The notes under the pieces are model-generated. The model made no database searches. It was not told the origin of the DNA and saw nothing but the letters and a program-made list of their open reading frames with translations. Made by a program: the position numbers and the translations under genes. A DNA stretch of 64,000 nucleotides from an uncultured Bacteroidales bacterium (lineage in GTDB: Bacteria > Bacteroidota > Bacteroidia > Bacteroidales > P3): positions 33,944 to 97,943 of the forward strand of contig CAMOOR010000002.1 of the NCBI GenBank assembly GCA_946621635.1, given 5' to 3'. Shown here one piece after another: positions 1-64,000 of the stretch (position 1 is the stretch's first letter; the number at the start of each line of letters is the position of its first letter).

Positions 1-145
1 CCCGCCGGTCCAACCGGGCAAAAAACAGGTGCCCCGCACCCCGATTCCGGCCGGAACCAAACTGCCACCCAAACGTTAATTTAACTTAAATCTCACTTTA
101 CCCCACCCTACTCAACTCTCACAAAATCAAGAGAGAAGAAGGATG

Positions 146-178
146 GGAGATAGAGAGGAGTAAGAGGGGAGTAAGAGG
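146..178 (+). repeat. 11-bp phased purine-rich array (GGAGTAAGAGG x2 plus one degenerate unit); right arm of a long imperfect palindrome centred near 130
   Basis: Direct reading gives ggagtaagagg at 157-167 and 168-178. A pyrimidine-rich, partly complementary arm lies at ~95-120. Confidence 0.5.
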
Positions 179-303
179 GGGTGCCTTAAAGGTCTGAAAA
201 TCAAGGGGTATTTTTAGGGTTATGTTAAGTAGAAAATTGGACGCCGCAGGGGCGGAGGACGGCGGGGCTCGGGGCGAAAATTTGTCCCGATTGGAAACAA
301 AAT

Positions 304-334
304 TTTGCCAATTAAAAAAAAGGTTGTATCTTTG
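304..334 (+). promoter_or_regulatory. Bacteroidota-type promoter for rimP-nusA-infB (TTTG-N19-TATCTTTG)
   Basis: TTTG sits at 304-307 and TAtcTTTG at 327-334, 19 nt apart. This matches the known Bacteroides -33/-7 consensus. Almost the same box arrangement recurs upstream of lepA. Confidence 0.55.
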
Positions 335-376
335 CATCGGAATGAGAGAGGTCGAGAACCTCTCTTTTTGTTGGTT

Positions 377-817
377 ATGATAGAGAAAATCAAGATATTA
401 GAACTGGTAAACAATGCACTGGAGGGGAGCGAGAAGTTCCTGGTGAACCTGAAAATCACCCCCGACAACCGCATCTATGTCGACATCGACGGCGACAACG
501 GCGTCACCATCGACGACTGCATCGAGCTGAGCCGCGCCATCGAGGGCCAGCTGGACCGCGAGGAGGAGGACTTCGAGCTCAACGTCAGCTCGGCGGGAGC
601 CGACCAGCCGCTGAAGCTCACGCGTCAGTACCGCAAGAACGTGGGCCGCGAGCTGGAGGTGGTGACCGTCGACGGCGAACGCGCCGAAGGCACCCTGGAG
701 GACGCCTCGGACGAGGGCATCGTGCTCCGCACCAAGGGCACCAAGAAGCAGGCGCCGGAGACCCTGCGCTACGCCTACCGCGACATCAAGAGCGCCCGCG
801 TGGCGATAAAGTTCTGA
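377..817 (+). CDS. rimP: Ribosome maturation factor RimP
   Basis: The translation MIEKIKILELVNNAL...VNLKITPDNRIYVDIDGDNGVTIDDCIELSR looks like RimP, and the gene sits directly upstream of nusA-infB as expected. I chose the internal Met at 377 rather than the ORF start at 305, because the leader before it does not look like protein. Confidence 0.85.
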   Translation: MIEKIKILELVNNALEGSEKFLVNLKITPDNRIYVDIDGDNGVTIDDCIELSRAIEGQLDREEEDFELNVSSAGADQPLKLTRQYRKNVGRELEVVTVDGERAEGTLEDASDEGIVLRTKGTKKQAPETLRYAYRDIKSARVAIKF

Positions 818-915
818 GGCCGTGCCGGCAAGGTGCCGGAGGCCCGGAAAGACAGTGCCGGCAGGACGCCGGCGGTCCGAGAGAAAAGAAAAAAGAAGAA
901 ACAACATATATTAAG

Positions 916-2151
916 ATGAAAACGCTAGACTTGAGTGGTTCCTTTCAGGAATTCAAGGAATTTAAGAACATCGACCGCGAAACGCTGATGCGCATCCTCG
1001 AAGAGGTGTTCCGCACGGCCCTGGCCAAACGCTACGGCTCGGAGGACAACTTCGACATCATCGTCAACATCGACAAGGGCGACCTGGAGATTTTCCGCAA
1101 CCGCACCATCGTGGAGGACGGCGAGGTGAAGGACCCCAGCCGCGAGATTGCGCTGAGCGACGCACAGAAGATCGAGTCGGACTTCGAGGTCGGCGAGGAG
1201 TGCTCCGAGCCCATCCTGATGAGCGACTTCGGCCGCCGCGAAATCCTCTCCATCCGCCAGAACCTGGTGAGCAAGATCCAGGACTACGAGAAGAGCCTCA
1301 TCTTCCAGAAATACAAGGAGAAAGTGGGCGAAATCATCGTCGGCGAAGTCTACCAGCCCTGGAACAAGGAGATTCTCATCCTCGACGAGGAGAAGATCGA
1401 GCTTGTGCTGCCCAAGAGCGAGCAGATTCCCAGCGACCACTTCCGCAAGGGCGACACCGTGCGTGCCGTGGTGCTGAAGGTGGAGATGCGCAACAACAAC
1501 CCCAGCATCATCCTCTCGCGCACCAGTCCCATCTTCCTTGAGCGCCTGCTCGAAGCCGAGGTGCCCGAGATCTACGACGGCCTCATCACCATCCGCAACA
1601 TCGTGCGCCAGCCCGGCGAGCGTGCCAAGGTGGCCGTGGAGAGCTACGACGACCGCATCGACCCCGTGGGAAGCTGCGTGGGCGTCAAGGGCGGCCGTAT
1701 CCACGGCATCGTGCGCGAGCTGCGCAACGAGAATATCGACGTCATCAACTATACCTCGCGCGTGGACCTCATGATCCAGCGCGCCCTGAGCCCCGCCAAG
1801 GTCAGCAACATCAAGATCAACGAGGAAGCCAAGACCGCCGAGGTCTTCATGCAGCCCGACCAGGTGAGCCTGGCCATCGGCAAGGGCGGATACAACATCA
1901 AGCTGGCCTCCAAGCTCGTGGGATACGAAATCGAGGTCTACCGCGACACCGACGAGGACTTCGACGATGTGGCTCTGACCGAATTCAACGACGAGATCGA
2001 CCAGTGGATCATCGACGAGCTTATCAAGATTGGCTGCGACACCGCCAAGAGCGTGCTCGCACTGCCCAAGGAGGAGCTCATGACCCGCACCGACCTCGAG
2101 GAAGAGACCATCGACCACGTGCTCGAGGTACTGAGAGCAGAGTTTGAATAA
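916..2151 (+). CDS. nusA: Transcription termination/antitermination factor NusA
   Basis: 411 aa with S1/KH-type sequence (GEVYQPWNKEILILD..., KGGRIHGIVRELRNENIDVINY, QVSLAIGKGGYNIKLASKLVGYEIEV). It lies in the conserved rimP-nusA-infB order. Confidence 0.95.
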   Translation: MKTLDLSGSFQEFKEFKNIDRETLMRILEEVFRTALAKRYGSEDNFDIIVNIDKGDLEIFRNRTIVEDGEVKDPSREIALSDAQKIESDFEVGEECSEPILMSDFGRREILSIRQNLVSKIQDYEKSLIFQKYKEKVGEIIVGEVYQPWNKEILILDEEKIELVLPKSEQIPSDHFRKGDTVRAVVLKVEMRNNNPSIILSRTSPIFLERLLEAEVPEIYDGLITIRNIVRQPGERAKVAVESYDDRIDPVGSCVGVKGGRIHGIVRELRNENIDVINYTSRVDLMIQRALSPAKVSNIKINEEAKTAEVFMQPDQVSLAIGKGGYNIKLASKLVGYEIEVYRDTDEDFDDVALTEFNDEIDQWIIDELIKIGCDTAKSVLALPKEELMTRTDLEEETIDHVLEVLRAEFE

Positions 2152-2167
2152 TTGGAATCCAAAGCAT

Positions 2168-2195
2168 TTCAATTTTCAATTTTCAATTTTCACAT
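2168..2195 (+). repeat. Heptamer tandem repeat (TTCAATT x3 plus TTCACAT) in the nusA-infB spacer
   Basis: Direct reading shows units at 2168, 2175, 2182 and 2189. Confidence 0.9.
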
Positions 2196-2219
2196 TAAAA
2201 AGAAAGGACTCGAAGAATT

Positions 2220-5171
2220 ATGGCAAGTTTCAGACTGACAAAAGTGGCCAAGGATTTTAACGTGGGCATCCAGACCCTCGTGGACTACCTTGCCAAGAAG
2301 GGGCATCAGGTCGACGCCAACCCCAATACGAAGATTAGCGAAGAGCAGTATGAACTGCTGGCCACAGCTTTCCAGGGCGAACGCAAGGTGAAAGAGGAGG
2401 CCGACAAGATAGAGCTCGTTGCAAGCAGCAACCGGGTGGTGGAACTTGCCAGCAAGGACGAGTCCGACGAGGAAAAGGAAGAGGTCATCATCAAGAACTA
2501 CTCCTCTTCCAAAGCACAGGCCGAGGGCAAGGCCGAAGCCGCCGTGGAGGCCCCTATCGCCGCCGAGCCGGAGCCCGAGCCCGAACCCGAGCCCGAACCG
2601 GAGCCCGCGGCACCCGCACCCCAGGCCGAAGAGCCTGCCGAGGAGGAGCCCGTGGCATCGCAGTCCAAACCCGAAGAAGAGAATGAGGAGGAGGAAGAAG
2701 AGTCCGAGGACACCGCCGAAGCCGACAGCACGCCCGCTGCCGAAAGCAACAGTCCCTTCAAGGTGGTGGGCACCGTGGACCTCAGCGCCATCAACCAGCG
2801 CATGCGTCCCGACAAGAAGAAACGCAAGAAGGGCGAGAAACGCGAACCCGCCATCTCGCCTGCCGCCGCCGCCAAGCCCAAGGGCAGCGCCCCCGCCCCC
2901 AAGCCCGCTCCGGCACCCAAGCCCGAACCCGTCGAGCCTGCCAAACCCGCCGAGCCTGCCAAACCGGAGCCCGAGTTCATCGAGACCCAGTACACCAAGC
3001 TTGAAGGCCCCAAAGTGCTGGACAAAATCGACCTCAGCCAGTTCTCCAAGGACGGTGCCGACACCCCCGGCAGCAAGCGCAAGCGCAAACACCAGAAGAA
3101 GGAAGCCGTCAGCGCACAGGAGGTGAAGAAGATTGGCGCCGAGGTGGCCAAGAAGGAAAACAAGGAGAAGGAAAAGGCCAAGAAGGAGAGCCAGAAGAAC
3201 GCCGCCCAGCAGCAGGCTCCCAGCAAGAAGAAGAAAAAGAAAGAGGAGAAGAAGCCCGTCGAGATTGATGACAACGAAATCGAGAAGCAGATCCGCGACA
3301 CGCTGGCCCGCCTCTCGCCCCTCGGCAAATCGAAGACCTCCAAGCACAACCGCGAGAAGCGCCAGAAGGTGCACGCCCAGATGGAAGAGGAGCTCCAGCA
3401 CGAGATGGAGCAGCAGAACGTGCTGCAGGTGACGGAGTTCGTCACCGCCAACGAGCTGGCCACCATGATGAACGTGCCGGTGACCAAGATTATCGCCACC
3501 TGCATGTCGGTCGGCATCTTCGTCAGCATCAACCAGCGCCTCGACGCCGAGACCATCAAGCTCATCGCCGACGAGTTCGGCTTCGAGGTGAGCTTCGCCT
3601 CGGAGGATGTGGTCAACACCATCCACAAGATCGAGGAGGAAGACCGTCCCGAGGACCTCGTGCCCCGCAACCCCATCATCACCGTCATGGGCCATGTGGA
3701 CCACGGTAAGACCTCGCTGCTCGACTATATCCGCAAGACCAACGTCATCGCCGGCGAGGCGGGAGGCATCACCCAGCACATCGGTGCCTACGAGGTGCAG
3801 ACCGCCGACGGCCGCAAAATCACCTTCTTGGATACCCCCGGTCACGAGGCCTTCACCGCCATGCGTGCCCGCGGTGCCAAGATGACGGATATTGCCATCA
3901 TCGTCATCGCCGCCGACGACAAGATTATGCCGCAGACCGTCGAGGCCATCAACCACGCCCAGTCGGCCGGTGTGCCCATCGTCTTCGCCATCAACAAGAT
4001 CGATAAACCCGGCGCCGACCCCGACCGCATCAAGACCGAGCTGGCCAACATGAACCTGCTCATCGAGGAATGGGGCGGCAAATACCAGAGCCAGGACATC
4101 AGTGCCAAGAAGGGCATCGGTGTCGAAGAGCTGCTGGAGAAAGTCATCCTGCAGGCCGACATCATGGAGCTCAAAGGCAACCCCAACAAGCGCGCCAAGG
4201 GTGTGGTCATCGAGAGCGCCCTCGACAAGGGCCGTGGCTACATCGCCAAGCTCCTCGTGCAGGACGGCACCATCCGCAAGGGCGACCCCATCGTGGCCGG
4301 TGCCATCGCTGGCCGTGTGCGTGCCATGTACAACGAGCGCAACCAGGAGGTTATGTCCGCCGGTCCCTCGCAGCCTGTGCTGCTGCTGGGCCTCACCGGC
4401 GCCTGCCAGGCTGGCGACACCTTCAACGTCATGGAGAACGAAAAGGAAGCCAAGGACATCGCCGCCAAGCGTACCCAGCTTGCCCGCGAGCAGGGTCTGC
4501 GCACCCAGACGCACCTCACGCTCGAGGAGATCGGCCGTCGCCGCGCCCTGGGCAACTTCAAGGAACTCAATATCATCGTCAAGGGCGATGTGGACGGCTC
4601 CGTGGAAGCCCTCAGCGACTCGCTCATCAAACTCGGCACCGAGGAGGTGCAGGTCAACGTCATCCACAAGGGTGTGGGCCAGATCTCGGAGAACGACGTC
4701 ACGCTGGCCATGGCCTCCGACGCCATCATCATCGGCTTCCAGGTGCGTCCTTCCGTTGGCGCCCGCAAGATGGCCGAGACCGAGCACATCGACATCCGCC
4801 TCTACAGCATCATCTACGACGCCATCAACGAGCTCAAGGACGCCATCGAGGGCATGCTCGCCCCCGAGACGCAGGAGAAGATTGTGGCCAACCTCGAGAT
4901 CCGCGAGACCTTCAAGATCTCCAAGGTGGGCACCATCGCCGGCTGTATGTGCCTCGACGGCAAAATCAACCGACAGAGCAACATCCGCATCATCCGCGAC
5001 GGCATCGTGGTCTACACCGGCAAGCTCGCCTCCCTCAAGCGCTTCAAGGACGACGTCAAGGAGGTGGTCAGCGGCCAGGACTGCGGCCTGAACATCGAAA
5101 ACTACAACGACATCAAGGTCGGCGACATCGTCGAAGCCTACGAGGTCATTGAGATCAAGCGCAAGCTTTGA
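2220..5171 (+). CDS. infB: Translation initiation factor IF-2
   Basis: 983 aa with a low-complexity Pro/Glu/Lys-rich N-terminal linker. The GTPase core has [19 protein letters not shown] and NKID motifs, followed by typical IF-2 C-terminal domains. Confidence 0.96.
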
Positions 5172-5199
5172 TAGGTTATGGGTTATAGGTTATAGTTTG
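5172..5199 (+). repeat. Heptamer tandem repeat (TAGGTTA-like x4) immediately after the infB stop codon
   Basis: Reading gives taggtta tgggtta taggtta tagtttg, starting one nt after the TGA at 5169-5171. Confidence 0.85.
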
Positions 5200-5205
5200 T
5201 ACTAA

Positions 5206-5295
5206 GCCCCGCAGGGGCAACAGCGAATAGGCAGGGGTGAAGCGCAGCGTAACCCCTGCACACCCAACCACCCACCACCCAAGCCCCGCAGGGGC
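5206..5295. repeat. Cluster of three GC hairpins (GCCCCGCAGGGGC twice, flanking GCAGGGGT-N13-ACCCCTGC)
   Basis: Hairpins lie at 5206-5218, 5231-5259 and 5283-5295. The first and third have identical sequence. Confidence 0.7.
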
Positions 5296-5310
5296 GGCAG
5301 AAAATAAGAA

Positions 5311-5892
5311 ATGACAAAGAATCTCTACATAATAGCAGGTTGCAACGGAGCTGGCAAGACGACAGCTTCCTACACCATACTGCCCGAGATTCTTGACTGC
5401 CGCGAGTTCGTCAATGCCGATGAAATAGCCCGTGGCCTCTCGCCATTCAACCCCAACGGCATGGCCATAGAGGCTGGTAAACTAATGCTGAAACGCATAA
5501 AGGAGCTGCTCAGCCGCGACGAATCCTTTGCCATAGAGACCACCCTCGCCACACGCTCTTATGTCAATCTTGTGCATCAGGCACAGGCCAAGGGCTATCT
5601 CGTTACTCTGGTGTTCTTTTGGCTCAACAGCCCAGAGTTGGCGCTACGGCGTATTGCCGAGCGTGTACAGAACGGTGGCCACGATATTCCAGAGCCAACA
5701 GCACGACGTAGGTACATTGCAGGTATTGACAACCTCTTTAACCTATACATCCCGGAGGTTGACTATTGGATGATTTATGACAATAGCGAGTCGCCCTGTC
5801 TTCCCGTTGCACAAGGGAAATCAACGAAGACATCAACCCTCTACGATGAGGACAAACTGAATAAAATCAAGAGTTATGTCAGAAAAAGATGA
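5311..5892 (+). CDS. Zeta-toxin-like / AAA-family P-loop kinase (COG4185-type)
   Basis: Walker A motif GCNGAGKTT lies near the N-terminus. The ~190-aa size and overall sequence look like zeta-toxin-family ATPases. Confidence 0.65.
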   Translation: MTKNLYIIAGCNGAGKTTASYTILPEILDCREFVNADEIARGLSPFNPNGMAIEAGKLMLKRIKELLSRDESFAIETTLATRSYVNLVHQAQAKGYLVTLVFFWLNSPELALRRIAERVQNGGHDIPEPTARRRYIAGIDNLFNLYIPEVDYWMIYDNSESPCLPVAQGKSTKTSTLYDEDKLNKIKSYVRKR

Positions 5893-6058
5893 AAAACTAC
5901 TAACCGAGAAATTGTTATACGGTTTGAAAATCTCCGAGCGTCGCATGCTCGAAGAGAAAGCCCTGCATGGAGAGGACATTGTCGTCTGCGATGCCGACAA
6001 CAACATCCACCGCATACCCGCCAGCGAAGCATTAAAGAAACTTCCTGCCATACAATAA
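5876..6058 (+). CDS. Small hypothetical protein, translationally coupled to the zeta-like gene (possible cognate partner)
   Basis: 60-aa ORF overlapping the upstream stop by 17 nt. I recognise no family. Confidence 0.35.
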   Translation: MSEKDEKLLTEKLLYGLKISERRMLEEKALHGEDIVVCDADNNIHRIPASEALKKLPAIQ

Positions 6059-6089
6059 AACATCACGCCTCGCGTTAAATAGAAAACTT

Positions 6090-6164
6090 GCTCCTGTAGT
6101 TCAATGGATAGAATAGAGGTTTCCTAAACCTTTGATCAGGGTTCGATTCCCTGCGGGAGTACCA
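6090..6164 (+). tRNA. tRNA-Arg (anticodon CCT), CCA encoded
   Basis: A manual cloverleaf fits. The acceptor pairs GCTCCTG with CGGGAGT, including two G-U pairs. The T arm is CAGGG-TTCGATT-CCCTG. The anticodon stem is GAGGT/ACCTT with loop TTCCTAA, giving anticodon CCT. Discriminator A and CCA are at 6161-6164. Confidence 0.9.
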
Positions 6165-6166
6165 AA

Positions 6167-6201
6167 AAGAAGAGCACACGCATAGTTGCTCTTCTTTTTT
6201 T
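6167..6201 (+). terminator. Intrinsic terminator after tRNA-Arg
   Basis: A perfect 10-bp stem (aagaagagca at 6167-6176 pairing with tgctcttctt at 6187-6196) has a 10-nt loop and runs into a T-tract (6195-6201). Confidence 0.8.
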
Positions 6202-6430
6202 ACACTAATTCGCTTTTTGTGTAACGTTAATCATCGTGTAATTATCCGTTAATCATGCGTAAATCCTTTTGATTGACGGTAATTCGCATTTATCAAAATT
6301 CTTCCGTGCGGGCGATATGGAGGCTGGGCATTCTCCATTTTTTTCGTATCTTTGCATCGATGTCGCTTTATTGAAACAGGCAACATCCACCAACTAACAA
6401 GCATAGTATCATACGAATAACATAACCTTA

Positions 6431-7795
6431 GTGATTATGAAAAGACCAACATTCAAGCCCCAAGCGCCCGACATAATCCTCACGGGTGACGGCCGCAGGA
6501 TTGCGAAGACCTGCCTGCTGCTTTTCTTCTTGTTTGCCAGCACTTTCTGCCATGCTCAGACGGCCGTCAATGTCCTTTTCGTGGGCAACAGCTACACCGA
6601 GGTCAACGACCTGCCGGGGATGGTGACGCAGATTGCCCGGTCGATGGGCGACGAGCTCGCCTGCCAGAGCAACACCCCCGGCGGCTGCACCTTCAGCCAG
6701 CATTGCAGCAACCACTCGATGGAGCTCATCCGACAGGGCGGCTGGCAATTCGTCGTGCTGCAGGAGCAGAGCCAGTATCCGTCGTTCCCGCAGCAGCAGG
6801 TCGAAAGCGAGGTGTTCCCCTACGCCCAGCGGCTGGTCGACTCCGTCTACCGCCATTCGCCTTGTGCCGAGCCGGTGTTCTACATGACGTGGGGGCGCAA
6901 GAACGGCGACCAGGGCAACGCCCCCTATTTCCCCGTGCTGGGCACCTACGAGGGCATGGACAGCATGCTCTGCGAGCGCTACACCTACATGGCCGAGGCC
7001 TACGACGCCTCGCTGTGCCCCGTGGGTCGCGTGTGGCGCTATCTGCGCACCCGGCGCCCCACTATCGAGCTCTACCAATCCGACGGCAGCCACCCCTCGG
7101 TAGCGGGCACCTATGCGGCCGCGTGCGCCTTCTACACACTCTTCTTCCATCGTAACCCGACTGGCATACCCTTCGAGCCCTCGCAGATGGCCCCCGACGT
7201 TGCGTCGGCCATCCGCCATGCCGTCGATTCGGTAGTGTATCAGCAACTTGACAGCTGGCGCCGTCCGCAACCCGTGGCCGCCTTCGAGAGCTACATCGAC
7301 GACACCGACCCCATGACGGTCGTCCTGGCCTCCACCTCCGCGCATGCCGACAGCCTTGTGTGGATAATCGACGATGGCGAAGCCCTCGGCACGACCGACA
7401 CCACACTGACGCACACCTTCGCCGACACCGGCAGCCAAACCATCACCCTAATCGCCTCGCGCCATTGCATGGCAGACACCACCACCGCGTCCGTCCACAT
7501 CGTTGGCGACACCACGCCTCCCCTACCCATAGGCATCGCAAGTGCTGTCAGCATCAACGATTTTGCCGTTTCCCCAAACCCTACCGACGGCATGGTCATC
7601 CTTACGATACCGCCCAACTGTGAAATGCAGAGAGTCGTAGCGACCGACATGGCTGGACGCCAGATAAAATCAGTCCCGGTCACGTCGACCGACATTAAGG
7701 TTGTTTTTTGGCTAGATAACTGTGCTTCAGGCGTCTACTTACTGCATGCCGTTGCCGCGACAGGAATCGCAACACGCAAGATAGTAGTGAGATAA
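6431..7795 (+). CDS. Secreted SGNH/DUF4886-like hydrolase with a T9SS C-terminal sorting domain
   Basis: A signal peptide is followed by VLFVGNSYT...DGSHPS (SGNH-like). The C-terminal ~75 aa (SPNPTDGMVILTIP...GVYLLHAV...RKIVVR) looks like a type A Por-secretion tail. A TAtcTTTG box lies at 6347-6354. Confidence 0.7.
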   Translation: MIMKRPTFKPQAPDIILTGDGRRIAKTCLLLFFLFASTFCHAQTAVNVLFVGNSYTEVNDLPGMVTQIARSMGDELACQSNTPGGCTFSQHCSNHSMELIRQGGWQFVVLQEQSQYPSFPQQQVESEVFPYAQRLVDSVYRHSPCAEPVFYMTWGRKNGDQGNAPYFPVLGTYEGMDSMLCERYTYMAEAYDASLCPVGRVWRYLRTRRPTIELYQSDGSHPSVAGTYAAACAFYTLFFHRNPTGIPFEPSQMAPDVASAIRHAVDSVVYQQLDSWRRPQPVAAFESYIDDTDPMTVVLASTSAHADSLVWIIDDGEALGTTDTTLTHTFADTGSQTITLIASRHCMADTTTASVHIVGDTTPPLPIGIASAVSINDFAVSPNPTDGMVILTIPPNCEMQRVVATDMAGRQIKSVPVTSTDIKVVFWLDNCASGVYLLHAVAATGIATRKIVVR

Positions 7796-7878
7796 TTTCC
7801 GTTTATTTGGCTCCATCGAAGATATTCCTGCGCGTAGGTGCTCAAAAACATTTACACATTAACACATTGGATGCGCGT

Positions 7879-7922
7879 CTACTCCTTTTACTCCCCTTTT
7901 GCTCCCCTTCGTACCCCCTTCT
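7879..7922 (-). repeat. 11-bp phased pyrimidine-rich array (reverse complement GGAGTAAAAGG-like)
   Basis: Four successive 11-mers read ctactcctttt / actcccctttt / gctccccttcg / tacccccttct. Confidence 0.5.
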
Positions 7923-7999
7923 GGGTAACTCTGCTGTTACTATATAATAACTCCGCTGTAAATCCGTTACACCCATAGTCATCATCAACAACACACACT

Positions 8000-8776
8000 A
8001 TGGCAAAGACCAACCCAACCCTCGGTCCTAATTCCGGCAAAATCGGCGACTTGGTATATTACACCCGCTTCGGCAAGGAGTTCGTACGCCGTAAGGCAGA
8101 GAACTTTAACGACTGCAAGTCGGATGCGCAGCTGCGCCAGCGCGCCCTCTTCAAGGCCACCCAGCAGACCGCAGCCCTATATGGTTCCATGTTACAACGC
8201 GGCCTCACCAAATATGCCCATAGCCATGGGCATACCGAAGCCAACGAGTTCTCGCGCCTCAACAAAGAATGCTTCACCTATGTCGGCGGCAAAGTCACCA
8301 TCGACTACCCAGCCCTGCAACTTGCGGTTGGCCCCCTGCCCTCAGTCGCATTCACTGCTTGCCACGCCGAAGGTCTCCACATCACGCTGACCTTCGACCC
8401 CAACCCCTCTGCCGACAAAGCCCGTCCCGACGATGTCGTCCACATCTATGCCGTCTCCCCGCAAGCCGAAGTCTGCATGCTTATGGCCAGCGTTGAACGC
8501 CAATCCGGACAGGCCGCCCTCGACCTCCCCGACCTGAGCGACGAGGTAACAACAGCATGCAAAAAAGAGCCAACGAATAAACCATTGAATAAGACTAACG
8601 CATTCATACACTCACGCACTAACGCAATCAACTATCACCTCTACGCCATCGTCGAAACAGCCAACACCGCCCCCATCCCCACCCTCTCTGCCGCCGAAAA
8701 GAAAGCCAACAAGCTCCACCGCAACATCAACCGCCGCGTATCCAACTCCATATTCATCGGCACCATTACCGCCTAA
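8000..8776 (+). CDS. DUF6266-like hypothetical protein (paralog of the minus-strand gene ending at 45082)
   Basis: The N-terminus MAKTNPTLGPNSGKIGDLVYYTRFGKEFVRRKAENFNDCKSDAQLRQRALFK aligns with MAKQRYGINDAYQGTVGTVIGYEWRGKWCLRARPRMVRNPRTEAQQVNREVFK of the second copy. The DUF6266 family name is from memory. Confidence 0.6.
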   Translation: MAKTNPTLGPNSGKIGDLVYYTRFGKEFVRRKAENFNDCKSDAQLRQRALFKATQQTAALYGSMLQRGLTKYAHSHGHTEANEFSRLNKECFTYVGGKVTIDYPALQLAVGPLPSVAFTACHAEGLHITLTFDPNPSADKARPDDVVHIYAVSPQAEVCMLMASVERQSGQAALDLPDLSDEVTTACKKEPTNKPLNKTNAFIHSRTNAINYHLYAIVETANTAPIPTLSAAEKKANKLHRNINRRVSNSIFIGTITA

Positions 8777-8848
8777 CCATAGCCCAGAAATACAACTGCC
8801 AATGAAAAAAATCAATAACAGATACAATAAAAAGAACACTTTTTCGTT

Positions 8849-8869
8849 TACCTTATGTAAAATAAGGTA
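8849..8869 (+). promoter_or_regulatory. 8-bp inverted repeat (TACCTTAT-N5-ATAAGGTA) ending 2 nt (8870-8871) before the dcm ATG at 8872
   Basis: Direct reading. It could be an operator or a translational hairpin. Confidence 0.35.
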
Positions 8870-8871
8870 AA

Positions 8872-10092
8872 ATGGCGAAACCAACATGTATAGATCTATT
8901 TGCGGGCTGCGGGGGACTCTCTCTCGGCTTGTACCTTGCCGGATGGCAAGGCCTTTTCGCCATTGAAAAAAACGCATTCCCATTTGAGACGCTAAAGCAC
9001 AACCTTGTTGACAATAAGAAACACTTCGATTGGCCGGACTGGCTGCCGCAAACCAACCACGACATAAACGAGGTGCTGGAGAAATATCAGGACCAACTGA
9101 AAGCCTTGCGGGGCAAAGTGGATTTGGTGGCTGGTGGGCCTCCGTGCCAAGGGTTTTCTATGGCCGGCAAACGTGTCGAAGACGATGTGCGCAACCAGCT
9201 TGTCTTCTCCTACATAAAGTTCATCGATTTTGTGCGTCCCCGCATGCTCCTCTTCGAGAATGTCAAAGGTTTTACCTATGCATTTGACAAAAAGAATGAC
9301 AGCGGCGCTGAACCCTACTCGCATAAGGTGATTAGAGGATTGCAACAATTGGGATACAATGTCAAACCCCACGTTTTTGACTTCTCCAATTATGGGGTTC
9401 CTCAACGGCGCAAACGTTTCATATTAGTTGGAGTCCAAGATGGGTTAGGTAGCCCTGACAACTTTGAGCAACTGTTGTTGACCCATCGTGATGCCTTCCT
9501 GAAAAGCAAAGGCTTAAAGCCTAATGTCACACTGAAGGAAGCCATATCCGACCTGCTCCGCAGCAACGGTGAACTTCCTACTTCGGACCGCAAAGGCTTC
9601 AATTCCGGAGTATATGGCAATGCCCAGTTGAGCAACTACGGAAAAGCGATGCGCGGAGATTATCCAAAGACACACACCATTCCCGACAGCCACAGTTTTG
9701 CCCATCATACACCCGAAAAGATTGCATTATTCCAACGCCTATTGGCCGAATACCAACCCCGAGGCAAACGCATTGATGGCAAAGCTCGCGAGGCTTGGGG
9801 CATCAAGCAAAGAGGAATAACAGTGTTAGACCCCGATGCCGTTTCACCAACTATAACTGGACAGCCTGACGACTACTTGCATTATTCAGAGCCCCGCATC
9901 ATGACCGTCCGTGAGTGTGCTCGCATTCAATCGTTCCCTGATTGGTACGAGATAAGAGCAAAATACACCACTGGCGGAGATATGCGCAAGTTTGAGGTAC
10001 CACGCTACTCTCAGGTCGGCAATGCCATACCTCCTCTCTTTGCCGAGCAGGCTGGAATTGTTTTAAAGGAGATGTTGCAGAATGAAAGATAA
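8872..10092 (+). CDS. dcm: DNA (cytosine-5)-methyltransferase
   Basis: All canonical m5C-MTase motifs are present: I DLFAGCGGLSLG, IV GGPPCQGFS, VI LLFENVKGF, VIII QRRKRFILVG, IX TVRECARIQSFPDWY, X QVGNAIPPLFA. Confidence 0.93.
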   Translation: MAKPTCIDLFAGCGGLSLGLYLAGWQGLFAIEKNAFPFETLKHNLVDNKKHFDWPDWLPQTNHDINEVLEKYQDQLKALRGKVDLVAGGPPCQGFSMAGKRVEDDVRNQLVFSYIKFIDFVRPRMLLFENVKGFTYAFDKKNDSGAEPYSHKVIRGLQQLGYNVKPHVFDFSNYGVPQRRKRFILVGVQDGLGSPDNFEQLLLTHRDAFLKSKGLKPNVTLKEAISDLLRSNGELPTSDRKGFNSGVYGNAQLSNYGKAMRGDYPKTHTIPDSHSFAHHTPEKIALFQRLLAEYQPRGKRIDGKAREAWGIKQRGITVLDPDAVSPTITGQPDDYLHYSEPRIMTVRECARIQSFPDWYEIRAKYTTGGDMRKFEVPRYSQVGNAIPPLFAEQAGIVLKEMLQNER

Positions 10093-12448
10093 TCTACAAT
10101 TCCGTGTTAGTGCAGAACTGAAAAACATTCTGGGTCGGGATTTGATTACAAGTCCCGACATCGCCATATTGGAGTTGGTCAAGAACTCATACGATGCCCA
10201 TGCTACCAAAGTGGAAATCACTTTTGACGACGACTATATTGCCATAGCTGATAATGGGAAGGGCATGTCGAAAGACGACTTAATCAACAAATGGTTGTTT
10301 GTCGCCTATTCTGCCAAGAGCGATGGAACGGAAGACAAATCCTATCGTAGTAAGTTCAAACGCCATTACGCAGGCGCCAAAGGCATTGGCCGAATGTCCT
10401 GCGATCGATTGGCTCGTTACCTCACCCTTACCACACGAAGTGTGGAAGAAAACAAGACGGAAATTCTCAATGTTGATTGGAATGTTTTCGAGATTGACAA
10501 GCAGAAGGAGTTTGACACAGTCAATATCCCCCATGAAACAAAAGACGACCTCACAAAGTTTCCGTTGGATTCCCCCACTGGAACCATTCTAGAGTTTACA
10601 GGCCTACATCTTCCATGGAGCCGTGAGGACATTAAACGACTTCGAAAGTCTCTGGAAAAGATGATTAATCCATTCTCAGGAACGGATGATGATTTCCAAA
10701 TTGAGATCATTGCTCCAGCAATGAAAGAGGATGATGAGAATACAGAGTCTCCACATGAAGTGGTTAATGGTATTGTCGAAAACACCATTGCCGATGTTCT
10801 AAAGCTAAAAACCACCCAAATAGAAAGTCAGATAAAAAACGGCATGATTTATACTTCTTTAACCGACCGTGGTGTTAAGATGTATGAAATCGAAGAACAT
10901 AACAGTGTTTATTCAAAATTAGCGTCTGCTTCTATTAGTTTATTCTTTCTAAATCGAGCAGCCAAATATAATTTTACTGCAAGAATGGGTATCGAACCGG
11001 TTAACTATGGTAATGTTTTTTTGTTCAGAAACGGTTTTAGAATTTTACCATTCGGTGATTATAACGATGATAGCTGGGGATTGAACCAAAGACAACAACA
11101 AGGTTATAATCGTCGTTTAGGTACCCGTGATTTGTTTGGACGAGTGGATGTTGAAACAGACGATGTGGATTTGATTAAGGAAGTTTCAAGTCGCGATGGA
11201 GGGTTAATCAAGACTGATGCTTCACAACAATTGATGAACTATTTTACAGAGACTCATAAACGGTTGGAACGCTATGTGGTTGGCGTTTTATGGGGAGAAG
11301 GGTTCATAAGAAAAGAGTATTTTGTCAATCAAAGTGCAGCTGAGAGGGCCCGAGAAAAATTAAAAGAAACGGACAAAGACTTGGAATCTGCTGATCACTT
11401 ATATTCAAACATTGGTAGTAAGATTGATTTCATGCAACTTATCCGTTCGCTCGTAAATGACAATTCCATCGATGTAAAGTATTACAATGAGGAATTGGCA
11501 GACATTGTTTCCAATCCTTCAGAGACGGAAGTGATTCAAGCGCAGATGTTTGATGATGTCCGAAAGATGGCCGAAAAAACCAACGATGCTGCTTTATTGG
11601 ACAAGATAGCCGACTTCGAGCGTCACATGGATGAACTACGCTGCCAGAAAGAGGATGCTGAACGCAAAGAAAAAGAAGAAAGAAAAGCGAAAGAACTAGC
11701 GGAACGAAAAGCAAAAGAGGAGGAAGAGAAACGCAAGAAAGTCGAAATAGAGCTTAAACAGCGAACAAAACAAAACCTATTTCTGCAATCTGTCGGGAGT
11801 CTTGACACCGACCGTATATTAAAATACCACCACGATATACGCATTCATGCAGCAACTATACATAACACGATTGGCCAGATTTTAAGAAAAGCGAATCAGG
11901 GTTCATTGTCAACAGAGGATACTATCAAGATGATTGAACGTATCTCCCGCGCTAATGACAAGATAACCTCTATCGCCCAATTTGCCACCAAAGCGAACTA
12001 CAGCATCAATGCAGACACAATCAATGCAGACATTGTAAATTACATCGATGAATATATCAACAATGTACTGCCGGAGTTCTATGGAGATATTCAATTGCAT
12101 TGTAGTAATAAATCCTGCACAAAGGTCATTGCTTTCTCTCCATTGGAAGCAAGTATATTCATAGACAATCTTGTATCAAATACAGTTAAGGCAAATGCCA
12201 AGCATTTTGACGTGGTTTTCGAAAAGGACAATGATGCTGTATGTATGACCATCACGGATGATGGCGACGGCCTATCGCCAGATATTGCCGACCCGAATAG
12301 CATTCTGGAGAAAGGTTACACAACAACCAATGGTTCCGGATTAGGCCTCTATAATGTGGCCTCATTTGTCAAGACGGTTATGCATGGCTCTGTTTCTGTT
12401 GAAAACAAGCTGGGCAAGCAGGGATTTAAACTAAAAATAAAATTCTAA
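10082..12448 (+). CDS. Dual-GHKL protein: N-terminal MORC/MutL-like HATPase_c_3 module, coiled coil, then histidine-kinase core (H-box plus HATPase_c)
   Basis: The N-terminal Bergerat boxes are ELVKNSYDA, DNGKGM and GAKGIGR. A Lys/Glu coiled coil (ERKEKEERKAKELAERKAKEEEEKRKK) follows, then an H-box-like YHHDIRIHAATIHN. A second ATPase has NLVSNTVKA, DDGDGL and GSGLGL. The start codon overlaps the dcm stop by 11 nt. Confidence 0.75.
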   Translation: MKDNLQFRVSAELKNILGRDLITSPDIAILELVKNSYDAHATKVEITFDDDYIAIADNGKGMSKDDLINKWLFVAYSAKSDGTEDKSYRSKFKRHYAGAKGIGRMSCDRLARYLTLTTRSVEENKTEILNVDWNVFEIDKQKEFDTVNIPHETKDDLTKFPLDSPTGTILEFTGLHLPWSREDIKRLRKSLEKMINPFSGTDDDFQIEIIAPAMKEDDENTESPHEVVNGIVENTIADVLKLKTTQIESQIKNGMIYTSLTDRGVKMYEIEEHNSVYSKLASASISLFFLNRAAKYNFTARMGIEPVNYGNVFLFRNGFRILPFGDYNDDSWGLNQRQQQGYNRRLGTRDLFGRVDVETDDVDLIKEVSSRDGGLIKTDASQQLMNYFTETHKRLERYVVGVLWGEGFIRKEYFVNQSAAERAREKLKETDKDLESADHLYSNIGSKIDFMQLIRSLVNDNSIDVKYYNEELADIVSNPSETEVIQAQMFDDVRKMAEKTNDAALLDKIADFERHMDELRCQKEDAERKEKEERKAKELAERKAKEEEEKRKKVEIELKQRTKQNLFLQSVGSLDTDRILKYHHDIRIHAATIHNTIGQILRKANQGSLSTEDTIKMIERISRANDKITSIAQFATKANYSINADTINADIVNYIDEYINNVLPEFYGDIQLHCSNKSCTKVIAFSPLEASIFIDNLVSNTVKANAKHFDVVFEKDNDAVCMTITDDGDGLSPDIADPNSILEKGYTTTNGSGLGLYNVASFVKTVMHGSVSVENKLGKQGFKLKIKF

Positions 12449-12453
12449 CGATT

Positions 12454-13344
12454 ATGAATTTGAAATACCGAATACTGTGGATTGAGAACGAGGAAGATTG
12501 GGTAGAGAGTATTGAAGACCAAATTCAAGAATATCTTGAAGATTTGGGGCTCGTCTATGAGAGAAAACTAATTGCAAAAGAAGAACAAGGTATCAGCTAT
12601 AATGATTATGACTTAATCCTTATGGACTTAAATCTCGCCGACCAACCCAATGGAGCGGAACTTATATCCAAAATACGAGATTTGGGTGTGTATACAGATG
12701 TCGTATTCTATTCAGCGAGTGGTATAGACGAATTAAGAGCGAAAGGAAGGGAGAAAGAGCTTGAGGGTGTATTCTATAGTGGTCGCACTCCAGATACAAC
12801 ATTTGTGAATAGAGTAAAGGCTGTCATTGACGCCACGCTAAAGAAAGTCCAAGACTTGAACAATCTACGCGGACTTGTCATGGCTGAAGTCAGTGAACTT
12901 GATGCAATGATGGATAAAATCATCCCATTGTATTTCAACACGGAGGAAAGAATGGCGTTGTTCCACAAGCATATTACCGCCAACAGAGAGAAAACCCTTC
13001 AGAAGTCATTAAACTGCATCAACAAATGTCAGCTTTCATGGCGAGGCATTGGCATTCAAGAGATAGTCCTTCAGTTAGACTCGTCACAAAAAGCCCGTGC
13101 AATAAAAATCATTATTGACCAAGAGAAACCTGACTTTTACAAAGGCGAGAACTTCTATAAAGAATACGATGCCGCTGTTATCACACCTCGGAATGAACTA
13201 GCGCATTGCAAGAGTGAACTTCGTGATGGCCAAGAGATTCTTTTGACCAGAAAAGGAGACAAGTGCTTCAATGAGGCGTTCTTTAAAGAGATTCGCAAGA
13301 ACATCTTGAAGTATTCAAGTATTTTTAATGAACTTTTGCAATAG
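12454..13344 (+). CDS. Response regulator: REC receiver domain fused to a helical C-terminal domain with a HEPN-type RNxxAH motif
   Basis: The REC part has ILWIENEED and LILMDLN (putative phospho-acceptor D58, codon 12625-12627). The C-terminal part has TPRNELAH (R246..H251, nt 13189-13206), which fits the Rx4-6H HEPN signature. The gene starts 5 nt after the kinase stop codon. Confidence 0.7.
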   Translation: MNLKYRILWIENEEDWVESIEDQIQEYLEDLGLVYERKLIAKEEQGISYNDYDLILMDLNLADQPNGAELISKIRDLGVYTDVVFYSASGIDELRAKGREKELEGVFYSGRTPDTTFVNRVKAVIDATLKKVQDLNNLRGLVMAEVSELDAMMDKIIPLYFNTEERMALFHKHITANREKTLQKSLNCINKCQLSWRGIGIQEIVLQLDSSQKARAIKIIIDQEKPDFYKGENFYKEYDAAVITPRNELAHCKSELRDGQEILLTRKGDKCFNEAFFKEIRKNILKYSSIFNELLQ

Positions 13345-13407
13345 ATGCCGAAAAAGAAATATACATTCATAGACTTATTCGCAGGCGGCGGAGAGTTTTC
13401 GGGGTGA
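13345..13407 (+). pseudogene. 20-codon remnant of a second C5-DNA-methyltransferase (motif I only)
   Basis: The ATG directly abuts the upstream stop codon. The translation MPKKKYTFIDLFAGGGEFSG* is a textbook m5C-MTase N-terminus with motif I (FxGxG), truncated by TGA. Confidence 0.6.
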
Positions 13408-13449
13408 ATTCTATCGAGGATAAATCCCACCACCAATAATAAAGTAAAT

Positions 13450-14226
13450 ATGGTGAACAAACAAAAAAAATGGACCAGAGAAGAATTGATATTGGCACTG
13501 AGTGTGTACTTTCAGCTTCCTTTTGGACGACTAAACCACACCACGCCAGAGGTAAAAGAGCTGGCAAAAATATTAGGGCGTTCGGATAATTCTGCTGCTT
13601 TGCGTTTGTCTAATTTTGCTGCTTGCGACCCATACATTATCAATTCTGGACGTACGGGTATGCGTGCAGGGATTCCTGTGTGCAAACCCATTTGGGATGA
13701 ATTTGCCGATGACAAAGAACGACTGTTTAACGAGGCACAACATATCAAAGCTACACTACTCCAAAAGACAGTCGAGGAGACATTGAACATTTCCAAACAA
13801 GATCTTGAAGGGAAAGAGAGGTCTGTTGTCATCAAGCAACACGTTAACCAATCCGTGTTTCGTACGATGATACTCTTTAACTATGAAAATTGTTGTGCTA
13901 TTACTGGCATCAACATCCCAGAACTACTTGTTGCTGGTCATATTATACCCTGGGCAAACAGCACTCCTCAGCAAAAGTTAAATCCGGAAAATGGAATATG
14001 TTTATCCCCACTTTACGACAAGGCTTTTGATAAAGGCTTCATTACCATATCTCCGGATGATTACACTGTCCGTATTTCTTCCGCATTGCGTGAATACGAG
14101 AAAAAGGAATATTTCAACAAGCACTTTGGCAGTATCAATGGTCAAAGAATAAATATGCCTATAGAACACAAACCAAACCGAGACTATTTAGCTTACCATC
14201 GCGATAATATTTTCTTGGGGGATTAA
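13450..14226 (+). CDS. HNH endonuclease (HNH_2 / COG3440-type putative restriction enzyme)
   Basis: The C-terminal half has CCAITGINIPELLVAGHIIPW...NPENGICLSPLYDKAFDKGFITI, typical of the HNH_2 family. The N-terminal WTREELILALSVY region is common in stand-alone restriction-type HNH proteins. Confidence 0.85.
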   Translation: MVNKQKKWTREELILALSVYFQLPFGRLNHTTPEVKELAKILGRSDNSAALRLSNFAACDPYIINSGRTGMRAGIPVCKPIWDEFADDKERLFNEAQHIKATLLQKTVEETLNISKQDLEGKERSVVIKQHVNQSVFRTMILFNYENCCAITGINIPELLVAGHIIPWANSTPQQKLNPENGICLSPLYDKAFDKGFITISPDDYTVRISSALREYEKKEYFNKHFGSINGQRINMPIEHKPNRDYLAYHRDNIFLGD

Positions 14227-14280
14227 ATAGTTGACGAAATAAAACCCTTCAGTGTTTGCATCACAAACATTAGATAAACT

Positions 14281-15360
14281 ATGGACATTCACTCATTGTA
14301 TGAAAGAATATGTAATATGCTTCCGATTACTTGGTTGGATGGGGAAGTATTGTCATTTCAAAAGAAATTGTCAAGTCAATTAGACCAATATTGGGGTTTA
14401 ATTAAAGAAATTGATATAAAAGATAGACCTGCCGAATGGGATGATATCAAAATTACTATCAAATCTTTGAACAAGAAAATAGTAGAAATTATCAACGACG
14501 AATATAAAGGATATCATTCGACTGCATTTATGAGCCTTCGAACATTACTTGAAGACAATCGTCCCAATACAAATTTGCATATTAAAGATAGTCTTATTTT
14601 TTACGATTTACCTGAAATGACAAAGACATATCGAATTCGAATGTTTGACTTTGATAAGCGTAAAGGTGTCACATTCAAAGATATGTTCCATATTCCATTT
14701 GACAAGCGAGGAATCGTAAAAACGGAGCGCTTTAGTATGCCAGGATATCCATGTCTTTATCTTGGTAAAAGTGCATACGGATGTTGGGAGGAAATGGGTC
14801 AACCTTCCGTGGATAATTGCATGGTATCTTGCCTTGAAAATCAGGAAACGGTCAAATTAATTGACCTTAGAATACCCACTGAAGCAGCTTTTAGGGATAG
14901 GCTTAAGGATTATTTGATTATCCTGCCTATAATCATTTCGTGTATGGTGCAAGTTAAGAACCGTACAGATGTTTTCAAGGCAGAATACCTTATTCCCCAA
15001 CTTATCATAGAATGGCTTATTTATCACAACAAGTCTGAACACGACAAAATACTAGGTGTTACTTATACATCTTCTGCCAAGAATAATTCTTTCGGTTTTC
15101 CTCCGTATGTTTTTGATAACTATGCGATACCTGCTGTAATGGGCAAAAAAGACTCAAAGTATAGTTCAACACTGTGTCGAATCTTCAGAATTACAAATCC
15201 CACATGCGATGAATTTGAATCAATCGTTAGAGGTCCATACGCCAGAATTGCATATAGCGATCCTGATCCCCAAGAGGCAGCATACAAAAATTCATTATTT
15301 GGTGCATTGGAGAGTGCATTAAGTGAACGAGAAAGATTTCCATTTAATCATATTATATAG
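14281..15360 (+). CDS. RES-domain protein (NAD+-targeting toxin family) with a ~100-aa N-terminal extension
   Basis: The R-E-S signature is present: TERFSMPGYPCLYLGKSAYGCWEEMG (R and E), then ILGVTYTSSAKNN (S). Confidence 0.7.
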   Translation: MDIHSLYERICNMLPITWLDGEVLSFQKKLSSQLDQYWGLIKEIDIKDRPAEWDDIKITIKSLNKKIVEIINDEYKGYHSTAFMSLRTLLEDNRPNTNLHIKDSLIFYDLPEMTKTYRIRMFDFDKRKGVTFKDMFHIPFDKRGIVKTERFSMPGYPCLYLGKSAYGCWEEMGQPSVDNCMVSCLENQETVKLIDLRIPTEAAFRDRLKDYLIILPIIISCMVQVKNRTDVFKAEYLIPQLIIEWLIYHNKSEHDKILGVTYTSSAKNNSFGFPPYVFDNYAIPAVMGKKDSKYSSTLCRIFRITNPTCDEFESIVRGPYARIAYSDPDPQEAAYKNSLFGALESALSERERFPFNHII

Positions 15361-15538
15361 CCGGTCTCTGAGTGGTTAAAACTATTTTACTCATAGATTA
15401 TAATGTCATATTCAAATGCAATCATTCCCATCAGGTTGACCAGGGAGACAGACCATCCGAAAGAATACCTCTGCATCACCGGAAATCTTTTCTATATCGG
15501 TTTACAAAAAAATACGGCAAGATGTCACTTATAGAGGA

Positions 15539-15895
15539 ATGAATTTAGAAAACTATCGCGAATATTGCCTGTCGATGGGCGAGGATGCTGGCTCCATTGT
15601 GCTACCGCCAAAGGTATTGAATGCCCGTTATGTGATGTTGCACAATGGCACAAACGGTACCTTGTTCAAACTAAAAGGTGCAGGGCCTCGTTTCATATCG
15701 AAAGAAACCCTGCAAAAGAAAGGCTTCGAAACCCTCGGTCATGACTACTACCTAGTTAATACTTTTGATACCGCACAATCAAAAGACTACAACAACCTTT
15801 CCTCTCATGGCCGGGGGAAACAGACTACCACTCCATGGTTTGCCACCTGGGAAGAATTGATGAATAATGATAATCGCTATGGAAAACAATCATAA
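15539..15895 (+). CDS. Hypothetical protein; the first ~16 aa resemble an MmcQ/YjbR-family N-terminus
   Basis: The 118-aa ORF begins MNLENYREYCLSMGED, like the start of YjbR/MmcQ. I do not recognise the rest. Confidence 0.4.
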   Translation: MNLENYREYCLSMGEDAGSIVLPPKVLNARYVMLHNGTNGTLFKLKGAGPRFISKETLQKKGFETLGHDYYLVNTFDTAQSKDYNNLSSHGRGKQTTTPWFATWEELMNNDNRYGKQS

Positions 15896-16088
15896 CAAAC
15901 CAACCCTTTTCACCCTGCAGGAGATGCTGTCGCCGTTAGATGCCATCAAGGAGATATTTGAGGAAGGACGTGGATGGTGGAACTCGTGGGAGCTGGCGCA
16001 ATGGTTGGAATATGTACCCCAAAAGGCAAAAATGGGAGCATATCATTCCCAATATGTACCCGAAAAGGCGTTTTGGGGTACATATTAA
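15867..16088 (+). CDS. Small hypothetical protein (weak call)
   Basis: 73-aa ORF overlapping the previous ORF. Its 3' end is built from an inverted/direct repeat. Confidence 0.25.
   Translation: MIIAMENNHNKPTLFTLQEMLSPLDAIKEIFEEGRGWWNSWELAQWLEYVPQKAKMGAYHSQYVPEKAFWGTY
16010..16085. repeat. 15-bp perfect inverted repeat (ATATGTACCCCAAAA / TTTTGGGGTACATAT) separated by 46 nt, upstream of rhuM
   Basis: The arms lie at 16010-16024 and 16071-16085. The loop contains a direct near-copy (aatatgtacccgaaaagg). Confidence 0.8.
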
Positions 16089-16112
16089 ACAAATCACAAT
16101 TTTATTTTAGAA

Positions 16113-17126
16113 ATGACTAACGAAATTCAATTCATCTTATATAATCTTCCTGATAATGAAGGAAGTGTGCATGGTGTAGTGCAGGATGAGACTATATGGC
16201 TAACGCAAAAGGCGATGGCGCAGTTGTTTGGAGTGAACGTTCCTGCCATCAGCAAACATCTGAGAAACATATTCGACTCAGAAGAGTTGAACGAAAATGT
16301 GGTTGTTTCCAAAATGGAAATAACCACTGAACACGGAGCTATTGAAGGGAAAACACAGACCCACGAGGCCATGTTTTACAATCTTGACGCCATCATATCT
16401 GTCGGCTATCGCGTCAACTCTGCCAAAGCCACGCACTTCCGACAGTGGGCGACAAAAGTATTGAATGAGTATATCCGCAAGGGGTTTGTCTTGGACGACA
16501 ATAGGCTGAAACAAGGAGAGGCGGTGTTCGGCAAGGACTATTTCCGCGAGTTGTTGGAACGTATCCGATCCATCCGCGCCAGCGAACGACGCATCTGGCA
16601 GCAAATCACTGACATCTTCGCCGAGTGCAGTATAGACTACGACAAATCGTCGCCTGTAACTCAGGATTTCTACGCCATGGTGCAGAACAAATTCCACTAC
16701 GCTATCACCGGCAAGACGGCGGCGGAAATCATCTACACCTCCGCCGATCACACCAAGGAACACATGGGTCTGACGACTTGGAAGAACTCACCCGACGGAC
16801 GCATCCTAAAATCGGATGTCACCATAGCCAAGAACTATCTCGACGAACAACAGATACGCCGTTTGGAGCGTGCCGTAACGGGTTTCTTCGATTACATTGA
16901 GGACCTGGTGGAAACTGAGAACACTTTCACCATGGAGCAGTTCGCCGCCAGCGTCAACGAATTCCTGAATTTCCGTCGTTTCAAAATACTCCCCAACAAA
17001 GGCTCTATTTCTAAAACCATGGCCGAAGAAAAAGCTTCCGCCGAGTACGATATTTTCAACCGTACACAAAAGATAGACTCCGACTTTGACAAAGCTGTGC
17101 GGCAACAACTCGGAGACAAAAAGTAG
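16113..17126 (+). CDS. RhuM-family virulence/defence-island protein
   Basis: 337 aa with WLTQKAMAQLFGVNVPAISKHLRNIF...YNLDAIISVGYRVNSAKATHFRQWATKVL..., characteristic of RhuM. Confidence 0.85.
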   Translation: MTNEIQFILYNLPDNEGSVHGVVQDETIWLTQKAMAQLFGVNVPAISKHLRNIFDSEELNENVVVSKMEITTEHGAIEGKTQTHEAMFYNLDAIISVGYRVNSAKATHFRQWATKVLNEYIRKGFVLDDNRLKQGEAVFGKDYFRELLERIRSIRASERRIWQQITDIFAECSIDYDKSSPVTQDFYAMVQNKFHYAITGKTAAEIIYTSADHTKEHMGLTTWKNSPDGRILKSDVTIAKNYLDEQQIRRLERAVTGFFDYIEDLVETENTFTMEQFAASVNEFLNFRRFKILPNKGSISKTMAEEKASAEYDIFNRTQKIDSDFDKAVRQQLGDKK

Positions 17127-17130
17127 TTCT

Positions 17131-18035
17131 ATGACCGACACCATGACACCCTAGCAGCGGCACCGCTGCATGTCGCACATACGCAGCAAGGCCACGAAGC
17201 CGGAACTGCTGGTGCGGCGGTGGCTGTGGAGGCATGGGTATAGGTATCGGTTGAATGTGAGGAGTGTGCCGGGGAAGCCGGACATCGTGTTGAGGACTTA
17301 CCGCACGGCAATATTCGTCAACGGGTGCTTCTGGCACGGACATATCGTGAGAATGCGCGAATGTGGGAATGCGTTAATGCGTGAGTCAGAGGAACTGCAA
17401 AGCGGAAATAATCTACAAGATTTACAAGATTTCGCAAGTGCAGAGCGCGAGCAGGAGAATAAAGATATACCGAGCTCCCCCTGCTGCAAGATTCCGCAGA
17501 CCAACCGCAGCTTCTGGCTGGAGAAAATACGCCGCAACCAAGAGCACGACCAGCGCAACTACGCCCTGCTGCAGGACAACGGCTGGCAGGTCATCGTCGT
17601 ATGGGAGTGCCAACTGAAGTCCGACAAGATAGAGCGCACCATGCGCGAGGTGGAGCTGCTGCTGAACACCAATCTGCTATCCCGGTATAAACACACCCCC
17701 ATCCCTTACCCCACCGAGGAGGACGACCAATTGCCTATGGCCGCCGAGGATTAAAGATTCCACAGGTACTCTTTCAGGGGGACTTTGCCGGAGGGGGTGA
17801 GGTGGATGCCTTCGGAGGTCAGGAGGGAGGCTTGGGCGGGGTAGTGCGGGGCAAGGCGGCCGGAGGCGTTGACGACGCGGTGACAGGGGAGATCGGCATC
17901 GGGAGCCGTTCGCATGATGCGGCCCACCAGGCGGGAATGATTGGGCCAGCCACACAAGGCGGCGATACGGCCATAGGTAAGCACCCGCCCACGCGGTATC
18001 TGGCGGACGATGTCGTAGACCTCGGCTCGAAGGGT
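17131..18035. repeat. Segmental duplication, copy 1 (vsr plus convergent MGMT-like gene)
   Basis: It aligns by eye with 19117-19986 over most of its length, starting exactly at the vsr ATG. The aligned stretches I compared carry scattered substitutions. Confidence 0.85.
17170..17754 (+). CDS. vsr: Very-short-patch repair endonuclease, copy 1 (5'-truncated by an in-frame TAG, with a 43-codon in-frame insertion; possibly decaying)
   Basis: Vsr signature: SHIRSKATKPE...PGKPDIVL...AIFVNGCFWHGH...KIPQTNRSFWLEKIRRNQEHDQRN...GWQVIVVWECQL. The paralog's start (ATG 17131) is followed here by TAG at 17152-17154, where copy 2 has GAG. Confidence 0.7.
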   Translation: MSHIRSKATKPELLVRRWLWRHGYRYRLNVRSVPGKPDIVLRTYRTAIFVNGCFWHGHIVRMRECGNALMRESEELQSGNNLQDLQDFASAEREQENKDIPSSPCCKIPQTNRSFWLEKIRRNQEHDQRNYALLQDNGWQVIVVWECQLKSDKIERTMREVELLLNTNLLSRYKHTPIPYPTEEDDQLPMAAED

Positions 18036-18068
18036 GGCCTCGCTCGGCTGTGCTGCAACGTTTATCAT
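17751..18068 (-). CDS. MGMT-family protein (O6-alkylguanine transferase DNA-binding domain, PCHRV retained), copy 1
   Basis: EVYDIVRQIPRGRVLTYGRIA...DLPCHRVVNASG. The start is ambiguous (18068 or 18116). Its stop overlaps the vsr stop in a TTAA tetranucleotide. Confidence 0.75.
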   Translation of the reverse strand: MINVAAQPSEATLRAEVYDIVRQIPRGRVLTYGRIAALCGWPNHSRLVGRIMRTAPDADLPCHRVVNASGRLAPHYPAQASLLTSEGIHLTPSGKVPLKEYLWNL

Positions 18069-18180
18069 GAACGAATAACGCAATGCGTTGCCAATTATTG
18101 TTTCTCCTTTTATCATATTCCCCTGCTCGCGCTACGCGCTTGCGAGATCTCGTAGATCTTGTGGATTAACAGAAAAAATA

Positions 18181-18212
18181 TTTGGCCATTCCGGCGAAAA
18201 GTGTTACTTTTG
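18181..18212 (+). promoter_or_regulatory. Bacteroidota-type promoter (TTTG-N20-TACTTTTG) for the solute-binding protein gene
   Basis: TTTG sits at 18181-18184 and TActTTTG at 18205-18212. Confidence 0.5.
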
Positions 18213-18246
18213 CATTCGAAATAACGAGACAACGAACGAAAATCCT

Positions 18247-19077
18247 ATGAAGCAAAATAGAATCAAAATCTGGCTGCTCGTCGTGCTCCTGGCGCTGGCG
18301 GGAACGACGGCACTGGCGGCGTGCAGCGAGAAAGAGGACTCCCTCGCGGGGAGACCCACCGTTGAGCGCATCGAGCAGCGGGGGACGCTGCTGGTCGGCA
18401 CCACGGGCGACTACCGTCCGCTGTCGTTCCGCGAGCCGGAGACGGGCGAGTACTGGGGCTTCGCCATTGAGTTGGCCGAGGCCATGGCCAAGCGGATGGG
18501 CGTGGCGGTGGAGTTCGTGCCCACCTCGTGGCCCACGCTGACCGCCGACGTGCAGGCCGAGCCACAGCTGTTCGACATGGCCATGGGCGGCATCACCATC
18601 ACCGAAACGCGCTGCGCCACGATGCTGATGAGCGAAGGCTACCTGGCCAACGGCAAGACCATCCTCTGCCGCACGGAAGATACCGTACGCTTCCACTCGC
18701 TGGAGGACATCGACCGCCCGGAGGTGCGCGTGATGGTCAACCCCGGCGGCCTCAACGAGCAGTTCGCCCGCCAATACCTTACCCACGCCACCCTTATCGT
18801 ACACCCCAACAACGAGGAGATTCCCTCGCTCATCGCCGAGGGCGAAGCCGACGTGATGATCACCGAGATAACGGAAGCCCCCTACTATGTGCAGACCGAC
18901 GCGCGCCTGGCGGCGCCGCTACTCGACGCGCCCTTCACCCACGGCGAGATCGGCGTGCTGATGCGACAGGGACAGGACGACCTGCTGGCCCTCGTCAACA
19001 ACATCATCCGCCAGATGAAGTCCGACGGCACCCTCCGTCAACTGACCGAGAAGTACGGCCTGGTGTACGCCTACTGA
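18247..19077 (+). CDS. Periplasmic solute-binding lipoprotein (SBP_bac_3, amino-acid / cyclohexadienyl-dehydratase-like)
   Basis: The signal peptide has a lipobox (LAAC). LLVGTTGDYRPLSF...WGFAIELAEAMAKRMG...GGITITETR is typical of family-3 binding proteins. No permease or ATPase gene lies nearby. Confidence 0.8.
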   Translation: MKQNRIKIWLLVVLLALAGTTALAACSEKEDSLAGRPTVERIEQRGTLLVGTTGDYRPLSFREPETGEYWGFAIELAEAMAKRMGVAVEFVPTSWPTLTADVQAEPQLFDMAMGGITITETRCATMLMSEGYLANGKTILCRTEDTVRFHSLEDIDRPEVRVMVNPGGLNEQFARQYLTHATLIVHPNNEEIPSLIAEGEADVMITEITEAPYYVQTDARLAAPLLDAPFTHGEIGVLMRQGQDDLLALVNNIIRQMKSDGTLRQLTEKYGLVYAY

Positions 19078-19116
19078 AAAACAGAAACCAAGACCCACAG
19101 AATACCGCAACACCCC

Positions 19117-19662
19117 ATGACCGACACCATGACATCCGAGCAGCGGCACCGCTGCATGTCGCACATACGCAGCAAGGCCACGAAGCCGGAACTGCTGGTG
19201 CGGCAGTGGCTATGGGGGCATGGGTATCGATACAGATTGAACGTAAAGAGTGTGCCGGGCAAGCCGGACATCGTGCTGCGGCCCTACCGCACGGCGATAT
19301 TCGTCAACGGGTGCTTCTGGCACGGACACGGTGTGCGGCCGGAGGCCGCACAAATTGAAAATTCAAAATTGAAAATTGAAAGCTCCCCCTGCTGCAAGAT
19401 TCCACAGACCAACCGCAGCTTCTGGCTGGAGAAGATACGCCGCAACCAGGAGCGCGACCAGCGCAACTACGCCCTGCTGCAGGACAACGGCTGGCAGGTC
19501 ATCGTCGTCTGGGAGTGCCAACTGAAGCCCGACAAGATAGAACACACCATGCGTGAGGTGGAGCTGATGTTAAATAGCAACATGCTTTCGATTTACAAGC
19601 ATCATCCAGTCCCATACTCCACAGAGGAAGAGATGCCTATGCCGAAGGCGGCGGAAAACTGA
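19117..19662 (+). CDS. vsr: Very-short-patch repair endonuclease, copy 2 (full N-terminus, with a 17-codon in-frame insertion)
   Basis: MTDTMTSEQRHRCMSHIRSKATKPE...CFWHGH-[insert]-SSPCCKIPQTNRSFWLEKIRRNQERD...VVWECQL. Confidence 0.85.
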   Translation: MTDTMTSEQRHRCMSHIRSKATKPELLVRQWLWGHGYRYRLNVKSVPGKPDIVLRPYRTAIFVNGCFWHGHGVRPEAAQIENSKLKIESSPCCKIPQTNRSFWLEKIRRNQERDQRNYALLQDNGWQVIVVWECQLKPDKIEHTMREVELMLNSNMLSIYKHHPVPYSTEEEMPMPKAAEN

Positions 19663-19986
19663 TGGAGTTTAGCTCCAACAAGGCAATAAATCTTGCAATT
19701 ATTCTATCACCCACAAGTACTCTTTCAGCGGGACATTGCCGGAGGGGGTGAGGTGGATGCCTTCGGCGGACAGGAGGGAGGCTTGGGCGGGGTAGTGCGG
19801 GGCGAGGCGGCCGGAGGCGTTGACGACGCGGTGGCAGGGAAGATCGGCATCGGGAGCCCCACGCATGATGCGGCCCACTAGGCGCGCATGATTGGGCCAG
19901 CCGCATAAGGCGGCGATACGGCCATAGGTGAGTACCCGCCCGCGCGGTATCTGTCGGACGATGTCGTAGACCTCGGCACGAAGGGT
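19117..19986. repeat. Segmental duplication, copy 2 (vsr plus convergent MGMT-like gene)
   Basis: See copy 1. Confidence 0.85.
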
Positions 19987-20031
19987 CTCTTCTGTGGGTT
20001 GCACTCTCATACCTTCAGGAACGCTATCCAC
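19699..20031 (-). CDS. MGMT-family protein (PCHRV retained), copy 2
   Basis: It is near-identical to copy 1 from TLRAEVYDIVRQIPRGRVLTYGRIA onward. The start is 20031 or 20010. Confidence 0.75.
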   Translation of the reverse strand: MDSVPEGMRVQPTEETLRAEVYDIVRQIPRGRVLTYGRIAALCGWPNHARLVGRIMRGAPDADLPCHRVVNASGRLAPHYPAQASLLSAEGIHLTPSGNVPLKEYLWVIE

Positions 20032-20127
20032 GCCATAATATTGCCACGGCGCGTCGGTCGAAAAAAGATTTTCCCTTCTATGTCAAATAAAATGTGTATT
20101 TTTGCACTTCAATTTATAGACAGAAAG

Positions 20128-21351
20128 ATGAAGAAAATCTACACCTTTATGATGGCCGCCCTGTGTCTGATGGCCATCGGATGCAAGCAGAAAACAACTG
20201 AGAAAACCACCGACATGCAGTATCGTCCGCTGGGTGCCACTGGGCTGGAAGTGAGCGAGATCAGCATCGGATGTGGCGGCTTCGAGAAACTGGACAGTGC
20301 CGCCTCGCTCGAGCTGATGACCATGGCGCTGGACAGCGGCATGAACTACATCGACATCTACGATGCCAGCCCTAAGACGCGCTCCAATATCGGCTATGCC
20401 CTCCAGGGCCGCCGCGACGAGATGATCATCCAGGGCCACATCGGCACCATCTACAAGGACGGCCAGCACACCCGCACGCGCGACGTGGAGGAGACCAAGG
20501 CCGGTTTCGAGGACCTCCTTGCCCGTCTGCACACCGACCACATCGAGGTGGGCATGATCCACATCACCGACAGCCACGAGGAATGGGAAGAGATACAGAA
20601 CTCGCCCTTCCTCGACTACGTCTTCCAGCTGAAGAAAGAGGGCAAAATCAAGCACATAGGCCTCAGCAGCCACAACGCCGAGGTGGCCCTGCGCGCCGCC
20701 AAGAGCGGATGGGTCGAGGTCATCATGTTCAGTCTCAACCCCGCCTTCGACCAGCTGCGCGGCGGCGCCATCCCCTGGGACAAGGGCGCCATGGACAACC
20801 TCCAGGGCGGCATCGACCCCGTGCGCGTGGAGTTCTACGACTACTGCGCCACGCACCACATCGGCGTCACCGTCATGAAAACCTTCGGCGGCGGCGGCAA
20901 GCTGCTCGACGAGAAAGCCTCGCCCCTCGGCGTGGCCTACACCCCCGAGCAGTGCATAGCCTACTGCCTGGCCAAGCCCTGCATCTCCACCTGCATCCTC
21001 GGCATCGACAACCTCGACGAGCTGAAGCGCGACCTCCACTGGCTCCACGCCACCGAGGCCGAGAAAGACTACACCAACGTCGCCAAGCGCGAAAAACCCA
21101 CCCTCGGCGGCGACTGCACCTACTGCAACCACTGCTCGCCCTGCACCCAGGGCATCCCCATCGCCCGCGTCAACGAACTGCTCGACAAAGCCGAGCTCAA
21201 CGGCCTCACCGACGACATCCAGGCGCAATACAACCTCCTCGACCACAAGGCCTCCGAGTGCACCCACTGCGGTGCCTGCCTCAGCCGCTGCCCCTTCGGC
21301 GTCGACATCCCCGCCCGCATGGACGCCGCCAAAGCCCTGTTCGAAAAATAG
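20128..21351 (+). CDS. Aldo/keto reductase with a C-terminal 4Fe-4S ferredoxin domain
   Basis: MQYRPLGATGLEVSEISIGCGGF is AKR-like. The C-terminus has CTYCNHCSPC...CTHCGACLSRCP. The start is uncertain: 20128 (MKKIY..., lipoprotein-like leader) or the internal MQYRPLG. A TAttTTTG box lies at 20097-20104. Confidence 0.8.
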   Translation: MKKIYTFMMAALCLMAIGCKQKTTEKTTDMQYRPLGATGLEVSEISIGCGGFEKLDSAASLELMTMALDSGMNYIDIYDASPKTRSNIGYALQGRRDEMIIQGHIGTIYKDGQHTRTRDVEETKAGFEDLLARLHTDHIEVGMIHITDSHEEWEEIQNSPFLDYVFQLKKEGKIKHIGLSSHNAEVALRAAKSGWVEVIMFSLNPAFDQLRGGAIPWDKGAMDNLQGGIDPVRVEFYDYCATHHIGVTVMKTFGGGGKLLDEKASPLGVAYTPEQCIAYCLAKPCISTCILGIDNLDELKRDLHWLHATEAEKDYTNVAKREKPTLGGDCTYCNHCSPCTQGIPIARVNELLDKAELNGLTDDIQAQYNLLDHKASECTHCGACLSRCPFGVDIPARMDAAKALFEK

Positions 21352-21372
21352 ATAAAAAACACAGCCTTCCCA

Positions 21373-24309
21373 ATGACAGAAAAACAACAAACCGCAGCCG
21401 CCAAAGCTTTTTCCAGACGCTGGTCGGGCCATGGATATGAAAAAGGGGAGACGCAGTCCTTTTGGTCGGACCTACTGCGCACTGTCTTCGACAGCGAGAA
21501 GGCGGGCGTCACAATTGAATATGAAAAACCTATAAAGAAAGGCAAAGGCGAGACACAATACATCGACGCCTACATTCCTGCCACAAAGGTGCTCATCGAG
21601 CAAAAGGGTGCAGGTATCGAATTGTCACGGCACCAGCAACGGAAAAACCAAATTCCTATCACACCCTACGGCCAGGCAAAACAATATGCCGATAACCTAC
21701 CATACTCGGAAAAACCCAGATGGATCATCACTTGCAACTTCCGAGAAATATGGGTATACGACATGGACATGGTCCTTCCGCAGCCCGAGAAGATAATGCT
21801 TTCTGACCTCGGAACCGAGTGGCATCGCTTGCGGTTTCTAACTGATACAGGACGGGGCATGCAATCAAAAGAGGTCCGGGTATCCATCAAGGCCGGCCAG
21901 CTCGTGGGCGAAATCTATGATGCTCTGCTTAAACAGTACGCCATACCCTCCGACGAGTCACTTCGCTGGCTCAACATCCTGTGTGTACGTCTGGTTTTCT
22001 GCCTCTACGCCGAGGATGCAGGCATCTTCCGCCGCGACCTTTTCCACGACTACCTCGCTAACTGCGCCACCTCCGACCTACGCGGTGCCATCATCGACCT
22101 ATTCAAGACCCTCAACACTCCCGAACATCAGCGTAGCCCCTATCTGAATCAGAACCTTGCCGCTTTCCCCTATACCAATGGAGGTCTCTTCGCCGAAGAG
22201 ATAGAAGTGCCTCAATTTACCGACGAAATTAAATCCCTGCTCATCAAACACGCCAGCGACGATTTCGATTGGAGCGAGATTTCTCCCACTATTTTCGGCG
22301 CGGTGTTCGAGAGCACGCTCAATCCCGACACTCGTCGCAGCGGGGGCATGCATTATACAAGCATAGAAAACATCCACAAAGTCATCGACCCCCTGTTTTT
22401 AGACAGTCTAAGGAACGATTTAAACAAAGCCTTGTCCGCCAAGGAGAAACGGTCGGACAAACTGAGAGCATTCCAGCAACGACTTGCTTCGCTGACCTTC
22501 CTCGACCCCGCATGTGGTAGCGGCAATTTCCTTACGGAAACCTATCTTTCACTTCGACGACTTGAAAACCAAGCCATCCGCGCTCTCTACGGAGAAGGAA
22601 TCCTAGGTTCTGTGCATAATCCCGTAAAGGTCAGCATAGGACAGTTTTTCGGTATTGAAATCAATGATTTTGCTGTCACCGTAGCTACCACAGCCCTTTG
22701 GATTAGCGAAGCACAGATGCTCGCAGAAACCGAGAAGATTGTACAACACGACATCGATTTTCTGCCACTGAAAAGCTACACAAACATTCACGAAGGCAAC
22801 GCCCTGCGCATGGATTGGGATACCCTCTCACCATCCATGCCGGACAATCTCATCTACACCGACAAACTCAATATCTACCAGACCAACGACGACGAGACCA
22901 CCATCATGGTCTCCGAACCTCCCTCTCCTTATGGCAGTGTGCACAAAGAGTTAAACGTCATTGCCCACCAGGTGGAATACCGTAACATCAACGAACTACA
23001 TCGTCATCCCGTCGCCCCTATCGCCTACGACTACATCATGGGCAATCCCCCGTTCGTCGGCGCCCGCATGATGAGTGAGGGACAGAAAAGCGATGTGGTT
23101 TCCGTGTTTGGCCCACACTGGAAGAACGTGGGCAACCTCGACTATGTCTGTTGCTGGTACAAGAAAGCCTCCGACCTGATGCTCGCCAACCCGGGCACTC
23201 GCACAGCACTGGTATCGACCAACAGCATCACACAGGGCGAGCAAGTGGCTAATCTCTGGCAGCCCCTGCTGCAGCATGGTCTGCATATAGATTTTGCATA
23301 TCGCACCTTCCGCTGGGACAGCGAATCGTCGCTCAAGGCCCATGTGCATTGTGTCATCGTTGGATTCAGCCACTCCAACACTCGTCCTCGAATAATCTTT
23401 GATGGCGACAGCCGTACCGAAGCCTCCAACATCAATGCCTACCTGATTGACGCACCCAACATCTACGTCGGCAGCCGTCAACATCCACTGTGCGACGTGC
23501 CTCCCCTGCTTACCGGAAGTCAGCGCATCGACAACGACCTCTTCATGTTCACCGACAAGGAGAAAGATGCCTTTATAAAAAGGGAGCCGCTGTCGTCAAA
23601 GTTTTTCCATCGCTGGTATGGTGCTGACGAGTTTATCAATAACCGTCCAAGATGGGTGCTATATCTCGGAAACGCCACTCCGGCCGAACTTCATGCCATG
23701 CCCCACTGCAGAAAAATACTACAGCAGGTGAAAGAATACCGCATGGCCAGCGGCAGAAAACAAACCCAGAAAGCCGCTCTCACGCCGAACAAGTTCGGGC
23801 TGGAAGTGATTCCCAAGGGGAACTACATGATTGTCCCTGTCGTTTCATCCGAACGACGCTTGTATGTGCCCATGGGATTCATGTCGCCCGAAGTCATGTG
23901 CAGCAACCAGGTAAACCTCATCCCCGACGCTACCCTCTACCATTTCGGCGTGCTCGAAAGCAGCGTGCACATGGCATGGATGCGGGCGGTGTGTGGCAGA
24001 CTGGAAATGCGTTATCGCTATTCCAAGGACATTGTCTACAACAACTTCCCCTGGCCGGAGCCAACGGAAGAACAGAAAGCCCGGATCGGACAGACCGCGC
24101 AGGCCATCCTCGATGCCCGCGCCCTCTACCCCGACAGCTCCCTGGCCGCTCTCTACGACGACCTGACCATGCCATCCGAACTGCGCAAGGCACACCAGGA
24201 TAACGACTGCGCCGTGATGCAAACCTATGGCTTCGACCCCAAATCCACCTCCGAAAGCCAGTGCATTGCAACCTTGTTCAAACTCTATCAAGAACACTCC
24301 AATGGCTGA
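21373..24309 (+). CDS. MmeI-family Type IIL restriction-modification enzyme (fused endonuclease plus N6-adenine methyltransferase plus specificity domain)
   Basis: It resembles MmeI along its whole length as I remember that sequence. The nuclease motif is YIDAY...VLIEQKG (D..ExK). Other matches are LVFCLYAEDAGIF, LAAFPYTNGGLF, MTase motif I FLDPACGSGNFL, motif IV GNPPFVG, STNSITQGEQV and LYDDLTMPSELRKAH. Confidence 0.9.
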   Translation: MTEKQQTAAAKAFSRRWSGHGYEKGETQSFWSDLLRTVFDSEKAGVTIEYEKPIKKGKGETQYIDAYIPATKVLIEQKGAGIELSRHQQRKNQIPITPYGQAKQYADNLPYSEKPRWIITCNFREIWVYDMDMVLPQPEKIMLSDLGTEWHRLRFLTDTGRGMQSKEVRVSIKAGQLVGEIYDALLKQYAIPSDESLRWLNILCVRLVFCLYAEDAGIFRRDLFHDYLANCATSDLRGAIIDLFKTLNTPEHQRSPYLNQNLAAFPYTNGGLFAEEIEVPQFTDEIKSLLIKHASDDFDWSEISPTIFGAVFESTLNPDTRRSGGMHYTSIENIHKVIDPLFLDSLRNDLNKALSAKEKRSDKLRAFQQRLASLTFLDPACGSGNFLTETYLSLRRLENQAIRALYGEGILGSVHNPVKVSIGQFFGIEINDFAVTVATTALWISEAQMLAETEKIVQHDIDFLPLKSYTNIHEGNALRMDWDTLSPSMPDNLIYTDKLNIYQTNDDETTIMVSEPPSPYGSVHKELNVIAHQVEYRNINELHRHPVAPIAYDYIMGNPPFVGARMMSEGQKSDVVSVFGPHWKNVGNLDYVCCWYKKASDLMLANPGTRTALVSTNSITQGEQVANLWQPLLQHGLHIDFAYRTFRWDSESSLKAHVHCVIVGFSHSNTRPRIIFDGDSRTEASNINAYLIDAPNIYVGSRQHPLCDVPPLLTGSQRIDNDLFMFTDKEKDAFIKREPLSSKFFHRWYGADEFINNRPRWVLYLGNATPAELHAMPHCRKILQQVKEYRMASGRKQTQKAALTPNKFGLEVIPKGNYMIVPVVSSERRLYVPMGFMSPEVMCSNQVNLIPDATLYHFGVLESSVHMAWMRAVCGRLEMRYRYSKDIVYNNFPWPEPTEEQKARIGQTAQAILDARALYPDSSLAALYDDLTMPSELRKAHQDNDCAVMQTYGFDPKSTSESQCIATLFKLYQEHSNG

Positions 24310-24377
24310 CCGCCAACGCTGCGGGAACGAGAAGCCATTTTGTCAAACCAACAGACCAACGAAGGGCCTACCAATGC

Positions 24378-24448
24378 CCTACCAACTCCTACGATGGTAG
24401 GAGTTGGTAAGGAGTTGGTAAGGAGTTGATAAGGGGATGGTAAGGGGG
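24378..24448 (+). repeat. Palindrome plus 11-bp GGTAAGG array element, copy A
   Basis: ccctaccaactcctac-gatg-gtaggagttggtaagg forms a 13-bp stem. It is followed by ggtaaggagtt / ggtaaggagtt / gataaggggat / ggtaaggggg. The left flank also carries complementary 11-mers (ctaccaatgcc, ctaccaactcc). Confidence 0.85.
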
Positions 24449-24613
24449 TTATGGCTCTAAAAGCCATGTTTTTGCGGGGTTGGAGGCGGGAAACGAGGCG
24501 TTTGGGGCGAAAAACGGGTTTTTCAGGGAGGTGTTTTTGTCAAATCGGAAGGGGAAGGCGGGGGCCGGAGGAGGGGTCCGGGGAGGGGTTCGGATGGCGA
24601 AGTGAAGAAAAAT

Positions 24614-24644
24614 TTTGCCGTGTCGGAGAAAAATCGTATTTTTG
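24614..24644 (+). promoter_or_regulatory. Bacteroidota-type promoter for lepA (TTTG-N19-TATTTTTG)
   Basis: TTTG sits at 24614-24617 and TAttTTTG at 24637-24644. The context aaaattttgcc is shared with the rimP promoter. Confidence 0.55.
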
Positions 24645-24671
24645 CACTTTTGAAACTTTGACCCTAACGCA

Positions 24672-26483
24672 ATGAAGAATATACGCAATTTCTGCATTAT
24701 AGCGCACATCGACCACGGCAAGAGCACGTTGGCCGACCGCCTGCTGGAGGTGACAAACACCGTCAGCCAGCGCGAGATGCAGGACCAGGTGCTCGACGAC
24801 ATGGAGCTGGAGAAGGAGCGCGGCATCACCATCAAGAGCCACGCCATCCAGATGAACTACCGCGTCCCTGCGGAGAGTAATTCCGCTTTCGCAGGGCAGG
24901 ACTTCACCCTCAACCTCATCGACACGCCGGGCCATGTGGACTTCAGCTACGAGGTGAGCCGCGCCATAGCGGCCTGCGAGGGCGCGCTGCTGGTGGTGGA
25001 CGCCACGCAGGGCATTCAGGCCCAGACGATAAGCAACCTCTACCTGGCTTTGGAGAACGACCTGGAAATCATCCCCGTGATGAACAAGATAGACCTCGAC
25101 AGCGCAATGCCCGAGGAGGTGGCCGACGAGATTGTGGACCTGCTGGGCTGCAAGCCGGAGGAGATTCTGCGCTGCTCGGCCAAGACGGGCATGGGTGTGC
25201 CGGAAATCCTCGACGCCATCGTGGAGCGCATCCCCGCGCCGCAGGGCGACCCCGAGGCTCCGCTGCAGGCGCTGGTGTTCGACTCGGTATTCAACCCTTT
25301 CCGCGGCATTATCAGCTACTTCCGCATCATGAACGGCAAGCTGCGCACGGGCGACCATGTGAAATTCTTCTCGACGGGCAAGGAGTACGACGCCGACGAG
25401 GTGGGCGTGCTGCGGCTGAACATGGAGCCCTGCAAGGAGCTGAGCGCCGGCAACGTGGGCTACATCATCAGTGGCATCAAGACCTCGAAGGAGGTGCGCG
25501 TGGGCGACACCATCACGCATGTGCAGGACCCCTGCGAGAAGCCCATCGAGGGCTTCGAGGCAGTGAAGCCGATGGTCTTCGCGGGCGTCTATCCCGTTGA
25601 CACCGACGACTATGAGGAGCTGCGCGCCAGCTTGGAGAAGCTACAACTGAACGACGCCAGCCTGACCTTCGAGCCGGAGAGCTCGCTGGCCCTGGGCTTC
25701 GGATTCCGCTGCGGATTCCTCGGACTGCTGCACATGGAGATTGTGCAGGAGCGACTGACGAGGGAGTTCAACATGGACGTCATCACCACGGTGCCCAACG
25801 TGCAGTACAAAGTGAAGCTCACCAACGGCAGCGAAATCGACGTGTACAACCCCTCCGGCATGCCGGAGCCGAACAATATCAGCGAGGTGTACGAGCCGTA
25901 CATCCACGCGCAGATCATCACCAAGGCCGACTTCATCGGGCCCGTCATCAAGCTCTGCATGGACAAGCGCGGCCAGCTGAAGAACCAGAACTACCTGACC
26001 ACCGACCGCATCGAGATAACCTTCGACCTGCCGCTGGGCGAGGTGGTGTTCGACTTCTACGACAAGCTGAAGAGCATCTCGAAAGGCTATGCCTCGTTCG
26101 ACTACTACATCAACGGCTACCAGCCGTCGAAGCTGGTGAAGCTGGAGATATTGCTCAACGGCGACCCCGTGGACGCCCTCTCGACGCTGACCTATGTGGA
26201 CAACGCCTACCCCATCGGGAGGAAGATGTGCGAGAAGCTGAAGGACCTGATACCGCGCCAGCAGTTCGACGTGGCCATCCAGGCGGCCATCGGCAGCAAG
26301 ATTATCGCCCGCGAGACGGTGCGCCAGGTGCGCAAGGACGTGACGGCCAAGTGCTACGGCGGCGACATCACGCGTAAGCGCAAACTGCTCGAGAAACAGA
26401 AGGAGGGCAAGAAGCGCATGCGCCAGGTGGGCAACGTGGAGGTGCCGCAGAGCGCCTTCCTGGCGGTATTGAAACTGGACTAG
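24672..26483 (+). CDS. lepA: Elongation factor 4 (LepA)
   Basis: [35 protein letters not shown] and a LepA-specific C-terminus ([24 protein letters not shown]). Confidence 0.96.
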
Positions 26484-26505
26484 CGGCGGCGCTTGCGCCG
26501 CCGCA
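26484..26505 (+). terminator. Perfect GC palindrome (GCGGCGGCGC-TT-GCGCCGCCGC) directly after the lepA stop codon; terminator-like but with no T-tract
   Basis: Direct reading shows a 10-bp stem. Confidence 0.4.
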
Positions 26506-26550
26506 CAAGACAAAGGAAATTAAACATTAACACATAAACGAATTCAAAAA

Positions 26551-27072
26551 ATGAAAAAGATCACCCATTTCATGATGGCAGCCGCCCTGACGCTGGCCAC
26601 GGCTGGTTTTGCTGCCTGCGGCGACAAGGACAATGAAAACACCGAAGGCAACACCACCTACGAGGAGTCGGCAACGTTTGCCATCTATTATCAAGGACAG
26701 AAAATCGCCGCCGGCGACACCATCCAGATGGTTCCCACCGACGCGCAGGTGCGCAACGACTTTGCCCAGGCCGACATCGATGTGGAGAACAAGACCGCCA
26801 ATGCCCTGCAGGCCTGTATCAGCATGACCAAAGTGGAAGGCCCTTCGGCACAGAACGAGGTGGAAATCTGCTTCAGCGGTGCCTGCCGCACATTCACCTG
26901 CCCCTTCACCTCCGACCCCTTCACGATGGAGCCGGGCCAGGCTTCGGCCAACAAAATCACCTACGACTACACGCCGTCGGCCATCACCGAACACACCCTC
27001 TATCGCCTCTCCGTGGGCGAGGGCTCGGACATGGCCAATGCACAGGTGGTTTTCATCGAGCACGCTAAGTAA
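26551..27072 (+). CDS. Hypothetical lipoprotein
   Basis: Signal peptide with a lipobox (GFAAC). No family recognised. Confidence 0.55.
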   Translation: MKKITHFMMAAALTLATAGFAACGDKDNENTEGNTTYEESATFAIYYQGQKIAAGDTIQMVPTDAQVRNDFAQADIDVENKTANALQACISMTKVEGPSAQNEVEICFSGACRTFTCPFTSDPFTMEPGQASANKITYDYTPSAITEHTLYRLSVGEGSDMANAQVVFIEHAK

Positions 27073-28336
27073 GACTGCGCTCGTAGCGACGCACCTGATA
27101 CAGATACCACAACAGCAGGGACGCAACACCAAGCGCCCCTGCTGTTGCATAGAGGCGTATGGAGACAAGGAAAGAGCCCAAGTGCAGGCCCAAGGCGATT
27201 GCGCCGATGCGCAGGGCGAAGACGGCCATGCAGAAGACGAACTCGGTGCGCTGGTTGGAGAAAACATTGGAGACAAACATCAGCGAGGTGGAGTTGAAAG
27301 CGATGTAGATCCACGGCAGGATGGCCCGGACGTAGACTCCGCAGCCGGTCCATTCAGCACCGAAGAGGAAGGTGAACAGCGGTTCGGCCACGACCCACAG
27401 CACAACACATACCGGCAGGGCCACAGCGTTGACGCTGAGCATGAAGCGTGCCATCATTCTCCACACCGAGCGGCGTTCGCGCACCCCCTCGGCCACACGG
27501 GCATAGAGCACGCGCTCGAAGGCGCCGCTGAGCAGGTTGGCCGGGCGGAAGGTGAACGTCAGCGCCAAGCCGAACAGGCCCACGTCGGCACGGTCGAAAT
27601 AGAGTGCCAGCCAAAGGAACGGCAGGTTGGCTGAAAGGCTGTCGATGAGATCGCGGCTGGCGACGAACAGGGGGAAGTTGCGATGATGGCGTGCGGCGGC
27701 AATTTGTTCGCTGCGCGAAGTGGATGGCAAAGCAAGGCTCCGCATGCGAAAGCGATAGAGGAGATTGGCGGAGGCCTGGCCAAGAACAGTGCCCAGAGGC
27801 ATGCCCGCACGGTTCATCCCCAAGAGGCCGAAAAGCACCTTGAGGGCAGCGCCGGCGATGGAATTGGTGGTGACGGAAGCGGCGATGAGCTTGTAGCGTC
27901 GCACGCGGTTGTAGAGCGAAGCATAGATACGCGATGTGCCGGAGAAATAGACCATCGGGGGGATGAGCAGTGTCAGCACCCCCAGTTCGGCGAGATTGCC
28001 GGGAAGGGCATGAGTGAGATAGAGCACCGCAGCCACCGTGAGCAGGAGCAGGCACACCAGCGTATTGAGCCGCAGGGCAAAGCGGGCAATGGCAGCCGTC
28101 TCCCGATTATCCTTCGCCACGACGACCGCAAGCTCGTACTTGCAGGTGGAGAGGATGATCAGCACCTCGATATAAGAGTAGAAAATGTTGAACAGCGCAT
28201 AGTCGGAAGGGGAATAGATACGGGTGAGAATCAGGTAGGCGAGCATCGAGATGGCCTGGGCAAGGATGTTGCCGCTTGCCAATGTGGCGGCTTCCCTGGC
28301 CAGAGCCGATTCCCGTATATGGTTCCAAAGTTTCAT
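27065..28336 (-). CDS. Oligosaccharide flippase / polysaccharide biosynthesis protein (Wzx-like, multi-pass membrane)
   Basis: MKLWNHIRES...ASGNILAQAISMLAYLILTRIYSPSDYALF is typical of a flippase N-terminus, and the protein is hydrophobic throughout. Its start overlaps the upstream stop as ATGA (28333-28336). Confidence 0.7.
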   Translation of the reverse strand: MKLWNHIRESALAREAATLASGNILAQAISMLAYLILTRIYSPSDYALFNIFYSYIEVLIILSTCKYELAVVVAKDNRETAAIARFALRLNTLVCLLLLTVAAVLYLTHALPGNLAELGVLTLLIPPMVYFSGTSRIYASLYNRVRRYKLIAASVTTNSIAGAALKVLFGLLGMNRAGMPLGTVLGQASANLLYRFRMRSLALPSTSRSEQIAAARHHRNFPLFVASRDLIDSLSANLPFLWLALYFDRADVGLFGLALTFTFRPANLLSGAFERVLYARVAEGVRERRSVWRMMARFMLSVNAVALPVCVVLWVVAEPLFTFLFGAEWTGCGVYVRAILPWIYIAFNSTSLMFVSNVFSNQRTEFVFCMAVFALRIGAIALGLHLGSFLVSIRLYATAGALGVASLLLWYLYQVRRYERSLT

Positions 28337-30330
28337 ATCTCGCCATAGTATTTGCGCAGCACCCATTCAGTCCCCAGCAGCAGCACGATGAGCAGCAGCA
28401 CCCACGGCAGGCCGATGAGCTCGGAGAAGCGGGTGTGGGTGTAGATGGTGGGCTTGAGGGCGGCAAGTTCGTCGCGGAGCTCGTCGAGCTGATCGGGGTA
28501 GAACATCTTTCCACCGGTGACGGCGCTGATGGTGCGCAGCAACGCGTGGTCGGCCGTGAGGTTGGCCTGTTCCAGGTGCAGCGCCTCCACGGCGAAGGAA
28601 CCCTCGGCCGTGAGGGTTTTGCCGTTGTACTGCGTGGTGGCCCTGTAGCGGTAGAGGCCCTCGGGCAGACGGCCCAGCGAGAGGGTGTAGGCGTCGCCGC
28701 GACGGGTGAAGCTGAAGTCGCCCTTGACGGAATCGCCCATAAGGGTGAAGGTGGCCTCGGGGGCATTGAAGAGTTCGTAGGCGTCGTTGTAGAGCTGCGC
28801 TCCGACGGTGATGGCCTCGATGTCGGAGTAGTGGCGCTCGGCCTCGACGATGAAGCGGTCGCGCTGGTCGGTGACGGCGGCAAAGTTGACCATCTGGCTC
28901 AGCAGGCGGTCGAAATGCTCGTGCGAACTGTTGTTCTGGTAATCGGCCAGGCGCCATTTCCACAGTCCCTCGCCCCAGACAAACACACGGTGCTCCCTAC
29001 CCTGCGCCGAGGCGGCCACGAGGGGCTGGCGGGTGTCGATGCTGCCCAACCGGGCGGTAAAAAGCGACTGCAGCGACGCCGACACCTTCGGTTCGCCGAA
29101 AGGCACATCCAGCGGCGGGAACTGCTCGACAGCCTCGCCGTCGGAGGCTTCGAGGTTGAAGAGCGAGAAACCGCCGTTATACACGGCCGTCATCTCACTG
29201 CTTTTCTTGCTCTTCGATACAATTTCCAGACCGGTGTGCAAGGCGTTGAAGCGCGGCAGGTCGGTCTGTGTACCAATGACATACATCTGCGGCAACTGCT
29301 CCAGCTCCTTGGGCACGGCGTGTGTGGCGGAGGGGAGGTTGTGGAGTACGACGAGGCTGTAGTTGGAGTCCTGCAGGCGCAGCTTGCCCCCCTGCAGCGC
29401 ATCGGCGGCGACCACACGTGCTTCGAAGTTGGGGTTGCTCTCCACGGCCTGCTTCATCGCGCCGAGGTCAGGATGGGGCGCATGGCCCACGATGAGCACC
29501 TTGCGACGACCGTCGATGACGTCGACATAGATGGTCTGCCGGTTGTTCTCCGACTCCACCTCGCCGTCGACCACAGTCAGCGTGGCCACATACTTCTGCA
29601 GTCCCTTGGCTTCGGCCTTGATATTGAAAGAGAGCGTATTGGAGAAATCGTCATCCGTGTAGTCCACCCTTTGCGACGCCACGTTGCGACCACGGCCGTC
29701 GACCACGGTCAGCTGGGCGCTCTTGCCCTGCAGGCGGCGGGCGCCGACGGTAATCTCCACGGGGAAGGTATTGCCCAGGTAGGCAATTCGGTTGTGACGC
29801 ACATTGGCCACGGCGGCATCGCGGCGCGGCGTGGTGTCGCCCAGGGCGATGGTGTAGACCGGCATGCCCAGGCGCTCGGCCACGGTGGCGGGGTTCTGCC
29901 CGTGGTTGTTGATGCCGTCGGAAGCCAGCACCACGGCGGCATCCTCGGGATGCACAGCGTCCAGCAGGGCGCCGAGGTCGGTCTGCCCGGCATGCGACGC
30001 ATCGGCGGTGAGCACCCCGTTGCACTTATCCATGATATCGTCGGAAAGGCCAGCCAGCGAGAAAGCCGAGTCGGCACTGGCCTGCACCGACAGCGAGCGG
30101 TCCTCAATCATGTCCACGCGGGGCTTCTGCCGCTCGTTCACCGTGCGCTTGGCCACAGGCGACAGCAGCAGCAGCGCGATGACCGACACCGCCACAAACC
30201 TCAGCGCCGCCAGCAACACGTTGATTCCCTTGCTGAAGGACCGGTGGCCCACAAAGTAGAGCACCGCGGCGTAGGCGGCACCTGCCAGCAGGCAGAGGAG
30301 GACGAAATACCAGGGATAGTCGATGATCAT
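28333..30330 (-). CDS. Membrane-anchored VWA-domain protein
   Basis: Two N-terminal TM helices and a MIDAS-like DRSLS motif. VVLASDGINNHG...YTIALGD matches the VWA fold pattern. Confidence 0.55.
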   Translation of the reverse strand: MIIDYPWYFVLLCLLAGAAYAAVLYFVGHRSFSKGINVLLAALRFVAVSVIALLLLSPVAKRTVNERQKPRVDMIEDRSLSVQASADSAFSLAGLSDDIMDKCNGVLTADASHAGQTDLGALLDAVHPEDAAVVLASDGINNHGQNPATVAERLGMPVYTIALGDTTPRRDAAVANVRHNRIAYLGNTFPVEITVGARRLQGKSAQLTVVDGRGRNVASQRVDYTDDDFSNTLSFNIKAEAKGLQKYVATLTVVDGEVESENNRQTIYVDVIDGRRKVLIVGHAPHPDLGAMKQAVESNPNFEARVVAADALQGGKLRLQDSNYSLVVLHNLPSATHAVPKELEQLPQMYVIGTQTDLPRFNALHTGLEIVSKSKKSSEMTAVYNGGFSLFNLEASDGEAVEQFPPLDVPFGEPKVSASLQSLFTARLGSIDTRQPLVAASAQGREHRVFVWGEGLWKWRLADYQNNSSHEHFDRLLSQMVNFAAVTDQRDRFIVEAERHYSDIEAITVGAQLYNDAYELFNAPEATFTLMGDSVKGDFSFTRRGDAYTLSLGRLPEGLYRYRATTQYNGKTLTAEGSFAVEALHLEQANLTADHALLRTISAVTGGKMFYPDQLDELRDELAALKPTIYTHTRFSELIGLPWVLLLIVLLLGTEWVLRKYYGEI

Positions 30331-30332
30331 CT

Positions 30333-30374
30333 CAGTGTTAAGTGTTTAGTGTTAAGTGTTCAGTGTTAAGTTTT
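30333..30374. repeat. Heptamer tandem repeat (NAGTGTT x6) making up the M16-VWA intergenic spacer
   Basis: cagtgtt aagtgtt tagtgtt aagtgtt cagtgtt aagtttt lies between the VWA start (30330) and the M16 stop (30382). Confidence 0.9.
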
Positions 30375-30381
30375 GGGGTGT

Positions 30382-31602
30382 TCAGTTGCCATAAACCAGG
30401 GTGCTGAAGCGTTCCGGAGCGAAGCGTTCCCGGGCCACGCGCTGCAGGTCGGCGGCGGTGACGGCCATCAGGTCGGCCTCCATCTCCTCGAGGGTGTTTA
30501 CGTGGTCGTAGCACAGGTAGGCCTTGCCGATGGACTGCATCTCGTTCATGCCGAAATCGTCGTTGATGGCCATCTGCCCCACCATCTGGCGCTGGGCCGA
30601 CCGCAGCTGGGCGGCTGTCAAGGGCTGCTCGGCCATGCGCATCAGCTCGTCGACAATCAGGCGGCGGGCACGCTCCTGCGCATCGAGGTCGACGCCGGCG
30701 TAGATGTAGAACAGGCCCGTATCCGAGAACGGTACGTACTGCGACTCAATGCTGTAGCAGAAACCGTAACGCTCGCGCACGGCGACATTGAGGCGCGAGT
30801 TCATGGCCGGCCCGCCGAGGATGTTGTTGAGCAGGGTGAACGCCGTCTTGTCGCCATGGTAGACGTCCGGCGCCTCGCAGCCCAACAGCAGGTGGGCCTG
30901 GTGGGTGTGGCGGTTCACGTAGCGGTCGAACACCTGGAACCGCGGCCGCAGCGAACGGTCCACCGCCGAGGGGTGGTTCTCGCAGGAGCCGAAATACTTC
31001 TCGCACAGGCGCACCAGGCGGTCGAACTTCACGTCGCCGCTCACCGTCACCACCATGCGCGACGGCGTATAGTTGCTCCGCATGAAGCGCTTGATGCTCT
31101 CGGGCGTGAAACGCTTCACATTGCGTTTCGAACCCAGGATGTTGTGCGCCAGGGGGTGGCCCTCGTAGGCCAACTCCTCGTACTGGTCGTAGATGAGCTC
31201 GGCGGGCGAGTCGTTGTAGGAGTTGATTTCCTCCAGCACCACATCGCGCTCTTTCTCAATCTCGTGCTGCGGGAAGGTGCTGTGGAACAAGATGTCGGCG
31301 AAGAGCTCGAGGCAACGCTCCAGGTGCTCGCTGAGCGACGAGGCGTAGACGCAGGTCTCCTCCTTGGTGGTGAAGGCGTTCAGCTCGCCGCCCACACCGT
31401 CTATGCGGTTCAGTATGTGGTAGGCGCGGCGGTGCTCGGTGCCCTTGAAGAGCGAATGCTCTATGAAATGCGCCATGCCCTCGTCGGCACCCGCCTCGTC
31501 GCGGCTGCCCACGTTGATGTACACACCGCTGTAGGTAACCCTCGACGGCGTGCGGCTCAGTATGATTTTCAGGCCATTGGCCAGAGTATGATATTCGTAC
31601 AC
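30382..31602 (-). CDS. M16-family (pitrilysin/insulinase-like) zinc peptidase
   Basis: The inverted zinc motif HFIEH (GMAHFIEHSLFKGT) is present, and the ~400-aa size fits the family. Confidence 0.85.
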   Translation of the reverse strand: MYEYHTLANGLKIILSRTPSRVTYSGVYINVGSRDEAGADEGMAHFIEHSLFKGTEHRRAYHILNRIDGVGGELNAFTTKEETCVYASSLSEHLERCLELFADILFHSTFPQHEIEKERDVVLEEINSYNDSPAELIYDQYEELAYEGHPLAHNILGSKRNVKRFTPESIKRFMRSNYTPSRMVVTVSGDVKFDRLVRLCEKYFGSCENHPSAVDRSLRPRFQVFDRYVNRHTHQAHLLLGCEAPDVYHGDKTAFTLLNNILGGPAMNSRLNVAVRERYGFCYSIESQYVPFSDTGLFYIYAGVDLDAQERARRLIVDELMRMAEQPLTAAQLRSAQRQMVGQMAINDDFGMNEMQSIGKAYLCYDHVNTLEEMEADLMAVTAADLQRVARERFAPERFSTLVYGN

Positions 31603-31698
31603 AACTAGTTTTAATACAAAATTACCATATAATAACTACAGAATCGGAAAAATATTGTGTGCATCATTTTTTATTCTCACGGCGACGACGCAACAGCA

Positions 31699-31738
31699 AC
31701 GGAACGCCGACGGAAGAAAAACGGAACCTCGACGGAAC
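31699..31738 (+). repeat. 11-bp phased ACGGAAS array (4 units)
   Basis: ACGGAAC/ACGGAAG start at 31699, 31710, 31721 and 31732. Confidence 0.85.
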
Positions 31739-31803
31739 GGGCCTGAACTTTGTTAAAGAACGTTAAAACGCCCGTTTTCGGACTTTTCATCTTTTTATCA
31801 AAA

Positions 31804-31860
31804 CCTACCATGGTAGGAGTTGATAAGGAGTTGGTAAGGACTTGGTAAGGATTTGGTAAG
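31804..31860 (+). repeat. Palindrome plus 11-bp GGTAAGG array element, copy B
   Basis: cctaccatggtagg is followed by agttgataagg agttggtaagg acttggtaagg atttggtaag. A perfect 14-bp inverted repeat brackets it (gaactttgttaaag at 31745-31758 and ctttaacaaagttc at 31863-31876). Confidence 0.85.
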
Positions 31861-31864
31861 TGCT

Positions 31865-33409
31865 TTAACAAAGTTCGACCCCTGTCGATTCGGGGTTTGA
31901 CTCCGGTCGGCGGAAGGCCATGAACCAGGTGCAAAAGAGGATGCCCGCCAGGGAGTCGAGGGTGTTTTCGGCGAGGAACGAGACGAGGACCGCAACGGTC
32001 AGGGCCACAAAGAGCTGCCCCTGACGGCGGAGGCGCGGCGCGGCACGCAGCCACACCAGCACCATCAGCACGAAGAGCGGCAGGCCGAACATGGCGATGA
32101 GGGTCAGGTATTCGTTGTGGGGCATGAGGTCGGACCCTTGGAGAGGCGATGCCGAGCGCCGGAATTCAGCCTCCATGGCCTCGCCCAAGTCGCCGGTGCC
32201 GACGCCCGTCCAGGGGTGGCGCCCGATGATGTGGAGGGCGGTCCGCCAAAGCTCGAGGCGCTGGAGCATCGAGAAACCCTCGACAGCACGGTAGCAGCGG
32301 TAGTTCTCCAGCTCGAAAAACATCACATGGAGCATGCGCTGCGGCAGCGGGGCATGCTCGTAGACAGGATTGGGGACACCGCGGGCCACCTCGGCCACCT
32401 GCTCGTCGCTGAGGGCCGCCAGGCCGACACTGTCCTTGGGCAGGCCGAGGGCGTTGAGGTAGCGCACCAGGGAGGCTTCGACATTGTAGCCCGAGGCGGT
32501 GAGGCTATCGAGCGGCACACGGCTGCGCTTCGGCCATTGCTGCGCCAGCTCCTCGTGGCAAAGGTAGTTGTTCACGTAGTTGCCGCTCTCCACCATGCCG
32601 TCGTGCAGGTGCAGATAGGGGTTGCCCGAGGGGGTGTAGAGAGCAACGGGCTGGAGGGCAATGGGTTGTAGGGTATGGTAGGCGCGGTATTGCACAACCA
32701 CATAGGCTGCCGTTCCGCCTACCACCGCCAGCCACACCGCCAGCCACAGCCAGCAGCGGCGCAGGCCGAGCACCACCACCAGCGACACCACTCCGAAGAC
32801 GACGAAAGCCGTGTAGGACCTCAGCAGCAGCAGGAAGCCCATCATCCACACCATCAGGGCCGCCAAGGCCACTTTGCGCCAGAGGGGCGTACCGCCGTCT
32901 GCGTGGCGCAACATGTTGACGCAAAGGAAGACAACCATACAGCAGTTGAGGGCGAAGCGGATGTGGGAAATGAAAGGTACCATCTGGCGGTAGGGCAGGT
33001 CGGGAATGGCGAGGTAGCGGACCAGGCCAATGACGGTGACCACGAAGACCGTGCCCATGTAGAGGGTGAGGATGGTGCTGCGGGCGCGTCCGGCAGGGGG
33101 ACGGGTGGTGAGCACCACAAGGGGCACCGCGAGCCACGGCAGGAGACGTTCCACCACGTGGAATCCCGCTGGCAGATTGCTGGTCCACAACAGTCCGACC
33201 GCATGCAGCAGGAAGAAGAACGCCACGGCATGCAGCAGACGGCTCTGGCGGGCCATCGTCCACTTCTCGCTCCATCGTCCCTCGAGCAGCCAGTTGGCCA
33301 GCAGCAGCACCCACACAACGTTGCTCATGCCGATGCTTGTCACCATGCAGCCCCCCAAGAGGGTGAGCAGCACGAGGTAGATGCGTCTATGGACCTTGGC
33401 CGGGAACAA
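31865..33409 (-). CDS. O-antigen ligase (Wzy_C) family membrane protein
   Basis: Multi-pass membrane protein with PHNEYLTLIAMFGLPLF, typical of the Wzy_C/O-antigen ligase loop region. Confidence 0.75.
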   Translation of the reverse strand: MFPAKVHRRIYLVLLTLLGGCMVTSIGMSNVVWVLLLANWLLEGRWSEKWTMARQSRLLHAVAFFFLLHAVGLLWTSNLPAGFHVVERLLPWLAVPLVVLTTRPPAGRARSTILTLYMGTVFVVTVIGLVRYLAIPDLPYRQMVPFISHIRFALNCCMVVFLCVNMLRHADGGTPLWRKVALAALMVWMMGFLLLLRSYTAFVVFGVVSLVVVLGLRRCWLWLAVWLAVVGGTAAYVVVQYRAYHTLQPIALQPVALYTPSGNPYLHLHDGMVESGNYVNNYLCHEELAQQWPKRSRVPLDSLTASGYNVEASLVRYLNALGLPKDSVGLAALSDEQVAEVARGVPNPVYEHAPLPQRMLHVMFFELENYRCYRAVEGFSMLQRLELWRTALHIIGRHPWTGVGTGDLGEAMEAEFRRSASPLQGSDLMPHNEYLTLIAMFGLPLFVLMVLVWLRAAPRLRRQGQLFVALTVAVLVSFLAENTLDSLAGILFCTWFMAFRRPESNPESTGVELC

Positions 33410-33442
33410 GTTGACTATCAGTTAGGAGACATGAACCATTGT

Positions 33443-33490
33443 CCTTTCACTCCCTCTCACTTCGCTTCACTCCCCTTTCACTCCCTTACC
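33443..33490 (-). repeat. 11-bp phased array (reverse complement GGAGTGAAAGG-like) spanning the S41 peptidase stop codon
   Basis: The units read cctttcactcc ctctcacttcg cttcactcccc tttcactccct. The last codons of the peptidase (GKGVKGE*) are encoded by the array. Confidence 0.6.
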
Positions 33491-35110
33491 AGACAACTCC
33501 TCCACAGCGCGGAGCACCGCCTTGTCGCTCTTCAGGGCACCCTGCAGGCGGCCCTGGTCGTAGTAGTAGCGGGTGAGGATTTCGGCCTTGAGCATCTCGC
33601 AGACTTCCTCGCGGTGTTTCTGCAGGTCGCTCTCCTTTTCGGTGGCCAGGCGGGATTCCATCTCTTTGAGTTGCTGCTCGATGGCGGAGTCGTACTTCTC
33701 CTGTTTGGCCACGTCGCGCAGTTCCTTGATGACGCGCTCGGTGACGGTGTTGTAGCTGAGCTTCTTGTCCTTCAGGTAGCGGCAGAAGTCGTTGTAGATT
33801 TCGTCCGTGATTTCGAAGGTTTCGGCAGGAGCTATCTCCTTGTGCTTGCGGTAGAAGTCGGTGGCATAGTCGAAGATGAGCAGTTTCTGCACCAGGGCGA
33901 TGGCGAGGTTGGACATGTATTCGGGCTCGATTTCGATGTCGGGCTCGATGCCGAAACCGTCGTAGACGGTGCGTCCGGACTTGGTTTTGAAGGCTGTCTT
34001 GAGGCTGTCGGGCACCTTGAGGGCGCGGCCGTTCTCGTCGCGATGGCTGTAGTCGATGGCCTGGATGCAGCGGCCGGAGGGGATGTAGTACTTGCTTACG
34101 GTGACCTTCATCTGGCTGTTGTATGGCATAGGCAGGATATTCTGCACCAGTCCCTTGCCATAGCTGCGCTGGCCGATGACCACGGCGCGGTCGAGGTCCT
34201 GCAGCGAGCCGCTGACGATCTCGCTGGCCGAAGCCGAGCCACCGTCGATGAGCACCGCCAGGGGTATTTCCGTGTCCTCGGGCTGCAGGCGGGTGTAGCT
34301 CTTAAGGTTCTTGCTGGCCACCTTGCCTTTGGTCTCCACCACCAGGGTGCCGCGGGGAACCCAGATATTGACAATGTCGACGGCTTCGTTCATCAGTCCG
34401 CCGCCGTTGCCGCGCAGGTCGAGCACAACACCCTTCATGCCGGGCTTGTCTTTCTTGAGTTTCACGAATGCCTCGCGGACGTTCTTGGCGGCGTCGTTGG
34501 TGAATTCGTCCAGTTTGATATAGCCCACGTCGCCCTTGGGACCTACGTAGCCGTAGTACGGCACGTTGGGCAGCTTGATTTCGCGGCGTGTGAGGGTGCG
34601 TTCGAATTCCTTTCCCTCGCGTTCCACACGCAGGGTGACCTGCGTGCCGGCCTGGCCACGCATGGCGCTGCTCACGTCGGGCACCTTCTTGCCCTTGGTG
34701 CTTTCGCCGTTGACGGCCACAATGCGGTCGCCTGCCTTAAGGCCTGCCTCGTCGGCGGGAAGGCCCTTGTAGGGCTCGGAGATGTAGACGGAGTCGCCAC
34801 GCTGCGTGATGATGGCACCCACGCCACCGTATTCGCCCAGCAGCTGCAGCTTCACATCCTCGATGTCGCTCTCGGGGAAGTAGTTGGTGTAGGGGTCGAA
34901 AGAGGCGAGCATGGCGTCGATGGCCACCTTGATGGCCTTGCCGGGATCCACATCGTCGACATAGTTGAGGTTGAGCTGCTTGTACACCGAGGAGAATATC
35001 TCCAGGTTCTTGGCAATCTCGAAACTGCGGTCGTTCTGGGCCTGCAGGGGCTGTGCGGCGAAACCCGCCAGCAGCATAAATCCGATTATGATGTGTCTTT
35101 TCATGTGCAA
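33467..35110 (-). CDS. S41-family C-terminal processing peptidase (PDZ domain)
   Basis: LRGNGGG, GSASASEI and SYGKGLVQ motifs, plus a PDZ-like GLKAGDRIVAVNG. Confidence 0.9.
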   Translation of the reverse strand: MHMKRHIIIGFMLLAGFAAQPLQAQNDRSFEIAKNLEIFSSVYKQLNLNYVDDVDPGKAIKVAIDAMLASFDPYTNYFPESDIEDVKLQLLGEYGGVGAIITQRGDSVYISEPYKGLPADEAGLKAGDRIVAVNGESTKGKKVPDVSSAMRGQAGTQVTLRVEREGKEFERTLTRREIKLPNVPYYGYVGPKGDVGYIKLDEFTNDAAKNVREAFVKLKKDKPGMKGVVLDLRGNGGGLMNEAVDIVNIWVPRGTLVVETKGKVASKNLKSYTRLQPEDTEIPLAVLIDGGSASASEIVSGSLQDLDRAVVIGQRSYGKGLVQNILPMPYNSQMKVTVSKYYIPSGRCIQAIDYSHRDENGRALKVPDSLKTAFKTKSGRTVYDGFGIEPDIEIEPEYMSNLAIALVQKLLIFDYATDFYRKHKEIAPAETFEITDEIYNDFCRYLKDKKLSYNTVTERVIKELRDVAKQEKYDSAIEQQLKEMESRLATEKESDLQKHREEVCEMLKAEILTRYYYDQGRLQGALKSDKAVLRAVEELSGKGVKGE

Positions 35111-35160
35111 AACTACAAATAAATACGCATAAATAACAACGAAAGTCTTTTTTTATTGTG

Positions 35161-37416
35161 TCACACCTTGACCATCTTGCTCTCGAAGCCGCGGAGGGTC
35201 ATCTCCTCGGGAGAGACGAACCAGAGGCTGTCGCCGGGGAGGAAGACGGTGTCGCGGCTGGGATTGACCAGGCGTTCGCCGCCGCGCTCGATGGCAATGA
35301 CCATGGCGCGATGCTTGGAGAGGGGCGAATTGGCCACCTCGACACCGCACAGCGGGCCGTCGGGGTCGACGCGGTAGCGGTACATGTGCAACTCGTGGTC
35401 GGAGCGGTCGTGCACCAGGATATCGGCCTCCACCTCGACGGCGGCGCGCATACGGCCCACCTGTTCCTCGTTGCCGATGACCGTCAGCAGGTCGCCCGGC
35501 ATGAGGAGGTCGTCCTTGCCGGGGAGGTCGATGATGTTGTCGCCACGCTCGATGGTGACGACGTTGGTGCCAAAGTCCTCGCGGATGCGGCAGGCGGCAA
35601 GGGTCTTGCCCGCCAGGGGCGAGTACTGCGTCATGCGCAGGCGTTCCATGGAGAATTCGTTCTCCATGCCCTTGGGTATGCGGAACGAGGTCTGCGCCTG
35701 TCGCGAATTGAAGTTGCTGAAGAAGCGCTCCTCTATCTGGGCGTAGAAGCCGTTGGCCTTGCGCGAGAAAAGCACCACCATGACCACCATCAGGGCTATG
35801 ACCATCAGGAATCCGAGGGCGAGGTTGACGTAGCTGCCCACCACCAGACCCGCGAAGAACAGGGCCACGAAATAGCGCAGCAGCATCACCGGGATGACCA
35901 CGGCCTGGCTGTGGCGGTAGGTCTCGAAGATTTGTTTGAAGCGTTCTTTGCTGACATTCTTCACCGCCACAGCCCACAGGAAGGGCGACATGAGGATGAG
36001 CGTGGCCACCATGCCCGTCAGGCGGCTCCAAATCTGCGGTATGCCGGCATCGGCAAAGAGCGTGTCGAGCAGCGGCCGCAGCAGCGACGTGGAGAGCAGG
36101 GCGATGGCCGCCAGGATGACGCCGTAGATGAGTATGTTGGTCAGCTGCTTGCGCAGGAAGGTGCGTATGCCCGCCTTGTCGCCGGCGCCCTTGCTGGCGC
36201 TCTCGCTGTACTGGTCCAGACGGTGCTTGATTTTGGCGGGAATCTTGGGCTCCACCCAGTTGTAGAACGGCAGCGCGCCCTTAATCATATAGGGCGTGAC
36301 GAAGGTCGTCAGGATGGACACCGAGACGATGATGGGATACAGGTTGGCGTCGATGACCTTGAAACTCAAGCCCAGACTGGCGATGATGAACGAAAACTCA
36401 CCGATTTGGCAGAAGCAGAAACCGCTCTGCACGGCGGTCTTCAGCGGGCGGCCGCTGAGGATGATTCCGATGGTGGCTGCAAGACTCTTGAAAACAATGA
36501 TTGTCAGCGCAATGACCAGTATGGGAACAATGTACTTCACCAGCACCTCGGGATTGACCAGCATGCCCACCGACACAAAGAACACCGCACCGAAGAGGTT
36601 CTTCAGGGGGGTGACAATGCGGTGGATGACGTCGGCCTCGATGGTCTCGCTGAGGATGGCGCCCATGACGAAGGCTCCCAAAGCGGTGGAGAACCCGGCA
36701 TGCGCCGCCAGCACCACCATGCCGAAACACAGGCCCACGGCCAGGATGAGCAGCGTCTCCTCGGTCATATACTTGCGCATCCAGCGCAGGAAAGTGGGAA
36801 TCAGATAGATGCCGAACACGAACCATGCTATCAGGAAGAAGACCAGTTTCACCATCTGGCCCACCAACGCGCCGCCGTCGAAACTGCGGCTGACGCTCAC
36901 CGTGCTCAGCACCACCAGCAGCAACACCGCAATCAGGTCCTCCACCACCAGCACCGCCGTCACCGTCGAGGTGAACTTCTGCTGCTTCAGTTTCAGGTCG
37001 TCGAAGCTCTTGATAATGATGCTTGTAGAGGAGATGGACAGCATGCATCCGAGGAAGGTGCACTCCATCGACGAGAAACCCAGAATCTTGCCCACCGAAC
37101 TGCCTATGAGGAACATGATGGCCAGCTCGGTCAGCGCCGTGATGGCCCCCGTGGCACCCACCTTCTTCAGCTTCTTGATGCTGAATTCCAGACCCAGACC
37201 GAACATCAGGAACACAATGCCGATGTCGCTCCAGACGTGGATATTGGCGGCATCGGTGATGGCCGGGAACCAGGGGAAGTAGGGGCCGATGAAGAATCCC
37301 GCCAGGATGTATCCCAGCACCAACGGCTGTTTCAACCATTTAAACACCACGGTAATGACACCGGCGGCCACCAGTATGACGGCCAAATCCATGAATATCG
37401 CAGGCAGACTTTCCAT
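35161..37416 (-). CDS. CPA2-family cation:proton antiporter with two C-terminal RCK_C (TrkA-C) domains
   Basis: An N-terminal ~400-aa multi-TM Na+/H+ exchanger-like region is followed by two repeats of the pattern L.G..L....IRE..G..V..I.R. Confidence 0.85.
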   Translation of the reverse strand: MESLPAIFMDLAVILVAAGVITVVFKWLKQPLVLGYILAGFFIGPYFPWFPAITDAANIHVWSDIGIVFLMFGLGLEFSIKKLKKVGATGAITALTELAIMFLIGSSVGKILGFSSMECTFLGCMLSISSTSIIIKSFDDLKLKQQKFTSTVTAVLVVEDLIAVLLLVVLSTVSVSRSFDGGALVGQMVKLVFFLIAWFVFGIYLIPTFLRWMRKYMTEETLLILAVGLCFGMVVLAAHAGFSTALGAFVMGAILSETIEADVIHRIVTPLKNLFGAVFFVSVGMLVNPEVLVKYIVPILVIALTIIVFKSLAATIGIILSGRPLKTAVQSGFCFCQIGEFSFIIASLGLSFKVIDANLYPIIVSVSILTTFVTPYMIKGALPFYNWVEPKIPAKIKHRLDQYSESASKGAGDKAGIRTFLRKQLTNILIYGVILAAIALLSTSLLRPLLDTLFADAGIPQIWSRLTGMVATLILMSPFLWAVAVKNVSKERFKQIFETYRHSQAVVIPVMLLRYFVALFFAGLVVGSYVNLALGFLMVIALMVVMVVLFSRKANGFYAQIEERFFSNFNSRQAQTSFRIPKGMENEFSMERLRMTQYSPLAGKTLAACRIREDFGTNVVTIERGDNIIDLPGKDDLLMPGDLLTVIGNEEQVGRMRAAVEVEADILVHDRSDHELHMYRYRVDPDGPLCGVEVANSPLSKHRAMVIAIERGGERLVNPSRDTVFLPGDSLWFVSPEEMTLRGFESKMVKV

Positions 37417-37543
37417 CTTTTCAGGGTAGGTTTTTATGTTAGCAAAAGCACCCTTGCTAACGCAAAAAAAGGCCTTTTATTGTGCACTTTGGGCAAAGAT
37501 GTCCGAAAAAGCTGATTCCCAGCCTTCCACAGCCATATCATCT

Positions 37544-37601
37544 CCTACCGTGGTAGGAGTTGGTAAGGACTTGGTAAGGACTTGGTAAGGGGATGGTAAG
37601 G
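37544..37601 (+). repeat. Palindrome plus 11-bp GGTAAGG array element, copy C
   Basis: cctaccgtggtagg is followed by agttggtaagg acttggtaagg acttggtaagg ggatggtaagg. Confidence 0.85.
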
Positions 37602-37704
37602 ACTTTTTGCCAAGCGGAACCGTCGGCGCGGGGACGCGCCGGCCCGCGGCATGGCAAAAAGCGGGCATCGGGAAGATTTTTTTATTTATATTAAAATTTA
37701 TTCG

Positions 37705-37712
37705 TATATTTG
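37705..37712 (+). promoter_or_regulatory. -7 box (TATATTTG) upstream of holB
   Basis: It matches TAnnTTTG and lies 15 nt before the first in-frame ATG. No clear -33 TTTG was seen. Confidence 0.4.
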
Positions 37713-37726
37713 CAAGTTTAATGTGA

Positions 37727-38770
37727 ATGAGTATGCAGTTTAAAGACATTGTCGGACAGGAAGATATCATCAATCGGCTGACGTCGGTCATCGACAGCGG
37801 CCGCGTGAGCCACGCCCAACTCATCCTCGGCAGCGAGCCCGAAGGCAGCCTGCAGATGGCTTGGGCCTATATGCAGTACCTCTGCTGCGAGCACCGCGTG
37901 CACCACAGCGAAGGGCCGCTCCGCGCCGACTCGTGCGGCGAGTGCCCCAGCTGCAAGAAGATTGCTTCGCTGATGCACCCCGACCTGCATTTCATCTTCC
38001 CCAATCCTCCCAACGGCTCCGACAGCGTCAGCGCCAACGACTACATGAAGGACTTCTACGACTTCATGCTCAACACCCATGGCCTCGGCACCCTCAACGA
38101 CTTCAACGACAGCCTTTCGGGCGATGTGAAGACCTCCATCATCCGCGAGCGCGACGCCGCCAACCTTGTGGAGGTGCTCAACATGAAACCCTACGAGGGC
38201 GGATGGCGCATGGTGGTGGTGTGGCGTCCGTCGCGCATGAAACGCGAAGCCGCCAACGAACTGCTCAAGACCCTCGAGGAGCCGCTGCCGCAGACCCTCA
38301 TCCTCCTGGTCGACGAAAGCGACGAGCAGCTGCTGCCCACCATCAAGAGCCGCGTGCAGACCATACGCCTCAAAGTCTCGGAGAGCGACAAGGTGGAGGG
38401 CAACGCCGAGTTTGCCCAGATGCTCGTCGGGTGGCTGCGCATGCTCTTCAAGCTGAAAATGAAAGAACTGTCGGGGCAGGTGGACAAGATGGCCACGCTG
38501 AACCGCGAGCAGCTGAAGCAGTTCCTGCAATACGCCCAAAGCGTGATGCGCGGATGCTTCCTCAACACCGCCGCCGGCGTCGAGGTGCGCCTGGGCTCCG
38601 GCGACGAAAAGTTCGACGCACAGTTCCCGAAAATGATTACAGTCAACAACATAGAGCTCATCGAACAAGCCCTCGACGATGCCGTCTTCGCCATAGAGCG
38701 CAACGCCTACGCCAAGATAGCCCTCATGGAGCTTTCGTTCCGCATGAGCAAAGCACTGAAGAAAAGATAA
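37727..38770 (+). CDS. holB: DNA polymerase III subunit delta' (HolB)
   Basis: FKDIVGQEDIINRL...GRVSHAQLILG, a Zn module CGECPSCKK, and LLKTLEEP followed by TIKSRVQ. Confidence 0.85.
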   Translation: MSMQFKDIVGQEDIINRLTSVIDSGRVSHAQLILGSEPEGSLQMAWAYMQYLCCEHRVHHSEGPLRADSCGECPSCKKIASLMHPDLHFIFPNPPNGSDSVSANDYMKDFYDFMLNTHGLGTLNDFNDSLSGDVKTSIIRERDAANLVEVLNMKPYEGGWRMVVVWRPSRMKREAANELLKTLEEPLPQTLILLVDESDEQLLPTIKSRVQTIRLKVSESDKVEGNAEFAQMLVGWLRMLFKLKMKELSGQVDKMATLNREQLKQFLQYAQSVMRGCFLNTAAGVEVRLGSGDEKFDAQFPKMITVNNIELIEQALDDAVFAIERNAYAKIALMELSFRMSKALKKR

Positions 38771-38784
38771 AAACAAAGAAAACA

Positions 38785-40452
38785 ATGGAAAACAAAGATA
38801 AGCAAGACCTCGTTCCCGAAGAGAAAATCGAAGAGCAGCCCCGAGACAGCAAGCTGCCCGAAGACCTCGTGATAGACGACGAGGAGACCGTGGCCACGGC
38901 AGAGGACGTGGCCAACTTCATGAAAGACCGCCGCAAGGCCCATCAGGAAAAGAAAAACATCGAACGCGAAAACCCCGAGGTGGAGGAGTACCACACCGAG
39001 GAGAGCCAGCTGGACCCCTACCTGGAGCCCGACCCGGACATCCCGTGGGTGAAATACGAGGAACCCGTCTTCCTCAGCCGTGGCTGCAACCACAAGCCGG
39101 AGTGCTACAAGCCTGTGTGCAGCTGCGAGCGCCGCAGCTGTTCCAAGGTCACGTCGACCAACTGGATGGCCGGCATCCGCCAGCCCACCGACCGCCCCTT
39201 CGACTGCGTCGAGGTGCGTTTCAAGAACAACCATAAGGACTTCTACCGCCTGCCCGACGGCCTGGAGGTCACCGAGGGCGACATTGTGGCCGTCGAAGGC
39301 CAGCCCGGCCACGACGTGGGCATCGTCAGCCTCACCGGCGAACTCTGCCGCCTGCAGATGCGCAAACACCGCATCAACCCCGAGAGCGAGTGCATCCGCA
39401 AGCTCTTCCGCCGCGCCAAGGAGGCCGACATCGACCGTTGGGCCGACACTCTCAAGGAGGAACGCGCCGCCCTGCTCCGCACACGCCAGATTGTGGCCGA
39501 GCTGGGTCTGGACATGAAGGTGAACGACGTCGAGTTCCAGGGCGACCACTCGAAGGCCATCTTCTACTACACCGCCGACGAGCGCGTGGACTTCCGCGTG
39601 CTCATCAAGGTGCTTGCCGAAGAGTTCCATGTGCGCATCGAGATGAAACAGATCGGTGTGCGCCAGGAGGCCGGCAAGGTGGGCGGCATAGGCACCTGCG
39701 GCCGCGAGCTGTGCTGCTCCACGTGGCTCACCACCTTCAAGAGCGTCACCACCTCCTCCGCCAAGACCCAGCAGATACTGCCCAACCCGCAGAAACTCGC
39801 CGGCCAGTGCGGCAAGCTCAAGTGCTGCCTCAACTTCGAATACGAGGTCTACGCCGACGCCCTCAAGAAGTTCCCGCCCGCCAACCAGGCCATGCGCTTC
39901 AAGAAAGGCCTGGCGCTCTACAAGAAGACCGACGTCTTCCGCGGCATCATGTGGTATGCCTACGAGGGCGAAAACGACCTCTTCGCCGTCAAGGCCGAGG
40001 ACGTGAAAGCCATCATCGAGATGAACCGCCGTCAGGAATACCCCGAGAAGCTGGAAGACTACCAGGTGGAGCTCATGTCCACCTCGGCCCTGGCCCAGGA
40101 GAGCACCAACGAGGAGGTGGAGCGCGAGATACAGCGTCTGGCCGAGGGTGGCAACGGCGTGGTCGGCGAAGAGCACGAGGAGAAACCCCGCCAGTCAGAG
40201 CGCCGCGAGCGCAACGACCGCAACCGCAATGGCCGTGGCGACCGCCAGGGCGGCGACCGCCGCGACCGCCAGCCCCGCGAAGGACAGGAACGCCGCGAAG
40301 GGCAGGAACGCCGCGAAGGGCAGGAGCGTCGCGAGCGCCCCGCCAAAGAGCCGCGCCCCGAAGGCCAGCAACAACACCGCAACAACAAACCCCGCAACAA
40401 CAACGACCAGCCCCGCCGCAGTGGCAACAACGGCCGCGATCGTCGTGGATAA
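38785..40452 (+). CDS. PSP1/RicT (YaaT)-family protein with an Arg/Glu-rich repeat tail
   Basis: The PSP1 C-terminal domain is visible (GRELCCSTWLTTFKSVTTSSAKTQ...KLKCCLNFE), in the conserved holB-PSP1 order. The real start is the Met at 38785, not the 37861 start of the track ORF. Confidence 0.8.
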   Translation: MENKDKQDLVPEEKIEEQPRDSKLPEDLVIDDEETVATAEDVANFMKDRRKAHQEKKNIERENPEVEEYHTEESQLDPYLEPDPDIPWVKYEEPVFLSRGCNHKPECYKPVCSCERRSCSKVTSTNWMAGIRQPTDRPFDCVEVRFKNNHKDFYRLPDGLEVTEGDIVAVEGQPGHDVGIVSLTGELCRLQMRKHRINPESECIRKLFRRAKEADIDRWADTLKEERAALLRTRQIVAELGLDMKVNDVEFQGDHSKAIFYYTADERVDFRVLIKVLAEEFHVRIEMKQIGVRQEAGKVGGIGTCGRELCCSTWLTTFKSVTTSSAKTQQILPNPQKLAGQCGKLKCCLNFEYEVYADALKKFPPANQAMRFKKGLALYKKTDVFRGIMWYAYEGENDLFAVKAEDVKAIIEMNRRQEYPEKLEDYQVELMSTSALAQESTNEEVEREIQRLAEGGNGVVGEEHEEKPRQSERRERNDRNRNGRGDRQGGDRRDRQPREGQERREGQERREGQERRERPAKEPRPEGQQQHRNNKPRNNNDQPRRSGNNGRDRRG

Positions 40453-40458
40453 GACCCC

Positions 40459-40950
40459 TTGAATATGAAGAAACGACTTGCCCTATTGCTTTTGCCTCTG
40501 GCCCTGTGCCTTGCCGCCTGCGACGGCACCGTCTACTATGCCGAATACGAGGACGTCGACGAGAAAGGCTGGCTGCCTACGGACAGCGTGGCTTTCGACG
40601 TCGACGTCGAGGATACCAACCTTATCTTCAACTTCCTCGTCGAGGTGCGCAACACCGTCAGCTACCCCTACAGCAACACCTTCCTCTTCATCAACACCAC
40701 CTTCCCCGACGGCAGCATGGCGCGCGACACCATGGAGTACCCCTTGGCCGACCCCACCGGCGAGTGGTTCGGCAAACGCTCCGGACGCTATGTCGACACC
40801 CGCTACTTCTTCCGGCGCAACGTGCGATTCCCCATGCAGGGCAACTATCACTTCGCCATCACCAACGGTATGCGCGACAGCGCCATCGTGGGCCTCTCCC
40901 ACATCGGCCTGCGCATCGAATACAGCAACATGAATGAGCATTATGAATAA
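40459..40950 (+). CDS. gldH: Gliding-motility lipoprotein GldH
   Basis: Lipobox LAAC, a size of ~160 aa and the typical GldH sequence (YPYSNTFLFINTTFPDGS...GNYHFAITNGMRD). It lies in the conserved PSP1-gldH-PBP1A neighbourhood of Bacteroidota. Confidence 0.8.
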   Translation: MNMKKRLALLLLPLALCLAACDGTVYYAEYEDVDEKGWLPTDSVAFDVDVEDTNLIFNFLVEVRNTVSYPYSNTFLFINTTFPDGSMARDTMEYPLADPTGEWFGKRSGRYVDTRYFFRRNVRFPMQGNYHFAITNGMRDSAIVGLSHIGLRIEYSNMNEHYE

Positions 40951-43204
40951 AAGTGCATCCAGAAAGGGTGAACGCCCTAAATACATCAAGTACATGTGGT
41001 GGACCTTCGGGGGCCTCTGGGCCTTCGTGTTCCTCTTCTTCTTCTTCCTGTCCATCGGATGGATTGGCGACATGCCGCAGTTCGAGGACATCGAGAATCC
41101 CCACAGCCTGCAGGCCACCGAGGTCATCAGCGACGACGGCGAGGTGCTGGGCTACATAGGCTTCGAGAACCGCTCCAACGTCACCTACGACCAACTTTCC
41201 CCCAACCTCGTCAATGCCCTCATCGCCACCGAGGACGCCCGTTTCTACAGCCACTCCGGCATCGACGCACGCAGTCTCTTCCGCGTGCTCTTCAAGACCG
41301 TCATCGGACGCCACGGCTCCTCCGGCGGCGGCTCCACCATCACCCAGCAGCTGGCCAAGAACCTCTACAAGATGCGCGAGGCCAACGCCAGCCGCGGCAC
41401 CGTCTTCTCCAAGCTCAGCGAGTGGGTCGTGGCCGTCAAGCTGGAGCACAACTACTCCAAGCAGGAGATTCTCACCATGTACCTCAACACCGTCGACTTC
41501 GGCAGCAATGCCCTCGGCATCAAGACCGCCTCGAAGACCTTCTTCGACAAGACGCCCGCCGAGCTGGACGTCGACGAGGCCGCCGTACTCGTGGGACTGC
41601 TCAAAGCCCCCACGGCCTACAGTCCCGTGCTGCACCCCGACCACTCGCTGGAGCGCCGCAATGTCGTCCTCGCCCAGATGAACAACTACGGCTACCTCAG
41701 CGACGACAGCCTGGCCATCTACAAGGAGAAACCCATCGACATGTCGCGCTACACTCCCCAGACCCACAACGACGGCCTGGCACCCTATCTGCGCGAGTAC
41801 ATCCGAGCCTACATGAAAGACTGGTGCAAGCACCACCGCAAACCCAACGGCGACTACTACGACGTGCACAAGGACGGCCTGAAGATCTACACCACCATCG
41901 ACTCGCGCATGCAGCGCTATGCCGAGCAGGCCGTGCGCGAGCACTTCAGCAAGGAGATACAACCCGCCTTCGAGCGCGAGCTCAGGGCCCGCAAGGGCAA
42001 CCCCTTCTGCGACATCACCGCCGAGCAACAGGAGAAATTCCTCACCCAGGCCATGAAGAACAGCGACCGCTACCGCGGCCTCAAGGCCGCAGGCCTCAGC
42101 CAGAAGGAAATCCGCGAAGCCTTCAACGAGAAGGTCAAGATGCGCGTCTTCTCCTGGAAGGGCACCAAGGACACCACCATGAGCCCTTGGGACTCGCTCA
42201 TCTACTGCAAGAAGTTCCTCAACGCGGGCCTGATGTCCGTCGAGCCCGGCACCGGATACGTCCGCGCCTACGTGGGCGGCATCAACTACCGCTTCTTCAA
42301 ATACGACAACGTGCAGAGCCACCGCCAGGTGGGCTCCACCTTCAAGCCCTTCGTCTACACCATGGCCCTCCAGGACCTCGGCATGTACCCCTGCACCGAG
42401 GTGCCCAACTCGGAGGTCTGCTTCGAGGTGTGGGGTCAGCCCGACTGGTGCCCCGGCAACTCGAGCCATGAGCGCGAAGGCGAGATGGTGACCCTCAAAT
42501 GGGCCCTCGCCCACTCCATCAACTGGGTCTCGGCCTACCTCATGAAACAGGGCTCGCCGGAGCAGGTGGTCGACATAGCCCGCAAGATGGGCGTCCGCAG
42601 CCCCATCGACGCCGTCCCCGCCATCTGCGTGGGCACGCCCGAAATCTCCGTGGCCGAGATGGCCGGCGCCATGGCCACCTTCGCCAACAAGGGCGAATAC
42701 GTCGAGCCAATCTTCATCACCCGCATCGAGGACAACAAGGGCATGGTGCTCGAACGCTTCACCCCCCACCGCAGCGAAGCCCTCAGCGAGGCCACAGCCT
42801 ACATGATGCTCGAACTGATGAAGGGCGTGGTGCAGAGCGGCACCGGCGTGCGCCTCAACTACAAGTACCACCTCAACCAGTACTCCACCGCCATCGCCGG
42901 CAAGACAGGCACCACGCAGAACAACTCCGACTGCTGGTTCGTCGGCATCACCCCCAAGCTGGCCACCGCCGTATGGACCGGCGGCGAGCTTCGCTCCATC
43001 CACTTCCGCAACATGACCTACGGCCAGGGCGCCGCCATGGCACTGCCCATCTTCGGCCTCTACATGGAAAAAATCTACAAGGACCCCAACATCAAGTTCT
43101 ACCGCGGCGACTTCGAGCGCCCCAACATCCCCATCGAACTCGACTGCGCCAACTTCCAGCAGGAAATCCAGAACGAGGCCGTGGACTACGAGTGGGACTT
43201 CTGA
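40934..43204 (+). CDS. Penicillin-binding protein 1A (bifunctional transglycosylase/transpeptidase)
   Basis: GT51 motifs EDARFYSHSGID and GGSTITQQLAKN. Transpeptidase motifs STFKP and KTGTT. Confidence 0.92.
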   Translation: MSIMNKSASRKGERPKYIKYMWWTFGGLWAFVFLFFFFLSIGWIGDMPQFEDIENPHSLQATEVISDDGEVLGYIGFENRSNVTYDQLSPNLVNALIATEDARFYSHSGIDARSLFRVLFKTVIGRHGSSGGGSTITQQLAKNLYKMREANASRGTVFSKLSEWVVAVKLEHNYSKQEILTMYLNTVDFGSNALGIKTASKTFFDKTPAELDVDEAAVLVGLLKAPTAYSPVLHPDHSLERRNVVLAQMNNYGYLSDDSLAIYKEKPIDMSRYTPQTHNDGLAPYLREYIRAYMKDWCKHHRKPNGDYYDVHKDGLKIYTTIDSRMQRYAEQAVREHFSKEIQPAFERELRARKGNPFCDITAEQQEKFLTQAMKNSDRYRGLKAAGLSQKEIREAFNEKVKMRVFSWKGTKDTTMSPWDSLIYCKKFLNAGLMSVEPGTGYVRAYVGGINYRFFKYDNVQSHRQVGSTFKPFVYTMALQDLGMYPCTEVPNSEVCFEVWGQPDWCPGNSSHEREGEMVTLKWALAHSINWVSAYLMKQGSPEQVVDIARKMGVRSPIDAVPAICVGTPEISVAEMAGAMATFANKGEYVEPIFITRIEDNKGMVLERFTPHRSEALSEATAYMMLELMKGVVQSGTGVRLNYKYHLNQYSTAIAGKTGTTQNNSDCWFVGITPKLATAVWTGGELRSIHFRNMTYGQGAAMALPIFGLYMEKIYKDPNIKFYRGDFERPNIPIELDCANFQQEIQNEAVDYEWDF

Positions 43205-43205
43205 C

Positions 43206-43254
43206 AGTTAAGAGTTAAGAGTTAAGAGTTACGAGTTATGAGTGAAAAGTTAAA
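43206..43254 (+). repeat. Heptamer tandem repeat (AGTTAAG-like x7) filling the PBP1A-rlmN spacer and running into rlmN
   Basis: agttaag agttaag agttaag agttacg agttatg agtgaaa agttaaa. The rlmN ATG (43238) lies inside unit 5. Confidence 0.9.
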
Positions 43255-44275
43255 AGCCAATCTCCTGGGCATGACCCTGCCGCAGCTGCAGACGCTGTGC
43301 GCCGACCTCGGATTTCCCCGCTTCACGGCCAAGCAGCTCTGCGACTGGCTGTACAAGAAGCGCACCGACAGCATCGACGCCATGACCAACCTCTCCCTCG
43401 CCCAGCGCGCCCGCCTCGGCGAGGTGGCCTACATCGGCCGCGACTTCCCCGTCAACTGCCAGGTCTCCCGCGACGGCACCAAGAAATATTTGTTCCGTGT
43501 AGCAACGCAAGCGTCGCCGGCCCACGTCGAAACCGTCTTCATCCCCGACGACGACCGCGCCACCCTCTGCATCTCATGCCAAGTGGGCTGCAAGATGGGC
43601 TGCCGCTTCTGCGTCACCGGGCAGCAGGGATTCCACGGCTCGCTGTCGGCGGGCGACATTCTCAACCAGCTCTTCTCCATCCCCGAGTTCGAGCAGCTCA
43701 CCAACGTTGTCTTCATGGGCATGGGCGAGCCCATGGACAACCTCGACGCCGTCCTGGCCGTCTGCAGCATCCTCACCTCCGACTGGGGCCTGGGCTGGAG
43801 CCCCAAGCGCATCACCGTCTCCTCCGTGGGCATCATCCCCGGCCTGAAGCACTTCATCGAGGAGAGCCAGTGCCACCTCGCCATCAGCCTCCACAACCCC
43901 GTGCCGCAGGAGCGCCTGGCCATCATGCCCGTGCAGAAGGCCTTCCCCCTCAATGAGGTCCTCGCCCTGCTGCGACAGCACGACTGGAGCGGCCAGCGGC
44001 GCCTCTCGTTCGAGTACACCATGTTCCGCGGCCTCAACGACGACCTGGCCCACGCCACACGCCTCGCCGAGGCCCTGCGGGGACTCGACTGCCGCGTCAA
44101 CCTCATCCGCTTCCACTCCTCGCCCGGCACCCCCTACCAGACCTCCACGCCCAGCGCCATCCGCGCCTTCCAGGACTTCCTGAACCGCAACGGCGTTGTC
44201 TGCACCCTCCGCGCCTCGCGTGGCGAGGACATCGACGCCGCCTGCGGACTCCTCGCCGGCCGCGAGGGACGATAG
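43238..44275 (+). CDS. rlmN: 23S rRNA / tRNA (adenine-C2)-methyltransferase RlmN (radical SAM)
   Basis: CQVGCKMGCRFCVTG (CxxxCxxC), GMGEP and the C-terminal DIDAACG. Confidence 0.95.
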   Translation: MSEKLKANLLGMTLPQLQTLCADLGFPRFTAKQLCDWLYKKRTDSIDAMTNLSLAQRARLGEVAYIGRDFPVNCQVSRDGTKKYLFRVATQASPAHVETVFIPDDDRATLCISCQVGCKMGCRFCVTGQQGFHGSLSAGDILNQLFSIPEFEQLTNVVFMGMGEPMDNLDAVLAVCSILTSDWGLGWSPKRITVSSVGIIPGLKHFIEESQCHLAISLHNPVPQERLAIMPVQKAFPLNEVLALLRQHDWSGQRRLSFEYTMFRGLNDDLAHATRLAEALRGLDCRVNLIRFHSSPGTPYQTSTPSAIRAFQDFLNRNGVVCTLRASRGEDIDAACGLLAGREGR

Positions 44276-45082
44276 CTCGCCCACGTAGACCGACCGCGAC
44301 GCCCGACCCCGATAGTCCACCGCAAAGAGCCACAACTCCACAGCCTTGTCCTGCCAACAAGGGGGCAGGCTAAGGTCCACCCGACCCTTCTTGCGCCACA
44401 CGCTTCCGCTCATCGTAGCCTCGCCCAGCTCCGGGCAGTAGGCCGCCAGGTACACCTCGTCCTCGCCGCTGGCCGCCTCGCCCTCGGCGCTCGGACGGAA
44501 TGAGACCGTCAACTCATTGCCGCCCGACCCCGCCTGTAGGGACGCGGCATGCCGCATCTCCCTGTCGGCATCGCCATCCAATCCCCTCCGTAGAGACGCA
44601 GCGTGCTGCGTCTCCCTGTCTGCAACGGTATTCTCCGGAGACGCGGCATGCCGCGTCTCTACAGGTGGGGCAACGTTCATCGTTGCGTGCGGAGACGCAG
44701 CACGCTGCGTCTCTACAACGGGGTCGGCCACCGGCACCACCGGGCCGTCGGCCACCAGCACCTGCTCCCAGTCGGCCTGCAGCACTCCCTCCCCGTCCAG
44801 CCAGAAACACTGTTTGTTGCGTTTCACAAAGAGGTTGCCCTCCGTCAGGTGCATCTCCAAGGCCAGCGCCCGTAGGCCCATGCGCAGCAGCCCCTTCAGC
44901 CTCCCGGCCTCGCGCACCACACACTTGAACACCTCGCGGTTCACCTGCTGCGCCTCCGTCCGCGGATTGCGCACCATGCGCGGCCGCGCCCTCAGACACC
45001 ACTTGCCGCGCCACTCATACCCGATGACCGTGCCCACCGTACCCTGATAGGCATCATTGATTCCATAACGTTGTTTTGCCAT
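43574..45082 (-). CDS. DUF6266-like protein, paralog 2. The homologous part is ~44270-45082; with no stop codon there, the frame runs 702 nt antisense through rlmN
   Basis: The N-terminal ~270 aa align with the 8000-8776 product, including the C-terminal SVYVGEL versus SIFIGTI. After that the translation is just the antisense of rlmN. The first in-frame stop is at 43574. Confidence 0.5.
   Translation of the reverse strand: MAKQRYGINDAYQGTVGTVIGYEWRGKWCLRARPRMVRNPRTEAQQVNREVFKCVVREAGRLKGLLRMGLRALALEMHLTEGNLFVKRNKQCFWLDGEGVLQADWEQVLVADGPVVPVADPVVETQRAASPHATMNVAPPVETRHAASPENTVADRETQHAASLRRGLDGDADREMRHAASLQAGSGGNELTVSFRPSAEGEAASGEDEVYLAAYCPELGEATMSGSVWRKKGRVDLSLPPCWQDKAVELWLFAVDYRGRASRSVYVGELSSLAAGEESAGGVDVLATRGAEGADNAVAVQEVLEGADGAGRGGLVGGAGRGVEADEVDAAVESPQGLGEACGVGQVVVEAAEHGVLEREAPLAAPVVLSQQGEDLIEGEGLLHGHDGQALLRHGVVEADGEVALALLDEVLQAGDDAHGGDGDALGAPAQAPVGGEDAADGQDGVEVVHGLAHAHEDNVGELLELGDGEELVENVARRQRAVESLLPGDAEAAAHLAAHLA
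44534..44719. repeat. Four REP-like palindromic units (GAGACGCRGC-NN-GCYGCGTCTC core) in frame inside the DUF6266 paralog
   Basis: The units lie at ~44534-44566, 44589-44620, 44634-44664 and 44689-44719. Units 1 and 2 are inverted relative to 3 and 4. They translate as ETQRAASP / ETRHAASP / ETQHAASL / EMRHAASL. Confidence 0.85.
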
Positions 45083-45140
45083 AAAACTATATATTTTAAT
45101 AGGTTAATAAAATCGATTTCATACAGCGAATTCTTTTTTT

Positions 45141-45270
45141 AACGGCGAATTTCTTCGAATTTTTCGAATGCTACGCAGGCCAATGTTTGGCGAATAGGCT
45201 GCCGCACCTGACCAGCGGCAGCCAATTCTCTTGTAATTAACCTGCGTAGCATTCGAAAATATTCGCCGTT
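45141..45270. repeat. Long nested inverted repeat (MITE-like or structured-RNA-like) in the AT-rich spacer
   Basis: The outer arms are aacggcgaat (45141-45150) and attcgccgtt (45261-45270). The 19-bp arms are ttttcgaatgctacgcagg (45161-45179) and cctgcgtagcattcgaaaa (45241-45259). The inner hairpin is ggctgccgc-N9-gcggcagcc (45197-45223). Confidence 0.75.
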
Positions 45271-45409
45271 TAAACCAGAATCTTATCGCCGCTAAAAAAA
45301 ACTCGTCGAAAAAAAACGTATATATATAAAATAAGGCCTTTTTAGCGGAAACGAAAAATTTAACACTTTTTTAACACATCTCCCCCACCCAATCATCCCC
45401 CTCCCAACA

Positions 45410-45467
45410 CCTACGATGGTAGGAGTTGGTAAGGAGTTGGTAAGGCGATGGTAGGGACTTGGTAAGG
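45410..45467 (+). repeat. Palindrome plus 11-bp GGTAAGG array element, copy D
   Basis: cctacgatggtagg is followed by agttggtaagg agttggtaagg cgatggtaggg acttggtaagg. The left flank is a degenerate complementary arm. Confidence 0.85.
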
Positions 45468-45517
45468 CCGTCAGGCGTTGAGGGCCTGACGGTTAGGCCG
45501 CTGCGGGGCGGCGGGCG

Positions 45518-46231
45518 TCAGCAGTTGAGGCGGAGACGGCGGGCCAGAAGGATGAGGAGCCAGCCCAGGGAGGCACCGAGGAAGTTGGCTATGAGGTCGT
45601 TGACGTCGAATCCGCGGTAGGGCAGGAGGTATTGCACCCCCTCGGTGAACAGGCCGGTGGCCACGGCGGCGAGCCAGGTGCACCAGCTGCGGCGGCGTCC
45701 GCGGAAGAGGTCCATCCAGAACAGCGAGCAGGGGATGAACACCGAGGCGTGGAGCAGGTGGTCCATGCGGAGGCCGAGGAGGTAGTTGTCCAGCGGAATG
45801 CCCACGCCGTTGAGGGGCGCCCACATGAGGACGGCCAGACAGCCGAAATACCACGGGCGCAGCTGCCGACGCCCTTTGGCGCCGAGCCAGCGCACGGCCA
45901 GGTGCTTGAGGAGGTGTTTCTTCTCCACTTTCGCGAGGAGGCCCACGATGTCCTGCCGCGAGGCATGCTCGCAGGAGGCGCAGTTGTCGCCGCGCAGGGT
46001 GTAGCGTCCGCCGTCGACGGCCACCACGCGGTGCAGCAGGGTGCGGCCCTGGAAGTGGAAGAGCACTACGTCGCCCACTGCAGGGTCGGCCTCGAGGGGC
46101 ACGAGGGTCAGCATGTCGCCGCCGATGAGGGTGGGCTGCATGCTGGTGCCCTTGAGCACGATGCGCACGGGCTTGCCTTGCTGCAGGCTTTCTTCGACAA
46201 GACTGAAATACAACTCGTTGCTTATCGTCAT
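45518..46231 (-). CDS. S24/S26-type peptidase domain fused to a VanZ-like membrane domain
   Basis: The N-terminal half has KGTSMQPTLIGGDMLTL...GDVVLF (signal-peptidase/LexA-type Ser protease). The C-terminal half is hydrophobic with HASVFIP...GFDVNDLIANFLG (VanZ-like). Its ATG overlaps the upstream stop as ATGA. Confidence 0.65.
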   Translation of the reverse strand: MTISNELYFSLVEESLQQGKPVRIVLKGTSMQPTLIGGDMLTLVPLEADPAVGDVVLFHFQGRTLLHRVVAVDGGRYTLRGDNCASCEHASRQDIVGLLAKVEKKHLLKHLAVRWLGAKGRRQLRPWYFGCLAVLMWAPLNGVGIPLDNYLLGLRMDHLLHASVFIPCSLFWMDLFRGRRRSWCTWLAAVATGLFTEGVQYLLPYRGFDVNDLIANFLGASLGWLLILLARRLRLNC

Positions 46232-47079
46232 GGCATCAGAGTGTCGTGGCTGAGGTGTGCGGCGTCGGCATTGGGCAGGCAGCCCATGCGGTAGGCGGGC
46301 ACGTGCTGCAGCACGTTGGAAATGAACTGCACAAGGAGGTCCATGCAGCGTTCGTCCCTGGCCAGTGAGGGCGGGCACGAGGGCTGCAGGGCCGCGAAGG
46401 CTTCGACGGAGCCCAGGCGGCGGATGGTGTTCGCCGGCCGCTGCTCGAGGCGCAGCAGTCCGGCAATGGGGTATTGCTCGGGGTGGTAGCAGTGGGTTTT
46501 GCCGCTCCAGGGTGAGCCGTAGACGAGCACCTTTCCGTCAGCGAAGCGCACGATGGGGCTGTCGTCGTTGAGCAGGTGGGTGCCGGGGATGTGCTGCAGC
46601 CAGAGACGTGTGTGGGTGCTCTTGCCGGTGCCGCTTTCGCCGAGGCACATCACGGCGCGGCCGTCGCACACCACCACCGACGAGTGCACGGGCACCGCCC
46701 CCAGGGGCAGGCCGGCCATGGCCACGGCGCTCCACAGGGCGAAGCGCAGCACCGACAGGTCGGACATGGGGCTGAGGTCGACACGGCGCGGCTGGCGGGG
46801 GTCGTAGCGCAGCAAACCATGACGGCCGAAGGCATAGTAGTAGGTGCCTTCGGCGTCGACGCCGAAGCGTGTCTGGACGGCGCCGTCGGCAATGTCGAAC
46901 TGGTGCAGCAGGCGGCAGCGAGGGAGGCTGAGGGGTTGGTCGAGGGCGAAGAGAAGGTCGTCGCCGCCGTCGGCGACGCGGAACTCCGCGATGCCAGGCA
47001 GGGCCATGGCACACCGCAGCGTGCTGGCGCCCTGGAGGCGGATGCCCAGGCCTGCTATTTCCAGCCGGAGGTCTGCCAT
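46228..47079 (-). CDS. HprK-related kinase (HPr kinase C-terminal-like P-loop domain)
   Basis: VHSSVVVCDGRAVMCLGESGTGKSTHTRLW resembles the HprK/P-type P-loop core. Confidence 0.65.
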   Translation of the reverse strand: MADLRLEIAGLGIRLQGASTLRCAMALPGIAEFRVADGGDDLLFALDQPLSLPRCRLLHQFDIADGAVQTRFGVDAEGTYYYAFGRHGLLRYDPRQPRRVDLSPMSDLSVLRFALWSAVAMAGLPLGAVPVHSSVVVCDGRAVMCLGESGTGKSTHTRLWLQHIPGTHLLNDDSPIVRFADGKVLVYGSPWSGKTHCYHPEQYPIAGLLRLEQRPANTIRRLGSVEAFAALQPSCPPSLARDERCMDLLVQFISNVLQHVPAYRMGCLPNADAAHLSHDTLMP

Positions 47080-47080
47080 A

Positions 47081-47350
47081 TTACACCAGAAGGTTGTTTT
47101 TCCGCATGTCGGCCAGGAGGGCCTCGGCGTCGCGGCGGGCCACGTCGGGAGTGACGTCGTACTCGTCGGTCAGCACGCGCACGGCATCCTCCAGCTCGAA
47201 GTCGCGGCCGGAGAGGGCGTTGTAGAGTAGCAGGGCGCTGTCGTTGAGGGCGATGACGCGTGTCATGTCGGTCTGGACGGCACCGGGCATCACCACGATG
47301 TGCTCGCTGACCATGTCGCGGATTTTGATGTTGGGGTTTATTCTCATCAT
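47081..47350 (-). CDS. PqqD-family protein (RiPP recognition element-like chaperone)
   Basis: 89 aa. SEHIVVMPG...VIALNDSALLLYNALSG...FELEDAVRVLTDEYDV...DAEALLADMRKNNLL matches the PqqD/RRE pattern. Confidence 0.7.
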   Translation of the reverse strand: MMRINPNIKIRDMVSEHIVVMPGAVQTDMTRVIALNDSALLLYNALSGRDFELEDAVRVLTDEYDVTPDVARRDAEALLADMRKNNLLV

Positions 47351-47360
47351 TATAGCGGTA

Positions 47361-47957
47361 TTACTTGATAGTCTCGAGGGCGGCACGGACGCTCTTGGCC
47401 ACAGCCGTGGAGGTGAAGGTGGCGCCGCTGACGGCGTCGACCTCTTTTTTGAGGGCCTTCTTGACGGTGAGGCCGTTCCAGTTCTTGTAGAATCCGGTTT
47501 CTTCCACACGGCGGAGGTAGCCGGGGGTCTCCTGGTTCTGGAGCAGGTAGACGCCGAGGATGACCTTTTTGGTGCTGAGGGCGATCATGACGGGGGTTTC
47601 GCCGGCGTAGCCCTTGATGCCGTCGGAGGCGGGCTTGGAATAGAGGGCGTAGCCGAGGAGGTTCTTGCTGGCGTCATAGACCTCGGTCATTTTCTTGCCT
47701 TTCTGCACGCTCTTCACGGTGGGGAAGGCCTTGACGATGGCCATGTCGATGCCGTCAGCGTTGACTTGGGGCTGCTGGGCCTGGGCCTGCTGGCCGTGGT
47801 GTTTGCCGTGGTTGGGGCAGTTGCCGCAGCCGTGACCGTGGTCGTGGCGGGGCTGGTGCTGCTCGGTGCGGGGGGCGTCTTTCTTGACGGGTTGCTGGGC
47901 CGATGCGCTGCCGGCCGCGAAGAGGGCCACAATGGCCAAAGCGATGATTTTCTTCAT
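47361..47957 (-). CDS. Secreted FMN-binding-domain protein with a His/Cys-rich N-terminal stretch
   Basis: A signal peptide is followed by HQPRHDHGHGCGNCPNHGKHHG. The C-terminal DAVSGATFTS is the FMN_bind flavinylation-type motif. The reverse complement of 47991-47998 is TATATTTG (-7 box). Confidence 0.7.
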   Translation of the reverse strand: MKKIIALAIVALFAAGSASAQQPVKKDAPRTEQHQPRHDHGHGCGNCPNHGKHHGQQAQAQQPQVNADGIDMAIVKAFPTVKSVQKGKKMTEVYDASKNLLGYALYSKPASDGIKGYAGETPVMIALSTKKVILGVYLLQNQETPGYLRRVEETGFYKNWNGLTVKKALKKEVDAVSGATFTSTAVAKSVRAALETIK

Positions 47958-48038
47958 TGTAGGTTTGTTGTTATTACTGGTTTGAAAGTGCAAATATACA
48001 AAATATTTTTAATTACGGCCCCGCGGGCACTCAATGGG

Positions 48039-49193
48039 TCAGTAGCCCAGCCACTCGTCCACGCGACGATTGTGGTAGAAGCGGTGCTCCGTGATGTTGG
48101 CTCCGCCGGGGAGGGCGCAGGAGTCGAGACGCGCGCGGGTGTTGGCGCTGAAGCGCTGCAGGGCCTGGAGCAGGTCGCCGGAAATCTGGTAGCTGTCGGG
48201 GTGCTCGACGGCATCGGTGGAGGGGACAATGTAGTACTGGTAGAGGCCGTCGTAGGTGCCGCGGTGGACCCAATAGGGCATGTAGCGGCAGGCGGTGACG
48301 CGGGTGTCGAAGAAGGTTTTCTGCAGGTCGAGTTCGATCATGATGCCGCCGTCGCAGTTGACGTCGCGCTGGTTGCTGACGAGGTTACCCATGGAGTAGA
48401 CCACGATTTCGGGGTAATGGTTGTTGCCGAGGACAGCGTCGAGGGTGAAGTTCTGCACCACATGGGGGTGGCCGCCGATGACGGCGTCGCAGCCGTGGTT
48501 CAGCAGCCAGCGGGCGGTCTGCTCTTGCTCGGCGTTGGCCTTGAGGGCGTACTCGATGCCCCAGTGGATGAGGGTGATGACGAAGTCGACGCCCTTGTCG
48601 CGGGCAAGGCGGAGGTCGCGGGCCATCTGGACGGTGTCGATGAAATTGACGACGTTGGGCTGCTGCACCTCGATGCCGTTGGTGCCGTAGGTGTAGCAGA
48701 GGAGGGCCAGGCGGACGCCGTTGCGCTCGACGATGAGGGGGTGTTCGCGGTCGCGCTGCTGGCGGTCGCGGTAGGTGCCGAGGTGGGGGATGCCGAGGGT
48801 GTCGAGCACGCGGAGAGTGCGCTCCAGTCCAGCACGGCCGCGGTCGAGGCAGTGGTTGTTGGCGGTGGTCATGACGTCGAAGCCCGCCTGCTGTGCGGCC
48901 TCGGCTAGCTGGCGCGGCGAGGAGAACTGGGGGTAGCCTGTGTAGGGAGGCCCGGCGAGGGTTACCTCGAGGTTGAGGATGGCCAGGTCGGCACTCTTGA
49001 TGTAGTCCTCGACGAAGCGGAAACAGGGCGTATAGTCGTAGCTGCTGTCGGCGGTGCGGGCGGCCTTGTGCTGCGGGCCGTGGCCCATGAGGTCGCCGGC
49101 GAAGATGATTTTCAGGCTTTGCCCCTGCGCCACAATGCCGGACGAAAGGCTGAGCAGGAGCAGCAGGACCAGGGCCTTGTGGATGATACGCAT
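48039..49193 (-). CDS. CapA-family (PGA_cap metallophosphatase-like) protein
   Basis: FAGDLMGH..., TTANNHCLDRG and HWGIEY are typical CapA motifs. Confidence 0.85.
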   Translation of the reverse strand: MRIIHKALVLLLLLSLSSGIVAQGQSLKIIFAGDLMGHGPQHKAARTADSSYDYTPCFRFVEDYIKSADLAILNLEVTLAGPPYTGYPQFSSPRQLAEAAQQAGFDVMTTANNHCLDRGRAGLERTLRVLDTLGIPHLGTYRDRQQRDREHPLIVERNGVRLALLCYTYGTNGIEVQQPNVVNFIDTVQMARDLRLARDKGVDFVITLIHWGIEYALKANAEQEQTARWLLNHGCDAVIGGHPHVVQNFTLDAVLGNNHYPEIVVYSMGNLVSNQRDVNCDGGIMIELDLQKTFFDTRVTACRYMPYWVHRGTYDGLYQYYIVPSTDAVEHPDSYQISGDLLQALQRFSANTRARLDSCALPGGANITEHRFYHNRRVDEWLGY

Positions 49194-49196
49194 GGC

Positions 49197-49958
49197 TTAG
49201 AGCTGTTGCACGGGGAAGGTGAAGTAGGTGTCGGGGAAGGGCTCGTCGCGAAGGGTGAAGTGCCACCACTCGCTGTCGAGGGCCTTGAAACCGTGGCTGA
49301 GCATGGCGCGGCGGAGAATCATACGGTTGGCGAACTGCTCGGCGGTGATGCTGCGGCCGGTGGGGCTGGCGCTGTTGTCGCCGGTGTATTCGCCCGTCTC
49401 AGGGTTGCCGCAGAAGTCGGGATGGCTCTCGGGGCCGAACCAGTCGAAGGTGCCGCCCATGTCAACCTCCTTCTCGGTAGCCATGTCGAAGAGGGTCAGG
49501 TCGACGGTCGAGCCACGGGTGTGACCACTCTTCTCCATGATGTACTCCTGTTCGAAGAGGACGCTCTTGTCGAGGTCGGGGTAGAAATAGGGTTTCATGG
49601 CGGTGTCGGCCAGGTCGGCAGCCCAGCGGACGAAGTGGTCGACGGCACGCTGGGGACGGTAGGCGTCGTAGATTTTGAGGCGGTAGCCCTGGGCCATGAG
49701 GTCGTCGTTGACGGCGCGAAGGCTGTCGGCAGCCTGGCGGGTGAGCAGGGCGGTGGGCTGGAGGTAGCCGTCGATGCGGGCGCCGACGAAGTTGTAGGTG
49801 CCGAAGTAGCGGATTTCGAGGATGGCGTCGGGAACAGCGTCGGTGAGGGTGACGAAGGACTTGCTGTCGTCGGTAGGACTGAGGGTTTTATTCTCATCCT
49901 TCGAGCAGCAAGAGAAGAATGTGAACGTAACGGCCAAAAGCACTAGGATCTTTTTCAT
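49197..49958 (-). CDS. D-alanyl-D-alanine dipeptidase (M15D, VanX/DdpX-like) lipoprotein
   Basis: YDAYRPQRAV, SGHTRGSTVDLTL and EWWHFTL are VanX-family zinc and active-site motifs. The reverse complement of 49992-49999 is TATTTTTG (-7 box). Confidence 0.85.
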   Translation of the reverse strand: MKKILVLLAVTFTFFSCCSKDENKTLSPTDDSKSFVTLTDAVPDAILEIRYFGTYNFVGARIDGYLQPTALLTRQAADSLRAVNDDLMAQGYRLKIYDAYRPQRAVDHFVRWAADLADTAMKPYFYPDLDKSVLFEQEYIMEKSGHTRGSTVDLTLFDMATEKEVDMGGTFDWFGPESHPDFCGNPETGEYTGDNSASPTGRSITAEQFANRMILRRAMLSHGFKALDSEWWHFTLRDEPFPDTYFTFPVQQL

Positions 49959-50091
49959 ATCTGTCTATCTTTTTATTAAGGAAACAAATTGCAAAAATAC
50001 GTATTTTTTACGACATGGCAAAAAAATAATAAAATAGGGTCGCGGAAGGCGCAACACAATGCCCTCCGCGACCCTGGCAAAAGAGGATGGT

Positions 50092-51543
50092 TCAGTCGTT
50101 CTCCATCATCTGGTAGAGACGCACGGAGCCGTCGATTTCCTTTTCCTTGGCCTCGTTGCCGTACTTGTCCACATCGAAGACATTCTTCGGGGACCGCGTG
50201 ATGCTCAGTGGGCCGCCGACGCAGCCGCCGTCGCAGGCCATGCCCTCGAAGAAGTTGGCCGTGGCCTTCTTGGCGCGCAGCAGCATGAGGTGCTGGCGGC
50301 ACTGGTCTATGCCGTTCATGGACACGGGCTTCACGCCGGTGACGCCCATCGTTTCGGCCACATGGGCCACGCCCTGGGCCACGCCGCCGCTCTTGGCGAA
50401 GATGCGGCCGTAGTAGGAGGCGTTGTCGAGGGTGGAGTCTTCGCACTGGGTGGTGTCGATGCCGCGGGCGTCGACGAAAGCCTGCAGTTCCTCGAAGCTC
50501 ATCACGCTGTCGATCATGCCGTGGGTCTTCTCGAGCGTATACTCGAACTTCTTGGCGGCACAGGGGCCGATGAAGACCACGCGGGCCGTGGGATCGGAGT
50601 GCTTGATGAGGCGCGCGGCCATCACCATGGGCGATACCGAGGAGGAGATGGCGTCCTTCAGTTCGGGGAAGTTGTTCTCCACGAAACGCACGAAGGCAGG
50701 GCAGCAGGAGGTGGTCATGACGGGATTGTCGCTCTCGGCGGCTTTCTCCTTGAACTCGCGGGCCTCGTTGTAGAGCGTGATGTCGGCGCCGATGGCAGCC
50801 TCGACGACCTGATGGAAACCCAGTTTCTTGATGGCGGTGACCACCTGGGTAATGCGGCCGAAACGGCACTGGCTGACGATGGCCGGGGCTATGACGGCGT
50901 AGACACGGTAGCGCGTGTTGTTCTCGGATTCCTTGAGCATCTTGATGATGTCGAGCACAAGGCTTTTGTCGCTGATGGCGCCGAAGGGACAGCTCACCAC
51001 GCAGGCACCGCAGGAGATGCACTTCGAGTTGTCGATTTCGGCCTTGTCCTCGTCGTTGATACTGATGGCCTTCACCTTGCAGCTCTTGATGCAGGGGCGT
51101 TTCTGGGCGATGATGGCGCTATAGGGACAGGCCTGGGCGCACTTGCCACACTCGATGCACTTGGACTTGTCGATGGTGCAGCGGTGGTTGACGATGGTGA
51201 TGGCACCCTTGGGGCACACCTCCTTGCAGGAGTGCATCAGGCAGCCACGACATACGTCTGTGACCATCATGCCGCCGGCGGGGCACTCGTCGCAGGCCTC
51301 GTAGAGCACCTCGATGACGTTGGGGTTCTCCTTGTTGCCTCCCATGGCCATGTGGACACGGTCCATGAGCACGGCACGTTCCTTGTGTATGCAGCAGCGG
51401 GTTTCGGCCTTGGGGCCAGGGGCGATGGTGCGCGGAATGGAGTAGACATTCTCCAGGCCACCTTCGTAGGCACGGCGGATGACCTCGCGCAGCACTCGGT
51501 ATTTAATCCATTGTACGTTGGTATCGAAAACTTTCTGTTCCAT
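50092..51543 (-). CDS. [FeFe]-hydrogenase catalytic subunit (complete H-cluster motifs; group-B-like N-terminus with ferredoxin clusters)
   Basis: H-cluster motifs L1 TSCCPAF, L2 GPCAAKK and L3 EGMACDGGCVGGP, plus two CxxCxxCxxxCP ferredoxin motifs. Confidence 0.88.
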   Translation of the reverse strand: MEQKVFDTNVQWIKYRVLREVIRRAYEGGLENVYSIPRTIAPGPKAETRCCIHKERAVLMDRVHMAMGGNKENPNVIEVLYEACDECPAGGMMVTDVCRGCLMHSCKEVCPKGAITIVNHRCTIDKSKCIECGKCAQACPYSAIIAQKRPCIKSCKVKAISINDEDKAEIDNSKCISCGACVVSCPFGAISDKSLVLDIIKMLKESENNTRYRVYAVIAPAIVSQCRFGRITQVVTAIKKLGFHQVVEAAIGADITLYNEAREFKEKAAESDNPVMTTSCCPAFVRFVENNFPELKDAISSSVSPMVMAARLIKHSDPTARVVFIGPCAAKKFEYTLEKTHGMIDSVMSFEELQAFVDARGIDTTQCEDSTLDNASYYGRIFAKSGGVAQGVAHVAETMGVTGVKPVSMNGIDQCRQHLMLLRAKKATANFFEGMACDGGCVGGPLSITRSPKNVFDVDKYGNEAKEKEIDGSVRLYQMMEND

Positions 51544-51549
51544 TGTTCA

Positions 51550-52713
51550 TTAATCGTAGTTCACAGTTACATCCTTGCCCATGCGGCGAAGGTTGTCGGC
51601 CAGACGTTCGACAAGCTTGAGTTTCATGGTGATGTCGATGTCCAGGCCCTGATGGGCGGCATTGACGTTCTGGCCGACGAAGAAGACCACATGGGTGGCC
51701 TCTTCGAAGATGATGTTGGCCAGCAGCGAGCCGCCGTCCTTTTTGGAGTATGTTTTTGGGGTGAGGTCCTTGACGGAGACATACTTCTCCGAGAGAGCCA
51801 GCAGTCGGCGCAGGGTGATGACGCCCTCGGTAACGAGGTCGATGCCGTCGATAAAGCCGATGGGCGGCACCTCGCGGTCGGGGAAGTCGAAGCTGGTCTT
51901 CAGCTGGTGCCCCATGCAACGGGCCACCACCTGGCTGGTGGTGCCGCCGCAGACGATGCGCTTGTCGGCACCGTCGAGGAAGCGTTTGACATACACCTCG
52001 TCCTTCTCCTTGTCCACCGGCGGGCCGACCATGATGTGCACCTCCATGCGCGGACGCACACGGATGGCAGCCACGGTGGTGTCGTCGCCCGGACGGTCGA
52101 GGTAGAGGTCGTTGCAGGCCGACGCCAGCAGACAGGCGGCAGCGCGGGCCGACATGTGGGCGTCGATGTTGGTGTCGAGGTGCTCCATAATCTCCTTGCG
52201 CTGCCATCCGAAGTTGAGTATCTGGCCGATGCCTGCATGGATGGTGCCGTCGCTCATGACGAAGACCATGTCGCCCGACTCCAGTTCCAGCGGCGTGTGG
52301 AACACCTGCTTGCCGCAGATGTTCATCTCCTCGCGGGGAAAGTCGCAGGTGTGGCCGCGATGGTACCAGATGGCCTCGGGGTTGTCGAATTCGAAGAGGT
52401 GTCCCCTACCCTGGTTGTCCACGTGGATGACCGAGAAGGTGCTGTAGGCCACGCCGCGCTCCTTGCAGACCGGAAGGGTCTGGATGATGGTCTCGACGCA
52501 GTCCTCCATGTCGGCGCCTCCGGCAACCATGGTGCAGAGAATCTTGCTCGTCAGGGTGGAGAGGATGTTGGCTTTGACGCCACTGCCCAGGCCGTCGGCC
52601 AGCACCACGGTGGTCCAGCCGTCGGCCACGCTCATCTCCACGTTGTCGCCGCAGAGTTCCTCGCCATAGTGGTTCAGCGAGGTGTATCCGTATTCAATGC
52701 ATAGTTCTTTCAT
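51550..52713 (-). CDS. SpoIIE/PP2C-family serine phosphatase with an uncharacterised C-terminal domain
   Basis: ELCGDNVE...VVLADGLGSGVKANILS...MSDG matches the PP2C/SpoIIE pattern. Confidence 0.8.
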   Translation of the reverse strand: MKELCIEYGYTSLNHYGEELCGDNVEMSVADGWTTVVLADGLGSGVKANILSTLTSKILCTMVAGGADMEDCVETIIQTLPVCKERGVAYSTFSVIHVDNQGRGHLFEFDNPEAIWYHRGHTCDFPREEMNICGKQVFHTPLELESGDMVFVMSDGTIHAGIGQILNFGWQRKEIMEHLDTNIDAHMSARAAACLLASACNDLYLDRPGDDTTVAAIRVRPRMEVHIMVGPPVDKEKDEVYVKRFLDGADKRIVCGGTTSQVVARCMGHQLKTSFDFPDREVPPIGFIDGIDLVTEGVITLRRLLALSEKYVSVKDLTPKTYSKKDGGSLLANIIFEEATHVVFFVGQNVNAAHQGLDIDITMKLKLVERLADNLRRMGKDVTVNYD

Positions 52714-52725
52714 TGCTCAATCCCC

Positions 52726-54477
52726 TCACACTTTCTTCGCCGTCTTCCAGTCGGTGGGGCGGCCGTCCTCGTTTATGTCCATCTTGCCGTCGGCAAGGGT
52801 CTTCTTCAGCTTGAGCAGGGCCACCTTGGTCTCGGCAGTGGTCTCGCCGAGGAGCGAGGCGATCTCCTGCGCCACACGCATCTGCTTCATGATGAGCTCG
52901 TCGGTGGTGCTGATGGTATCCATCTTCACCTTGTCGAGCTTCTTGTCGTAGTTCACCTCGTCGCTGATGTCCTTCATCAGGCCGAAGAGCAGTCCCTGCT
53001 CGCCGAGCCAACTGACGGTCAGCGAGATATAGCGGTCGGTGGAGCTGATGTGCAGGCAGCGGTTCTCGGTGCGGCGGTGCTGGTTGTAGGCGTTGTAGAA
53101 CTCCAGCGGGGGGAAGTACTGCGCCACGGCACGGCCCACATTGTCCTCCGGGCGGCCGGCCATGCCGAGGAGTTTCATGGCGGTGGCATTGCAGTCCACG
53201 ATGTTCATGTCGCCGTCGACGATGATGACACCCTCGGGCGAGTTGCGCACAATGTCCACAGCCAGGCTCTCGGCACGCTTGCGCATATAGGGCAGGCAGA
53301 TGTCGATGTCGGCGTAGCCGTTGACCACGGCCCAGGCCTTCTCGCGGCAGGTGCTGTAGCCGCAGGCGCCACAGTTGAGCTCGTCCTCCTTGGAGTACTT
53401 GCCCGTGCGGTGGAGCACATCCTCGATTTCCTGTTCCGAAGCGGGACGGCTCTTGGCACGCAGGCGCGGATGGGCGTAGGCCAGGTTCACGCCCGCGTCG
53501 GGGGCGGGGCGCATGGGATGCGTGGCCTTGTCGTGGGCCACATAGACGTCGATGTCGGCCTCGGCCTTCACCATGCCGCCGGGACGGGCTATCGACTTGG
53601 GACCGTTGATGCAGCCGCCGGGGCAGGTGTTCATCTCGATGAAGACATGGTCGAGGCTCTCGATGTTTTCCAACACGTCGGTCAGGCGGTCGATGCCGTC
53701 CACGGCCATATAGGTATAGCCCTCGGGCAGGGCGTCGAAAGAGCGGATGATGCCCCTAGTGACGGGGAAGGCCTTGGCCAGGTTCACGCCGCCGCCGTCG
53801 CCGGCAATGGCCAGGCGGTTGATGGAACCGAGGTCGATGCCGTTCTCCTCGAAGAGCGAAAGCAGTTCGTCGAAGGTCAGCACCCCGTCGATGCCGTGCT
53901 CGTCGGCCTCGCGCTTCTTGGCCAGGCAGGGACCGACGAAGACCACCTTCAGCGAGGGGTCGTTCTTGCGCAGCATCTTGGCGTGGGCCGTCATGGGCGA
54001 ATCGACGGGCGCCAGGTAGGGCAACGCCTTGGGGTAGTACATCTGTATGAGGCGGCAGGCAGCCGGGCATGCGGAGGTGATGAAGTTGCGCATCTCGCCC
54101 TTGGCAAGCACGCGCTTGTATTCCTCCACCACGGCCTGGGCACCCAGGGCGGTCTCCTCGACCACCGAGAAGCCCAGCTTGGCCATCGCTATGCGCACCA
54201 TCTGGAAGTCGTCGACCCCCAGACTGCTCACAAACGACGGCGCCACCGAGGCGGCCACATGGCCCTCGCGCAGCAGTGCGCGCACCTTGTCCAGCCCGCT
54301 CACAGCCACCTTGGCCTCCTGAGGGCAGGCCAGGGTGCAGTGGCCACAGAGGATGCAGTGCTCCTCAATGACGCTGGCGTGATGTCCTTTGACTTCGATT
54401 GCCTTCACGGGACACTCGCGAAGGCAGCGGTAGCAATCCTTGCATTGGACAATGCGAGATTCGATATAGTTTGCCAT
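52726..54477 (-). CDS. Putative sensory [FeFe]-hydrogenase (HydS-like): ferredoxin plus variant H-domain plus PAS
   Basis: The H-domain has TSACPAA (first Cys of the CC pair replaced by Ala), GPCLAKK and EMNTCPGGCINGP. A PAS-like segment follows (DIVRNSPEGVIIVDGDMNIVDCN), then a helical tail. Confidence 0.8.
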   Translation of the reverse strand: MANYIESRIVQCKDCYRCLRECPVKAIEVKGHHASVIEEHCILCGHCTLACPQEAKVAVSGLDKVRALLREGHVAASVAPSFVSSLGVDDFQMVRIAMAKLGFSVVEETALGAQAVVEEYKRVLAKGEMRNFITSACPAACRLIQMYYPKALPYLAPVDSPMTAHAKMLRKNDPSLKVVFVGPCLAKKREADEHGIDGVLTFDELLSLFEENGIDLGSINRLAIAGDGGGVNLAKAFPVTRGIIRSFDALPEGYTYMAVDGIDRLTDVLENIESLDHVFIEMNTCPGGCINGPKSIARPGGMVKAEADIDVYVAHDKATHPMRPAPDAGVNLAYAHPRLRAKSRPASEQEIEDVLHRTGKYSKEDELNCGACGYSTCREKAWAVVNGYADIDICLPYMRKRAESLAVDIVRNSPEGVIIVDGDMNIVDCNATAMKLLGMAGRPEDNVGRAVAQYFPPLEFYNAYNQHRRTENRCLHISSTDRYISLTVSWLGEQGLLFGLMKDISDEVNYDKKLDKVKMDTISTTDELIMKQMRVAQEIASLLGETTAETKVALLKLKKTLADGKMDINEDGRPTDWKTAKKV

Positions 54478-54532
54478 TGTTCTTGTCTTAGGATTTGGGA
54501 CGCAGGCTGCCAGCCTGCGAAAAGTTGTTTTT

Positions 54533-54835
54533 TTAATTGAGTTTCAACGAGGGGTACACCTCCGTGGCAAACAGCTGCTCGGCATTCTCGGCATTCACGC
54601 TGTGCAGGATGAAACCACCCTCCGTCTTCTCCACCTGGGGACCGCCGGCGGCAGGCTGCACACCGTCGCAGTCGACGGTGACGCCCTTGGCGCAATGGCC
54701 CAGGCAGAAACTCGCCTGAAGATCCACAAGGTCTTCTACGTCATACTTTTTCAGTACACGCTTCATTTCTTCTATCACGGCATAGCTCCCTTTCAGATGG
54801 CAGGAGCTGCCGACACATACTTTAATAGCAGTCAT
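54533..54835 (-). CDS. Thioredoxin-like [2Fe-2S] ferredoxin (NuoE/HndA-type)
   Basis: VCVGSSCHLKGS...CLGHCAKG fits the Cx4C...CxxxC pattern. Confidence 0.75.
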   Translation of the reverse strand: MTAIKVCVGSSCHLKGSYAVIEEMKRVLKKYDVEDLVDLQASFCLGHCAKGVTVDCDGVQPAAGGPQVEKTEGGFILHSVNAENAEQLFATEVYPSLKLN

Positions 54836-55350
54836 CTCGTTTTTTTGTTATATTACTCGTTTATATCCTGTCCAAAGATGCAAAAATCAGCGCCATGGGC
54901 CTGATTGCCACGGAAGAAGGAGCCATTGAAGCGTGTGAGTGGGTCGAAGATTGCCGCCAGGCGGCAGGAAGTTCGTTTTCCGTGGCAAAAATCAGGGAGA
55001 CTATGGCACTTTGGTGTTTTTTCTTCAAAAAAAGGCAGCGAAACACTATGAAGAAACACTATGATTTAACGTTAAACGCTTTTTTGCCCGCTGCCCGTCA
55101 AATATTCTATTAATCCTTAAACTATTTCTTTGCTCTATTCTTTTTCAAAGCACTCTTTTTCTCTTTTTGACGGCGCAAAAGTACAAAATAAAATCAATCC
55201 GCCAAATAAAACTTTGTTTTTACCCCTTAACACTCAGATTTCCAGACAGAAAATTTTTCACATTTCGATATATACGTATCGATTTTATTCAGTTTTTCGC
55301 GAAAAATTTATCTATTTACGCCCCCCAGACAAACTCGCCAACCTCAAAAA

Positions 55351-55383
55351 ACGGAGCAAGAACGGAGCAAGAACCAAGAGGTA
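55351..55383 (+). repeat. 11-bp phased ACGGAGC array (2 units plus one degenerate)
   Basis: The units acggagcaaga / acggagcaaga / accaagaggta lie 51 nt upstream of element copy E. Confidence 0.7.
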
Positions 55384-55433
55384 CCATTTTGCATTTTTAC
55401 CTCTGTCAAAACCCTGTTTTCGCCCTATCATCT

Positions 55434-55492
55434 CCTACCATGGTAGGAGTTGGTAAGGAGTTGATAAGGACTTGGTAAGGGGATGGTAAGGG
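55434..55492 (+). repeat. Palindrome plus 11-bp GGTAAGG array element, copy E
   Basis: cctaccatggtagg is followed by agttggtaagg agttgataagg acttggtaagg ggatggtaaggg. Confidence 0.85.
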
Positions 55493-55653
55493 CATCGTGC
55501 TTACACAACCCCTTTCGTTCACAGTGTTTTACGTGCAGAAATTGCCGGCGGGACGCCGGCGCTCCATTCAAGAGCGGGGCGAATTTGACATTTTGTCGCT
55601 TTTTCGTTCCTGTCCGGGGAGGGTGCAGTGTGCCATCGCGAGGGGGTGGGTGG

Positions 55654-57879
55654 TCACTGGCCTGCAGCGCCGCCGTGGGCCTGCCATTCGAGGTCGAGCT
55701 TGCCGAAACGCCAGGAGAGGCCGAAGGTGAGGTAGCGGGAGGAGTAGTGGCGCGTGGTGTAGGCGGCGTAGGTGGGAGCGGAGTCCCAGCTCTGGTAGCG
55801 GTTGGCGTCGAAGAGGTCGCTGACGCTGAGGCGTACGCCCAGACGGCCGTCGAAGAAGGTGGCCGAGGCGCCGAGGTCGACAGTGAGGGCGTACTGCTGT
55901 TCGTAGTAGAGGCCGAGGGTGGGAGTGCCGTAGTTGGCGCTGACTTCGAGGTTGACCAGCTTGGCCACTTTGGTCCACAGGCGAGCGTAGAGCGTCCACG
56001 AAAAACGTTCCTGCCAGGGTTCGCCCTCGACGCGATAGCCTTGCCGGAAGAGGCTGGCGTTGAGGCTCAGGCTGGCCCAGGCGGCGGGGCGGTAGGTGAG
56101 GTTGGCGTCGGCGCCCGTCTTGTAGGAGGAGGCGATGTTGAAGGGCATGGAGTAGGTGATGACGCGTCCCAGGAAGGGGTCGGCCGCGGGTGTCGAGGCG
56201 GTGATGCTCTCGATACCGCCCGAGGTGCTATTGGCGTAGGCTTCGATGCTGACGTTGCCGATTTTCTCGAAATAGCGGTTCCAGGAGAGCGAGGCCTTGT
56301 GGGTGGCGGCGTTGCCGAGATGGCGGTTGCCGACGGAGTAGGAGTCGTCACCATAAATGCGGCTGCGCGTGAGGTCGGCGCCCGAGGGGGTGGAGACGGA
56401 GTAGGAGTAGTTGAAGCGGAAGTAGTGCATGGAGGGGGTGCGATGGGTGAGCGAGAAGGAGGGTTCGAGGGCGACGAAGCGGAAGAGGGTGTCGTCGGGG
56501 AAGAGACCGCGGCCCACGATGCGGAGCCAGTCGTGCGAGGCATGGAGGTCGGCGCCCAGGGTGGTGCGTTCCCACTCGTGGCGCAACGAGAGGCTGGCAT
56601 AGAGGCTTCGGGTGTGGTAGTCGCTCACGTAGTTGCGCAACGTGTCGGGCTGCGTCCCCGCACCGGGGGTTGCGAGGCGAATGTTGCGGTCGCGGTGGCT
56701 GTTTCCGTAGGGGCGACCGCCGAGGCGGATGGAGAGCTCGTCGTGGGGACCGAGGGGTCGGTTGTAACGCAGCGAGAGGTCGACTGTGTTGCGGTTGTAG
56801 TGGTTGTCGTTGGTGCGGTCGTAGGGCTCGAGGAGGAGGGCTGCGGGGTTGCCTTCGGCCAGGGAGATGAGGCGTTGGCTCTCGTTGTGATGGGCGCTGA
56901 ACAGATAGTTCCACGTGCCGCCGAAAGTGATGTTGTGCCCCTTGCGGCCGGGCAGGCGACGCTTGATGTCGAAATTGGTGAAGCCGTTGACGCTGTAGTA
57001 TCGGCTGTCGGAGGTGTCGAGGTAGCGGTAGTGGGCGGTGTCGGGCAGGTAGTCCCACTGATCGTAGCGGTAGCCGAGGTGGTCGTTGTAGCGGCCCTGC
57101 AGCATGTTCCACGACATGAGGCTGAAGTCGGTGAGGGAGTCGATCTTGTAGTCAATGTGGATGTTGTTATTCCCGAAATAGCTCGACCCGTCGGAGTGGC
57201 TGCGGTAGGTGCGTTGGCTGGTGGTGTCGTCGCCGGAGGTGAGGGTGTAGCCTCCTTGGCCGTCGTTGATGAAATGGCTGCGGCTGCCGGCCATGTGGAA
57301 GGAGAACTTCAGGCGGTCGGTGTTGCGCACATAGCTGAACCAGGGCGAGTAGTAGGGGCGCGTGTTGCCGCTGAGGCCCAGGATGAGAAGCTGCGAGGTG
57401 CGCAGGCGGGCCGAGGTGACGATGTTAAGTATGTGGTGTCCTTCGGCCACCATGTATTTGGCCGAGGGGTTCTTGATGACCTCCACCCGGGTCAGCGCCT
57501 CGGCGGGCATGCTCTCGAAAAAGGCTTTCAGCGTGGGGCCGTTCATGCCGGTGGGGCGGCCGTTGAGCCACACGTCGACATGGTCGGAGCCGCGCATGGA
57601 GAGGTTCCCCTCCAGGTCGATCTGCACGGAGGGTGCGTTGCGGATAGCATCCCAGGCGGTGAGGCCAGCCACCGTCTCGTCGTTCTCCACGTTGTAGTTC
57701 ACCACCTCGCCGGTCATGCTGTAGACAGGCTTGGGGGCGGAAATGCTGATTTCCTTCAGCTTCATGAGCTTCATCTTGGCGTCGATGCTGTCCAGGGTGG
57801 CCTGGCTGACGCTATCGGTGCTTTGGGCCCAGGCCAGTGCGGGGAGCAGTGCCAGGGCGAGTAGCAGGGTCTTCTTCAT
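55654..57879 (-). CDS. Outer-membrane beta-barrel / TonB-dependent-receptor-like protein
   Basis: Signal peptide, a plug-like region (NAPSVQIDLEGNLSMRGS) and alternating beta-strand sequence through a ~740-aa protein, with the last barrel-like strand (YLTFGLSWRFGKL) lying about 16 residues before the C-terminus. Confidence 0.7.
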   Translation of the reverse strand: MKKTLLLALALLPALAWAQSTDSVSQATLDSIDAKMKLMKLKEISISAPKPVYSMTGEVVNYNVENDETVAGLTAWDAIRNAPSVQIDLEGNLSMRGSDHVDVWLNGRPTGMNGPTLKAFFESMPAEALTRVEVIKNPSAKYMVAEGHHILNIVTSARLRTSQLLILGLSGNTRPYYSPWFSYVRNTDRLKFSFHMAGSRSHFINDGQGGYTLTSGDDTTSQRTYRSHSDGSSYFGNNNIHIDYKIDSLTDFSLMSWNMLQGRYNDHLGYRYDQWDYLPDTAHYRYLDTSDSRYYSVNGFTNFDIKRRLPGRKGHNITFGGTWNYLFSAHHNESQRLISLAEGNPAALLLEPYDRTNDNHYNRNTVDLSLRYNRPLGPHDELSIRLGGRPYGNSHRDRNIRLATPGAGTQPDTLRNYVSDYHTRSLYASLSLRHEWERTTLGADLHASHDWLRIVGRGLFPDDTLFRFVALEPSFSLTHRTPSMHYFRFNYSYSVSTPSGADLTRSRIYGDDSYSVGNRHLGNAATHKASLSWNRYFEKIGNVSIEAYANSTSGGIESITASTPAADPFLGRVITYSMPFNIASSYKTGADANLTYRPAAWASLSLNASLFRQGYRVEGEPWQERFSWTLYARLWTKVAKLVNLEVSANYGTPTLGLYYEQQYALTVDLGASATFFDGRLGVRLSVSDLFDANRYQSWDSAPTYAAYTTRHYSSRYLTFGLSWRFGKLDLEWQAHGGAAGQ

Positions 57880-57881
57880 GG

Positions 57882-58430
57882 CTATTTCTCTTTTTCGTTC
57901 TTAAACTCGGTCGACAGCATGTGGCCTGCCACCTTGAGGCTCTCGGCGTCGCTGCCGACGAGGAAGGCCAGGACGACCATGCGGTCGGAGGGGCAGTAGA
58001 TGGTGTAGTGGCCGCGGTCGCCCGGCAGGCCGTCGGCGTTGAAGACCACCAGGTGCTTGTGTTCGCGCCAGTACCGCTGCAGCGAGTCGGCCTTCTGCTT
58101 CATCTGTTGCATCGTCCCGTCGGGTATCTTGGGGTGCGAGTCGAGGTCGTCCGACTCGATGCTTATCGAGCCGTCGATATGTGGGCGCGTGGTGGTGTAG
58201 GGCAGCTCGTGCAGCTCGCGGCAGAGGGTGCGGTAGACGGCGGAGTCGTCGGTCTGCAGCAGGGTGACGCAGGCGCTGTCGCCACCGCTCAGGGGGTAGC
58301 GCTCGACGCAGTAGGCCTGCACGCCTGGGCGCGAGGCGTAGCGCTTGTAGAGGCCCGTCTGGGCTTGCAGAGCGGAAAACGGAAAGAGGAAAGAGGAAAA
58401 CAATGCAAGAAAGAGGGCTGTGCGTTTCAT
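57882..58430 (-). CDS. Secreted hypothetical protein in the ECF operon
   Basis: Signal peptide MKRTALFLALFSSFLFPFSALQAQ. The start is the internal Met, which overlaps the upstream stop as ATGA. No family recognised. Confidence 0.45.
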   Translation of the reverse strand: MKRTALFLALFSSFLFPFSALQAQTGLYKRYASRPGVQAYCVERYPLSGGDSACVTLLQTDDSAVYRTLCRELHELPYTTTRPHIDGSISIESDDLDSHPKIPDGTMQQMKQKADSLQRYWREHKHLVVFNADGLPGDRGHYTIYCPSDRMVVLAFLVGSDAESLKVAGHMLSTEFKNEKEK

Positions 58431-58756
58431 GACTGTTGTATTTGTTTGATATGGTTGATATTGTTCCCGATGAGGGCCATCACGTCGTCGGGGTTGCACT
58501 GGCTGTTGCAGTAGATGCCCGGAGCGGGGGTGGAGGCCTGGGCTTCGTTGCTGCGGGGCAGGAACACTATGAGCAGCACGGCGGCCACTGCTGCGGCGGG
58601 CAGGGCAAAGCGGCCCACTTTTCGCAGGCTGGTGGCCCCAGCTGCTCCCCTTTCCAAGGGGAGCTGTCCGAAGGACTGAGGGGTTTCCCCACTCTCCGCT
58701 CTCCGACGGAGGGCGTTGTCATCGTGTATGGATTCTATCAGATGGTCTATATTCAT
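58427..58756 (-). CDS. Putative anti-sigma factor (single-pass membrane protein)
   Basis: It is translationally coupled (4-nt overlap) to the ECF sigma gene and has one TM helix (FALPAAAVAAVLLIVFL). Confidence 0.5.
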   Translation of the reverse strand: MNIDHLIESIHDDNALRRRAESGETPQSFGQLPLERGAAGATSLRKVGRFALPAAAVAAVLLIVFLPRSNEAQASTPAPGIYCNSQCNPDDVMALIGNNINHIKQIQQS

Positions 58757-59223
58757 ATTTCGTTCATTTTTTTCAGTTTCTCTTTGGCGCGGCCGATGCG
58801 TGTGGTGACGTTGGTTTGGCTGAGGCCGAGCATCTGTCCTATCTCGGCCGTGGAGAAGCCGTCGAGGTAGAGCCGCAGCAGCCGCTGGTCGGCCACGGGG
58901 AGCTGCGCTATCAGCGCCCGTAGGTGCGTCGCCTGCTCACGAAGGACGGTGTCGTCGGGCAGGTCGAAAGTGTCGAGGGGAAGGGTTTCCTCCCGTCGCA
59001 CTTTGTGGCGGCGCCAACTGATGGCAGTGTTGAGGGCCACGCGGTAGAGCCATGTGATGGGCCTGTGGTCGGGCCGGTAGCTCTTCCACCCCTGCCAGAG
59101 GTGCAGTAGGATGTCCTGCCGCAGGTCCTCGCGGTCCTCCTTGACGGAACAGAACGAGCGGCACACGCGCTCGATGGCTGCCGTGTGTCGCTCGATAAGT
59201 TCTATGAAGGGGTGTTCGTCCAT
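58753..59223 (-). CDS. ECF-type RNA polymerase sigma-70 family factor
   Basis: Region 2 (DLRQDILLHLWQGWKSYR...WLYRVALNTAISWRR) and region 4 HTH (FSTAEIGQMLGLSQTNVTTRIGRAKEKL). Confidence 0.88.
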   Translation of the reverse strand: MDEHPFIELIERHTAAIERVCRSFCSVKEDREDLRQDILLHLWQGWKSYRPDHRPITWLYRVALNTAISWRRHKVRREETLPLDTFDLPDDTVLREQATHLRALIAQLPVADQRLLRLYLDGFSTAEIGQMLGLSQTNVTTRIGRAKEKLKKMNEI

Positions 59224-59315
59224 TGCCGTTGTTGTTTCTACACCCTTATTAAACGTCCGAAAGTGTGTTTTGTCACAATCAACGTTTTATTTTTTTCCGC
59301 CGGAGGCGGGGAGCG

Positions 59316-61079
59316 TCAGTATTCCACGATGAGCACGCCGCTGACGGCCCAGTGGCTGAACATGCCCTCGACGGGCTTGCCCTGGGGGATGGCGACGGTG
59401 AGGGTGTGCTCGCGGCCGTCGGCCCAAGGCGTGAGGTCGAAGTAGACGGGCTGCGTGGCCGTGCCGGGGCACCAGCCACTGCGCGAGAAGTCGGAACTGC
59501 TGAGGCCGTTCCAGAAGTTGCCGCTGACGGGGTTGAGGTCGCGGTAGCAGCCGCAGTCCTGCCGCCAGGGGGTGTGGGTGAAGGCGGGCTTGCCGTCGAT
59601 GAGGATGGTGTTCTGCTTGGGCACAAACTCGTCGCCCTCGCCCCAGCCGCCGTGGCCGGTGGAGATATAACGCAGTAGCACACGCTTGGCATTTTTGGGA
59701 ATCCACACGCCGCCCCACGTGCTGAGTGAATCAGTAGCAAAAAGTTTGCCGTAGTTCTGCCCAGCCATCTCCAGCACGTTGCAGGTGTTGAAGAGCGCGC
59801 GAATGTAATGTTTCTCGCCACAACTGTCGGGGACCGTATAGTCGTTGGGGTAGGACTTGAGGTCGAGGCTGACAATATGACCGCCTGCGTCATAGTTGCC
59901 TATCCACACACCGATAAGCACGTCGCCCTGCAGCAGCGGGGCCAAATCGCTGACTTCCTGCCGGTAATAGGTCTCGTCGGCCCAGTCAATGCCATAGCCC
60001 GCCATGCGCTCGTTGAAGTGACCCACGCCGAAGGGGGTGAAGAAGCGCATCAATTCGACTGGCGGGTCGTAGACAAATGACGAATAGCTGTATTTTTTTA
60101 GATGGCTGATACCAGAACGTACGCCTTGGTATTTTTCACCGTTGCGGTCAATAAAGAAAGGCAGGGAGTCGGGAGTGCCGTCTATGCCATCGAAGAAGGT
60201 TGGCATGAGGCTATTGGAGAACCCCGGAATGACAAATACGGAACCCGTGCGATCATAGGCGTCGCCGTTGCTGCGTTGGTGTAATTCGAGGAAATGCTGG
60301 TAGTGTTCTGGCAGTACAGGAAGGTGAAGCCTCTTGAGGGCCAGGGTGCCTCCGGCATAGTGAAGCACCGTGTCGAAGGGGATGCTGTCACTCACATGTG
60401 CATTCTGGACACCCCAATGCAGCTGTACGTTGTCGAAGATGCGGGTGGTGACCACGAGGCGCTCTTTCATGATGCGGTCCAGCTGTCGCGGGGAGACCCT
60501 TTGGAGCGCCGGCATCTTGCCGGCATTGGACTTTCTGGCAGACGCTGATGCCGGCGGGACGCCGGCGCTCCATTTCACCTTCTCGGCCTTCGCCAGCACC
60601 AGACGTTTCTGCCCGTTGCGGGTGAACGAGCGCAGCACGCCCTTGTTCAGGCCATAGTAGGGCAGCGGGTTAACGTCGACCAGAGCCTTCTCGTCCATCT
60701 CGAACTCCAGCGTGTTGCTGTTGACGGAGGTTTTCCACTTTCCGTTTTCCACTTTCCACTCCAGGTCGCTGCGCGAGAAGGCGGTGCGGTAGAAGAAGAC
60801 GGAGTCGTCGTAGTAGGCGCTGACCGTTATGCTGTCCTGCGCATAGTCCACCTCGGTGACCGTCTGGGCATAGCCGGGAATGAGCTTGCCCTCGGGCTGC
60901 GGGGTGACGATGGTGATGACGTCGCCCTCGCGGTAGACGGTGACGACCGACGTGTCGTTCCGCTCGCCGTACTCAATCTGCCAGTAGGTGAACTCGTTGG
61001 CACCCTTCGGAATCTTCACATTCTGCGCCGTGGCCACCAGCGGCAGCAGCGCCAGCGCAACACATAAGAGTCTTTTCAT
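59316..61079 (-). CDS. Secreted PNGase-F-like (peptide-N-glycosidase F-related) protein
   Basis: Signal peptide. The C-terminal STGHGGWGEGDEF...WRQDCG...GWCPG resembles the PNGase F C-terminal domain as I remember it. Confidence 0.5.
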   Translation of the reverse strand: MKRLLCVALALLPLVATAQNVKIPKGANEFTYWQIEYGERNDTSVVTVYREGDVITIVTPQPEGKLIPGYAQTVTEVDYAQDSITVSAYYDDSVFFYRTAFSRSDLEWKVENGKWKTSVNSNTLEFEMDEKALVDVNPLPYYGLNKGVLRSFTRNGQKRLVLAKAEKVKWSAGVPPASASARKSNAGKMPALQRVSPRQLDRIMKERLVVTTRIFDNVQLHWGVQNAHVSDSIPFDTVLHYAGGTLALKRLHLPVLPEHYQHFLELHQRSNGDAYDRTGSVFVIPGFSNSLMPTFFDGIDGTPDSLPFFIDRNGEKYQGVRSGISHLKKYSYSSFVYDPPVELMRFFTPFGVGHFNERMAGYGIDWADETYYRQEVSDLAPLLQGDVLIGVWIGNYDAGGHIVSLDLKSYPNDYTVPDSCGEKHYIRALFNTCNVLEMAGQNYGKLFATDSLSTWGGVWIPKNAKRVLLRYISTGHGGWGEGDEFVPKQNTILIDGKPAFTHTPWRQDCGCYRDLNPVSGNFWNGLSSSDFSRSGWCPGTATQPVYFDLTPWADGREHTLTVAIPQGKPVEGMFSHWAVSGVLIVEY

Positions 61080-61113
61080 TGTAGCTGTCTTTTTGTAGGA
61101 GTGTGGGGGGGGG

Positions 61114-62688
61114 TTAGAAGCCCATACCGAAGAGTTGCCAGTACTTCTCTTCGAGTTGGCGCCAGGCGTAGGTGGCGTTGTCGTAGATACGGTAGGTGTA
61201 GTCGTTCAGCATGTCGGCGCGACGGTCGGCCGGGAGGCCCTTGACGGCAGGTTCGAGGGTGTTGAGGCCGTCGATGGCGTCCTTCTCCAGGCGCAACACC
61301 TCGTCCATGTGGCCTTTCTTGGTGCTCTGCCAGGCCACGGTGGCCAGCTTGTTGGCTTTGCGGAACTGCCAGAGGACGGTCTGCTCGTTGTATTTCTTCT
61401 GTCCGCAGAGGCTGAAGGCTTTGGGCAGACGCGTGGTGCCGCAGAAGATGGGGATGCGGGGCGACTGGCCGGGATTGTCGACCGACACCCAGCAGACACC
61501 GCCCACCTCGTCGGGCAGCCAGTCGCGCAGCTGGGCCACAAAGGAGTAGGAGCACCACGCCACGCTGACCGTGCGCTTGAAGTCGACGGTGCCGGGGGCA
61601 ACGAAGTTGAGCATGCGCTGCATGTTGCCGCTAAGCCAGGGGTTGGCCACGGGGCTGAGGATGGTGTCCTTGTACTTGCTGCCGTCCTTGCGCTTGCGTT
61701 CCACCACCTGCTTGAGATTCTTTGTCATGTCCATGTCGGTGCCCTCATAGGTGGAGCGGAGCAGGGCCATGACGTCGGTGACATTGACGTTTTGGTCAGG
61801 CTTGACGCTGAAGGGCAGTTCGGCCATGTCCATGGTGAAGTGCTGCGAGGGGGCGAGGGCGTTGAAGATGAACCACTCGCGCTCGCGGAAGTTCTTGCCC
61901 TGGGCGTAGTCGTCGTTGAAGGCACGCCAGAAGAGGAACTCGCCCTTGCCGTCCCAGAGTTTGTATTTCTTGGCCACAGCCTCGACGTTGTCGGAGCACA
62001 TGAAATAGTCGGGGTTGTTGCGCTGCAGGCGGCCGATGCGGGCGATGTTGCAGCTGACGGCCACGTGGTCGTCCGGCACACGCTGTGCCACCCAGATGCC
62101 GCCGTTTTTCTTCGGGCCCTCGCCGAGGATTTCCATCTGCCACACCTCGTGGCGGTCGGCGATGGTGATGCACTCGCCGCCGTCGCCGTAGCCGTACTGG
62201 CGGATGAGGTCGGCGATGAGGCGTATGGCCTCGCGGGCCGTGGTGCAGCGCTGGAGGGCTATGCGTTCAAGTTCCTCGATGAGGAACATGCCGTTCTTGT
62301 TGCGCAGCGTGTCGGGACCGCCGAAGGTGCTCTCGCCGATGGCCAGCTGGCGCTCGTTGAGGCAGGGGTAGGCGGTGTTGAGGTAGGCGTAGGTGGCGGC
62401 GGCCTGGGGAATGGAGCCGGCCTGGCTGACGCCGGTGGTGTCGGTGGGATAGGAGGTGTGCAGAGTGCCCTTGCGGATGGGGGTGGTGGCACCGGCGGCA
62501 TACTTGGCGGCGGGCTCGATGGTCATCCAGGTGCGGTAGCGGCCGTCGCAGGTGTGCGAGGTGATGACGCTGCCGTCGGTCGAGGCTCGTTTGCCCACCA
62601 TGATGGAAGTGCAGGATTCGCGTTGGGACATTTGCGCCTGCAGGACCATGGGCACCAGCAGGGCCAGAATCAATAATGCTTTCTTCAT
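61114..62688 (-). CDS. C69-family dipeptidase
   Basis: After the signal peptide comes the nucleophile Cys context ESCTSIMVGKRASTDGSVITSHTCDG, typical of C69. The reverse complement of 62723-62730 is TATTTTTG (-7 box). Confidence 0.88.
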   Translation of the reverse strand: MKKALLILALLVPMVLQAQMSQRESCTSIMVGKRASTDGSVITSHTCDGRYRTWMTIEPAAKYAAGATTPIRKGTLHTSYPTDTTGVSQAGSIPQAAATYAYLNTAYPCLNERQLAIGESTFGGPDTLRNKNGMFLIEELERIALQRCTTAREAIRLIADLIRQYGYGDGGECITIADRHEVWQMEILGEGPKKNGGIWVAQRVPDDHVAVSCNIARIGRLQRNNPDYFMCSDNVEAVAKKYKLWDGKGEFLFWRAFNDDYAQGKNFREREWFIFNALAPSQHFTMDMAELPFSVKPDQNVNVTDVMALLRSTYEGTDMDMTKNLKQVVERKRKDGSKYKDTILSPVANPWLSGNMQRMLNFVAPGTVDFKRTVSVAWCSYSFVAQLRDWLPDEVGGVCWVSVDNPGQSPRIPIFCGTTRLPKAFSLCGQKKYNEQTVLWQFRKANKLATVAWQSTKKGHMDEVLRLEKDAIDGLNTLEPAVKGLPADRRADMLNDYTYRIYDNATYAWRQLEEKYWQLFGMGF

Positions 62689-62856
62689 ATATATTTCATT
62701 TTTATTTTAAAATAACAGGTTGCAAAAATACACAAATTGGACGACATGGCAAAAAAAATGTTTCCAAAAGCATTTTTTTTCTTCCATGTCAAAAAATATT
62801 CGTAATTTTGCATCCCGTATTTTTTAATTTCAACATATATCAAATTATCATTTATT

Positions 62857-64000
62857 ATGAAATACGGTTTTGACAACGAGAAGTATCTTCGGATACAGTC
62901 CGAACACATCAAGGAGCGCATCTCCAAGTTCGGAAACAAACTCTACCTTGAATTTGGCGGTAAACTTTTCGACGACTACCACGCCAGTCGTGTTCTGCCC
63001 GGCTTCGAGCCCGACAGCAAACTGAAGATGCTCACACAGCTGAAAGACGATGCCGAGATTGTCATCGTCATCAGCGCCACCGACATCGAGAAGAACAAGA
63101 AGCGCGGCGACCTCGGCATCACCTACGACGAGGACGTGCTGCGCCTGCGCGAGGTCTTCATGCAGCGCGGATTCCTGGTCAGCGGCGTCGTCATCACCCA
63201 CTACAGCGGCCAGCCCGGCGCCACGGCCTACCGCGAACGCCTTGAGCGCATGGGCATCAAAGCCTACTACCATTACATGATTGAGGGCTACCCCACCAAC
63301 GTGGAGCTCATCGACAGCGACGAGGGCTTCGGCAAGAACGACTACGTCGAGACCACACGCCCCCTGGTGGTCATCACCGCCCCGGGCCCCGGCAGCGGCA
63401 AGATGGCTGTGTGCCTCAGCCAGCTCTATCAAGAGAACAAGCGCGGCATCAAAGCCGGGTACGCCAAGTTCGAGACCTTCCCCATCTGGAGCATCCCCCT
63501 GAAGCACCCTGTCAACATCGCCTACGAGGCCGCCACGGCCGACCTCAACGACGTCAACATGATCGACCCGTTCCACCTCGAAGCCTACGGCAAGACCGCC
63601 GTCAACTACAACCGAGACATCGAGATATTCCCCGTCTTGAACGCCATCTTCGAAGGCATCTACGGCGAGAATCCATATAAGTCGCCCACCGACATGGGCG
63701 TCAACATGGCGGGCTTCTGCATCAGCGACGACGACGTCTGCTGCCGCGCCTCCAACGACGAGATTATCCGCCGTTACTACACCGCCCTCTGCGACTTCGC
63801 CATCGGCAAGTCGAGCCAGAGCGAGGTGAACAAGATAGCCCTCCTCATGAAGCAGGCCAAAATCACCACCGACGACCGCCGCACCACAGTGGCCGCCAAG
63901 GAGCGCCGCGACCGCGAGGGCGTGCCCGCCGCCGCCATCGAACTGGCCGACGGCACCATCATCACCGCCAAGACCTCCGACCTCCTCGGTGCCTGCGCCG
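62857..64000 (+). CDS. DUF1846 (UPF0371) family protein, 3'-partial (runs off the window)
   Basis: My own translation from ATG 62857 reads MKYGFDNEKYLRIQSEHIKERISKFGNKLYLEFGGKLFDDYHASRVLPGFEPDSK...ITAPGPGSGKMA... There is no stop before 64000, which is why the ORF track omits it. A TAatTTTG box lies at 62803-62810. Confidence 0.85.
   Translation, partial: MKYGFDNEKYLRIQSEHIKERISKFGNKLYLEFGGKLFDDYHASRVLPGFEPDSKLKMLTQLKDDAEIVIVISATDIEKNKKRGDLGITYDEDVLRLREVFMQRGFLVSGVVITHYSGQPGATAYRERLERMGIKAYYHYMIEGYPTNVELIDSDEGFGKNDYVETTRPLVVITAPGPGSGKMAVCLSQLYQENKRGIKAGYAKFETFPIWSIPLKHPVNIAYEAATADLNDVNMIDPFHLEAYGKTAVNYNRDIEIFPVLNAIFEGIYGENPYKSPTDMGVNMAGFCISDDDVCCRASNDEIIRRYYTALCDFAIGKSSQSEVNKIALLMKQAKITTDDRRTTVAAKERRDREGVPAAAIELADGTIITAKTSDLLGACA

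Follow-up and report, generated by a model that had tools for sequence, protein, structure and literature searches.

A methylase-linked two-component module with a predicted HEPN-like output domain in an uncultured Bacteroidales bacterium

Introduction

A stretch of DNA from an uncultured Bacteroidales bacterium (GCA_946621635.1 CAMOOR010000002.1:33944-97943; 64,000 nucleotides, hereafter the window, in whose coordinates all positions are given) carries a cytosine DNA methyltransferase gene packed tightly against genes for a histidine kinase and a response regulator, which raises the question of why a DNA methylase should be tied to a two-component pair and what the output of that pair might be. 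An initial reading made from the sequence alone (the sequence-only reading) proposed a new defence module, in which a DNA-state sensor gates a toxic RNase by phosphorylation. The locus was followed up by profile, structure and neighbourhood comparisons across related loci.

Results and discussion

Gene layout and conservation of the trio

The three genes of the module are as follows:

8872..10092, plus strand: dcm, C5 cytosine DNA methyltransferase (Dcm), 406 aa, first gene of the module
10082..12448, plus strand: dual-GHKL sensor histidine kinase, 788 aa, soluble
12454..13344, plus strand: response regulator, 296 aa

Coordinates and sequence together place the kinase ATG in an 11-nt overlap with the dcm stop and the regulator ATG 5 nt after the kinase stop, and the same spacing style, with overlaps of 4-11 nt or gaps of a few nucleotides, was seen in distant relatives. 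The open reading frames and junctions from which a single translational unit had been proposed were thus borne out, and the trio is conserved elsewhere. The kinase-regulator pair is accompanied by dcm, in the order Dcm-kinase-regulator, at 16 of 16 genome loci surveyed. Among the 47 metagenome or viral loci with at least 3.9 kb upstream, 45 show this arrangement and 46 have the kinase. Trios occur in Bacteroidota, Akkermansia, Kiritimatiellota, Fibrobacter, Streptococcus suis and Methanosarcina, the family being frequent in Akkermansia and in Bacteroidales of the gut and rumen. Gene layout and its recurrence show a unit of Dcm, soluble kinase and regulator that is co-inherited across phyla and, as judged from sequence, co-transcribed and translationally coupled. 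The methylase itself (Pfam DNA_methylase, 2.5e-54; TIGR00675 dcm, 5.7e-43) is 51-84% identical across phyla, exceeding the conservation of the kinase and the regulator. PADLOC does not call the system, and current annotation gives its kinase and regulator as 'ATP-binding protein' and 'response regulator/hypothetical'.

A scan for sigma-70 promoters and terminators gave matches at chance level only. TAnnTTTG-like motifs of the Bacteroidetes type were spotted by eye 5' of dcm in several related loci.

A histidine kinase with a MutL/MORC-type head

The kinase is divided into four parts:

10151..10528, plus strand: N-terminal MutL/MORC/Hsp90-type Bergerat ATPase, residues 24-149 (HATPase_c_3, 7e-25), predicted sensor head
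10529..11596, plus strand: conserved middle region, residues 150-505, with dense invariant motifs
11597..11806, plus strand: charged K/E-rich linker, about residues 506-575 (56% D/E/K/R over 506-580)
11807..12445, plus strand: DHp and catalytic ATP-binding (CA) domain, with H584 at nt 11831-11833 and N, G1 and G2 boxes

The two Bergerat ATPase folds read from the sequence were both recovered as profile matches, HATPase_c_3 at the N-terminus and Pfam HATPase_c over residues 694-781 (7.7e-21), with every quoted box in place: ELVKNSYDA at residue 31, DNGKGM at 57 and GAKGIGR at 98 in the head, and YHHDIRIH at 582, NLVSNTVKA at 696, DDGDGL at 726 and GSGLGL at 751 in the C-terminal part. The proposal that YHHDIRIH is an H-box is upheld by the invariance of H584 in 17 kinases from six phyla and by a profile alignment that sets H584-D585 on the phospho-accepting H260-E261 of HK853; among the 17 orthologues N700, G753 and G755 are likewise invariant, and H584-D585, invariant or conserved, gives the histidine followed by an acidic residue seen in class I HisKA-type DHp domains. 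Over the DHp and CA region the kinase profile aligns with ZraS, HK853 and CpxA (2.7e-16 to 1e-13), for which a profile was needed, phmmer with this region alone returning no PDB match at 1e-4. Two distant orthologues (L012 and L013) have no DxGxG G1 box in the catalytic domain, which is odd for an obligatory phosphorelay. No hydrophobic segment was found in the kinase, the maximum Kyte-Doolittle value over 19 residues being 1.09.

The MORC/MutL-type character ascribed to the head also stands, given the HATPase_c_3 match and the similarity of the kinase profile to HtpG, MutL and Hsp90 among PDB sequences. Further matches of the N-terminus were to the NCBIfam BbrUII/HgiDII model (3.5e-26), to MutL and MzaB, and, in PADLOC, to REase_II PDLC03419 (2.7e-13). 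The N-terminal ATPase is the best-conserved part of the kinase, with a mean identity of 66%, and 99 kinase residues are invariant across the 17 orthologues. Invariant motifs in the middle region (N229 G230; R320 P323 G325 D330 R337; G353 R371 G374; E396) lie in a segment for which Pfam and PDB sequence searches gave no match, and which possibly represents the S5/transducer-like part of paraMORC ATPases, while the K/E-rich linker is, from its composition, probably a coiled coil. Taken together, these comparisons support the assignment, by homology, of a bona fide class-I DHp and CA kinase to which a MutL/MORC/Hsp90-type N-terminal ATPase has been added.

A receiver joined to a predicted HEPN-like domain

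Two domains make up the regulator:

12454..12834, plus strand: divergent receiver (REC), phospho-acceptor D58 at nt 12625-12627
12835..13341, plus strand: HEPN-like helical domain, residues 128-296, R246-N-E-L-A-H251 at nt 13189-13206, predicted effector

Response_reg (PF00072) matched residues 9-102 of the window regulator at E-values of 2e-6 to 6e-6 and 26.8 bits, below the 30.2-bit gathering score, and matched 91 of the 110 relatives (27-51% identical to the window regulator) in which conservation was assessed. Only five columns are invariant in this set, D58, R139, R246 and H251 among them, and S87, at the beta4 Ser/Thr position, is at least 90% conserved. Since D58 is invariant and Foldseek with the full-length model returned only receiver domains from the PDB, many at an E-value of about 1e-5, the earlier assignment of a receiver with acceptor D58 is confirmed.

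The C-terminal domain is predicted to be a HEPN-like RNase from its conserved motif, from where that motif lies in the structural model and from near-threshold profile matches of relatives. The motif TPRNELAH (residues 244-251), said in the sequence-only reading to fit the catalytic signature of HEPN RNases, does so in that it follows the HEPN Rx4-6H pattern with a polar N after the R; R246 and H251 are invariant in the 110 relatives, N247 is at least 90% conserved there and invariant in a 32-member set, and 121 of 123 full-length cluster representatives carry RN.[LMFI][AG]H. The effector-domain family comprises 680 clusters at 50% identity, and in full-length matches the domain is always preceded by one of about 130 aa. 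In the AlphaFold model of the domain (pLDDT 88.4, pTM 0.82), which consists of long helices with an insert between the second of them and the motif helix, the motif lies at the C-terminal helix end and is followed by a beta-hairpin and then the last helix. HEPN domains have been described (PMC3710099) as up-down helical bundles in which helix 3 ends in the motif, with its R followed by a polar residue, and in which an insert separates helices 2 and 3; the placement of the motif in the model fits this fold, a likeness by description and not by superposition.

Profile searches, from which HEPN-, Swt1- or Abi2-like matches had been expected, met that expectation in part: the window domain matched no Pfam family even at E <= 10, whereas some relatives gave weak matches below the cut-offs. 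Within the family the HEPN signal is confined to a minority of members, the family consensus sequences and the 10 most divergent members giving no HEPN match in Pfam. HEPN_RiboL-PSP was the only recurrent non-REC Pfam family, matched by 4 of the 110 members, and the best HEPN match of any relative was to this model (P0326; 1e-5, 26.0 bits against a cut-off of 28.4, model positions 6-181 of 191). Two further relatives (L009 and L011) gave weak HEPN_MAE_28990 matches that span the motif, and single weak matches were made by relatives to MAE_28990, Swt1, Abi_2 and HEPN_RES_NTD1. A profile of the C-terminal domain returned only spurious S100 and other helical matches among PDB sequences, at E > 0.04. 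The HEPN matches anticipated from a structure search did not appear: Foldseek with the confident domain model (pLDDT 88) found nothing below E = 0.05, the best E-values being 0.87 in the PDB and 0.059 in BFVD, with neither HEPN nor winged-helix entries. This route neither confirms HEPN nor points to another fold. The claim that the regulator has no DNA-binding output domain agrees with the profile searches, which detected none in the regulator family, 0 of 110 members matching a helix-turn-helix (HTH) or winged-helix Pfam family.

Genomic context, mobility and accessory nucleases

Two nuclease genes lie 3' of the trio in the window:

13450..14226, plus strand: HNH_2 endonuclease (Pfam HNH_2, 2.5e-12; PADLOC HNH PDLC04132, 6e-83)
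17170..17754, plus strand: Vsr very-short-patch repair endonuclease (Pfam Vsr, 1.5e-25; TIGR00632, 7e-36)

The HNH_2 gene begins 105 nt 3' of the regulator, and a scan of the window found no terminator-like site between them. It accompanies the trio in loci with an identical regulator but differing flanks, and an HNH gene adjoins the trio in 4 of 17 genome and 5 of 47 metagenome loci (9/64; ~14%), in several divergent clades. More generally, a minority of loci, the window among them, carry an additional nuclease gene, either HNH_2 or NOV_C, and such genes recur beside the regulator in several divergent clades. HNH_2 is an optional fourth gene, though one that recurs. The possibility that Dcm and HNH_2 form a simple type II system of methylase and cognate restriction enzyme, to which the kinase and regulator are bystanders, was considered and rejected, because the trio is kept without HNH in most loci and HNH is the variable part. 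Vsr, the usual companion of Dcm, was found near the trio in 7 of 16 genome loci and directly adjoins it in L006, in Akkermansia L122 and in several metagenome loci.

The neighbours of the trio are usually restriction-modification (R-M) and Abi genes, in agreement with the proposed defence-island placement among the loci surveyed, and include AAA_21/RloB, AAA_13, McrB-like AAA_5, EVE-HNH, AbiH, Fic, MmeI, RhuM and Zeta toxin. Many trios have housekeeping genes as direct neighbours, the genes next 3' being housekeeping or unrelated R-M genes in most loci, and the trio has no other conserved effector gene. GC content in the window drops from about 0.58 to 0.35-0.42 over 10-16 kb, and identical proteins were found in two different flanking contexts. 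These observations support a mobile module that sits in defence and R-M islands.

A tblastn search with the regulator gave no match in the phage and plasmid collections. Plasmid-borne homologues of the kinase have as partners either a short regulator together with an HNH or MBL-fold hydrolase encoded separately, or a regulator whose C-terminal domain is different, pairings that are read as effector swapping; in the HNH- and MBL-linked systems, the short regulators have no similarity to the HEPN-like domain. A match on a Klebsiella plasmid (H29) corresponds to a remnant of 63 aa next to a Tn7-like element and was set aside as uninformative.

Relation to described systems

Detocs is reportedly a defence system that uses two-component phosphotransfer with a receiver-effector fusion as output, its genes being said to encode the kinase DtcA, a buffer receiver DtcB and the receiver-PNP effector DtcC. 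The module differs from it in having a single receiver gene, a sensor with a GHKL head, a HEPN-like effector in place of a nucleosidase and an integral methylase. For the kinase, PADLOC matches were limited to the ATPase heads of REase_II, MzaB and TmtA, with no Dtc match, and the regulator had none at all; a second receiver gene is likewise absent, so the earlier judgement that this is not Detocs holds.

The description of the module as new was an overstatement, because loci of this architecture had been published (Bellieny-Rabelo, Pretorius & Moleleki, Genome Biol Evol 2021; PMC8011034) and a validated relative, Ambrosia, exists. The 2021 study reported HEF_HK/Response_reg_2 pairs resembling two-component systems and linked to C5-methylases and R-M genes, in 644 regions where a C5-MTase lies upstream of a kinase with HATPase_c_3, DHp and HATPase_c domains and a paired response-regulator-like gene, with Vsr and HNH_2 as frequent neighbours and with Bacteroides, Prevotella and Akkermansia among the taxa; it gave no domain to the regulator C-terminus and speculated on a signalling role in R-M control. 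The window locus has essentially the same architecture, a C5-MTase upstream of a soluble kinase and an adjacent regulator, and differs from the published description in the distinct HEPN-like domain with its invariant RNxxxH at the regulator C-terminus. The models PF19191 (HEF_HK) and PF19192 (Response_reg_2), whose presence in the library copy is unconfirmed, were never matched at E <= 10 by the window proteins, the 110 relatives or four plasmid relatives, and formal membership in these families could therefore not be shown; the window proteins and their relatives score instead on PF00072 and PF02518.

Ambrosia (bioRxiv 10.1101/2025.09.30.679545) is a five-gene system of an XRE regulator, an N6-adenine MTase, a HATPase kinase, a REC-wHTH protein and a type IV HNH nuclease. 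Its anti-phage activity was validated and was lost with a receiver D60A mutant, and its genes are induced on infection. A transcription-factor role is proposed for its regulator, and AbrA methylation left phage unprotected. The window module resembles it in combining an MTase, a HATPase histidine kinase and a receiver protein, with HNH_2 also present, but has a C5-MTase, no adjacent XRE gene, a REC fused to a 170-aa HEPN-like domain instead of a short REC-wHTH, and an HNH that is found in about 14% of loci rather than being obligatory. This separation is made by description, and direct kinship was traced not with AbrB/AbrC sequences but through a Deinococcus plasmid locus of Ambrosia architecture, the kinase of which is 26% identical to residues 5-390 of the window kinase (E 6e-23).

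The paraMORC GHKL ATPases (PMC2292703, PMC3710099, PMC12137116) share with the module a HATPase_c_3-type N-terminus, association with Dcm, Vsr and HNH, and, as predicted for the module, a nuclease under GHKL control; they include GHKL proteins fused directly to HEPN (Ymh) in R-M neighbourhoods (PMC3710099) and the GHKL-Shedu nuclease VcSduA, a validated defence system (PMC12137116). Both the GHKL domain and the R-M neighbourhood that mark paraMORC proteins are present here. In those proteins, however, the nuclease is fused to the ATPase, whereas in the window the DHp and CA domains stand in its place and the predicted nuclease is on a separate receiver protein, so that a phosphorelay would be interposed. 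The BbrUII/HgiDII type II restriction enzymes (NF050001), which also partner an m5C methylase, are homologous over their N-terminal ~210 residues, the match spanning positions 3-209 of the 659-position model and scoring 91.9 bits where the cut-off is 550. Their nuclease/specificity part is replaced in the window kinase by the probable coiled-coil linker, DHp and CA domains. The gene architecture is thus known, and its RNase-like output was previously unrecognised; what appears distinctive, as far as domain assignments go, is the fusion of a receiver to a predicted RNase, in place of a DNA-binding output and a nuclease encoded separately.

Proposed function and alternatives

The overall reading, which is given an even chance, is of a mobile three-gene methylase-linked two-component module that most likely serves to defend against foreign DNA or to stabilise itself through addiction. 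Within it, Dcm would mark the host's own DNA, and the GHKL head and the middle domain, which are conserved above the rest of the kinase and in this respect parallel the well-conserved methylase, would bind DNA and report incoming or unmethylated DNA through ATP-driven dimerisation. Dimerisation would lead to autophosphorylation of H584 and phosphotransfer to D58, and dimerisation of the phosphorylated receiver would pair two HEPN-like domains into an active RNase, whose cleavage of RNA would arrest cells that are infected or from which the module has been lost. From these parts we infer the sensing of DNA state by the GHKL head, the toxicity of the effector, the sign of the phosphorylation control and the RNA target. 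The more specific proposal of an R-M-like system for immunity or addiction with a phosphorelay doing the work of 'restriction', a GHKL clamp reading Dcm methylation and His-to-Asp transfer turning on a receiver-fused HEPN RNase, is advanced tentatively, as a serious possibility.

The output might instead be transcriptional, with a C-terminal domain that binds DNA through the RNxLAH helix as recognition helix and the following beta-hairpin as wing, and phosphorylation switching on neighbours such as HNH_2, which would do the killing. Ambrosia, validated, with REC-wHTH and HNH and with infection-induced genes, is a precedent for such control; the close spacing of HNH_2 in the window with no terminator-like site before it, the recurrence of HNH_2 or NOV_C beside the regulator in divergent clades and the helix-loop-helix-hairpin element of the AlphaFold model would all be accommodated, and Foldseek left HEPN unconfirmed. 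However, an HNH gene is adjacent in only 9 of 64 loci and many trios abut housekeeping genes. Nor did Foldseek return a winged helix, no member of the 110 matched an HTH or winged-helix family while HEPN families recur, and the short regulators of HNH- and MBL-linked plasmid systems are unlike the HEPN-like domain. Invariance of R, N and H at about 30% identity is, moreover, typical of a catalytic site, whereas a recognition helix should track its operators. DNA-binding output is accordingly considered unlikely.

Less distinct from defence is post-segregational killing by the same parts, in which the kinase would monitor methylation of the chromosome, and loss of the module would dilute methylation and trigger the toxic regulator, stabilising the island. 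This role would suit a mobile module of foreign GC content with a methylase strictly linked to kinase and regulator, and it has parallels in the established selfish behaviour of R-M systems (discussed in PMC8011034) and in the finding that AbrA methylation gave phage no protection from Ambrosia. Sequence data cannot separate addiction from defence, and the two roles are not exclusive, but the defence-island context and the validated anti-phage relative favour defence, and addiction as the explanation is regarded as decidedly unlikely. A regulatory two-component system of the ordinary kind, adjusting Dcm/Vsr epigenetics or repair, with no toxic effector and with the C-terminal domain as a protein-interaction module, would be in line with the frequent proximity of Vsr, with the signalling role in R-M control on which PMC8011034 speculated and with a C-terminal fold that has no confirmed enzymatic assignment. 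It is hard to reconcile with the invariant RNxxxH motif and HEPN profile similarity, with a patchy, horizontally transferred distribution from Methanosarcina to Streptococcus, with the variable effector genes of sister systems and with the defence-island context, and is judged very improbable.

If the output is an RNase, as in the preferred reading of defence or addiction, two-component modules beside R-M genes could be a killing arm and not only the transcriptional switches proposed for Ambrosia. HEPN would then be a new output class for response regulators and the MutL/MORC-type ATPase a new sensor class for histidine kinases; to our knowledge, these would be the first response regulator with an RNase output and the first kinase to sense via a MutL/MORC ATPase on DNA. 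The module is present in the culturable Streptococcus suis and is therefore testable.

Organization and conservation of the Dcm, kinase and regulator genes

The C5 cytosine methyltransferase, the dual-GHKL kinase and the regulator are separated by an 11-nt overlap between the Dcm and kinase open reading frames and a 5-nt gap between those of the kinase and the regulator. Their coordinates confirm the co-directional layout and spacing proposed from the sequence alone, each motif named in that reading was found in place when the sequence was read directly, and the two ATPase folds that it assigned to the kinase were both recovered with Pfam models.

Genes of the trio in the window
8872-10092, + strand: Dcm, C5 cytosine methyltransferase, 406 aa (Pfam/NCBIfam match, 2.5e-54)
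10082-12448, + strand: kinase, 788 aa (HATPase_c_3 at residues 24-149, 7e-25; HATPase_c at residues 694-781, 7.7e-21)
12454-13344, + strand: regulator, 296 aa (divergent receiver, E 6e-6; 26.8 bits, below the gathering score of 30.2)

In a scan of one genome per species, the Dcm-kinase-regulator order and tight spacing were retained at 16/16 loci with a full-length regulator relative. Among 47 metagenome and IMG/VR loci in which the upstream flank of the regulator is 3.9 kb or longer, the kinase was present in 46 and Dcm in 45, the exceptions being a kinase-regulator pair with no Dcm directly upstream on a contig classed as viral (L041, IMGVR_UViG_2918814736_000002, 7612-10930) and a partial regulator match accompanied by neither gene. 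A Streptococcus suis locus has the order Dcm-kinase-regulator-NOV_C, and in Akkermansia the trio is followed by a convergent Vsr gene and then AbiH. In very divergent members on short contigs, the upstream gene overlaps the regulator start by 4-11 nt, and it carries HATPase_c in the sole such locus with a Pfam record. The trio, not HNH, is the conserved unit, and the family extends to Firmicutes and archaea; both observations are counted as new here. Dcm is more conserved than the kinase and regulator, being 78-80% identical in two related loci (L009 and L014) in which the latter two are 38-40% identical, and the Dcm target-recognition region shows 49-76% identity in most loci.

Within the window, GC content falls from ~0.58 to 0.35-0.42 across 10-16 kb, which marks the block as foreign to the DNA around it. 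An identical regulator protein was found in at least two flanking contexts with the gene order from Dcm to RhuM unchanged, so the block is also mobile. A perfect 7-bp inverted repeat (ACCTTAT-N5-ATAAGGT, 8850-8868) ends 3 nt before the dcm ATG; a similar ACCT...AGGT element occupies the same position at one related locus (L002) and is absent from the others.

Relationship to published systems

The sequence-only reading was accurate in its observations and reasonable in its functional guess of a kinase-gated RNase effector, and it overstated the novelty of the module. The claim of a new module needs correction: the architecture has been in print since 2021, and validation of a relative, Ambrosia, followed in 2025. 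Bellieny-Rabelo et al. (2021; PMC8011034) described the same architecture in 644 regions of 628 strains, in taxa including Bacteroides, Prevotella and Akkermansia, with a C5-methylase upstream of a soluble kinase composed of HATPase_c_3, a DHp-like 'HEF_HK' and HATPase_c, and an adjacent regulator-like protein, 'Response_reg_2', without other known domain. These authors reported significant restriction-modification (R-M) enrichment, with Vsr and HNH_2 as the commonest nuclease neighbours, and proposed a regulatory link to R-M and a paraMORC ATPase ancestry (PMC8011034). The models from that study, PF19191 and PF19192, were not matched by the window proteins in Pfam, so that either the window trio belongs to a sister clade whose REC and DHp domains are more canonical or these models are narrow or absent from the Pfam copy used. 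Further precedents include paraMORC GHKL ATPases in R-M operons with Dcm, Vsr and HNH (PMC2292703), paraMORC-HEPN fusions (PMC3710099) and the validated GHKL-Shedu nuclease (PMC12137116). Ambrosia itself consists of an XRE regulator, an N6-methylase, a HATPase kinase, a REC-wHTH regulator and an HNH protein, and all five genes and the receiver aspartate are required for anti-phage defence in Pseudomonas aeruginosa, in a proposed model whereby transcription is induced by infection (2025 preprint).

The kinase

The kinase lacks any membrane-like segment, and a stretch that is 56% charged lies N-terminal to its H-box. Using a profile built from 15 orthologues, the DHp and catalytic domains were aligned to ZraS, HK853, CpxA and others (2.7e-16 and weaker), with H584-D585 falling on the phospho-accepting H260-E261 of HK853. 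Residues H584, N700, G753 and G755 are invariant in 17/17 kinases, which span Bacteroidota, Verrucomicrobiota, Kiritimatiellota, Fibrobacterota and Methanosarcina. By its sequence, the window kinase is a genuine histidine kinase with an unusual head. This N-terminal ATPase is similar to MutL, HtpG/Hsp90, MzaB and the ATPase head of BbrUII/HgiDII-type restriction enzymes, although the last match covers the head alone and scores 91.9 bits, where the cut-off is 550. The head (mean identity 66%) and the adjoining unassigned region of ~270 residues (57%) are the best conserved parts, the DHp (50%) and CA (47%) domains less so. Residues 150-505, which come after the head, may correspond to the S5 domain of paraMORC ATPases. 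Two kinases from Verrucomicrobia and Kiritimatiellota (L012 and L013) lack the G1 box DxGxG, with ISN-RTF replacing DDGDGL, and retain H584, the N box and the G2 box in the kinase alignment.

The regulator output domain

An exhaustive profile search with the output domain of the regulator recovered 680 clusters at 50% identity, 305 of them at E <= 1e-10, and in full-length members the domain nearly always lies at residues ~130-300 of proteins of ~300 aa. Across 110 diverse regulators the only invariant columns are D58, Y86, R139, R246 and H251, with N247 at least 90% conserved, and the pattern RN.[LMFI][AG]H is present in 121/123 full-length representatives. In a Pfam scan, 91 of the 110 regulators matched Response_reg. 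HEPN families were the only others to recur: four regulators matched HEPN_RiboL-PSP, while MAE_28990, Swt1, Abi_2 and HEPN_RES_NTD1 had a single match apiece. None of the 110 matched a DNA-binding Pfam family, in agreement with the sequence-only reading that a DNA-binding output domain is lacking. In one relative (P0326), residues 116-287 align to positions 6-181 of the 191 in the RiboL-PSP model (1e-5, 26.0 bits, cut-off 28.4), and the L009 and L011 regulators show weak MAE_28990 matches that span the motif in a consistent register.

AlphaFold models were obtained for the full-length regulator (pLDDT 83) and for residues 128-296 (pLDDT 88.4, pTM 0.82). The latter is predicted to be helical, with two long helices, an insert with one more helix besides short ones, a helix closing with R246-N-E-L-A-H251, a beta-hairpin and a long last helix. 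In the HEPN survey, the Rx4-6H motif ends helix 3, a polar residue follows the arginine and inserts between helices 2 and 3 are frequent (PMC3710099); the predicted structure agrees with this description in the place of the motif and the insert. Set against this, neither the window's own output domain nor the family consensus sequences had a Pfam match, the output-domain profile gave only noise against PDB, and a Foldseek search of the AlphaFold model against PDB and BFVD gave no significant match, either to the HEPN fold anticipated from the sequence or to any other. Because the support from motif, model and profile is offset by these null searches, residues 128-296 are regarded with moderate confidence as probably HEPN-like, and not as a demonstrated HEPN domain. 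What is new here is the recognition that, in a large clade, the C-terminal part of the regulator is a HEPN-like domain bearing an invariant motif of catalytic type; text searches of the literature found no description of a receiver-HEPN regulator.

Plasmid sister systems and possible mechanism

Plasmid kinases homologous to that of the window are 23-30% identical to it over the N-terminal half. On a Deinococcus plasmid the kinase is accompanied by an N6-methylase, a short regulator (such regulators being ~215-228 aa) and HNH, an Ambrosia-like arrangement, and on Hymenobacter and Burkholderia plasmids by an N6-methylase, a short regulator and an MBL-fold hydrolase. Conjugative plasmids of Campylobacter jejuni carry it with dcm and a 340-aa regulator, the likeness of which to the window's regulator is confined to the receiver part; sequence comparison likewise found no similarity between the Deinococcus short regulator and the HEPN-like domain. 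Short regulators thus go with a separate nuclease or hydrolase gene, whereas none is conserved beside the long regulator, as expected if residues 128-296 are the effector. These sister systems support a modular reading.

In the proposed mechanism, Dcm would mark self DNA, and the GHKL head and middle domain would engage DNA. ATP-dependent dimerization is typical of GHKL ATPases, and here it could respond to unmethylated or foreign DNA and pass via the charged linker to the DHp domain, leading to autophosphorylation at H584 and phosphotransfer to D58. HEPN RNases usually function as dimers, and dimerization of the phosphorylated receiver would join two HEPN-like domains into an active RNase, with RNA cleavage resulting in growth arrest. 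The sign of control could be reversed, with phosphorylation holding the effector off. The main rival to an effector regulator is one that acts transcriptionally, as in Ambrosia; this is considered unlikely, and is given the weight it has mainly because HNH_2 is present in the window and Foldseek is silent on the output domain. A role in addiction in place of defence cannot be separated by sequence.

The homologous dual-GHKL kinase was found on 43 Campylobacter plasmids, the examined example being conjugative. That example, a C. jejuni plasmid locus (L031, CP132124.1, 1386-5851), has the kinase, the 340-aa regulator and a convergent dcm; the C-terminal domain of this regulator is unrelated to the window's and has no family match, representing a further variant in a pathogen. 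A Klebsiella plasmid (L033, NZ_AP022116.1, 5992-6183) retains a 63-aa remnant, 54% identical to the kinase N-terminus, directly after tnsE of a Tn7-like element, which suggests that kinases of this type travel as Tn7 cargo.

Downstream genes and island context

The three genes after the regulator at the 16 genome loci include seven other C5-methylases, three HNH_2, three McrB-like AAA_5, two NOV_C and single restriction nucleases, and at some loci housekeeping genes such as 2-oxoacid dehydrogenase, EF-G and UvrA. In the first 500 nt after the regulator, the 47 metagenome loci have HNH (five loci), a second Dcm (nine), Vsr (three) or another gene (30). As the downstream genes vary among loci, the core is of three genes. 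In the window, HNH_2 starts 105 nt past the regulator with no terminator-like site found in a scan of the gap, and several clades far removed from one another also have HNH_2 after the regulator; a fourth gene, HNH_2 or NOV_C, is recurrent and optional.

The wider surroundings of the trio are defence islands, containing AAA_21/RloB, AAA_13, McrBC-like and EVE-HNH genes, AbiH, and Fic with a ResIII helicase in related loci, and a Zeta-toxin kinase, RhuM, two Vsr genes and an MmeI-type enzyme in the window, the last marking the region as a defence island.

Other genes around the trio in the window
5311-5892, + strand: Zeta-toxin/AAA_33 kinase-like gene, 193 aa
14281-15360, + strand: 359-aa ORF, no family (weak RES-domain match at residues 146-204, E 0.021)
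15539-15895, + strand: 118-aa ORF of no assigned function
16113-17126, + strand: RhuM-family gene (Pfam 1.6e-103; PADLOC candidate PDC-S05, 1.9e-155)
21373-24309, + strand: MmeI-family type IIL restriction-modification enzyme, 978 aa (MmeI_N, hel, Mtase, TRD and C domains, from the contig's precomputed Pfam record)

After the Zeta-toxin gene, upstream of the module, the source contig has a called 60-aa ORF that overlaps it; the two may form a toxin-antitoxin pair. The 359-aa ORF comes after HNH_2 in both flanking contexts of the identical-regulator loci and may be a further island cargo gene. The 118-aa ORF and, after it, RhuM sit between the regulator and Vsr, within the block of low GC, and distant relatives of the 118-aa ORF occur downstream of the trio at three loci (L006, L052 and L108). 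The same pair, Vsr (+ strand) and then a convergent DNA_binding_1 gene (Ogt/Ada C-terminal-like), occurs at 17170-18116 and 19117-20031 with an SBP_bac_3 gene between the copies, and looks like a duplicated Vsr and methyl-repair pair beside the island. A second C5-methylase, 25-33% identical, is encoded no more than 3 kb past the regulator in 19/37 metagenome loci (L001, L004, L005, L045, L052, L053, L058-L063 and others among those that carry it). McrB-like AAA_5 genes often come next, and Vsr another 6-8 kb beyond; the interval between regulator and Vsr has the look of a hot spot at which other m5C-related systems insert.

Follow-up and report, generated by a model that had tools for sequence, protein, structure and literature searches.

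Proteins that combine a GHKL ATPase domain with a second, kinase-type GHKL domain have been described before from computational analyses. Orlowski and Bujnicki (2008; PMC2441816) noted this combination in R.EcoUTORF4938P, and Bellieny-Rabelo et al. (2021; PMC8011034) described proteins with HATPase_c_3, HEF_HK, and HATPase_c domains, whose genes adjoin those for a Response_reg_2 protein and a C5 methylase. The latter authors proposed signalling cascades controlling R-M systems and found no other domain in the RR-like proteins.

The window analyzed here, a stretch of 64,000 nucleotides from an uncultured Bacteroidales bacterium, encodes a dual-GHKL protein. Its gene is the middle one of a mobile three-gene cassette for a Dcm methylase, a paraMORC-kinase, and a receiver-effector. 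The cassette and its surroundings contain the following features:

8872..10092, + strand: Dcm, C5 DNA cytosine methyltransferase, 406 aa (Pfam DNA_methylase, 2.5e-54; TIGR00675 dcm)
10082..12448, + strand: dual-GHKL protein, 788 aa plus stop, a paraMORC-type sensor fused to a histidine-kinase transmitter
12454..13344, + strand: partner of 296 aa with receiver and HEPN-like domain; its gene begins 5 nt past the kinase stop
13345..13407, + strand: remnant of a second dcm (MPKKKYTFIDLFAGGGEFSG*), of which the N-terminus with methylase motif I alone survives
13450..14226, + strand: HNH_2 endonuclease, 258 aa (HNH_2, 2.5e-12; PADLOC HNH, 6e-83)
14281..15360, + strand: 359-aa gene in the same low-GC island, accessory
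17170..17754, + strand: Vsr very-short-patch repair endonuclease at the island edge (TIGR00632 vsr, 7.3e-36)

The 3' end of dcm overlaps the start of the kinase gene by 11 nt. Linkage of Dcm to the kinase was seen in 80 of 80 related loci; in 68 of them, dcm is the gene directly upstream, on the same strand, and usually overlaps the kinase gene by 1–11 nt. The partner gene abuts the kinase stop in 77 of the 80. The conserved core consists of Dcm, kinase, and partner (80/80 loci). The most informative context of the kinase, its overlap with dcm and the receiver-effector gene that begins 5 nt after it, had gone unmentioned in the sequence-only reading. Beyond the partner, no downstream gene is conserved in class A, the class of the window cassette. 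HNH homologs were present in 9 of 84 loci examined, including four copies of the window's own cassette, and the HNH endonuclease is an accessory gene outside the conserved core. Because it follows the truncated second dcm, its position suggests an origin in a separate R-M unit; in relatives (L005), a full-length second Dcm begins at the same junction, right past the partner stop codon. The 359-aa gene, whose sole family match is a weak one to RES (E 0.021), was found only in the near-identical cassettes L001–L004. A minority of related loci also have a nearby gene for Vsr, the usual companion of Dcm. The cassette is located on a low-GC island and was found in other contexts, once beside an rve integrase. 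PADLOC-DB v2 recognized no known defence system at the locus: the kinase matched only the REase_II, MzaB, and TmtA models, through its N-terminal GHKL similarity, and the partner had no match.

The basic architecture is not new, and the window represents a sister lineage of the HEF_HK/Response_reg_2 elements. Both have the same gene order, from Dcm via a protein with HATPase_c_3, DHp, and HATPase_c domains to a receiver-domain protein, and both are soluble and encoded on mobile islands, where HNH_2 and Vsr often lie nearby. The N-terminal half of the window kinase is homologous to that of the Escherichia coli UTI89 protein (31% identity over aa 6–153), with the motif YG..RxGxRIxPxGD common to both. 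The UTI89 proteins are longer (kinase 986 aa vs. 788 aa, partner 555 aa vs. 296 aa). The HEF_HK profile PF19191 gave no match at E ≤ 10 with the window kinase, its C-terminal half, or 57 diverse relatives, and none in the members from Pseudomonas, Vibrio, Methylobacterium, Enterobacter, and Stenotrophomonas. Likewise, Response_reg_2 (PF19192) matched neither the window partner nor 10 partners of both classes. E. coli UTI89, used as positive control, was matched by both profiles (PF19191, 1.5e-25; PF19192, 1.8e-29). A BLASTP comparison of the window partner with the UTI89 partner revealed no detectable similarity (E 0.34). In contrast to the HEF_HK elements, the window family has an H-box without the conserved His-Glu/Asp, and its partner carries an identifiable HEPN-like output. 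The composition of the core, the receiver partner with its probable HEPN RNase domain, the exchange of transmitter and partner, and the accessory nature of HNH are new here.

Domain architecture of the dual-GHKL protein

The region 10082..12448 is a single open frame of 788 aa without interruption on the + strand, and the antisense strand contains many stops. An identical copy of the protein is encoded on seven independent contigs. At E ≤ 1e-30, homologs group into 482 clusters (50% identity); almost all are 740–920 aa long and cover both halves. An annotation or assembly artefact, be it a false fusion of two genes or a pseudogene in decay, is refuted and has practically no probability left, because the frame is continuous, the copies on the seven contigs are identical, and hundreds of full-length homolog clusters are conserved across phyla with every catalytic residue invariant. 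An overlooked stop or frameshift, which the sequence-only reading had named as fatal to its claim, is excluded by the same observations. The family was found at no fewer than 576 loci (at least 576) in species-representative genomes and extends over Bacteroidota, Spirochaetota, Pseudomonadota, Verrucomicrobiota, Bacillota, CPR bacteria, and one archaeon.

The two GHKL ATPase domains that had been proposed for this one polypeptide were confirmed by Pfam, each above its gathering cut-off: HATPase_c_3 at aa 24–149 (E 7e-25; 88.1 bits, cut-off 25) and HATPase_c at aa 694–781 (E 7.7e-21; 75.1 bits, cut-off 26.4). Both domains were detected in 57 of 57 sampled diverse relatives, and the catalytic motifs of the 788-aa protein are invariant or nearly so in 134 relatives. 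No nuclease domain was found in the protein by Pfam and further profile searches. The AF2 model is of moderate quality (pLDDT 66.7). The protein has these parts:

10082..11281, + strand: N-terminal MutL/paraMORC-like module (aa 1–400), GHKL ATPase and predicted transducer-like beta-rich domain
11588..11794, + strand: long continuous helix (aa 503–571) at the sensor-transmitter joint, AF2 model
11807..11989, + strand: DHp helical hairpin (aa 576–636), AF2 helices 576–605 and 611–636
12014..12445, + strand: CA (catalytic ATP-binding) domain (aa 645–788), HATPase_c 7.7e-21

The N-terminal module carries the three motifs of a GHKL (Bergerat-fold) ATPase: E31/N35/D38 (E-x3-N-x2-D) as motif I, D57-x-G-x-G (D57-G59-G61) as motif II, and G98-x-x-G-x-G (G98-G101-G103) as motif III. 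All of these residues are invariant in 134 relatives. Foldseek aligned the module with the MutL N-terminal domain 1b62 (MutL-ADP; GHKL and transducer; 304 columns, TM 0.42 relative to the target) and also matched Hsp90, and the Bergerat fold assumed in the sequence-only reading is borne out. Profile searches returned MutL, HtpG, and BbrUII/HgiDII; the NCBIfam BbrUII/HgiDII model covers aa 7–220 with an E-value of 3.5e-26, and the suggested kinship with R-M-associated GHKL proteins holds for this homologous N-terminus. The segment NGFRILPFGDYNDDSWG, which had been singled out before, is located at aa 317–333 and begins with the conserved NGFRILPFGD (aa 317–326). In the transducer region, the AF2 model is moderate at aa 300–450, and no S5-domain match was obtained with Pfam and further profiles. 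Iyer et al. (2008) used an R-M gene neighbourhood as criterion for paraMORC proteins; here, every one of 80 loci has an adjacent Dcm, and HNH, Vsr, and additional methylases often occur as well. Whether described as an "ATP-driven DNA clamp" or as a sensor that binds DNA and reads its methylation, the activity of the module is something we infer.

The charged coiled coil ERKEKEERKAKELAERKAKEEEEKRKK (ERKEKEE...KRKK, aa 527–553) lies within the long helix of aa 503–571 and, as had been proposed, joins the module to the kinase core. In the DHp hairpin, the predicted phospho-acceptor His584 (codon 11831–11833) is invariant in 134 of 134 relatives and is followed by Asp585 in the window protein. 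An acidic residue directly after the phospho-His is a mark of HisKA-type autokinases. Among the relatives, this position is occupied by Gln (48 of 134), His (20), Ser (14), Thr (11), or Asp (7); the predominance of Gln, His, and Ser is atypical for such enzymes and counts against the mechanism proposed below. The CA domain contains an N box (N696/N700), a G1 box (D726-x-G-x-G), and a G2 box (G751-x-G-x-G), all invariant or nearly so. Foldseek matched the C-terminal half to the full DHp and CA domains of HK853 and CpxA (E 3e-10) and to EnvZ-type kinases, and NCBIfam kinase models align from aa ~584–614 to 781. The features of a class I histidine kinase transmitter are present: the conserved His lies on helix 1 of the DHp, whose helices form a hairpin, and the CA domain has its N, G1, and G2 boxes. 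Judged from motifs and fold matches, the C-terminal half is a true kinase core and a complete transmitter with predicted autophosphorylation and phosphotransfer activity. The ORF encodes a genuine soluble sensor kinase with a MutL/paraMORC-type GHKL ATPase as input in place of a PAS, GAF, or membrane domain. This input logic is unusual among kinases, as the sequence-only reading stated, but it had already been described for the sister family in 2008 and 2021.

Receiver partner and exchange of the transmitter

The partner comprises a receiver domain (aa 1–125) with the acceptor Asp58 (codon 12625–12627) and a helical HEPN-like domain (aa ~133–296) with the motif R246-N-E-L-A-H251 (13189–13206). 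Pfam Response_reg matched with E 6e-6 and 26.8 bits, just under the cut-off of 30.2. In the AF2 model (pLDDT 83.7), strands are formed by residues 3–10, 33–40, 54–58, 83–87, and 107–110, and REC domains dominated the Foldseek matches (many at TM 0.6–0.7, ~4 Å). The (beta-alpha)5 fold, the Asp at the end of beta3, and the acidic residues after beta1 characterize a receiver and are present in the partner; the Lys of beta5 is apparently replaced by Arg111. In 50 partners, D58, D53, R139, G140, R246, and H251 are invariant, and E11 and N12 are conserved.

HEPN domains are defined by an Rx4-6H motif whose Arg is directly followed by a polar residue (N/D/H). Their core has four helices; an insert separates helices 2 and 3, and the motif lies where helix 3 ends and extends into the loop behind it (PMC3710099). 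R246 and H251 are present in 50 of 50 partners from many phyla and N247 in 49. The predicted model of the C-terminal domain (pLDDT 85–95) displays this topology with helices 135–160 and 164–185, an insert (186–233), helix 234–250 ending in the motif, a hairpin, and helix 274–295. When 35 isolated C-terminal domains were searched with Pfam, HEPN families were the most frequent matches (HEPN_Swt1 in seven, RiboL-PSP in five, besides Abi_2, MAE_28990, Apea, and Cthe2314). These matches span the domain and the motif; the best one was to RiboL-PSP (E 3.3e-05), and those for which a bit score is shown, which do not include this best match, are all below the Pfam gathering cut-off. The window partner's own C-terminal domain had no HEPN match in Pfam, and a PDB sequence-profile search returned nothing. 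The output is probably an HEPN RNase, as predicted from the motif and the modelled fold, and the HEPN-like domain belongs to a different HEPN family than the Ymh type of the paraMORC-HEPN fusions.

Class-A kinases retain 70–91% identity to the window kinase over aa 575–788. Class-B kinases, which have a different partner, are 80–83% identical to it over aa 1–500 and only ~24% over aa 575–788. The identity to class-B kinases drops from 60–80% to ~10% between aa ~541 and 570. Such a pattern indicates that close relatives keep the sensor and exchange transmitter and partner together as one cassette, with the breakpoint within the coiled coil, which by this alignment is an evolutionary module joint.

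Proposed function and alternative explanations

The kinase has two intact ATPase sites and an intact His584, and the partner has an intact Asp58; all of these are invariant. The three genes show tight coupling and are inherited together. Our literature searches found no experimental study of any member of the kinase family. We infer, with a probability of about 45%, that the cassette encodes a DNA sensor linked to methylation, which switches on an RNase through phosphotransfer from His to Asp, and that it serves abortive defence or addiction. Dcm would mark the host's own DNA, and the paraMORC module, as an ATP-dependent dimerizing clamp, would report DNA without the Dcm mark, be it incoming foreign DNA or the chromosome of a host that has lost the cassette. 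A conformational change would pass down the coiled coil into the DHp, the C-terminal CA domain would phosphorylate His584, and the phosphoryl group would be transferred to Asp58. The phosphorylated receiver would then turn on the HEPN RNase, probably by dimerization, leading to RNA cleavage and growth arrest and, as the outcome, to abortive infection or post-segregational killing. The cassette would be an R-M-like system with a phosphorelay ending in RNA cleavage as its "R" arm, and the HNH endonuclease of the window would be an add-on. More tentatively, the family may represent a widespread candidate class of methylation-linked immunity or addiction modules, in which a MutL/MORC-type ATPase would read DNA methylation and, without cutting the DNA, start a phosphorelay with exchangeable effector cassettes. 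In the window, the effector may be a receiver-HEPN RNase; in close relatives, it may be a receiver adaptor with a possible caspase-like protease. If this is true, the restriction arm of an R-M system is a two-component signalling pathway.

The protein might instead be the ATPase or regulatory subunit of a DNA-cutting restriction enzyme, in which the kinase-like half or HNH provides or controls cleavage. BbrUII/HgiDII, its best NCBIfam match, is a restriction enzyme family, PADLOC REase_II models match the N-terminus, REBASE catalogues the E. coli relative R.EcoUTORF4938P as a putative REase, and an HNH endonuclease is encoded two genes downstream. However, the HgiDII similarity is limited to the GHKL N-terminus (aa 7–220; 91.9 bits against a cut-off of 550), the 788-aa protein has no nuclease domain detectable by the profile searches, ~90% of related loci lack HNH, and the window HNH behind the truncated dcm may stem from a separate unit. 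We regard this explanation as unlikely.

Quite unlikely, too, is a two-component system that regulates the expression or activity of neighbouring R-M genes rather than driving an effector. The embedding of the genes among methylases and nucleases would suit it, and it corresponds to the proposal of Bellieny-Rabelo et al. (PMC8011034), but Pfam and further profile searches revealed no DNA-binding or transcription-factor output domain in either partner class, the class-A output has an invariant HEPN-type RNxxxH motif, and, Dcm aside, there is no recurrent candidate target gene (HNH in 9/84 loci). The same study suggested for the sister family that nucleotide pools (ATP/NTP level), and not DNA, are what the N-terminal GHKL domain senses, so that the cassette would answer metabolic stress. 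GHKL domains bind ATP by definition, yet sensing of nucleotide pools does not explain why the kinase is linked to a DNA methylase in 80/80 loci and translationally coupled to it, nor does it explain the probable MutL-like GHKL and transducer fold or the homology to R-M-associated paraMORC proteins; it is very unlikely.

Comparison with other systems

In R-M neighbourhoods, paraMORC (GHKL) domains fused to a Ymh-type HEPN have been reported (Anantharaman et al., 2013; PMC3710099), with R.NmeAIP as a protein of this fusion type (Orlowski & Bujnicki, 2008; PMC2441816). They were proposed to act like PrrC/RloC, anticodon nucleases that guard R-M systems and combine ATPases with HEPN RNases that kill on infection (PMC3710099). 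As predicted for the window, the fusions couple a paraMORC-type ATPase to an HEPN RNase beside methylases, but in one polypeptide, whereas a full predicted His-to-Asp phosphorelay (DHp, CA, REC) stands between ATPase and HEPN in the window. PrrC/RloC differ in having ABC/P-loop ATPases and no phosphorelay.

BbrUII/HgiDII (NF050001) shares the homologous N-terminal GHKL module and the pairing with a C5 methylase. Only model positions 3–209 of 659 are aligned, and a kinase transmitter takes the place of the HgiDII C-terminal domain. MutL and MORC have the Bergerat ATP-binding motifs and, probably, the GHKL and transducer fold in common with the window protein, which lacks the MutL C-terminal dimerization/endonuclease domain and the MORC chromatin-reader domains and scores far below the MutL family cut-offs. 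Detocs is an anti-phage two-component system in which a kinase-to-receiver relay turns on an effector; its sensor and effector are different from those of the window, and it is not known to include a methylase. In VcSduA of Vibrio cholerae, a GHKL ATPase and a Shedu nuclease are both required for anti-phage activity, and the model of the protein is an entwined dimer whose middle domain resembles a clamp (PMC12137116). VcSduA is fused directly to a PD-(D/E)xK DNase, without kinase, receiver, or methylase, and is the sole experimentally validated case found of a paraMORC-type GHKL ATPase with a defence nuclease.

Architecture and distribution of the dual-GHKL protein

The open reading frame at 10082-12448 (+) runs uninterrupted over 788 amino acids with the opposite strand closed, in agreement with the single continuous frame claimed by the sequence-only reading. 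A fusion, assembly, or gene-calling artefact was ruled out by this frame, by the recurrence of the identical protein on 7 independent contigs, and by homolog clusters matching end to end. Both GHKL ATPase domains proposed earlier were recovered with Pfam as HATPase_c_3 (aa 24-149, 7e-25) and HATPase_c (aa 694-781, 7.7e-21), each scoring well over the Pfam cut-offs. The N-terminal module is of the suggested Bergerat type; the motifs E31/N35/D38, D57xGxG, and G98xxGxG are present, and their residues are invariant among 134 relatives. Its best sequence matches were the N-terminus of BbrUII/HgiDII-type restriction enzymes, MutL, MzaB, and HtpG. ParaMORCs were defined by Iyer et al. (2008) and described in restriction-modification (R-M) operons.

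In the AlphaFold model of the kinase (mean pLDDT 66.7; domain cores 80-90), the N-terminal part matched the MutL N-terminal GHKL plus transducer structure 1b62 over 304 columns, and Hsp90 was also matched. The charged coiled coil described as joining this module to the kinase core lies within a single helix (aa 503-571), which is followed by a hairpin (576-605 and 611-636) and an alpha/beta domain. The two peptides quoted in the sequence-only reading map to aa 317-333 and aa 527-553. The C-terminal ~230 residues superpose on complete DHp+CA cores, that is, the helical hairpin with the phospho-acceptor histidine and the ATP-binding domain, of HK853, CpxA, and EnvZ chimeras (E about 3e-10, TM 0.55-0.62 relative to target). 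His584 is invariant (134/134 sequences), and the N, G1, and G2 boxes are conserved in CA (N696/N700, D726xGxG, G751xGxG). Because of this motif conservation and the invariance of His584, both ATP sites and the phospho-acceptor look functional, as judged from the sequence.

An exhaustive search yielded 482 clusters (50% identity) at E<=1e-30, nearly all of 740-920 aa and with end-to-end matches. Both ATPase domains were present in 57/57 sampled relatives, at identities down to 31%. At least 576 loci were found among species-representative genomes, spanning Bacteroidota, Spirochaetota, Pseudomonadota, Verrucomicrobiota, Bacillota, CPR bacteria, and one methanogen. The nearest relatives belong to Bacteroidales of the rumen and gut, and the host itself shows hallmarks of Bacteroidota. 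Phage records contained no full-length homolog, and plasmid records gave only distant relatives that match the N-terminal half alone (<=55% of the query).

The conserved unit and its genomic surroundings

The kinase gene is located on a low-GC island (38-42% versus ~60% in the flanks) together with the following genes.

Genes around the kinase gene in the window
8872-10092, +, C5 cytosine methylase (Dcm); 11-nt overlap with the kinase start
12454-13344, +, receiver-domain partner, 296 aa; begins 5 nt past the kinase stop
13450-14226, +, HNH_2 endonuclease; accessory, 3' of the partner
14281-15360, +, 359-aa gene; single weak RES-domain match (E 0.021)
15539-15895, +, 118-aa gene; with the cassette only in the near-identical copies L001-L004
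16113-17126, +, RhuM-family gene; Virulence_RhuM 1.6e-103, weak Bro-N match

Among 80 loci from other species, Dcm is present in all (80/80) and lies immediately upstream of the kinase in 68, typically with an overlap of 1-11 nt. In 77, a partner gene directly adjoins the stop codon of the kinase. Few of the 80 carry HNH, and no other gene on the downstream side is conserved. Dcm, the dual-GHKL kinase, and the partner therefore make up the functional unit. The HNH endonuclease was dropped as effector of the system because of its low co-occurrence across loci. The 359-aa gene, like the 118-aa one, is confined to the near-identical cassettes L001-L004. For R-M and PrrC-like gene neighbourhoods, RhuM has been proposed to be a toxin domain (HEPN survey, PMC3710099). 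The same cassette was also found in other genomic contexts, once beside an rve integrase. A promoter and terminator scan using a sigma-70 model, which is unsuited to Bacteroidota, performed no better than on shuffled sequence.

A more distant pair of Dcm and dual-GHKL protein (711 aa, both HATPase domains) is encoded on the Stenotrophomonas rhizophila plasmid CP031730.1 (L086). The incomplete PLSDB gene table lists no partner gene immediately behind the pair, and a TnsA transposase gene is located nearby; this may be a partner-less or otherwise organised variant.

Directly behind the partner gene, a 20-codon ORF (MPKKKYTFIDLFAGGGEFSG, then a stop; window 13345-13407, +) corresponds to the N-terminus of a second C5 methylase with motif I. 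In L005 and other relatives, a full-length Dcm starts at the same junction, right after the partner gene. The second dcm is truncated in the window, the HNH/359-aa/RhuM segment taking its place. HNH in the window adjoins no full-length methylase except the upstream Dcm. Past RhuM on the + strand and just beyond the low-GC island, a Vsr gene begins the first of two units (window 17170-18116 and 19117-20031), which flank an SBP_bac_3 gene and each consist of a Vsr copy with a convergent MGMT-like DNA_binding_1 gene behind it (Vsr copies at E 4e-137 and 7e-88 versus the first copy). The arrangement may have arisen by duplication or may mark an old insertion. A few kb further downstream, a large MmeI-family Type IIL restriction-modification gene was noted (window from about 21373, +; 21292 onward in the nearly identical cassette L001), which makes the region a small defence island with several R-M units. 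Between infB and the island, a zeta-toxin/AAA_33-like kinase gene was detected (window 5311-5892, +), with no obvious antitoxin noted.

Partner domains and exchange of the output half

The N-terminal half of the partner is a receiver domain (model pLDDT 83.7), for which Foldseek matched many REC domains with TM 0.6-0.7; Asp58, at the end of beta3, is invariant among the partners. The C-terminal half (aa ~133-296) is all-helical and carries R139-G140 and R246-N-x-x-x-H251, both invariant across 50 partners drawn from many phyla, apart from N247, which is kept in 49. In one-by-one Pfam scans of 35 isolated C-terminal domains, the most-hit families were all HEPN: Swt1 (7), RiboL-PSP (5, best 3.3e-05), Abi_2 (2), MAE_28990 (2), Apea (2), and Cthe2314 (1). 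The alignments cover the domain and its motif, and every HEPN match with a displayed bit score was under the gathering cut-off. The window's own C-terminal domain gave zero HEPN Pfam matches. Searched by fold against PDB and BFVD, the partner model retrieved receiver-domain matches only, and a PDB sequence-profile search with the C-terminal domain gave no match. The predicted structure agrees with the fold described in the HEPN survey. We consider it probable, at roughly 70%, that the C-terminal half is a HEPN domain.

The partners fall into two classes: class A of about 300 aa (REC-HEPN, the window type) and class B of about 230-240 aa, the latter followed by one more conserved gene (~215 aa) in 27/28 loci. 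In the class-B loci L010-L016, the kinases share 80-83% identity with the window kinase over aa 1-500 and ~24% over aa 575-788, whereas class-A kinases with similar N-terminal identity retain 70-91% over aa 575-788. The identity falls at aa ~541-570, within the charged coiled coil. This pattern shows the transmitter half and the downstream gene to be a matched pair in inheritance, as expected of a cognate kinase and receiver. It likewise shows the coiled coil to be the natural joint linking a conserved Dcm and paraMORC sensor to exchangeable outputs.

The additional class-B gene (L010-L016, L018, L021, L022, L029, L035, L038, L046-L055, L057, L060, L062, L071, and L073) encodes an invariant His (FLGHG) and Cys (LLSC-x-S). 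Matches to the large subunits of caspase-1 and caspase-6 (E about 0.03) align the His-Cys region and ranked beneath P450 noise; single matches to the clan-CD peptidase families Peptidase_C25 and C50 had E 0.12. These matches, weak as they are for a caspase/CHAT assignment, are suggestive only; the product may be a caspase-like protease effector standing in for the HEPN domain.

The sister lineage and a proposed signalling route

The two-ATPase polypeptide noted in the sequence-only reading is real and its interpretation there partly right, but a sister family of this design has been published before; new here are a lineage with a probable RNase output and the clear modular exchange. In R.EcoUTORF4938P, a putative enzyme listed in REBASE, Orlowski and Bujnicki (2008; PMC2441816) noted a GHKL domain at either end, the C-terminal one of kinase type. 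Bellieny-Rabelo et al. (2021; PMC8011034) reported HATPase_c_3 + HEF_HK + HATPase_c proteins, 91.6% of them tied to Response_reg_2 genes, with C5 methylases, HNH_2, and Vsr enriched nearby, and proposed an uncharacterised cytoplasmic two-component-like system; no second domain was found there in the RR-like proteins. The locus of E. coli UTI89 encodes Dcm, a 986-aa protein, and a 555-aa protein, and served as positive control (HEF_HK 1.5e-25, Response_reg_2 1.8e-29), which made the following negative result conclusive. Neither model matched the window proteins, the 57 diverse relatives, or the proteobacterial members. The Enterobacter homolog, used as a blastn query against E. coli genomes, gave no match. 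Between the UTI89 and window kinases, similarity is confined to the paraMORC half and a weak match in CA, their partners are unrelated at the sequence level, and the window-family H-box does not have the His-Glu/Asp signature described for HEF_HK. On sequence grounds, the window family is therefore a sister lineage of the same design outside the published Pfam families. No experiments on members of either lineage appeared in the literature searched.

Intact catalytic and acceptor residues, the operon-like coupling of Dcm, kinase, and partner, the co-inheritance of transmitter and partner, and an output domain with the HEPN signature are consistent with a signalling route in which Dcm would mark host DNA and the paraMORC module would clamp or dimerise on DNA without the mark. 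The coiled coil would carry the signal to DHp, phosphotransfer from His584 to Asp58 would follow, and the activated HEPN RNase would cause growth arrest. Parallels are found in paraMORC-Ymh HEPN fusions and PrrC/RloC (PMC3710099) and in VcSduA, a GHKL-nuclease fusion whose ATPase is needed for defence (PMC12137116). Regulation of R-M expression by the system is less well supported than this route; the output half of the partner contains no DNA-binding domain. The same holds for an ATP-dependent DNA-cutting enzyme acting with the rarely co-occurring HNH protein, and for nucleotide-pool sensing by the N-terminal GHKL domain.

If the phosphotransfer route is true, it joins three fields mostly treated apart, namely MutL/MORC-type DNA clamps, two-component phosphotransfer, and HEPN abortive-infection RNases, and it would show a way for cells to convert the detection of unmethylated DNA into a cytoplasmic signal rather than a DNA cut. 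Bacterial paraMORC ATPases would gain a biochemical readout, because kinase output is easy to measure, and this could shed light on the link between ATP-driven dimerisation and DNA state in eukaryotic MORCs. The cassette swap at the coiled coil marks a natural plug-in point between sensor and output, useful in engineering. Many gut and rumen Bacteroidales carry the system, which is also present in Pseudomonas and Vibrio, with the sister family in uropathogenic E. coli; an effect on the movement of phages and plasmids through microbiomes is therefore possible.

The UTI89 locus (L088, NC_007946.1 4836000-4841692) is situated in a pathogenicity-island region, with cdiBAI on one side and hly/cnf1 on the other. 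Its 555-aa receiver protein extends ~350 residues past the Response_reg_2 domain without family assignment, and this stretch may conceal a different effector.

Follow-up and report, generated by a model that had tools for sequence, protein, structure and literature searches.

E. coli Vsr (PF03852; structures 1VSR, 1CW0 and 1ODG) is among the closest described systems for the repair nucleases considered here, and its zinc ligands are Cys66, His71, Cys73 and Cys117. Asp51 and His69 are the catalytic residues and Phe67 and Trp68 the intercalating ones, roles that are given in part in PMC3239194. The zinc motif is carried by the β3-α2 loop of the protein (PMC3239194).

Simple repeats provide a second set of precedents. 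Coding repeats normally have units of multiples of three, and in Plasmodium proteins low-complexity insertions are located between conserved blocks. Comparable repeats of the 5-11-nt class are the cyanobacterial STRRs. The RPEs of Ogata et al. 2000 are said to form a conserved family of 100-150 bp, dispersed over many genes. According to the account of Mrazek 2007 given in PMC4679880, heptanucleotides outnumber the other prokaryotic simple repeats with 5-11-nt units, and polymerase slippage is given as their cause. TAACTGA repeats occupy short spacers just upstream of start codons (PMC4679880), and Haemophilus and Neisseria have phase-variable tracts of simple repeats in their restriction-modification and surface genes (PMC8262952, PMC12721329).

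The window, that is, the whole 64,000-nt stretch of Bacteroidales DNA that was analysed, contains two vsr paralogs. The host genome is of the rumen type. The genes of interest are the following:

17131..17754, plus strand: vsr copy 1 (Pfam PF03852, E 1.5e-25)
19117..19662, plus strand: vsr copy 2 (Pfam PF03852, E 5.7e-31)
17751..18116, minus strand: ATL1, alkyltransferase-like, with the MGMT DNA-binding domain only (PF01035, E 8e-22)
19699..20031, minus strand: ATL2, a paralog of ATL1 (PF01035, E 6e-22)
8872..10092, plus strand: C-5 cytosine DNA methyltransferase, by its context a candidate Vsr partner (PF00145, E 2.5e-54)

The PF03852 matches of both vsr copies exceed the gathering score, and in both the Pfam profile stops at the insert site described below. 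The 5' flanks of this site (17131-17342 and 19117-19328) are 91% identical and the 3' flanks (17473-17747 and 19381-19655) 84%. The duplicated unit is vsr-ATL: ATL1 is convergent with copy 1, and ATL2, which is 90% identical to 17760-18050 and convergent with copy 2, belongs to the second unit. Copy 2 is the resident ortholog: it occupies the conserved SBP_bac_3-vsr-aldo/keto-reductase position, a synteny kept in L085-L089 and L211. Copy 1 has a nonsense TAG at codon 8 (17152-17154), where homologs have GAG, and its open frame starts at Met14 (17170); to judge from its sequence, it would be either an N-terminally truncated gene that restarts at this methionine or a pseudogene. Defence genes surround vsr in the window (C5 methyltransferase, HNH, RhuM, MmeI-like). 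The methyltransferase is located ~7 kb upstream of vsr, and directly adjoins it only in the relative L210, with the gene order methyltransferase-EcoRII-vsr.

A sequence-only reading of this DNA had described unrelated in-frame insertions at the same codon of both vsr copies, and this description holds. Between the blocks CFWHGH and SSPCCKIPQTN, the same in both copies in the paralog alignment, lie 129 nt in copy 1 and 51 nt in copy 2, and the two inserts do not align with each other. Their components, and the intergenic sequences related to them, are:

17344..17472, plus strand: copy-1 insert, 129 nt or 43 codons, from His (17341-17343) to SSPCC (sequence, paralog alignment)
17347..17386, plus strand: five 8-nt units of the GNGNGAAT type, encoding VRMRECGNALMRE (sequence reading)
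17409..17461, plus strand: 53-nt unit with TACAAGATT x2, encoding NLQDLQDFASAEREQEN (inverted match to 18116-18168)
18116..18168, minus strand: intergenic copy of the 53-nt unit, immediately upstream of the ATL1 reading frame (85% inverted match)
19330..19380, plus strand: copy-2 insert, 51 nt or 17 codons, GVRPEAAQIENSKLKIE (sequence, paralog alignment)
19333..19351, plus strand: perfect hairpin with an 8-bp stem, GTGCGGCC-GGA-GGCCGCAC (folding, sequence search)
19352..19381, plus strand: heptamer array of period 7, 4.3 copies, 91% matches (TRF)
2167..2192, minus strand: intergenic (TTTCAAT)x3.7 in the nusA-infB spacer (motif search, TRF)

The short tandem units reported for copy 1 are present as five 8-nt units (GTGAGAAT/GCGCGAAT/GTGGGAAT/GCGTTAAT/GCGTGAGT) and as TACAAGATT x2.1 at 17414-17432 (TRF). 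This insert also occurs in L081 and L082 (98.5% identical), and its 8-nt module is present two to three times in tandem in the homologs P0057, P0058 and P0063. Kinship of the 8-nt array with another at 8594-8626 was rejected, the 17-nt match (E 0.13) not being significant. The 53-nt unit and its intergenic copy are inverted, 654 nt apart and 85% identical (E 1.7e-5). In both L081 and L083 it likewise has matches upstream of ATL genes, and the vsr insert of L213 contains a related 54-nt unit repeated 4.5 times.

The copy-2 insert is identical in P0001, P0002 and P0013, and folds with an MFE of -17.7 kcal/mol. Its hairpin is at the position first reported; all eight occurrences found in 1.5 Mb, mostly of vsr neighbourhoods, fall within vsr and none outside it, and in three alleles the loop is flipped from GGA to TCC. 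An origin of this hairpin by snap-back from the CFWHGH codons, with 7/10 matches by eye, was set aside. The array had been read as (ATTGAAA)x4; the repeat is recovered by TRF, but its second unit is ATTCAAA, by which an in-frame TGA is removed. As had been noticed, the nusA-infB array is the same heptamer on the opposite strand, a match not expected from shuffles. Heptamer arrays occur in operon spacers of this genome, in the window in short spacers directly before start codons, and heptamers also encode two stretches within other ORFs. The perfect palindromes of the L008 and L010 inserts are members of a GTAGAGACGC...GCGTCTCTAC family that recurs at 44528-44723 of the window and in L070.

In the alignment with E. 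coli Vsr (1CW0) the insert falls between ...CFWHHH and FKVP. The site is in the β3-α2 zinc loop, between a His and a Cys zinc ligand, in agreement with the earlier suggestion of a structurally critical zinc-binding loop. Among 49 aligned sequences no variation is seen at D51, C66, F67, W68, H69, the C92/C93 pair and E133-C134, and hardly any at H71. Structural matches of the copy-2 AlphaFold model are 1cw0_A (E 1.3e-9, TMt 0.72) and 1vsr (TMt 0.77), so that this copy is predicted to take the Vsr fold. Outside the insert the models agree with that fold; in the insert cores of both copies pLDDT is below 50 (residues 77-88 of copy 2 and most of 63-95 of copy 1), and structure prediction therefore assigns the loops no confident conformation. 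These proteins share with E. coli Vsr the family match, the superposition (TM 0.72-0.77), the conserved catalytic Asp/His, the intercalating Phe/Trp and zinc-ligand positions, and possibly the link to a C5 methyltransferase, one being present in the neighbourhood. By contrast, the His and Cys ligands are separated by 1-2 residues in Vsr of E. coli and in the canonical Bacteroidales form, where this subfamily has 11 to >100 hypervariable ones, followed by CC-K-I-P; its members would be expected to nick T:G mismatches in the cognate methyltransferase site.

The variable site spans the whole Bacteroidales Vsr subfamily CFWHGH...CCKIP, with inserts of 0 to 116 aa. Hundreds of related bacteria have a differing stretch at the same vsr codon, nearly always in frame, and 151 unique insert sequences were gathered. 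In 120 close homologs of 174-247 aa the length variation falls entirely at this site; Vsr lengths as a whole range from 174 to 288 aa. Among 78 species-level genomes with a readable site, ortholog alignment shows 1-2 residues in canonical Vsr, while 47 of the 51 CCKIP-type genes have 11-47 aa and 4 have no loop; HGH-EG-CCKIP, in L059 and L074, is such a loop-less form. In 150 clusters at 50% identity, many entries of which are unscorable, the loop has two residues in 58 and one in 35, and ~22 carry an insert of 7-116 aa, nearly all of the CC[KR][IL]P type. A neighbour-joining tree of the flanks (~120 residues, midpoint rooting), from which gains and losses are not countable, nests the loop-less CCKIP genes among the loop-bearing ones. 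In full-text literature searches, an insertion at the zinc loop of Vsr was nowhere described.

Turnover at the site is rapid. Genes with inserts of the IENSKLK, GNALM, VESGK, NEEL and SAEREQEN types are 90-97% identical over 145 flanking residues, so that five or more unrelated types share near-identical backgrounds, and the DNA flanks that border unrelated inserts are ~95% identical. In the metagenome assemblies, 122 alleles encode ~100 distinct loop peptides. As for the conserved insert that had been considered as an alternative, many taxa indeed have an insert at this codon, so that it characterises the lineage and is not the product of two private events; homology and conservation are lacking among the inserts, which hence do not constitute a lineage-specific domain. 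Partial conservation is seen at the loop ends (x-V-x-h ... h-E-N/S-S-x-CC), and many loop peptides resemble β-hairpins with a central NG/DG/SG turn. Differences are distributed over the three codon positions as 26/31/43% in the inserts vs 23/11/66% in the flanks, a pattern of relaxed constraint in which third positions are somewhat enriched (43% vs 33% if neutral).

At the DNA level, a lag of 7 gives the best period in 107 of the 151 unique inserts vs 4 of the 302 segments of these genes that served as controls, with a mean lag-7 identity of 0.45 vs 0.22-0.24; the copy-1 insert is built on 8-nt and 9-nt units instead. GC content is 0.45 in the inserts and 0.55-0.58 in the flanks. Hairpins with z < -2 are found in 17% of inserts vs 1-3% of controls (p about 1e-5); they are not universal (mean z -0.67 vs 0), and often a GC-rich hairpin is located 5' of the array. 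The alleles bear footprints of slippage and template switching: L205 is the 51-nt family with one additional heptamer (7 nt) and is frameshifted, 21-nt duplications are seen, L210 has whole-module tandem duplications, and the arrays of L211 and L212 are inverted. The 4.5-fold 54-nt repeat of L213 and the 53-nt unit of copy 1, as an inverted copy of the ATL upstream region, belong to the same footprints. Together with the subfamily-wide variation, the 7-nt period and the flipped-loop alleles, these footprints support the slippage or insertion hot spot that the sequence-only reading had proposed. Tandem 7-nt units and slippage-type length changes are shared with the prokaryotic 5-11-nt repeats; those are mainly intergenic, whereas the vsr arrays are translated and their units adjusted to be stop-free in the frame read.

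Insert length is divisible by 3 in 121/122 metagenome alleles and 77/77 genome alleles, as counted in assemblies, not reads. The possibility that the arrays are stop-free in all three frames was rejected: off-frame stops are not depleted in the inserts and are twice as frequent there as in the flanks, which indicates that units are fixed frame by frame and argues against a free unit-by-unit expansion of the arrays. A conserved DNA target or homing site was rejected on account of normal synonymous-site entropy beside the insert (normalised codon entropy of 0.83-0.99 at the bordering C, F, H, C and C codons, the downstream AAG and ATT codons alone being somewhat fixed). No Rfam match to a known RNA element or intron was obtained in 17000-20100 (E up to 1), and the whole window yields one tRNA only. 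Since inserts can be as short as 11 aa, are in frame and stop-free and have no Rfam match, an intein, an intron and translational bypass were also discarded. A link to a Y1 transposase was rejected as well, the WYL+Y1_Tnp gene of L210 and L118 having no homolog in the window or at the other loci.

We favour, as moderately probable, a lineage-specific expansion loop under weak constraint, generated by replication slippage and selected only for an uninterrupted reading frame. Arrays of ~7-nt units (sometimes 8-nt or ~54-nt), usually placed after a short GC-rich palindrome, would grow, shrink, invert and be replaced through replication slippage and template switching, and the latter would sometimes copy nearby non-coding DNA into the insert. 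Selection would mainly maintain the open reading frame and an intact enzyme core, leaving relatives and both paralogs with unrelated peptides of differing length at the same codon. The loop peptide would most likely be a flexible, hydrophilic surface segment that protrudes from the zinc site and has hardly any function, if any, that depends on its sequence. We infer that the enzyme tolerates the loop rather than making use of it, and that turnover stems mainly from slippage and not from recombination of old alleles. The segments would resemble the Plasmodium insertions, which are hydrophilic, fast evolving, generated by slippage and looped out from conserved folds, but they are bacterial, confined to a single site between metal ligands and built on a DNA period of 7 nt instead of 3 nt.

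Several considerations weigh against this account. A structural or functional need for a loop of ~11-22 aa is plausible, because only 4/51 genes are without one, the loop ends are semi-conserved, turn motifs recur and third-position differences are enriched. Furthermore, the turnover is fast, where a slow one would be expected from slippage with only 3-5 imperfect units, and recombination of long-lived alleles could contribute. Free growth of the arrays by single units is also barred by the off-frame stops, which are not depleted. The expansion-loop account does not explain the choice of this single loop over other surface loops.

We consider it doubtful that the loop has a function and is kept hypervariable by diversifying selection, as a β-hairpin or flexible arm by the DNA-binding face that would contact DNA or a partner such as MutL or be targeted by phage or plasmid inhibitors, with repeat-prone DNA as the source of its diversity. 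Retention of the loop in 47/51 subfamily members, its semi-conserved ends and frequent central turns, the ~100 distinct peptides in 122 alleles, the coexistence of several allele families on near-identical backgrounds and the location of vsr among defence genes are all consistent with such an arm. However, the low-complexity composition and the 7-nt period point to determinants in the DNA and not in the peptide, AlphaFold offers no confident loop structure, and the codon-position pattern is near relaxed constraint with no excess of replacements. That no inhibitor or partner is known also counts against it. An evolved diversity generator, in which the zinc-loop tract serves to remodel the Vsr arm rapidly or occasionally to switch vsr off, is unlikely. 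If true, it would offer rumen Bacteroidales an escape from a phage or plasmid inhibitor or altered partner contacts, and the gene of the repair enzyme would act as a contingency locus, tuning mutation at methylated cytosines.

Quite improbable, too, is an origin from small mobile or dispersed repeats (REP- or RPE-like) that prefer the vsr codon and are tolerated in frame, and the mobile repeat suggested by the sequence-only reading survives only in small part. What remains of it is the recurrence of the 53-nt unit, common to the copy-1 insert and ATL upstream regions in three contigs, and of the L008/L010 palindrome family in the window and L070; hairpin enrichment in inserts and intergenic arrays of the same heptamer also fit. 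The copy-2 hairpin, however, is confined to vsr (8/8, with a small sample outside it), the insert types are many and unrelated instead of one conserved family, and no conserved DNA target, target-site duplications or terminal repeats are found at the inserts. Nor is a transposase linked to vsr in the window, and a Y1_Tnp gene adjoins it only in L210 and L118. RPEs likewise place hairpin-forming DNA in frame in a conserved gene, where it is translated as a tolerated extra surface segment, but the vsr inserts are short, mutually unrelated, repeat-based and limited to one codon of one gene family.

A contingency locus, in which gain or loss of one heptamer switches Vsr off or on and alters C-to-T rates at methylated sites, is very improbable. 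The likeness to known contingency loci is a non-triplet repeat inside the ORF of a gene tied to DNA methylation, in which a one-unit slip produces a null allele through the frequent off-frame stops; L205, with its extra heptamer, is a natural frameshifted example, and the truncated cluster representatives P0136 and P0173 diverge within the array. On the other hand, the tracts differ from known switch tracts in being short (3-5 units) and imperfect, 99% of the assembled alleles (121/122 and 77/77) are in frame, and the lone out-of-frame contig, L205, could be an assembly error or a pseudogene. Finally, although the 53-nt inverted repeats could bound a segment of the vsr 3' half and ATL1 that is flipped by a site-specific recombinase, and after inversion the vsr 5' half would continue in frame to the upstream ATG of the ATL1 ORF, this is so improbable as to be nearly negligible, as the arms differ at 8/53 positions and one has a TAG in the relevant frame, the partner copy in L081 and L083 is on the other side of vsr and upstream of a different ATL gene (so that the unit follows ATL leaders and is not a fixed cassette), the inverted arrangement is not seen, no recombinase gene adjoins, and a product joining the N-terminal half of Vsr to ATL would have no obvious role.

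Under the favoured expansion-loop account, two structural zinc ligands of a repair nuclease can be separated by 11 to >100 arbitrary residues, a tolerance useful for protein engineering. The locus is an unusually clear natural example of translated 7-nt microsatellites whose units are adjusted to be stop-free, and is relevant to the part that slippage, palindromes and template switching play in shaping the coding DNA of gut and rumen Bacteroidales. For annotation it carries a warning, since the Pfam model ends at the insert and proteins of 174 to 288 aa belong to the same family. With ~100 alleles in 122 contigs, the vsr site is also a highly discriminating strain marker. If the loop were functional or switchable, simple-repeat instability would be linked to the control of very-short-patch repair.

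The vsr gene of the window and a convergent alkyltransferase-like (ATL) gene form one unit that is present twice, its copies aligning in three blocks with identities of 91%, 84% and 90%. The alignment of the paralogs is lost precisely between CFWHGH and SSPCCKIP, where each carries a stop-free insert whose length is a multiple of three.

17131-17754, vsr copy 1, paired with ATL1
17344-17472, copy-1 insert, 129 nt
17751-18116, minus strand, ATL1, MGMT DNA-binding domain only
18247-19077, solute-binding protein gene, between the two vsr-ATL units
19117-19662, vsr copy 2, paired with ATL2
19330-19380, copy-2 insert, 51 nt
19699-20031, minus strand, ATL2, MGMT DNA-binding domain only

The sequence-only reading had placed the inserts in the zinc-binding loop, and the alignment to E. 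coli Vsr (1CW0) agrees, ending at CFWHHH and restarting at FKVP. Because it breaks there, the insert is located in the β3-α2 loop, which carries the zinc motif (PMC3239194). By synteny, the resident gene of the SBP-vsr-aldo/keto-reductase locus is copy 2, and in other strains this locus contains different vsr inserts. Codon 8 of copy 1 (17152-17154) is TAG, versus GAG in homologs, so that this copy could restart at Met14 (17170) or be a pseudogene. The database protein P0109 (194 aa) starts at the same Met.

After a tRNA (6090-6161) comes a series of defence-type genes surrounding the vsr pair, and the region 6090-24309 may be an integrated island.

8872-10092, C5 methyltransferase
10082-12448, GHKL ATPase
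13450-14226, HNH
16113-17126, RhuM
21373-24309, MmeI-like type IIG enzyme

Several contigs have two or three ATL genes in the neighbourhood of vsr. In a relative (locus L210, 306-5537), vsr follows an EcoRII-type methyltransferase and EcoRII and overlaps the beginning of a gene for a protein of 598 aa that combines WYL and Y1 (HUH) transposase domains; a gene of this kind also adjoins vsr in L118 (8786-10567), and no homolog was found in the window or the other loci.

Lengths of the 120 nearest database proteins (61-92% identity) span 174-247 aa, with all the variation at the insert codon. A species-level survey of 80 Bacteroidales genomes (MAGs or isolates, every one from rumen or gut) distinguished canonical Vsr (CFWHGH-EG-C-x5-P) from a CFWHGH...CCKIP subfamily, in which four members have just EG, DG or TG at the site and the other 47 have 11-47 residues. 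Among the best 150 of the 50%-identity clusters from an exhaustive search, many of them unscorable, 58 have a two-residue loop, 35 have a one-residue loop and approximately 22, almost all CC[KR][IL]P-type, have 7-116 inserted residues. Scanning metagenomes with both flanks as anchors and a gap of 39-69 nt yielded 122 alleles with about 100 distinct peptides. Unrelated inserts (IENSKLK, GNALM, VESGK, NEEL, SAEREQEN) reside in genes that share 90-97% of 145 flanking residues with copy 1 or copy 2, and DNA flanks of ~95% identity adjoin wholly different inserts. The largest insert seen (L213, 688-1035; 348 nt, 116 aa) consists of (GAGTTAG)x4.9 followed by 4.5 repeats of a 54-nt unit resembling window 17409-17461.

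The usual layout is the His codon, one codon, a short GC-rich palindrome (for example GTGCGGCC-GGA-GGCCGCAC, GTGCGC-GAA-GCGCAC or CTGCGC-TTC-GCGCAG), three to five purine-rich heptamers in tandem (ATTGAAA, AATGAAG, ATGTAAG, GTGGAAA or AATTTAC), E-N/S-S-x codons and TGCTGC. The elements described from sequence alone were recovered: 8-nt units and a tandem TACAAGATT x2 (17414-17432) in copy 1, and in copy 2 an 8-bp-stem hairpin (19333-19351) and a heptamer array (19352-19381) whose reverse complement lies in the nusA-infB spacer (2167-2192). A lag of 7 scores highest in 107 of 151 unique inserts versus 4 of 302 controls cut from the same genes (mean lag-7 identity 0.45 versus 0.22-0.24), and this period is a DNA-level signature, which peptide selection cannot produce. 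Much better folding than in their own shuffles is found for 17% of inserts versus 1-3% of controls, and GC content is 45% versus 55-58% in the flanks. Three unaltered ATTGAAA units in a row would bring a TGA into frame; the vsr arrays have ATTCAAA in the unit otherwise read as TGA, and off-frame stops are otherwise frequent, therefore the arrays are adjusted unit by unit and the used frame is kept open.

Several mutational footprints are visible in the window and in loci of relatives. The frameshifted 58-nt insert of L205 equals the 51-nt NLQFDDLQF family plus one heptamer, indicating unit slippage. Modules are duplicated (GNALMRE 2-3 times in some homologs; four tandem hairpin-plus-array modules in L210, E-N-S end included) or inverted, with forward and reverse arrays forming a long hairpin in L211 and an inverted array in L212. 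The palindrome loop is GGA or TCC depending on the allele, giving GVRPEAAQ or GVRPPAAQ, the textbook outcome of a template switch inside a palindrome. In copy 1, 17409-17461 is an 85% inverted match of 18116-18168, immediately upstream of ATL1, and would represent nearby DNA copied into the insert; this 53-nt unit also precedes ATL genes in L081 and L083, there on the other side of vsr. The vsr genes of L008 and L010 contain perfect in-frame 28-nt palindromes, of a family also present at window 44528-44723 and L070 3159-3186. The regions upstream of ATL genes (L081 2731-3387; L083 2747-3387; window 18040-18260) contain the 53-nt unit once or twice and, directly before the ATL start codon, a small palindrome (AACGCATTGCGTT). 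Window 44528-44723 comprises four clustered hairpins, GTAGAGACGC-N8-GCGTCTC(TAC), in two inverted pairs, with the stem family of the L008/L010 palindromes.

Similar repeats occur elsewhere in the window, four heptamer arrays filling short operon spacers directly at stop or start codons and two heptamer-coded stretches lying within genes.

2167-2192, TTTCAAT array, nusA-infB spacer
5171-5195, ATAGGTT array, infB stop and infB-downstream spacer
30332-30371, AGTGTTA array, upstream of a minus-strand gene starting at 30330
43206-43253, AGTTAAG array, PBP1a-rlmN spacer
58373-58401, signal-peptide hydrophobic core MKRTALFLALFSSFLFPFSA, gene 57882-58430, minus strand
60730-60760, EWKVENGKWK, N-terminal part of a PNGase-F-like protein, 59316-61079, minus strand

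The spacer arrays resemble the start-codon-proximal heptamer repeats of PMC4679880, and because two further ORFs have heptamer-coded stretches, in-frame 7-nt repeats may be a genome-wide habit. An intergenic element of ~80 nt is present in five copies (24376-24454, 31792-31870, 37532-37610, 45398-45476, 55422-55500) and gave no Rfam match. Like the vsr inserts it combines a hairpin with a tandem array: palindrome CTCCTACCA/TGGTAGGAG, then about four 11-nt units (TTGGTAAGGAG) that look like the palindrome's 3' arm.

Among assembled alleles, all 77 from genomes and 121 of the 122 from metagenomes preserve the reading frame, and the catalytic and zinc residues are invariant even between sequences whose inserts differ greatly. 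AlphaFold recovers the Vsr fold (TM 0.72-0.77 against 1CW0 and 1VSR), with pLDDT <50 in the core of both inserts. Where two inserts can be aligned, codon positions 1/2/3 account for 26/31/43% of the differences, versus 23/11/66% in the flanks; constraint on the peptide is strongly relaxed, yet above zero. A functional arm under diversifying selection is possible, since almost all subfamily members keep the loop, with semi-conserved ends and, in many peptides, a turn-like centre. The small mobile repeat proposed from sequence alone is not supported in general: the inserts lack a single conserved family, the copy-2 hairpin is confined to vsr (in 1.5 Mb sampled, mostly vsr neighbourhoods) and the DNA beside the site has no conserved target; even so, the 53-nt unit and one palindrome family have counterparts in non-coding DNA. 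Phase variation through the heptamer tract is unlikely: its arrays have few, imperfect units, and assembled alleles stay in frame in 99% of cases. An inversion across the 53-nt repeats is likewise improbable, the arms being 85% identical, the alternative orientation never seen and the partner copy differently placed in relatives. Insert size and the strict ORF constraint rule out an intein, intron or bypass element, and no Rfam family matched.

Heptanucleotides are the commonest 5-11-nt simple repeats in prokaryotes, for which polymerase slippage has been held responsible, and within genes repeat units are normally multiples of three (Mrazek, 2007, as summarised in PMC4679880). The vsr inserts are unusual in having a 7-nt unit translated, in frame, between two metal ligands, and a full-text literature search turned up no account of a Vsr zinc loop bearing an insertion. 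They fall among processes already known, namely slippage of simple repeats and insertions tolerated in frame. In the simplest account, the vsr insert would be an expansion loop that the enzyme tolerates, its DNA evolving in the manner of the repeat-rich spacers elsewhere in this genome.
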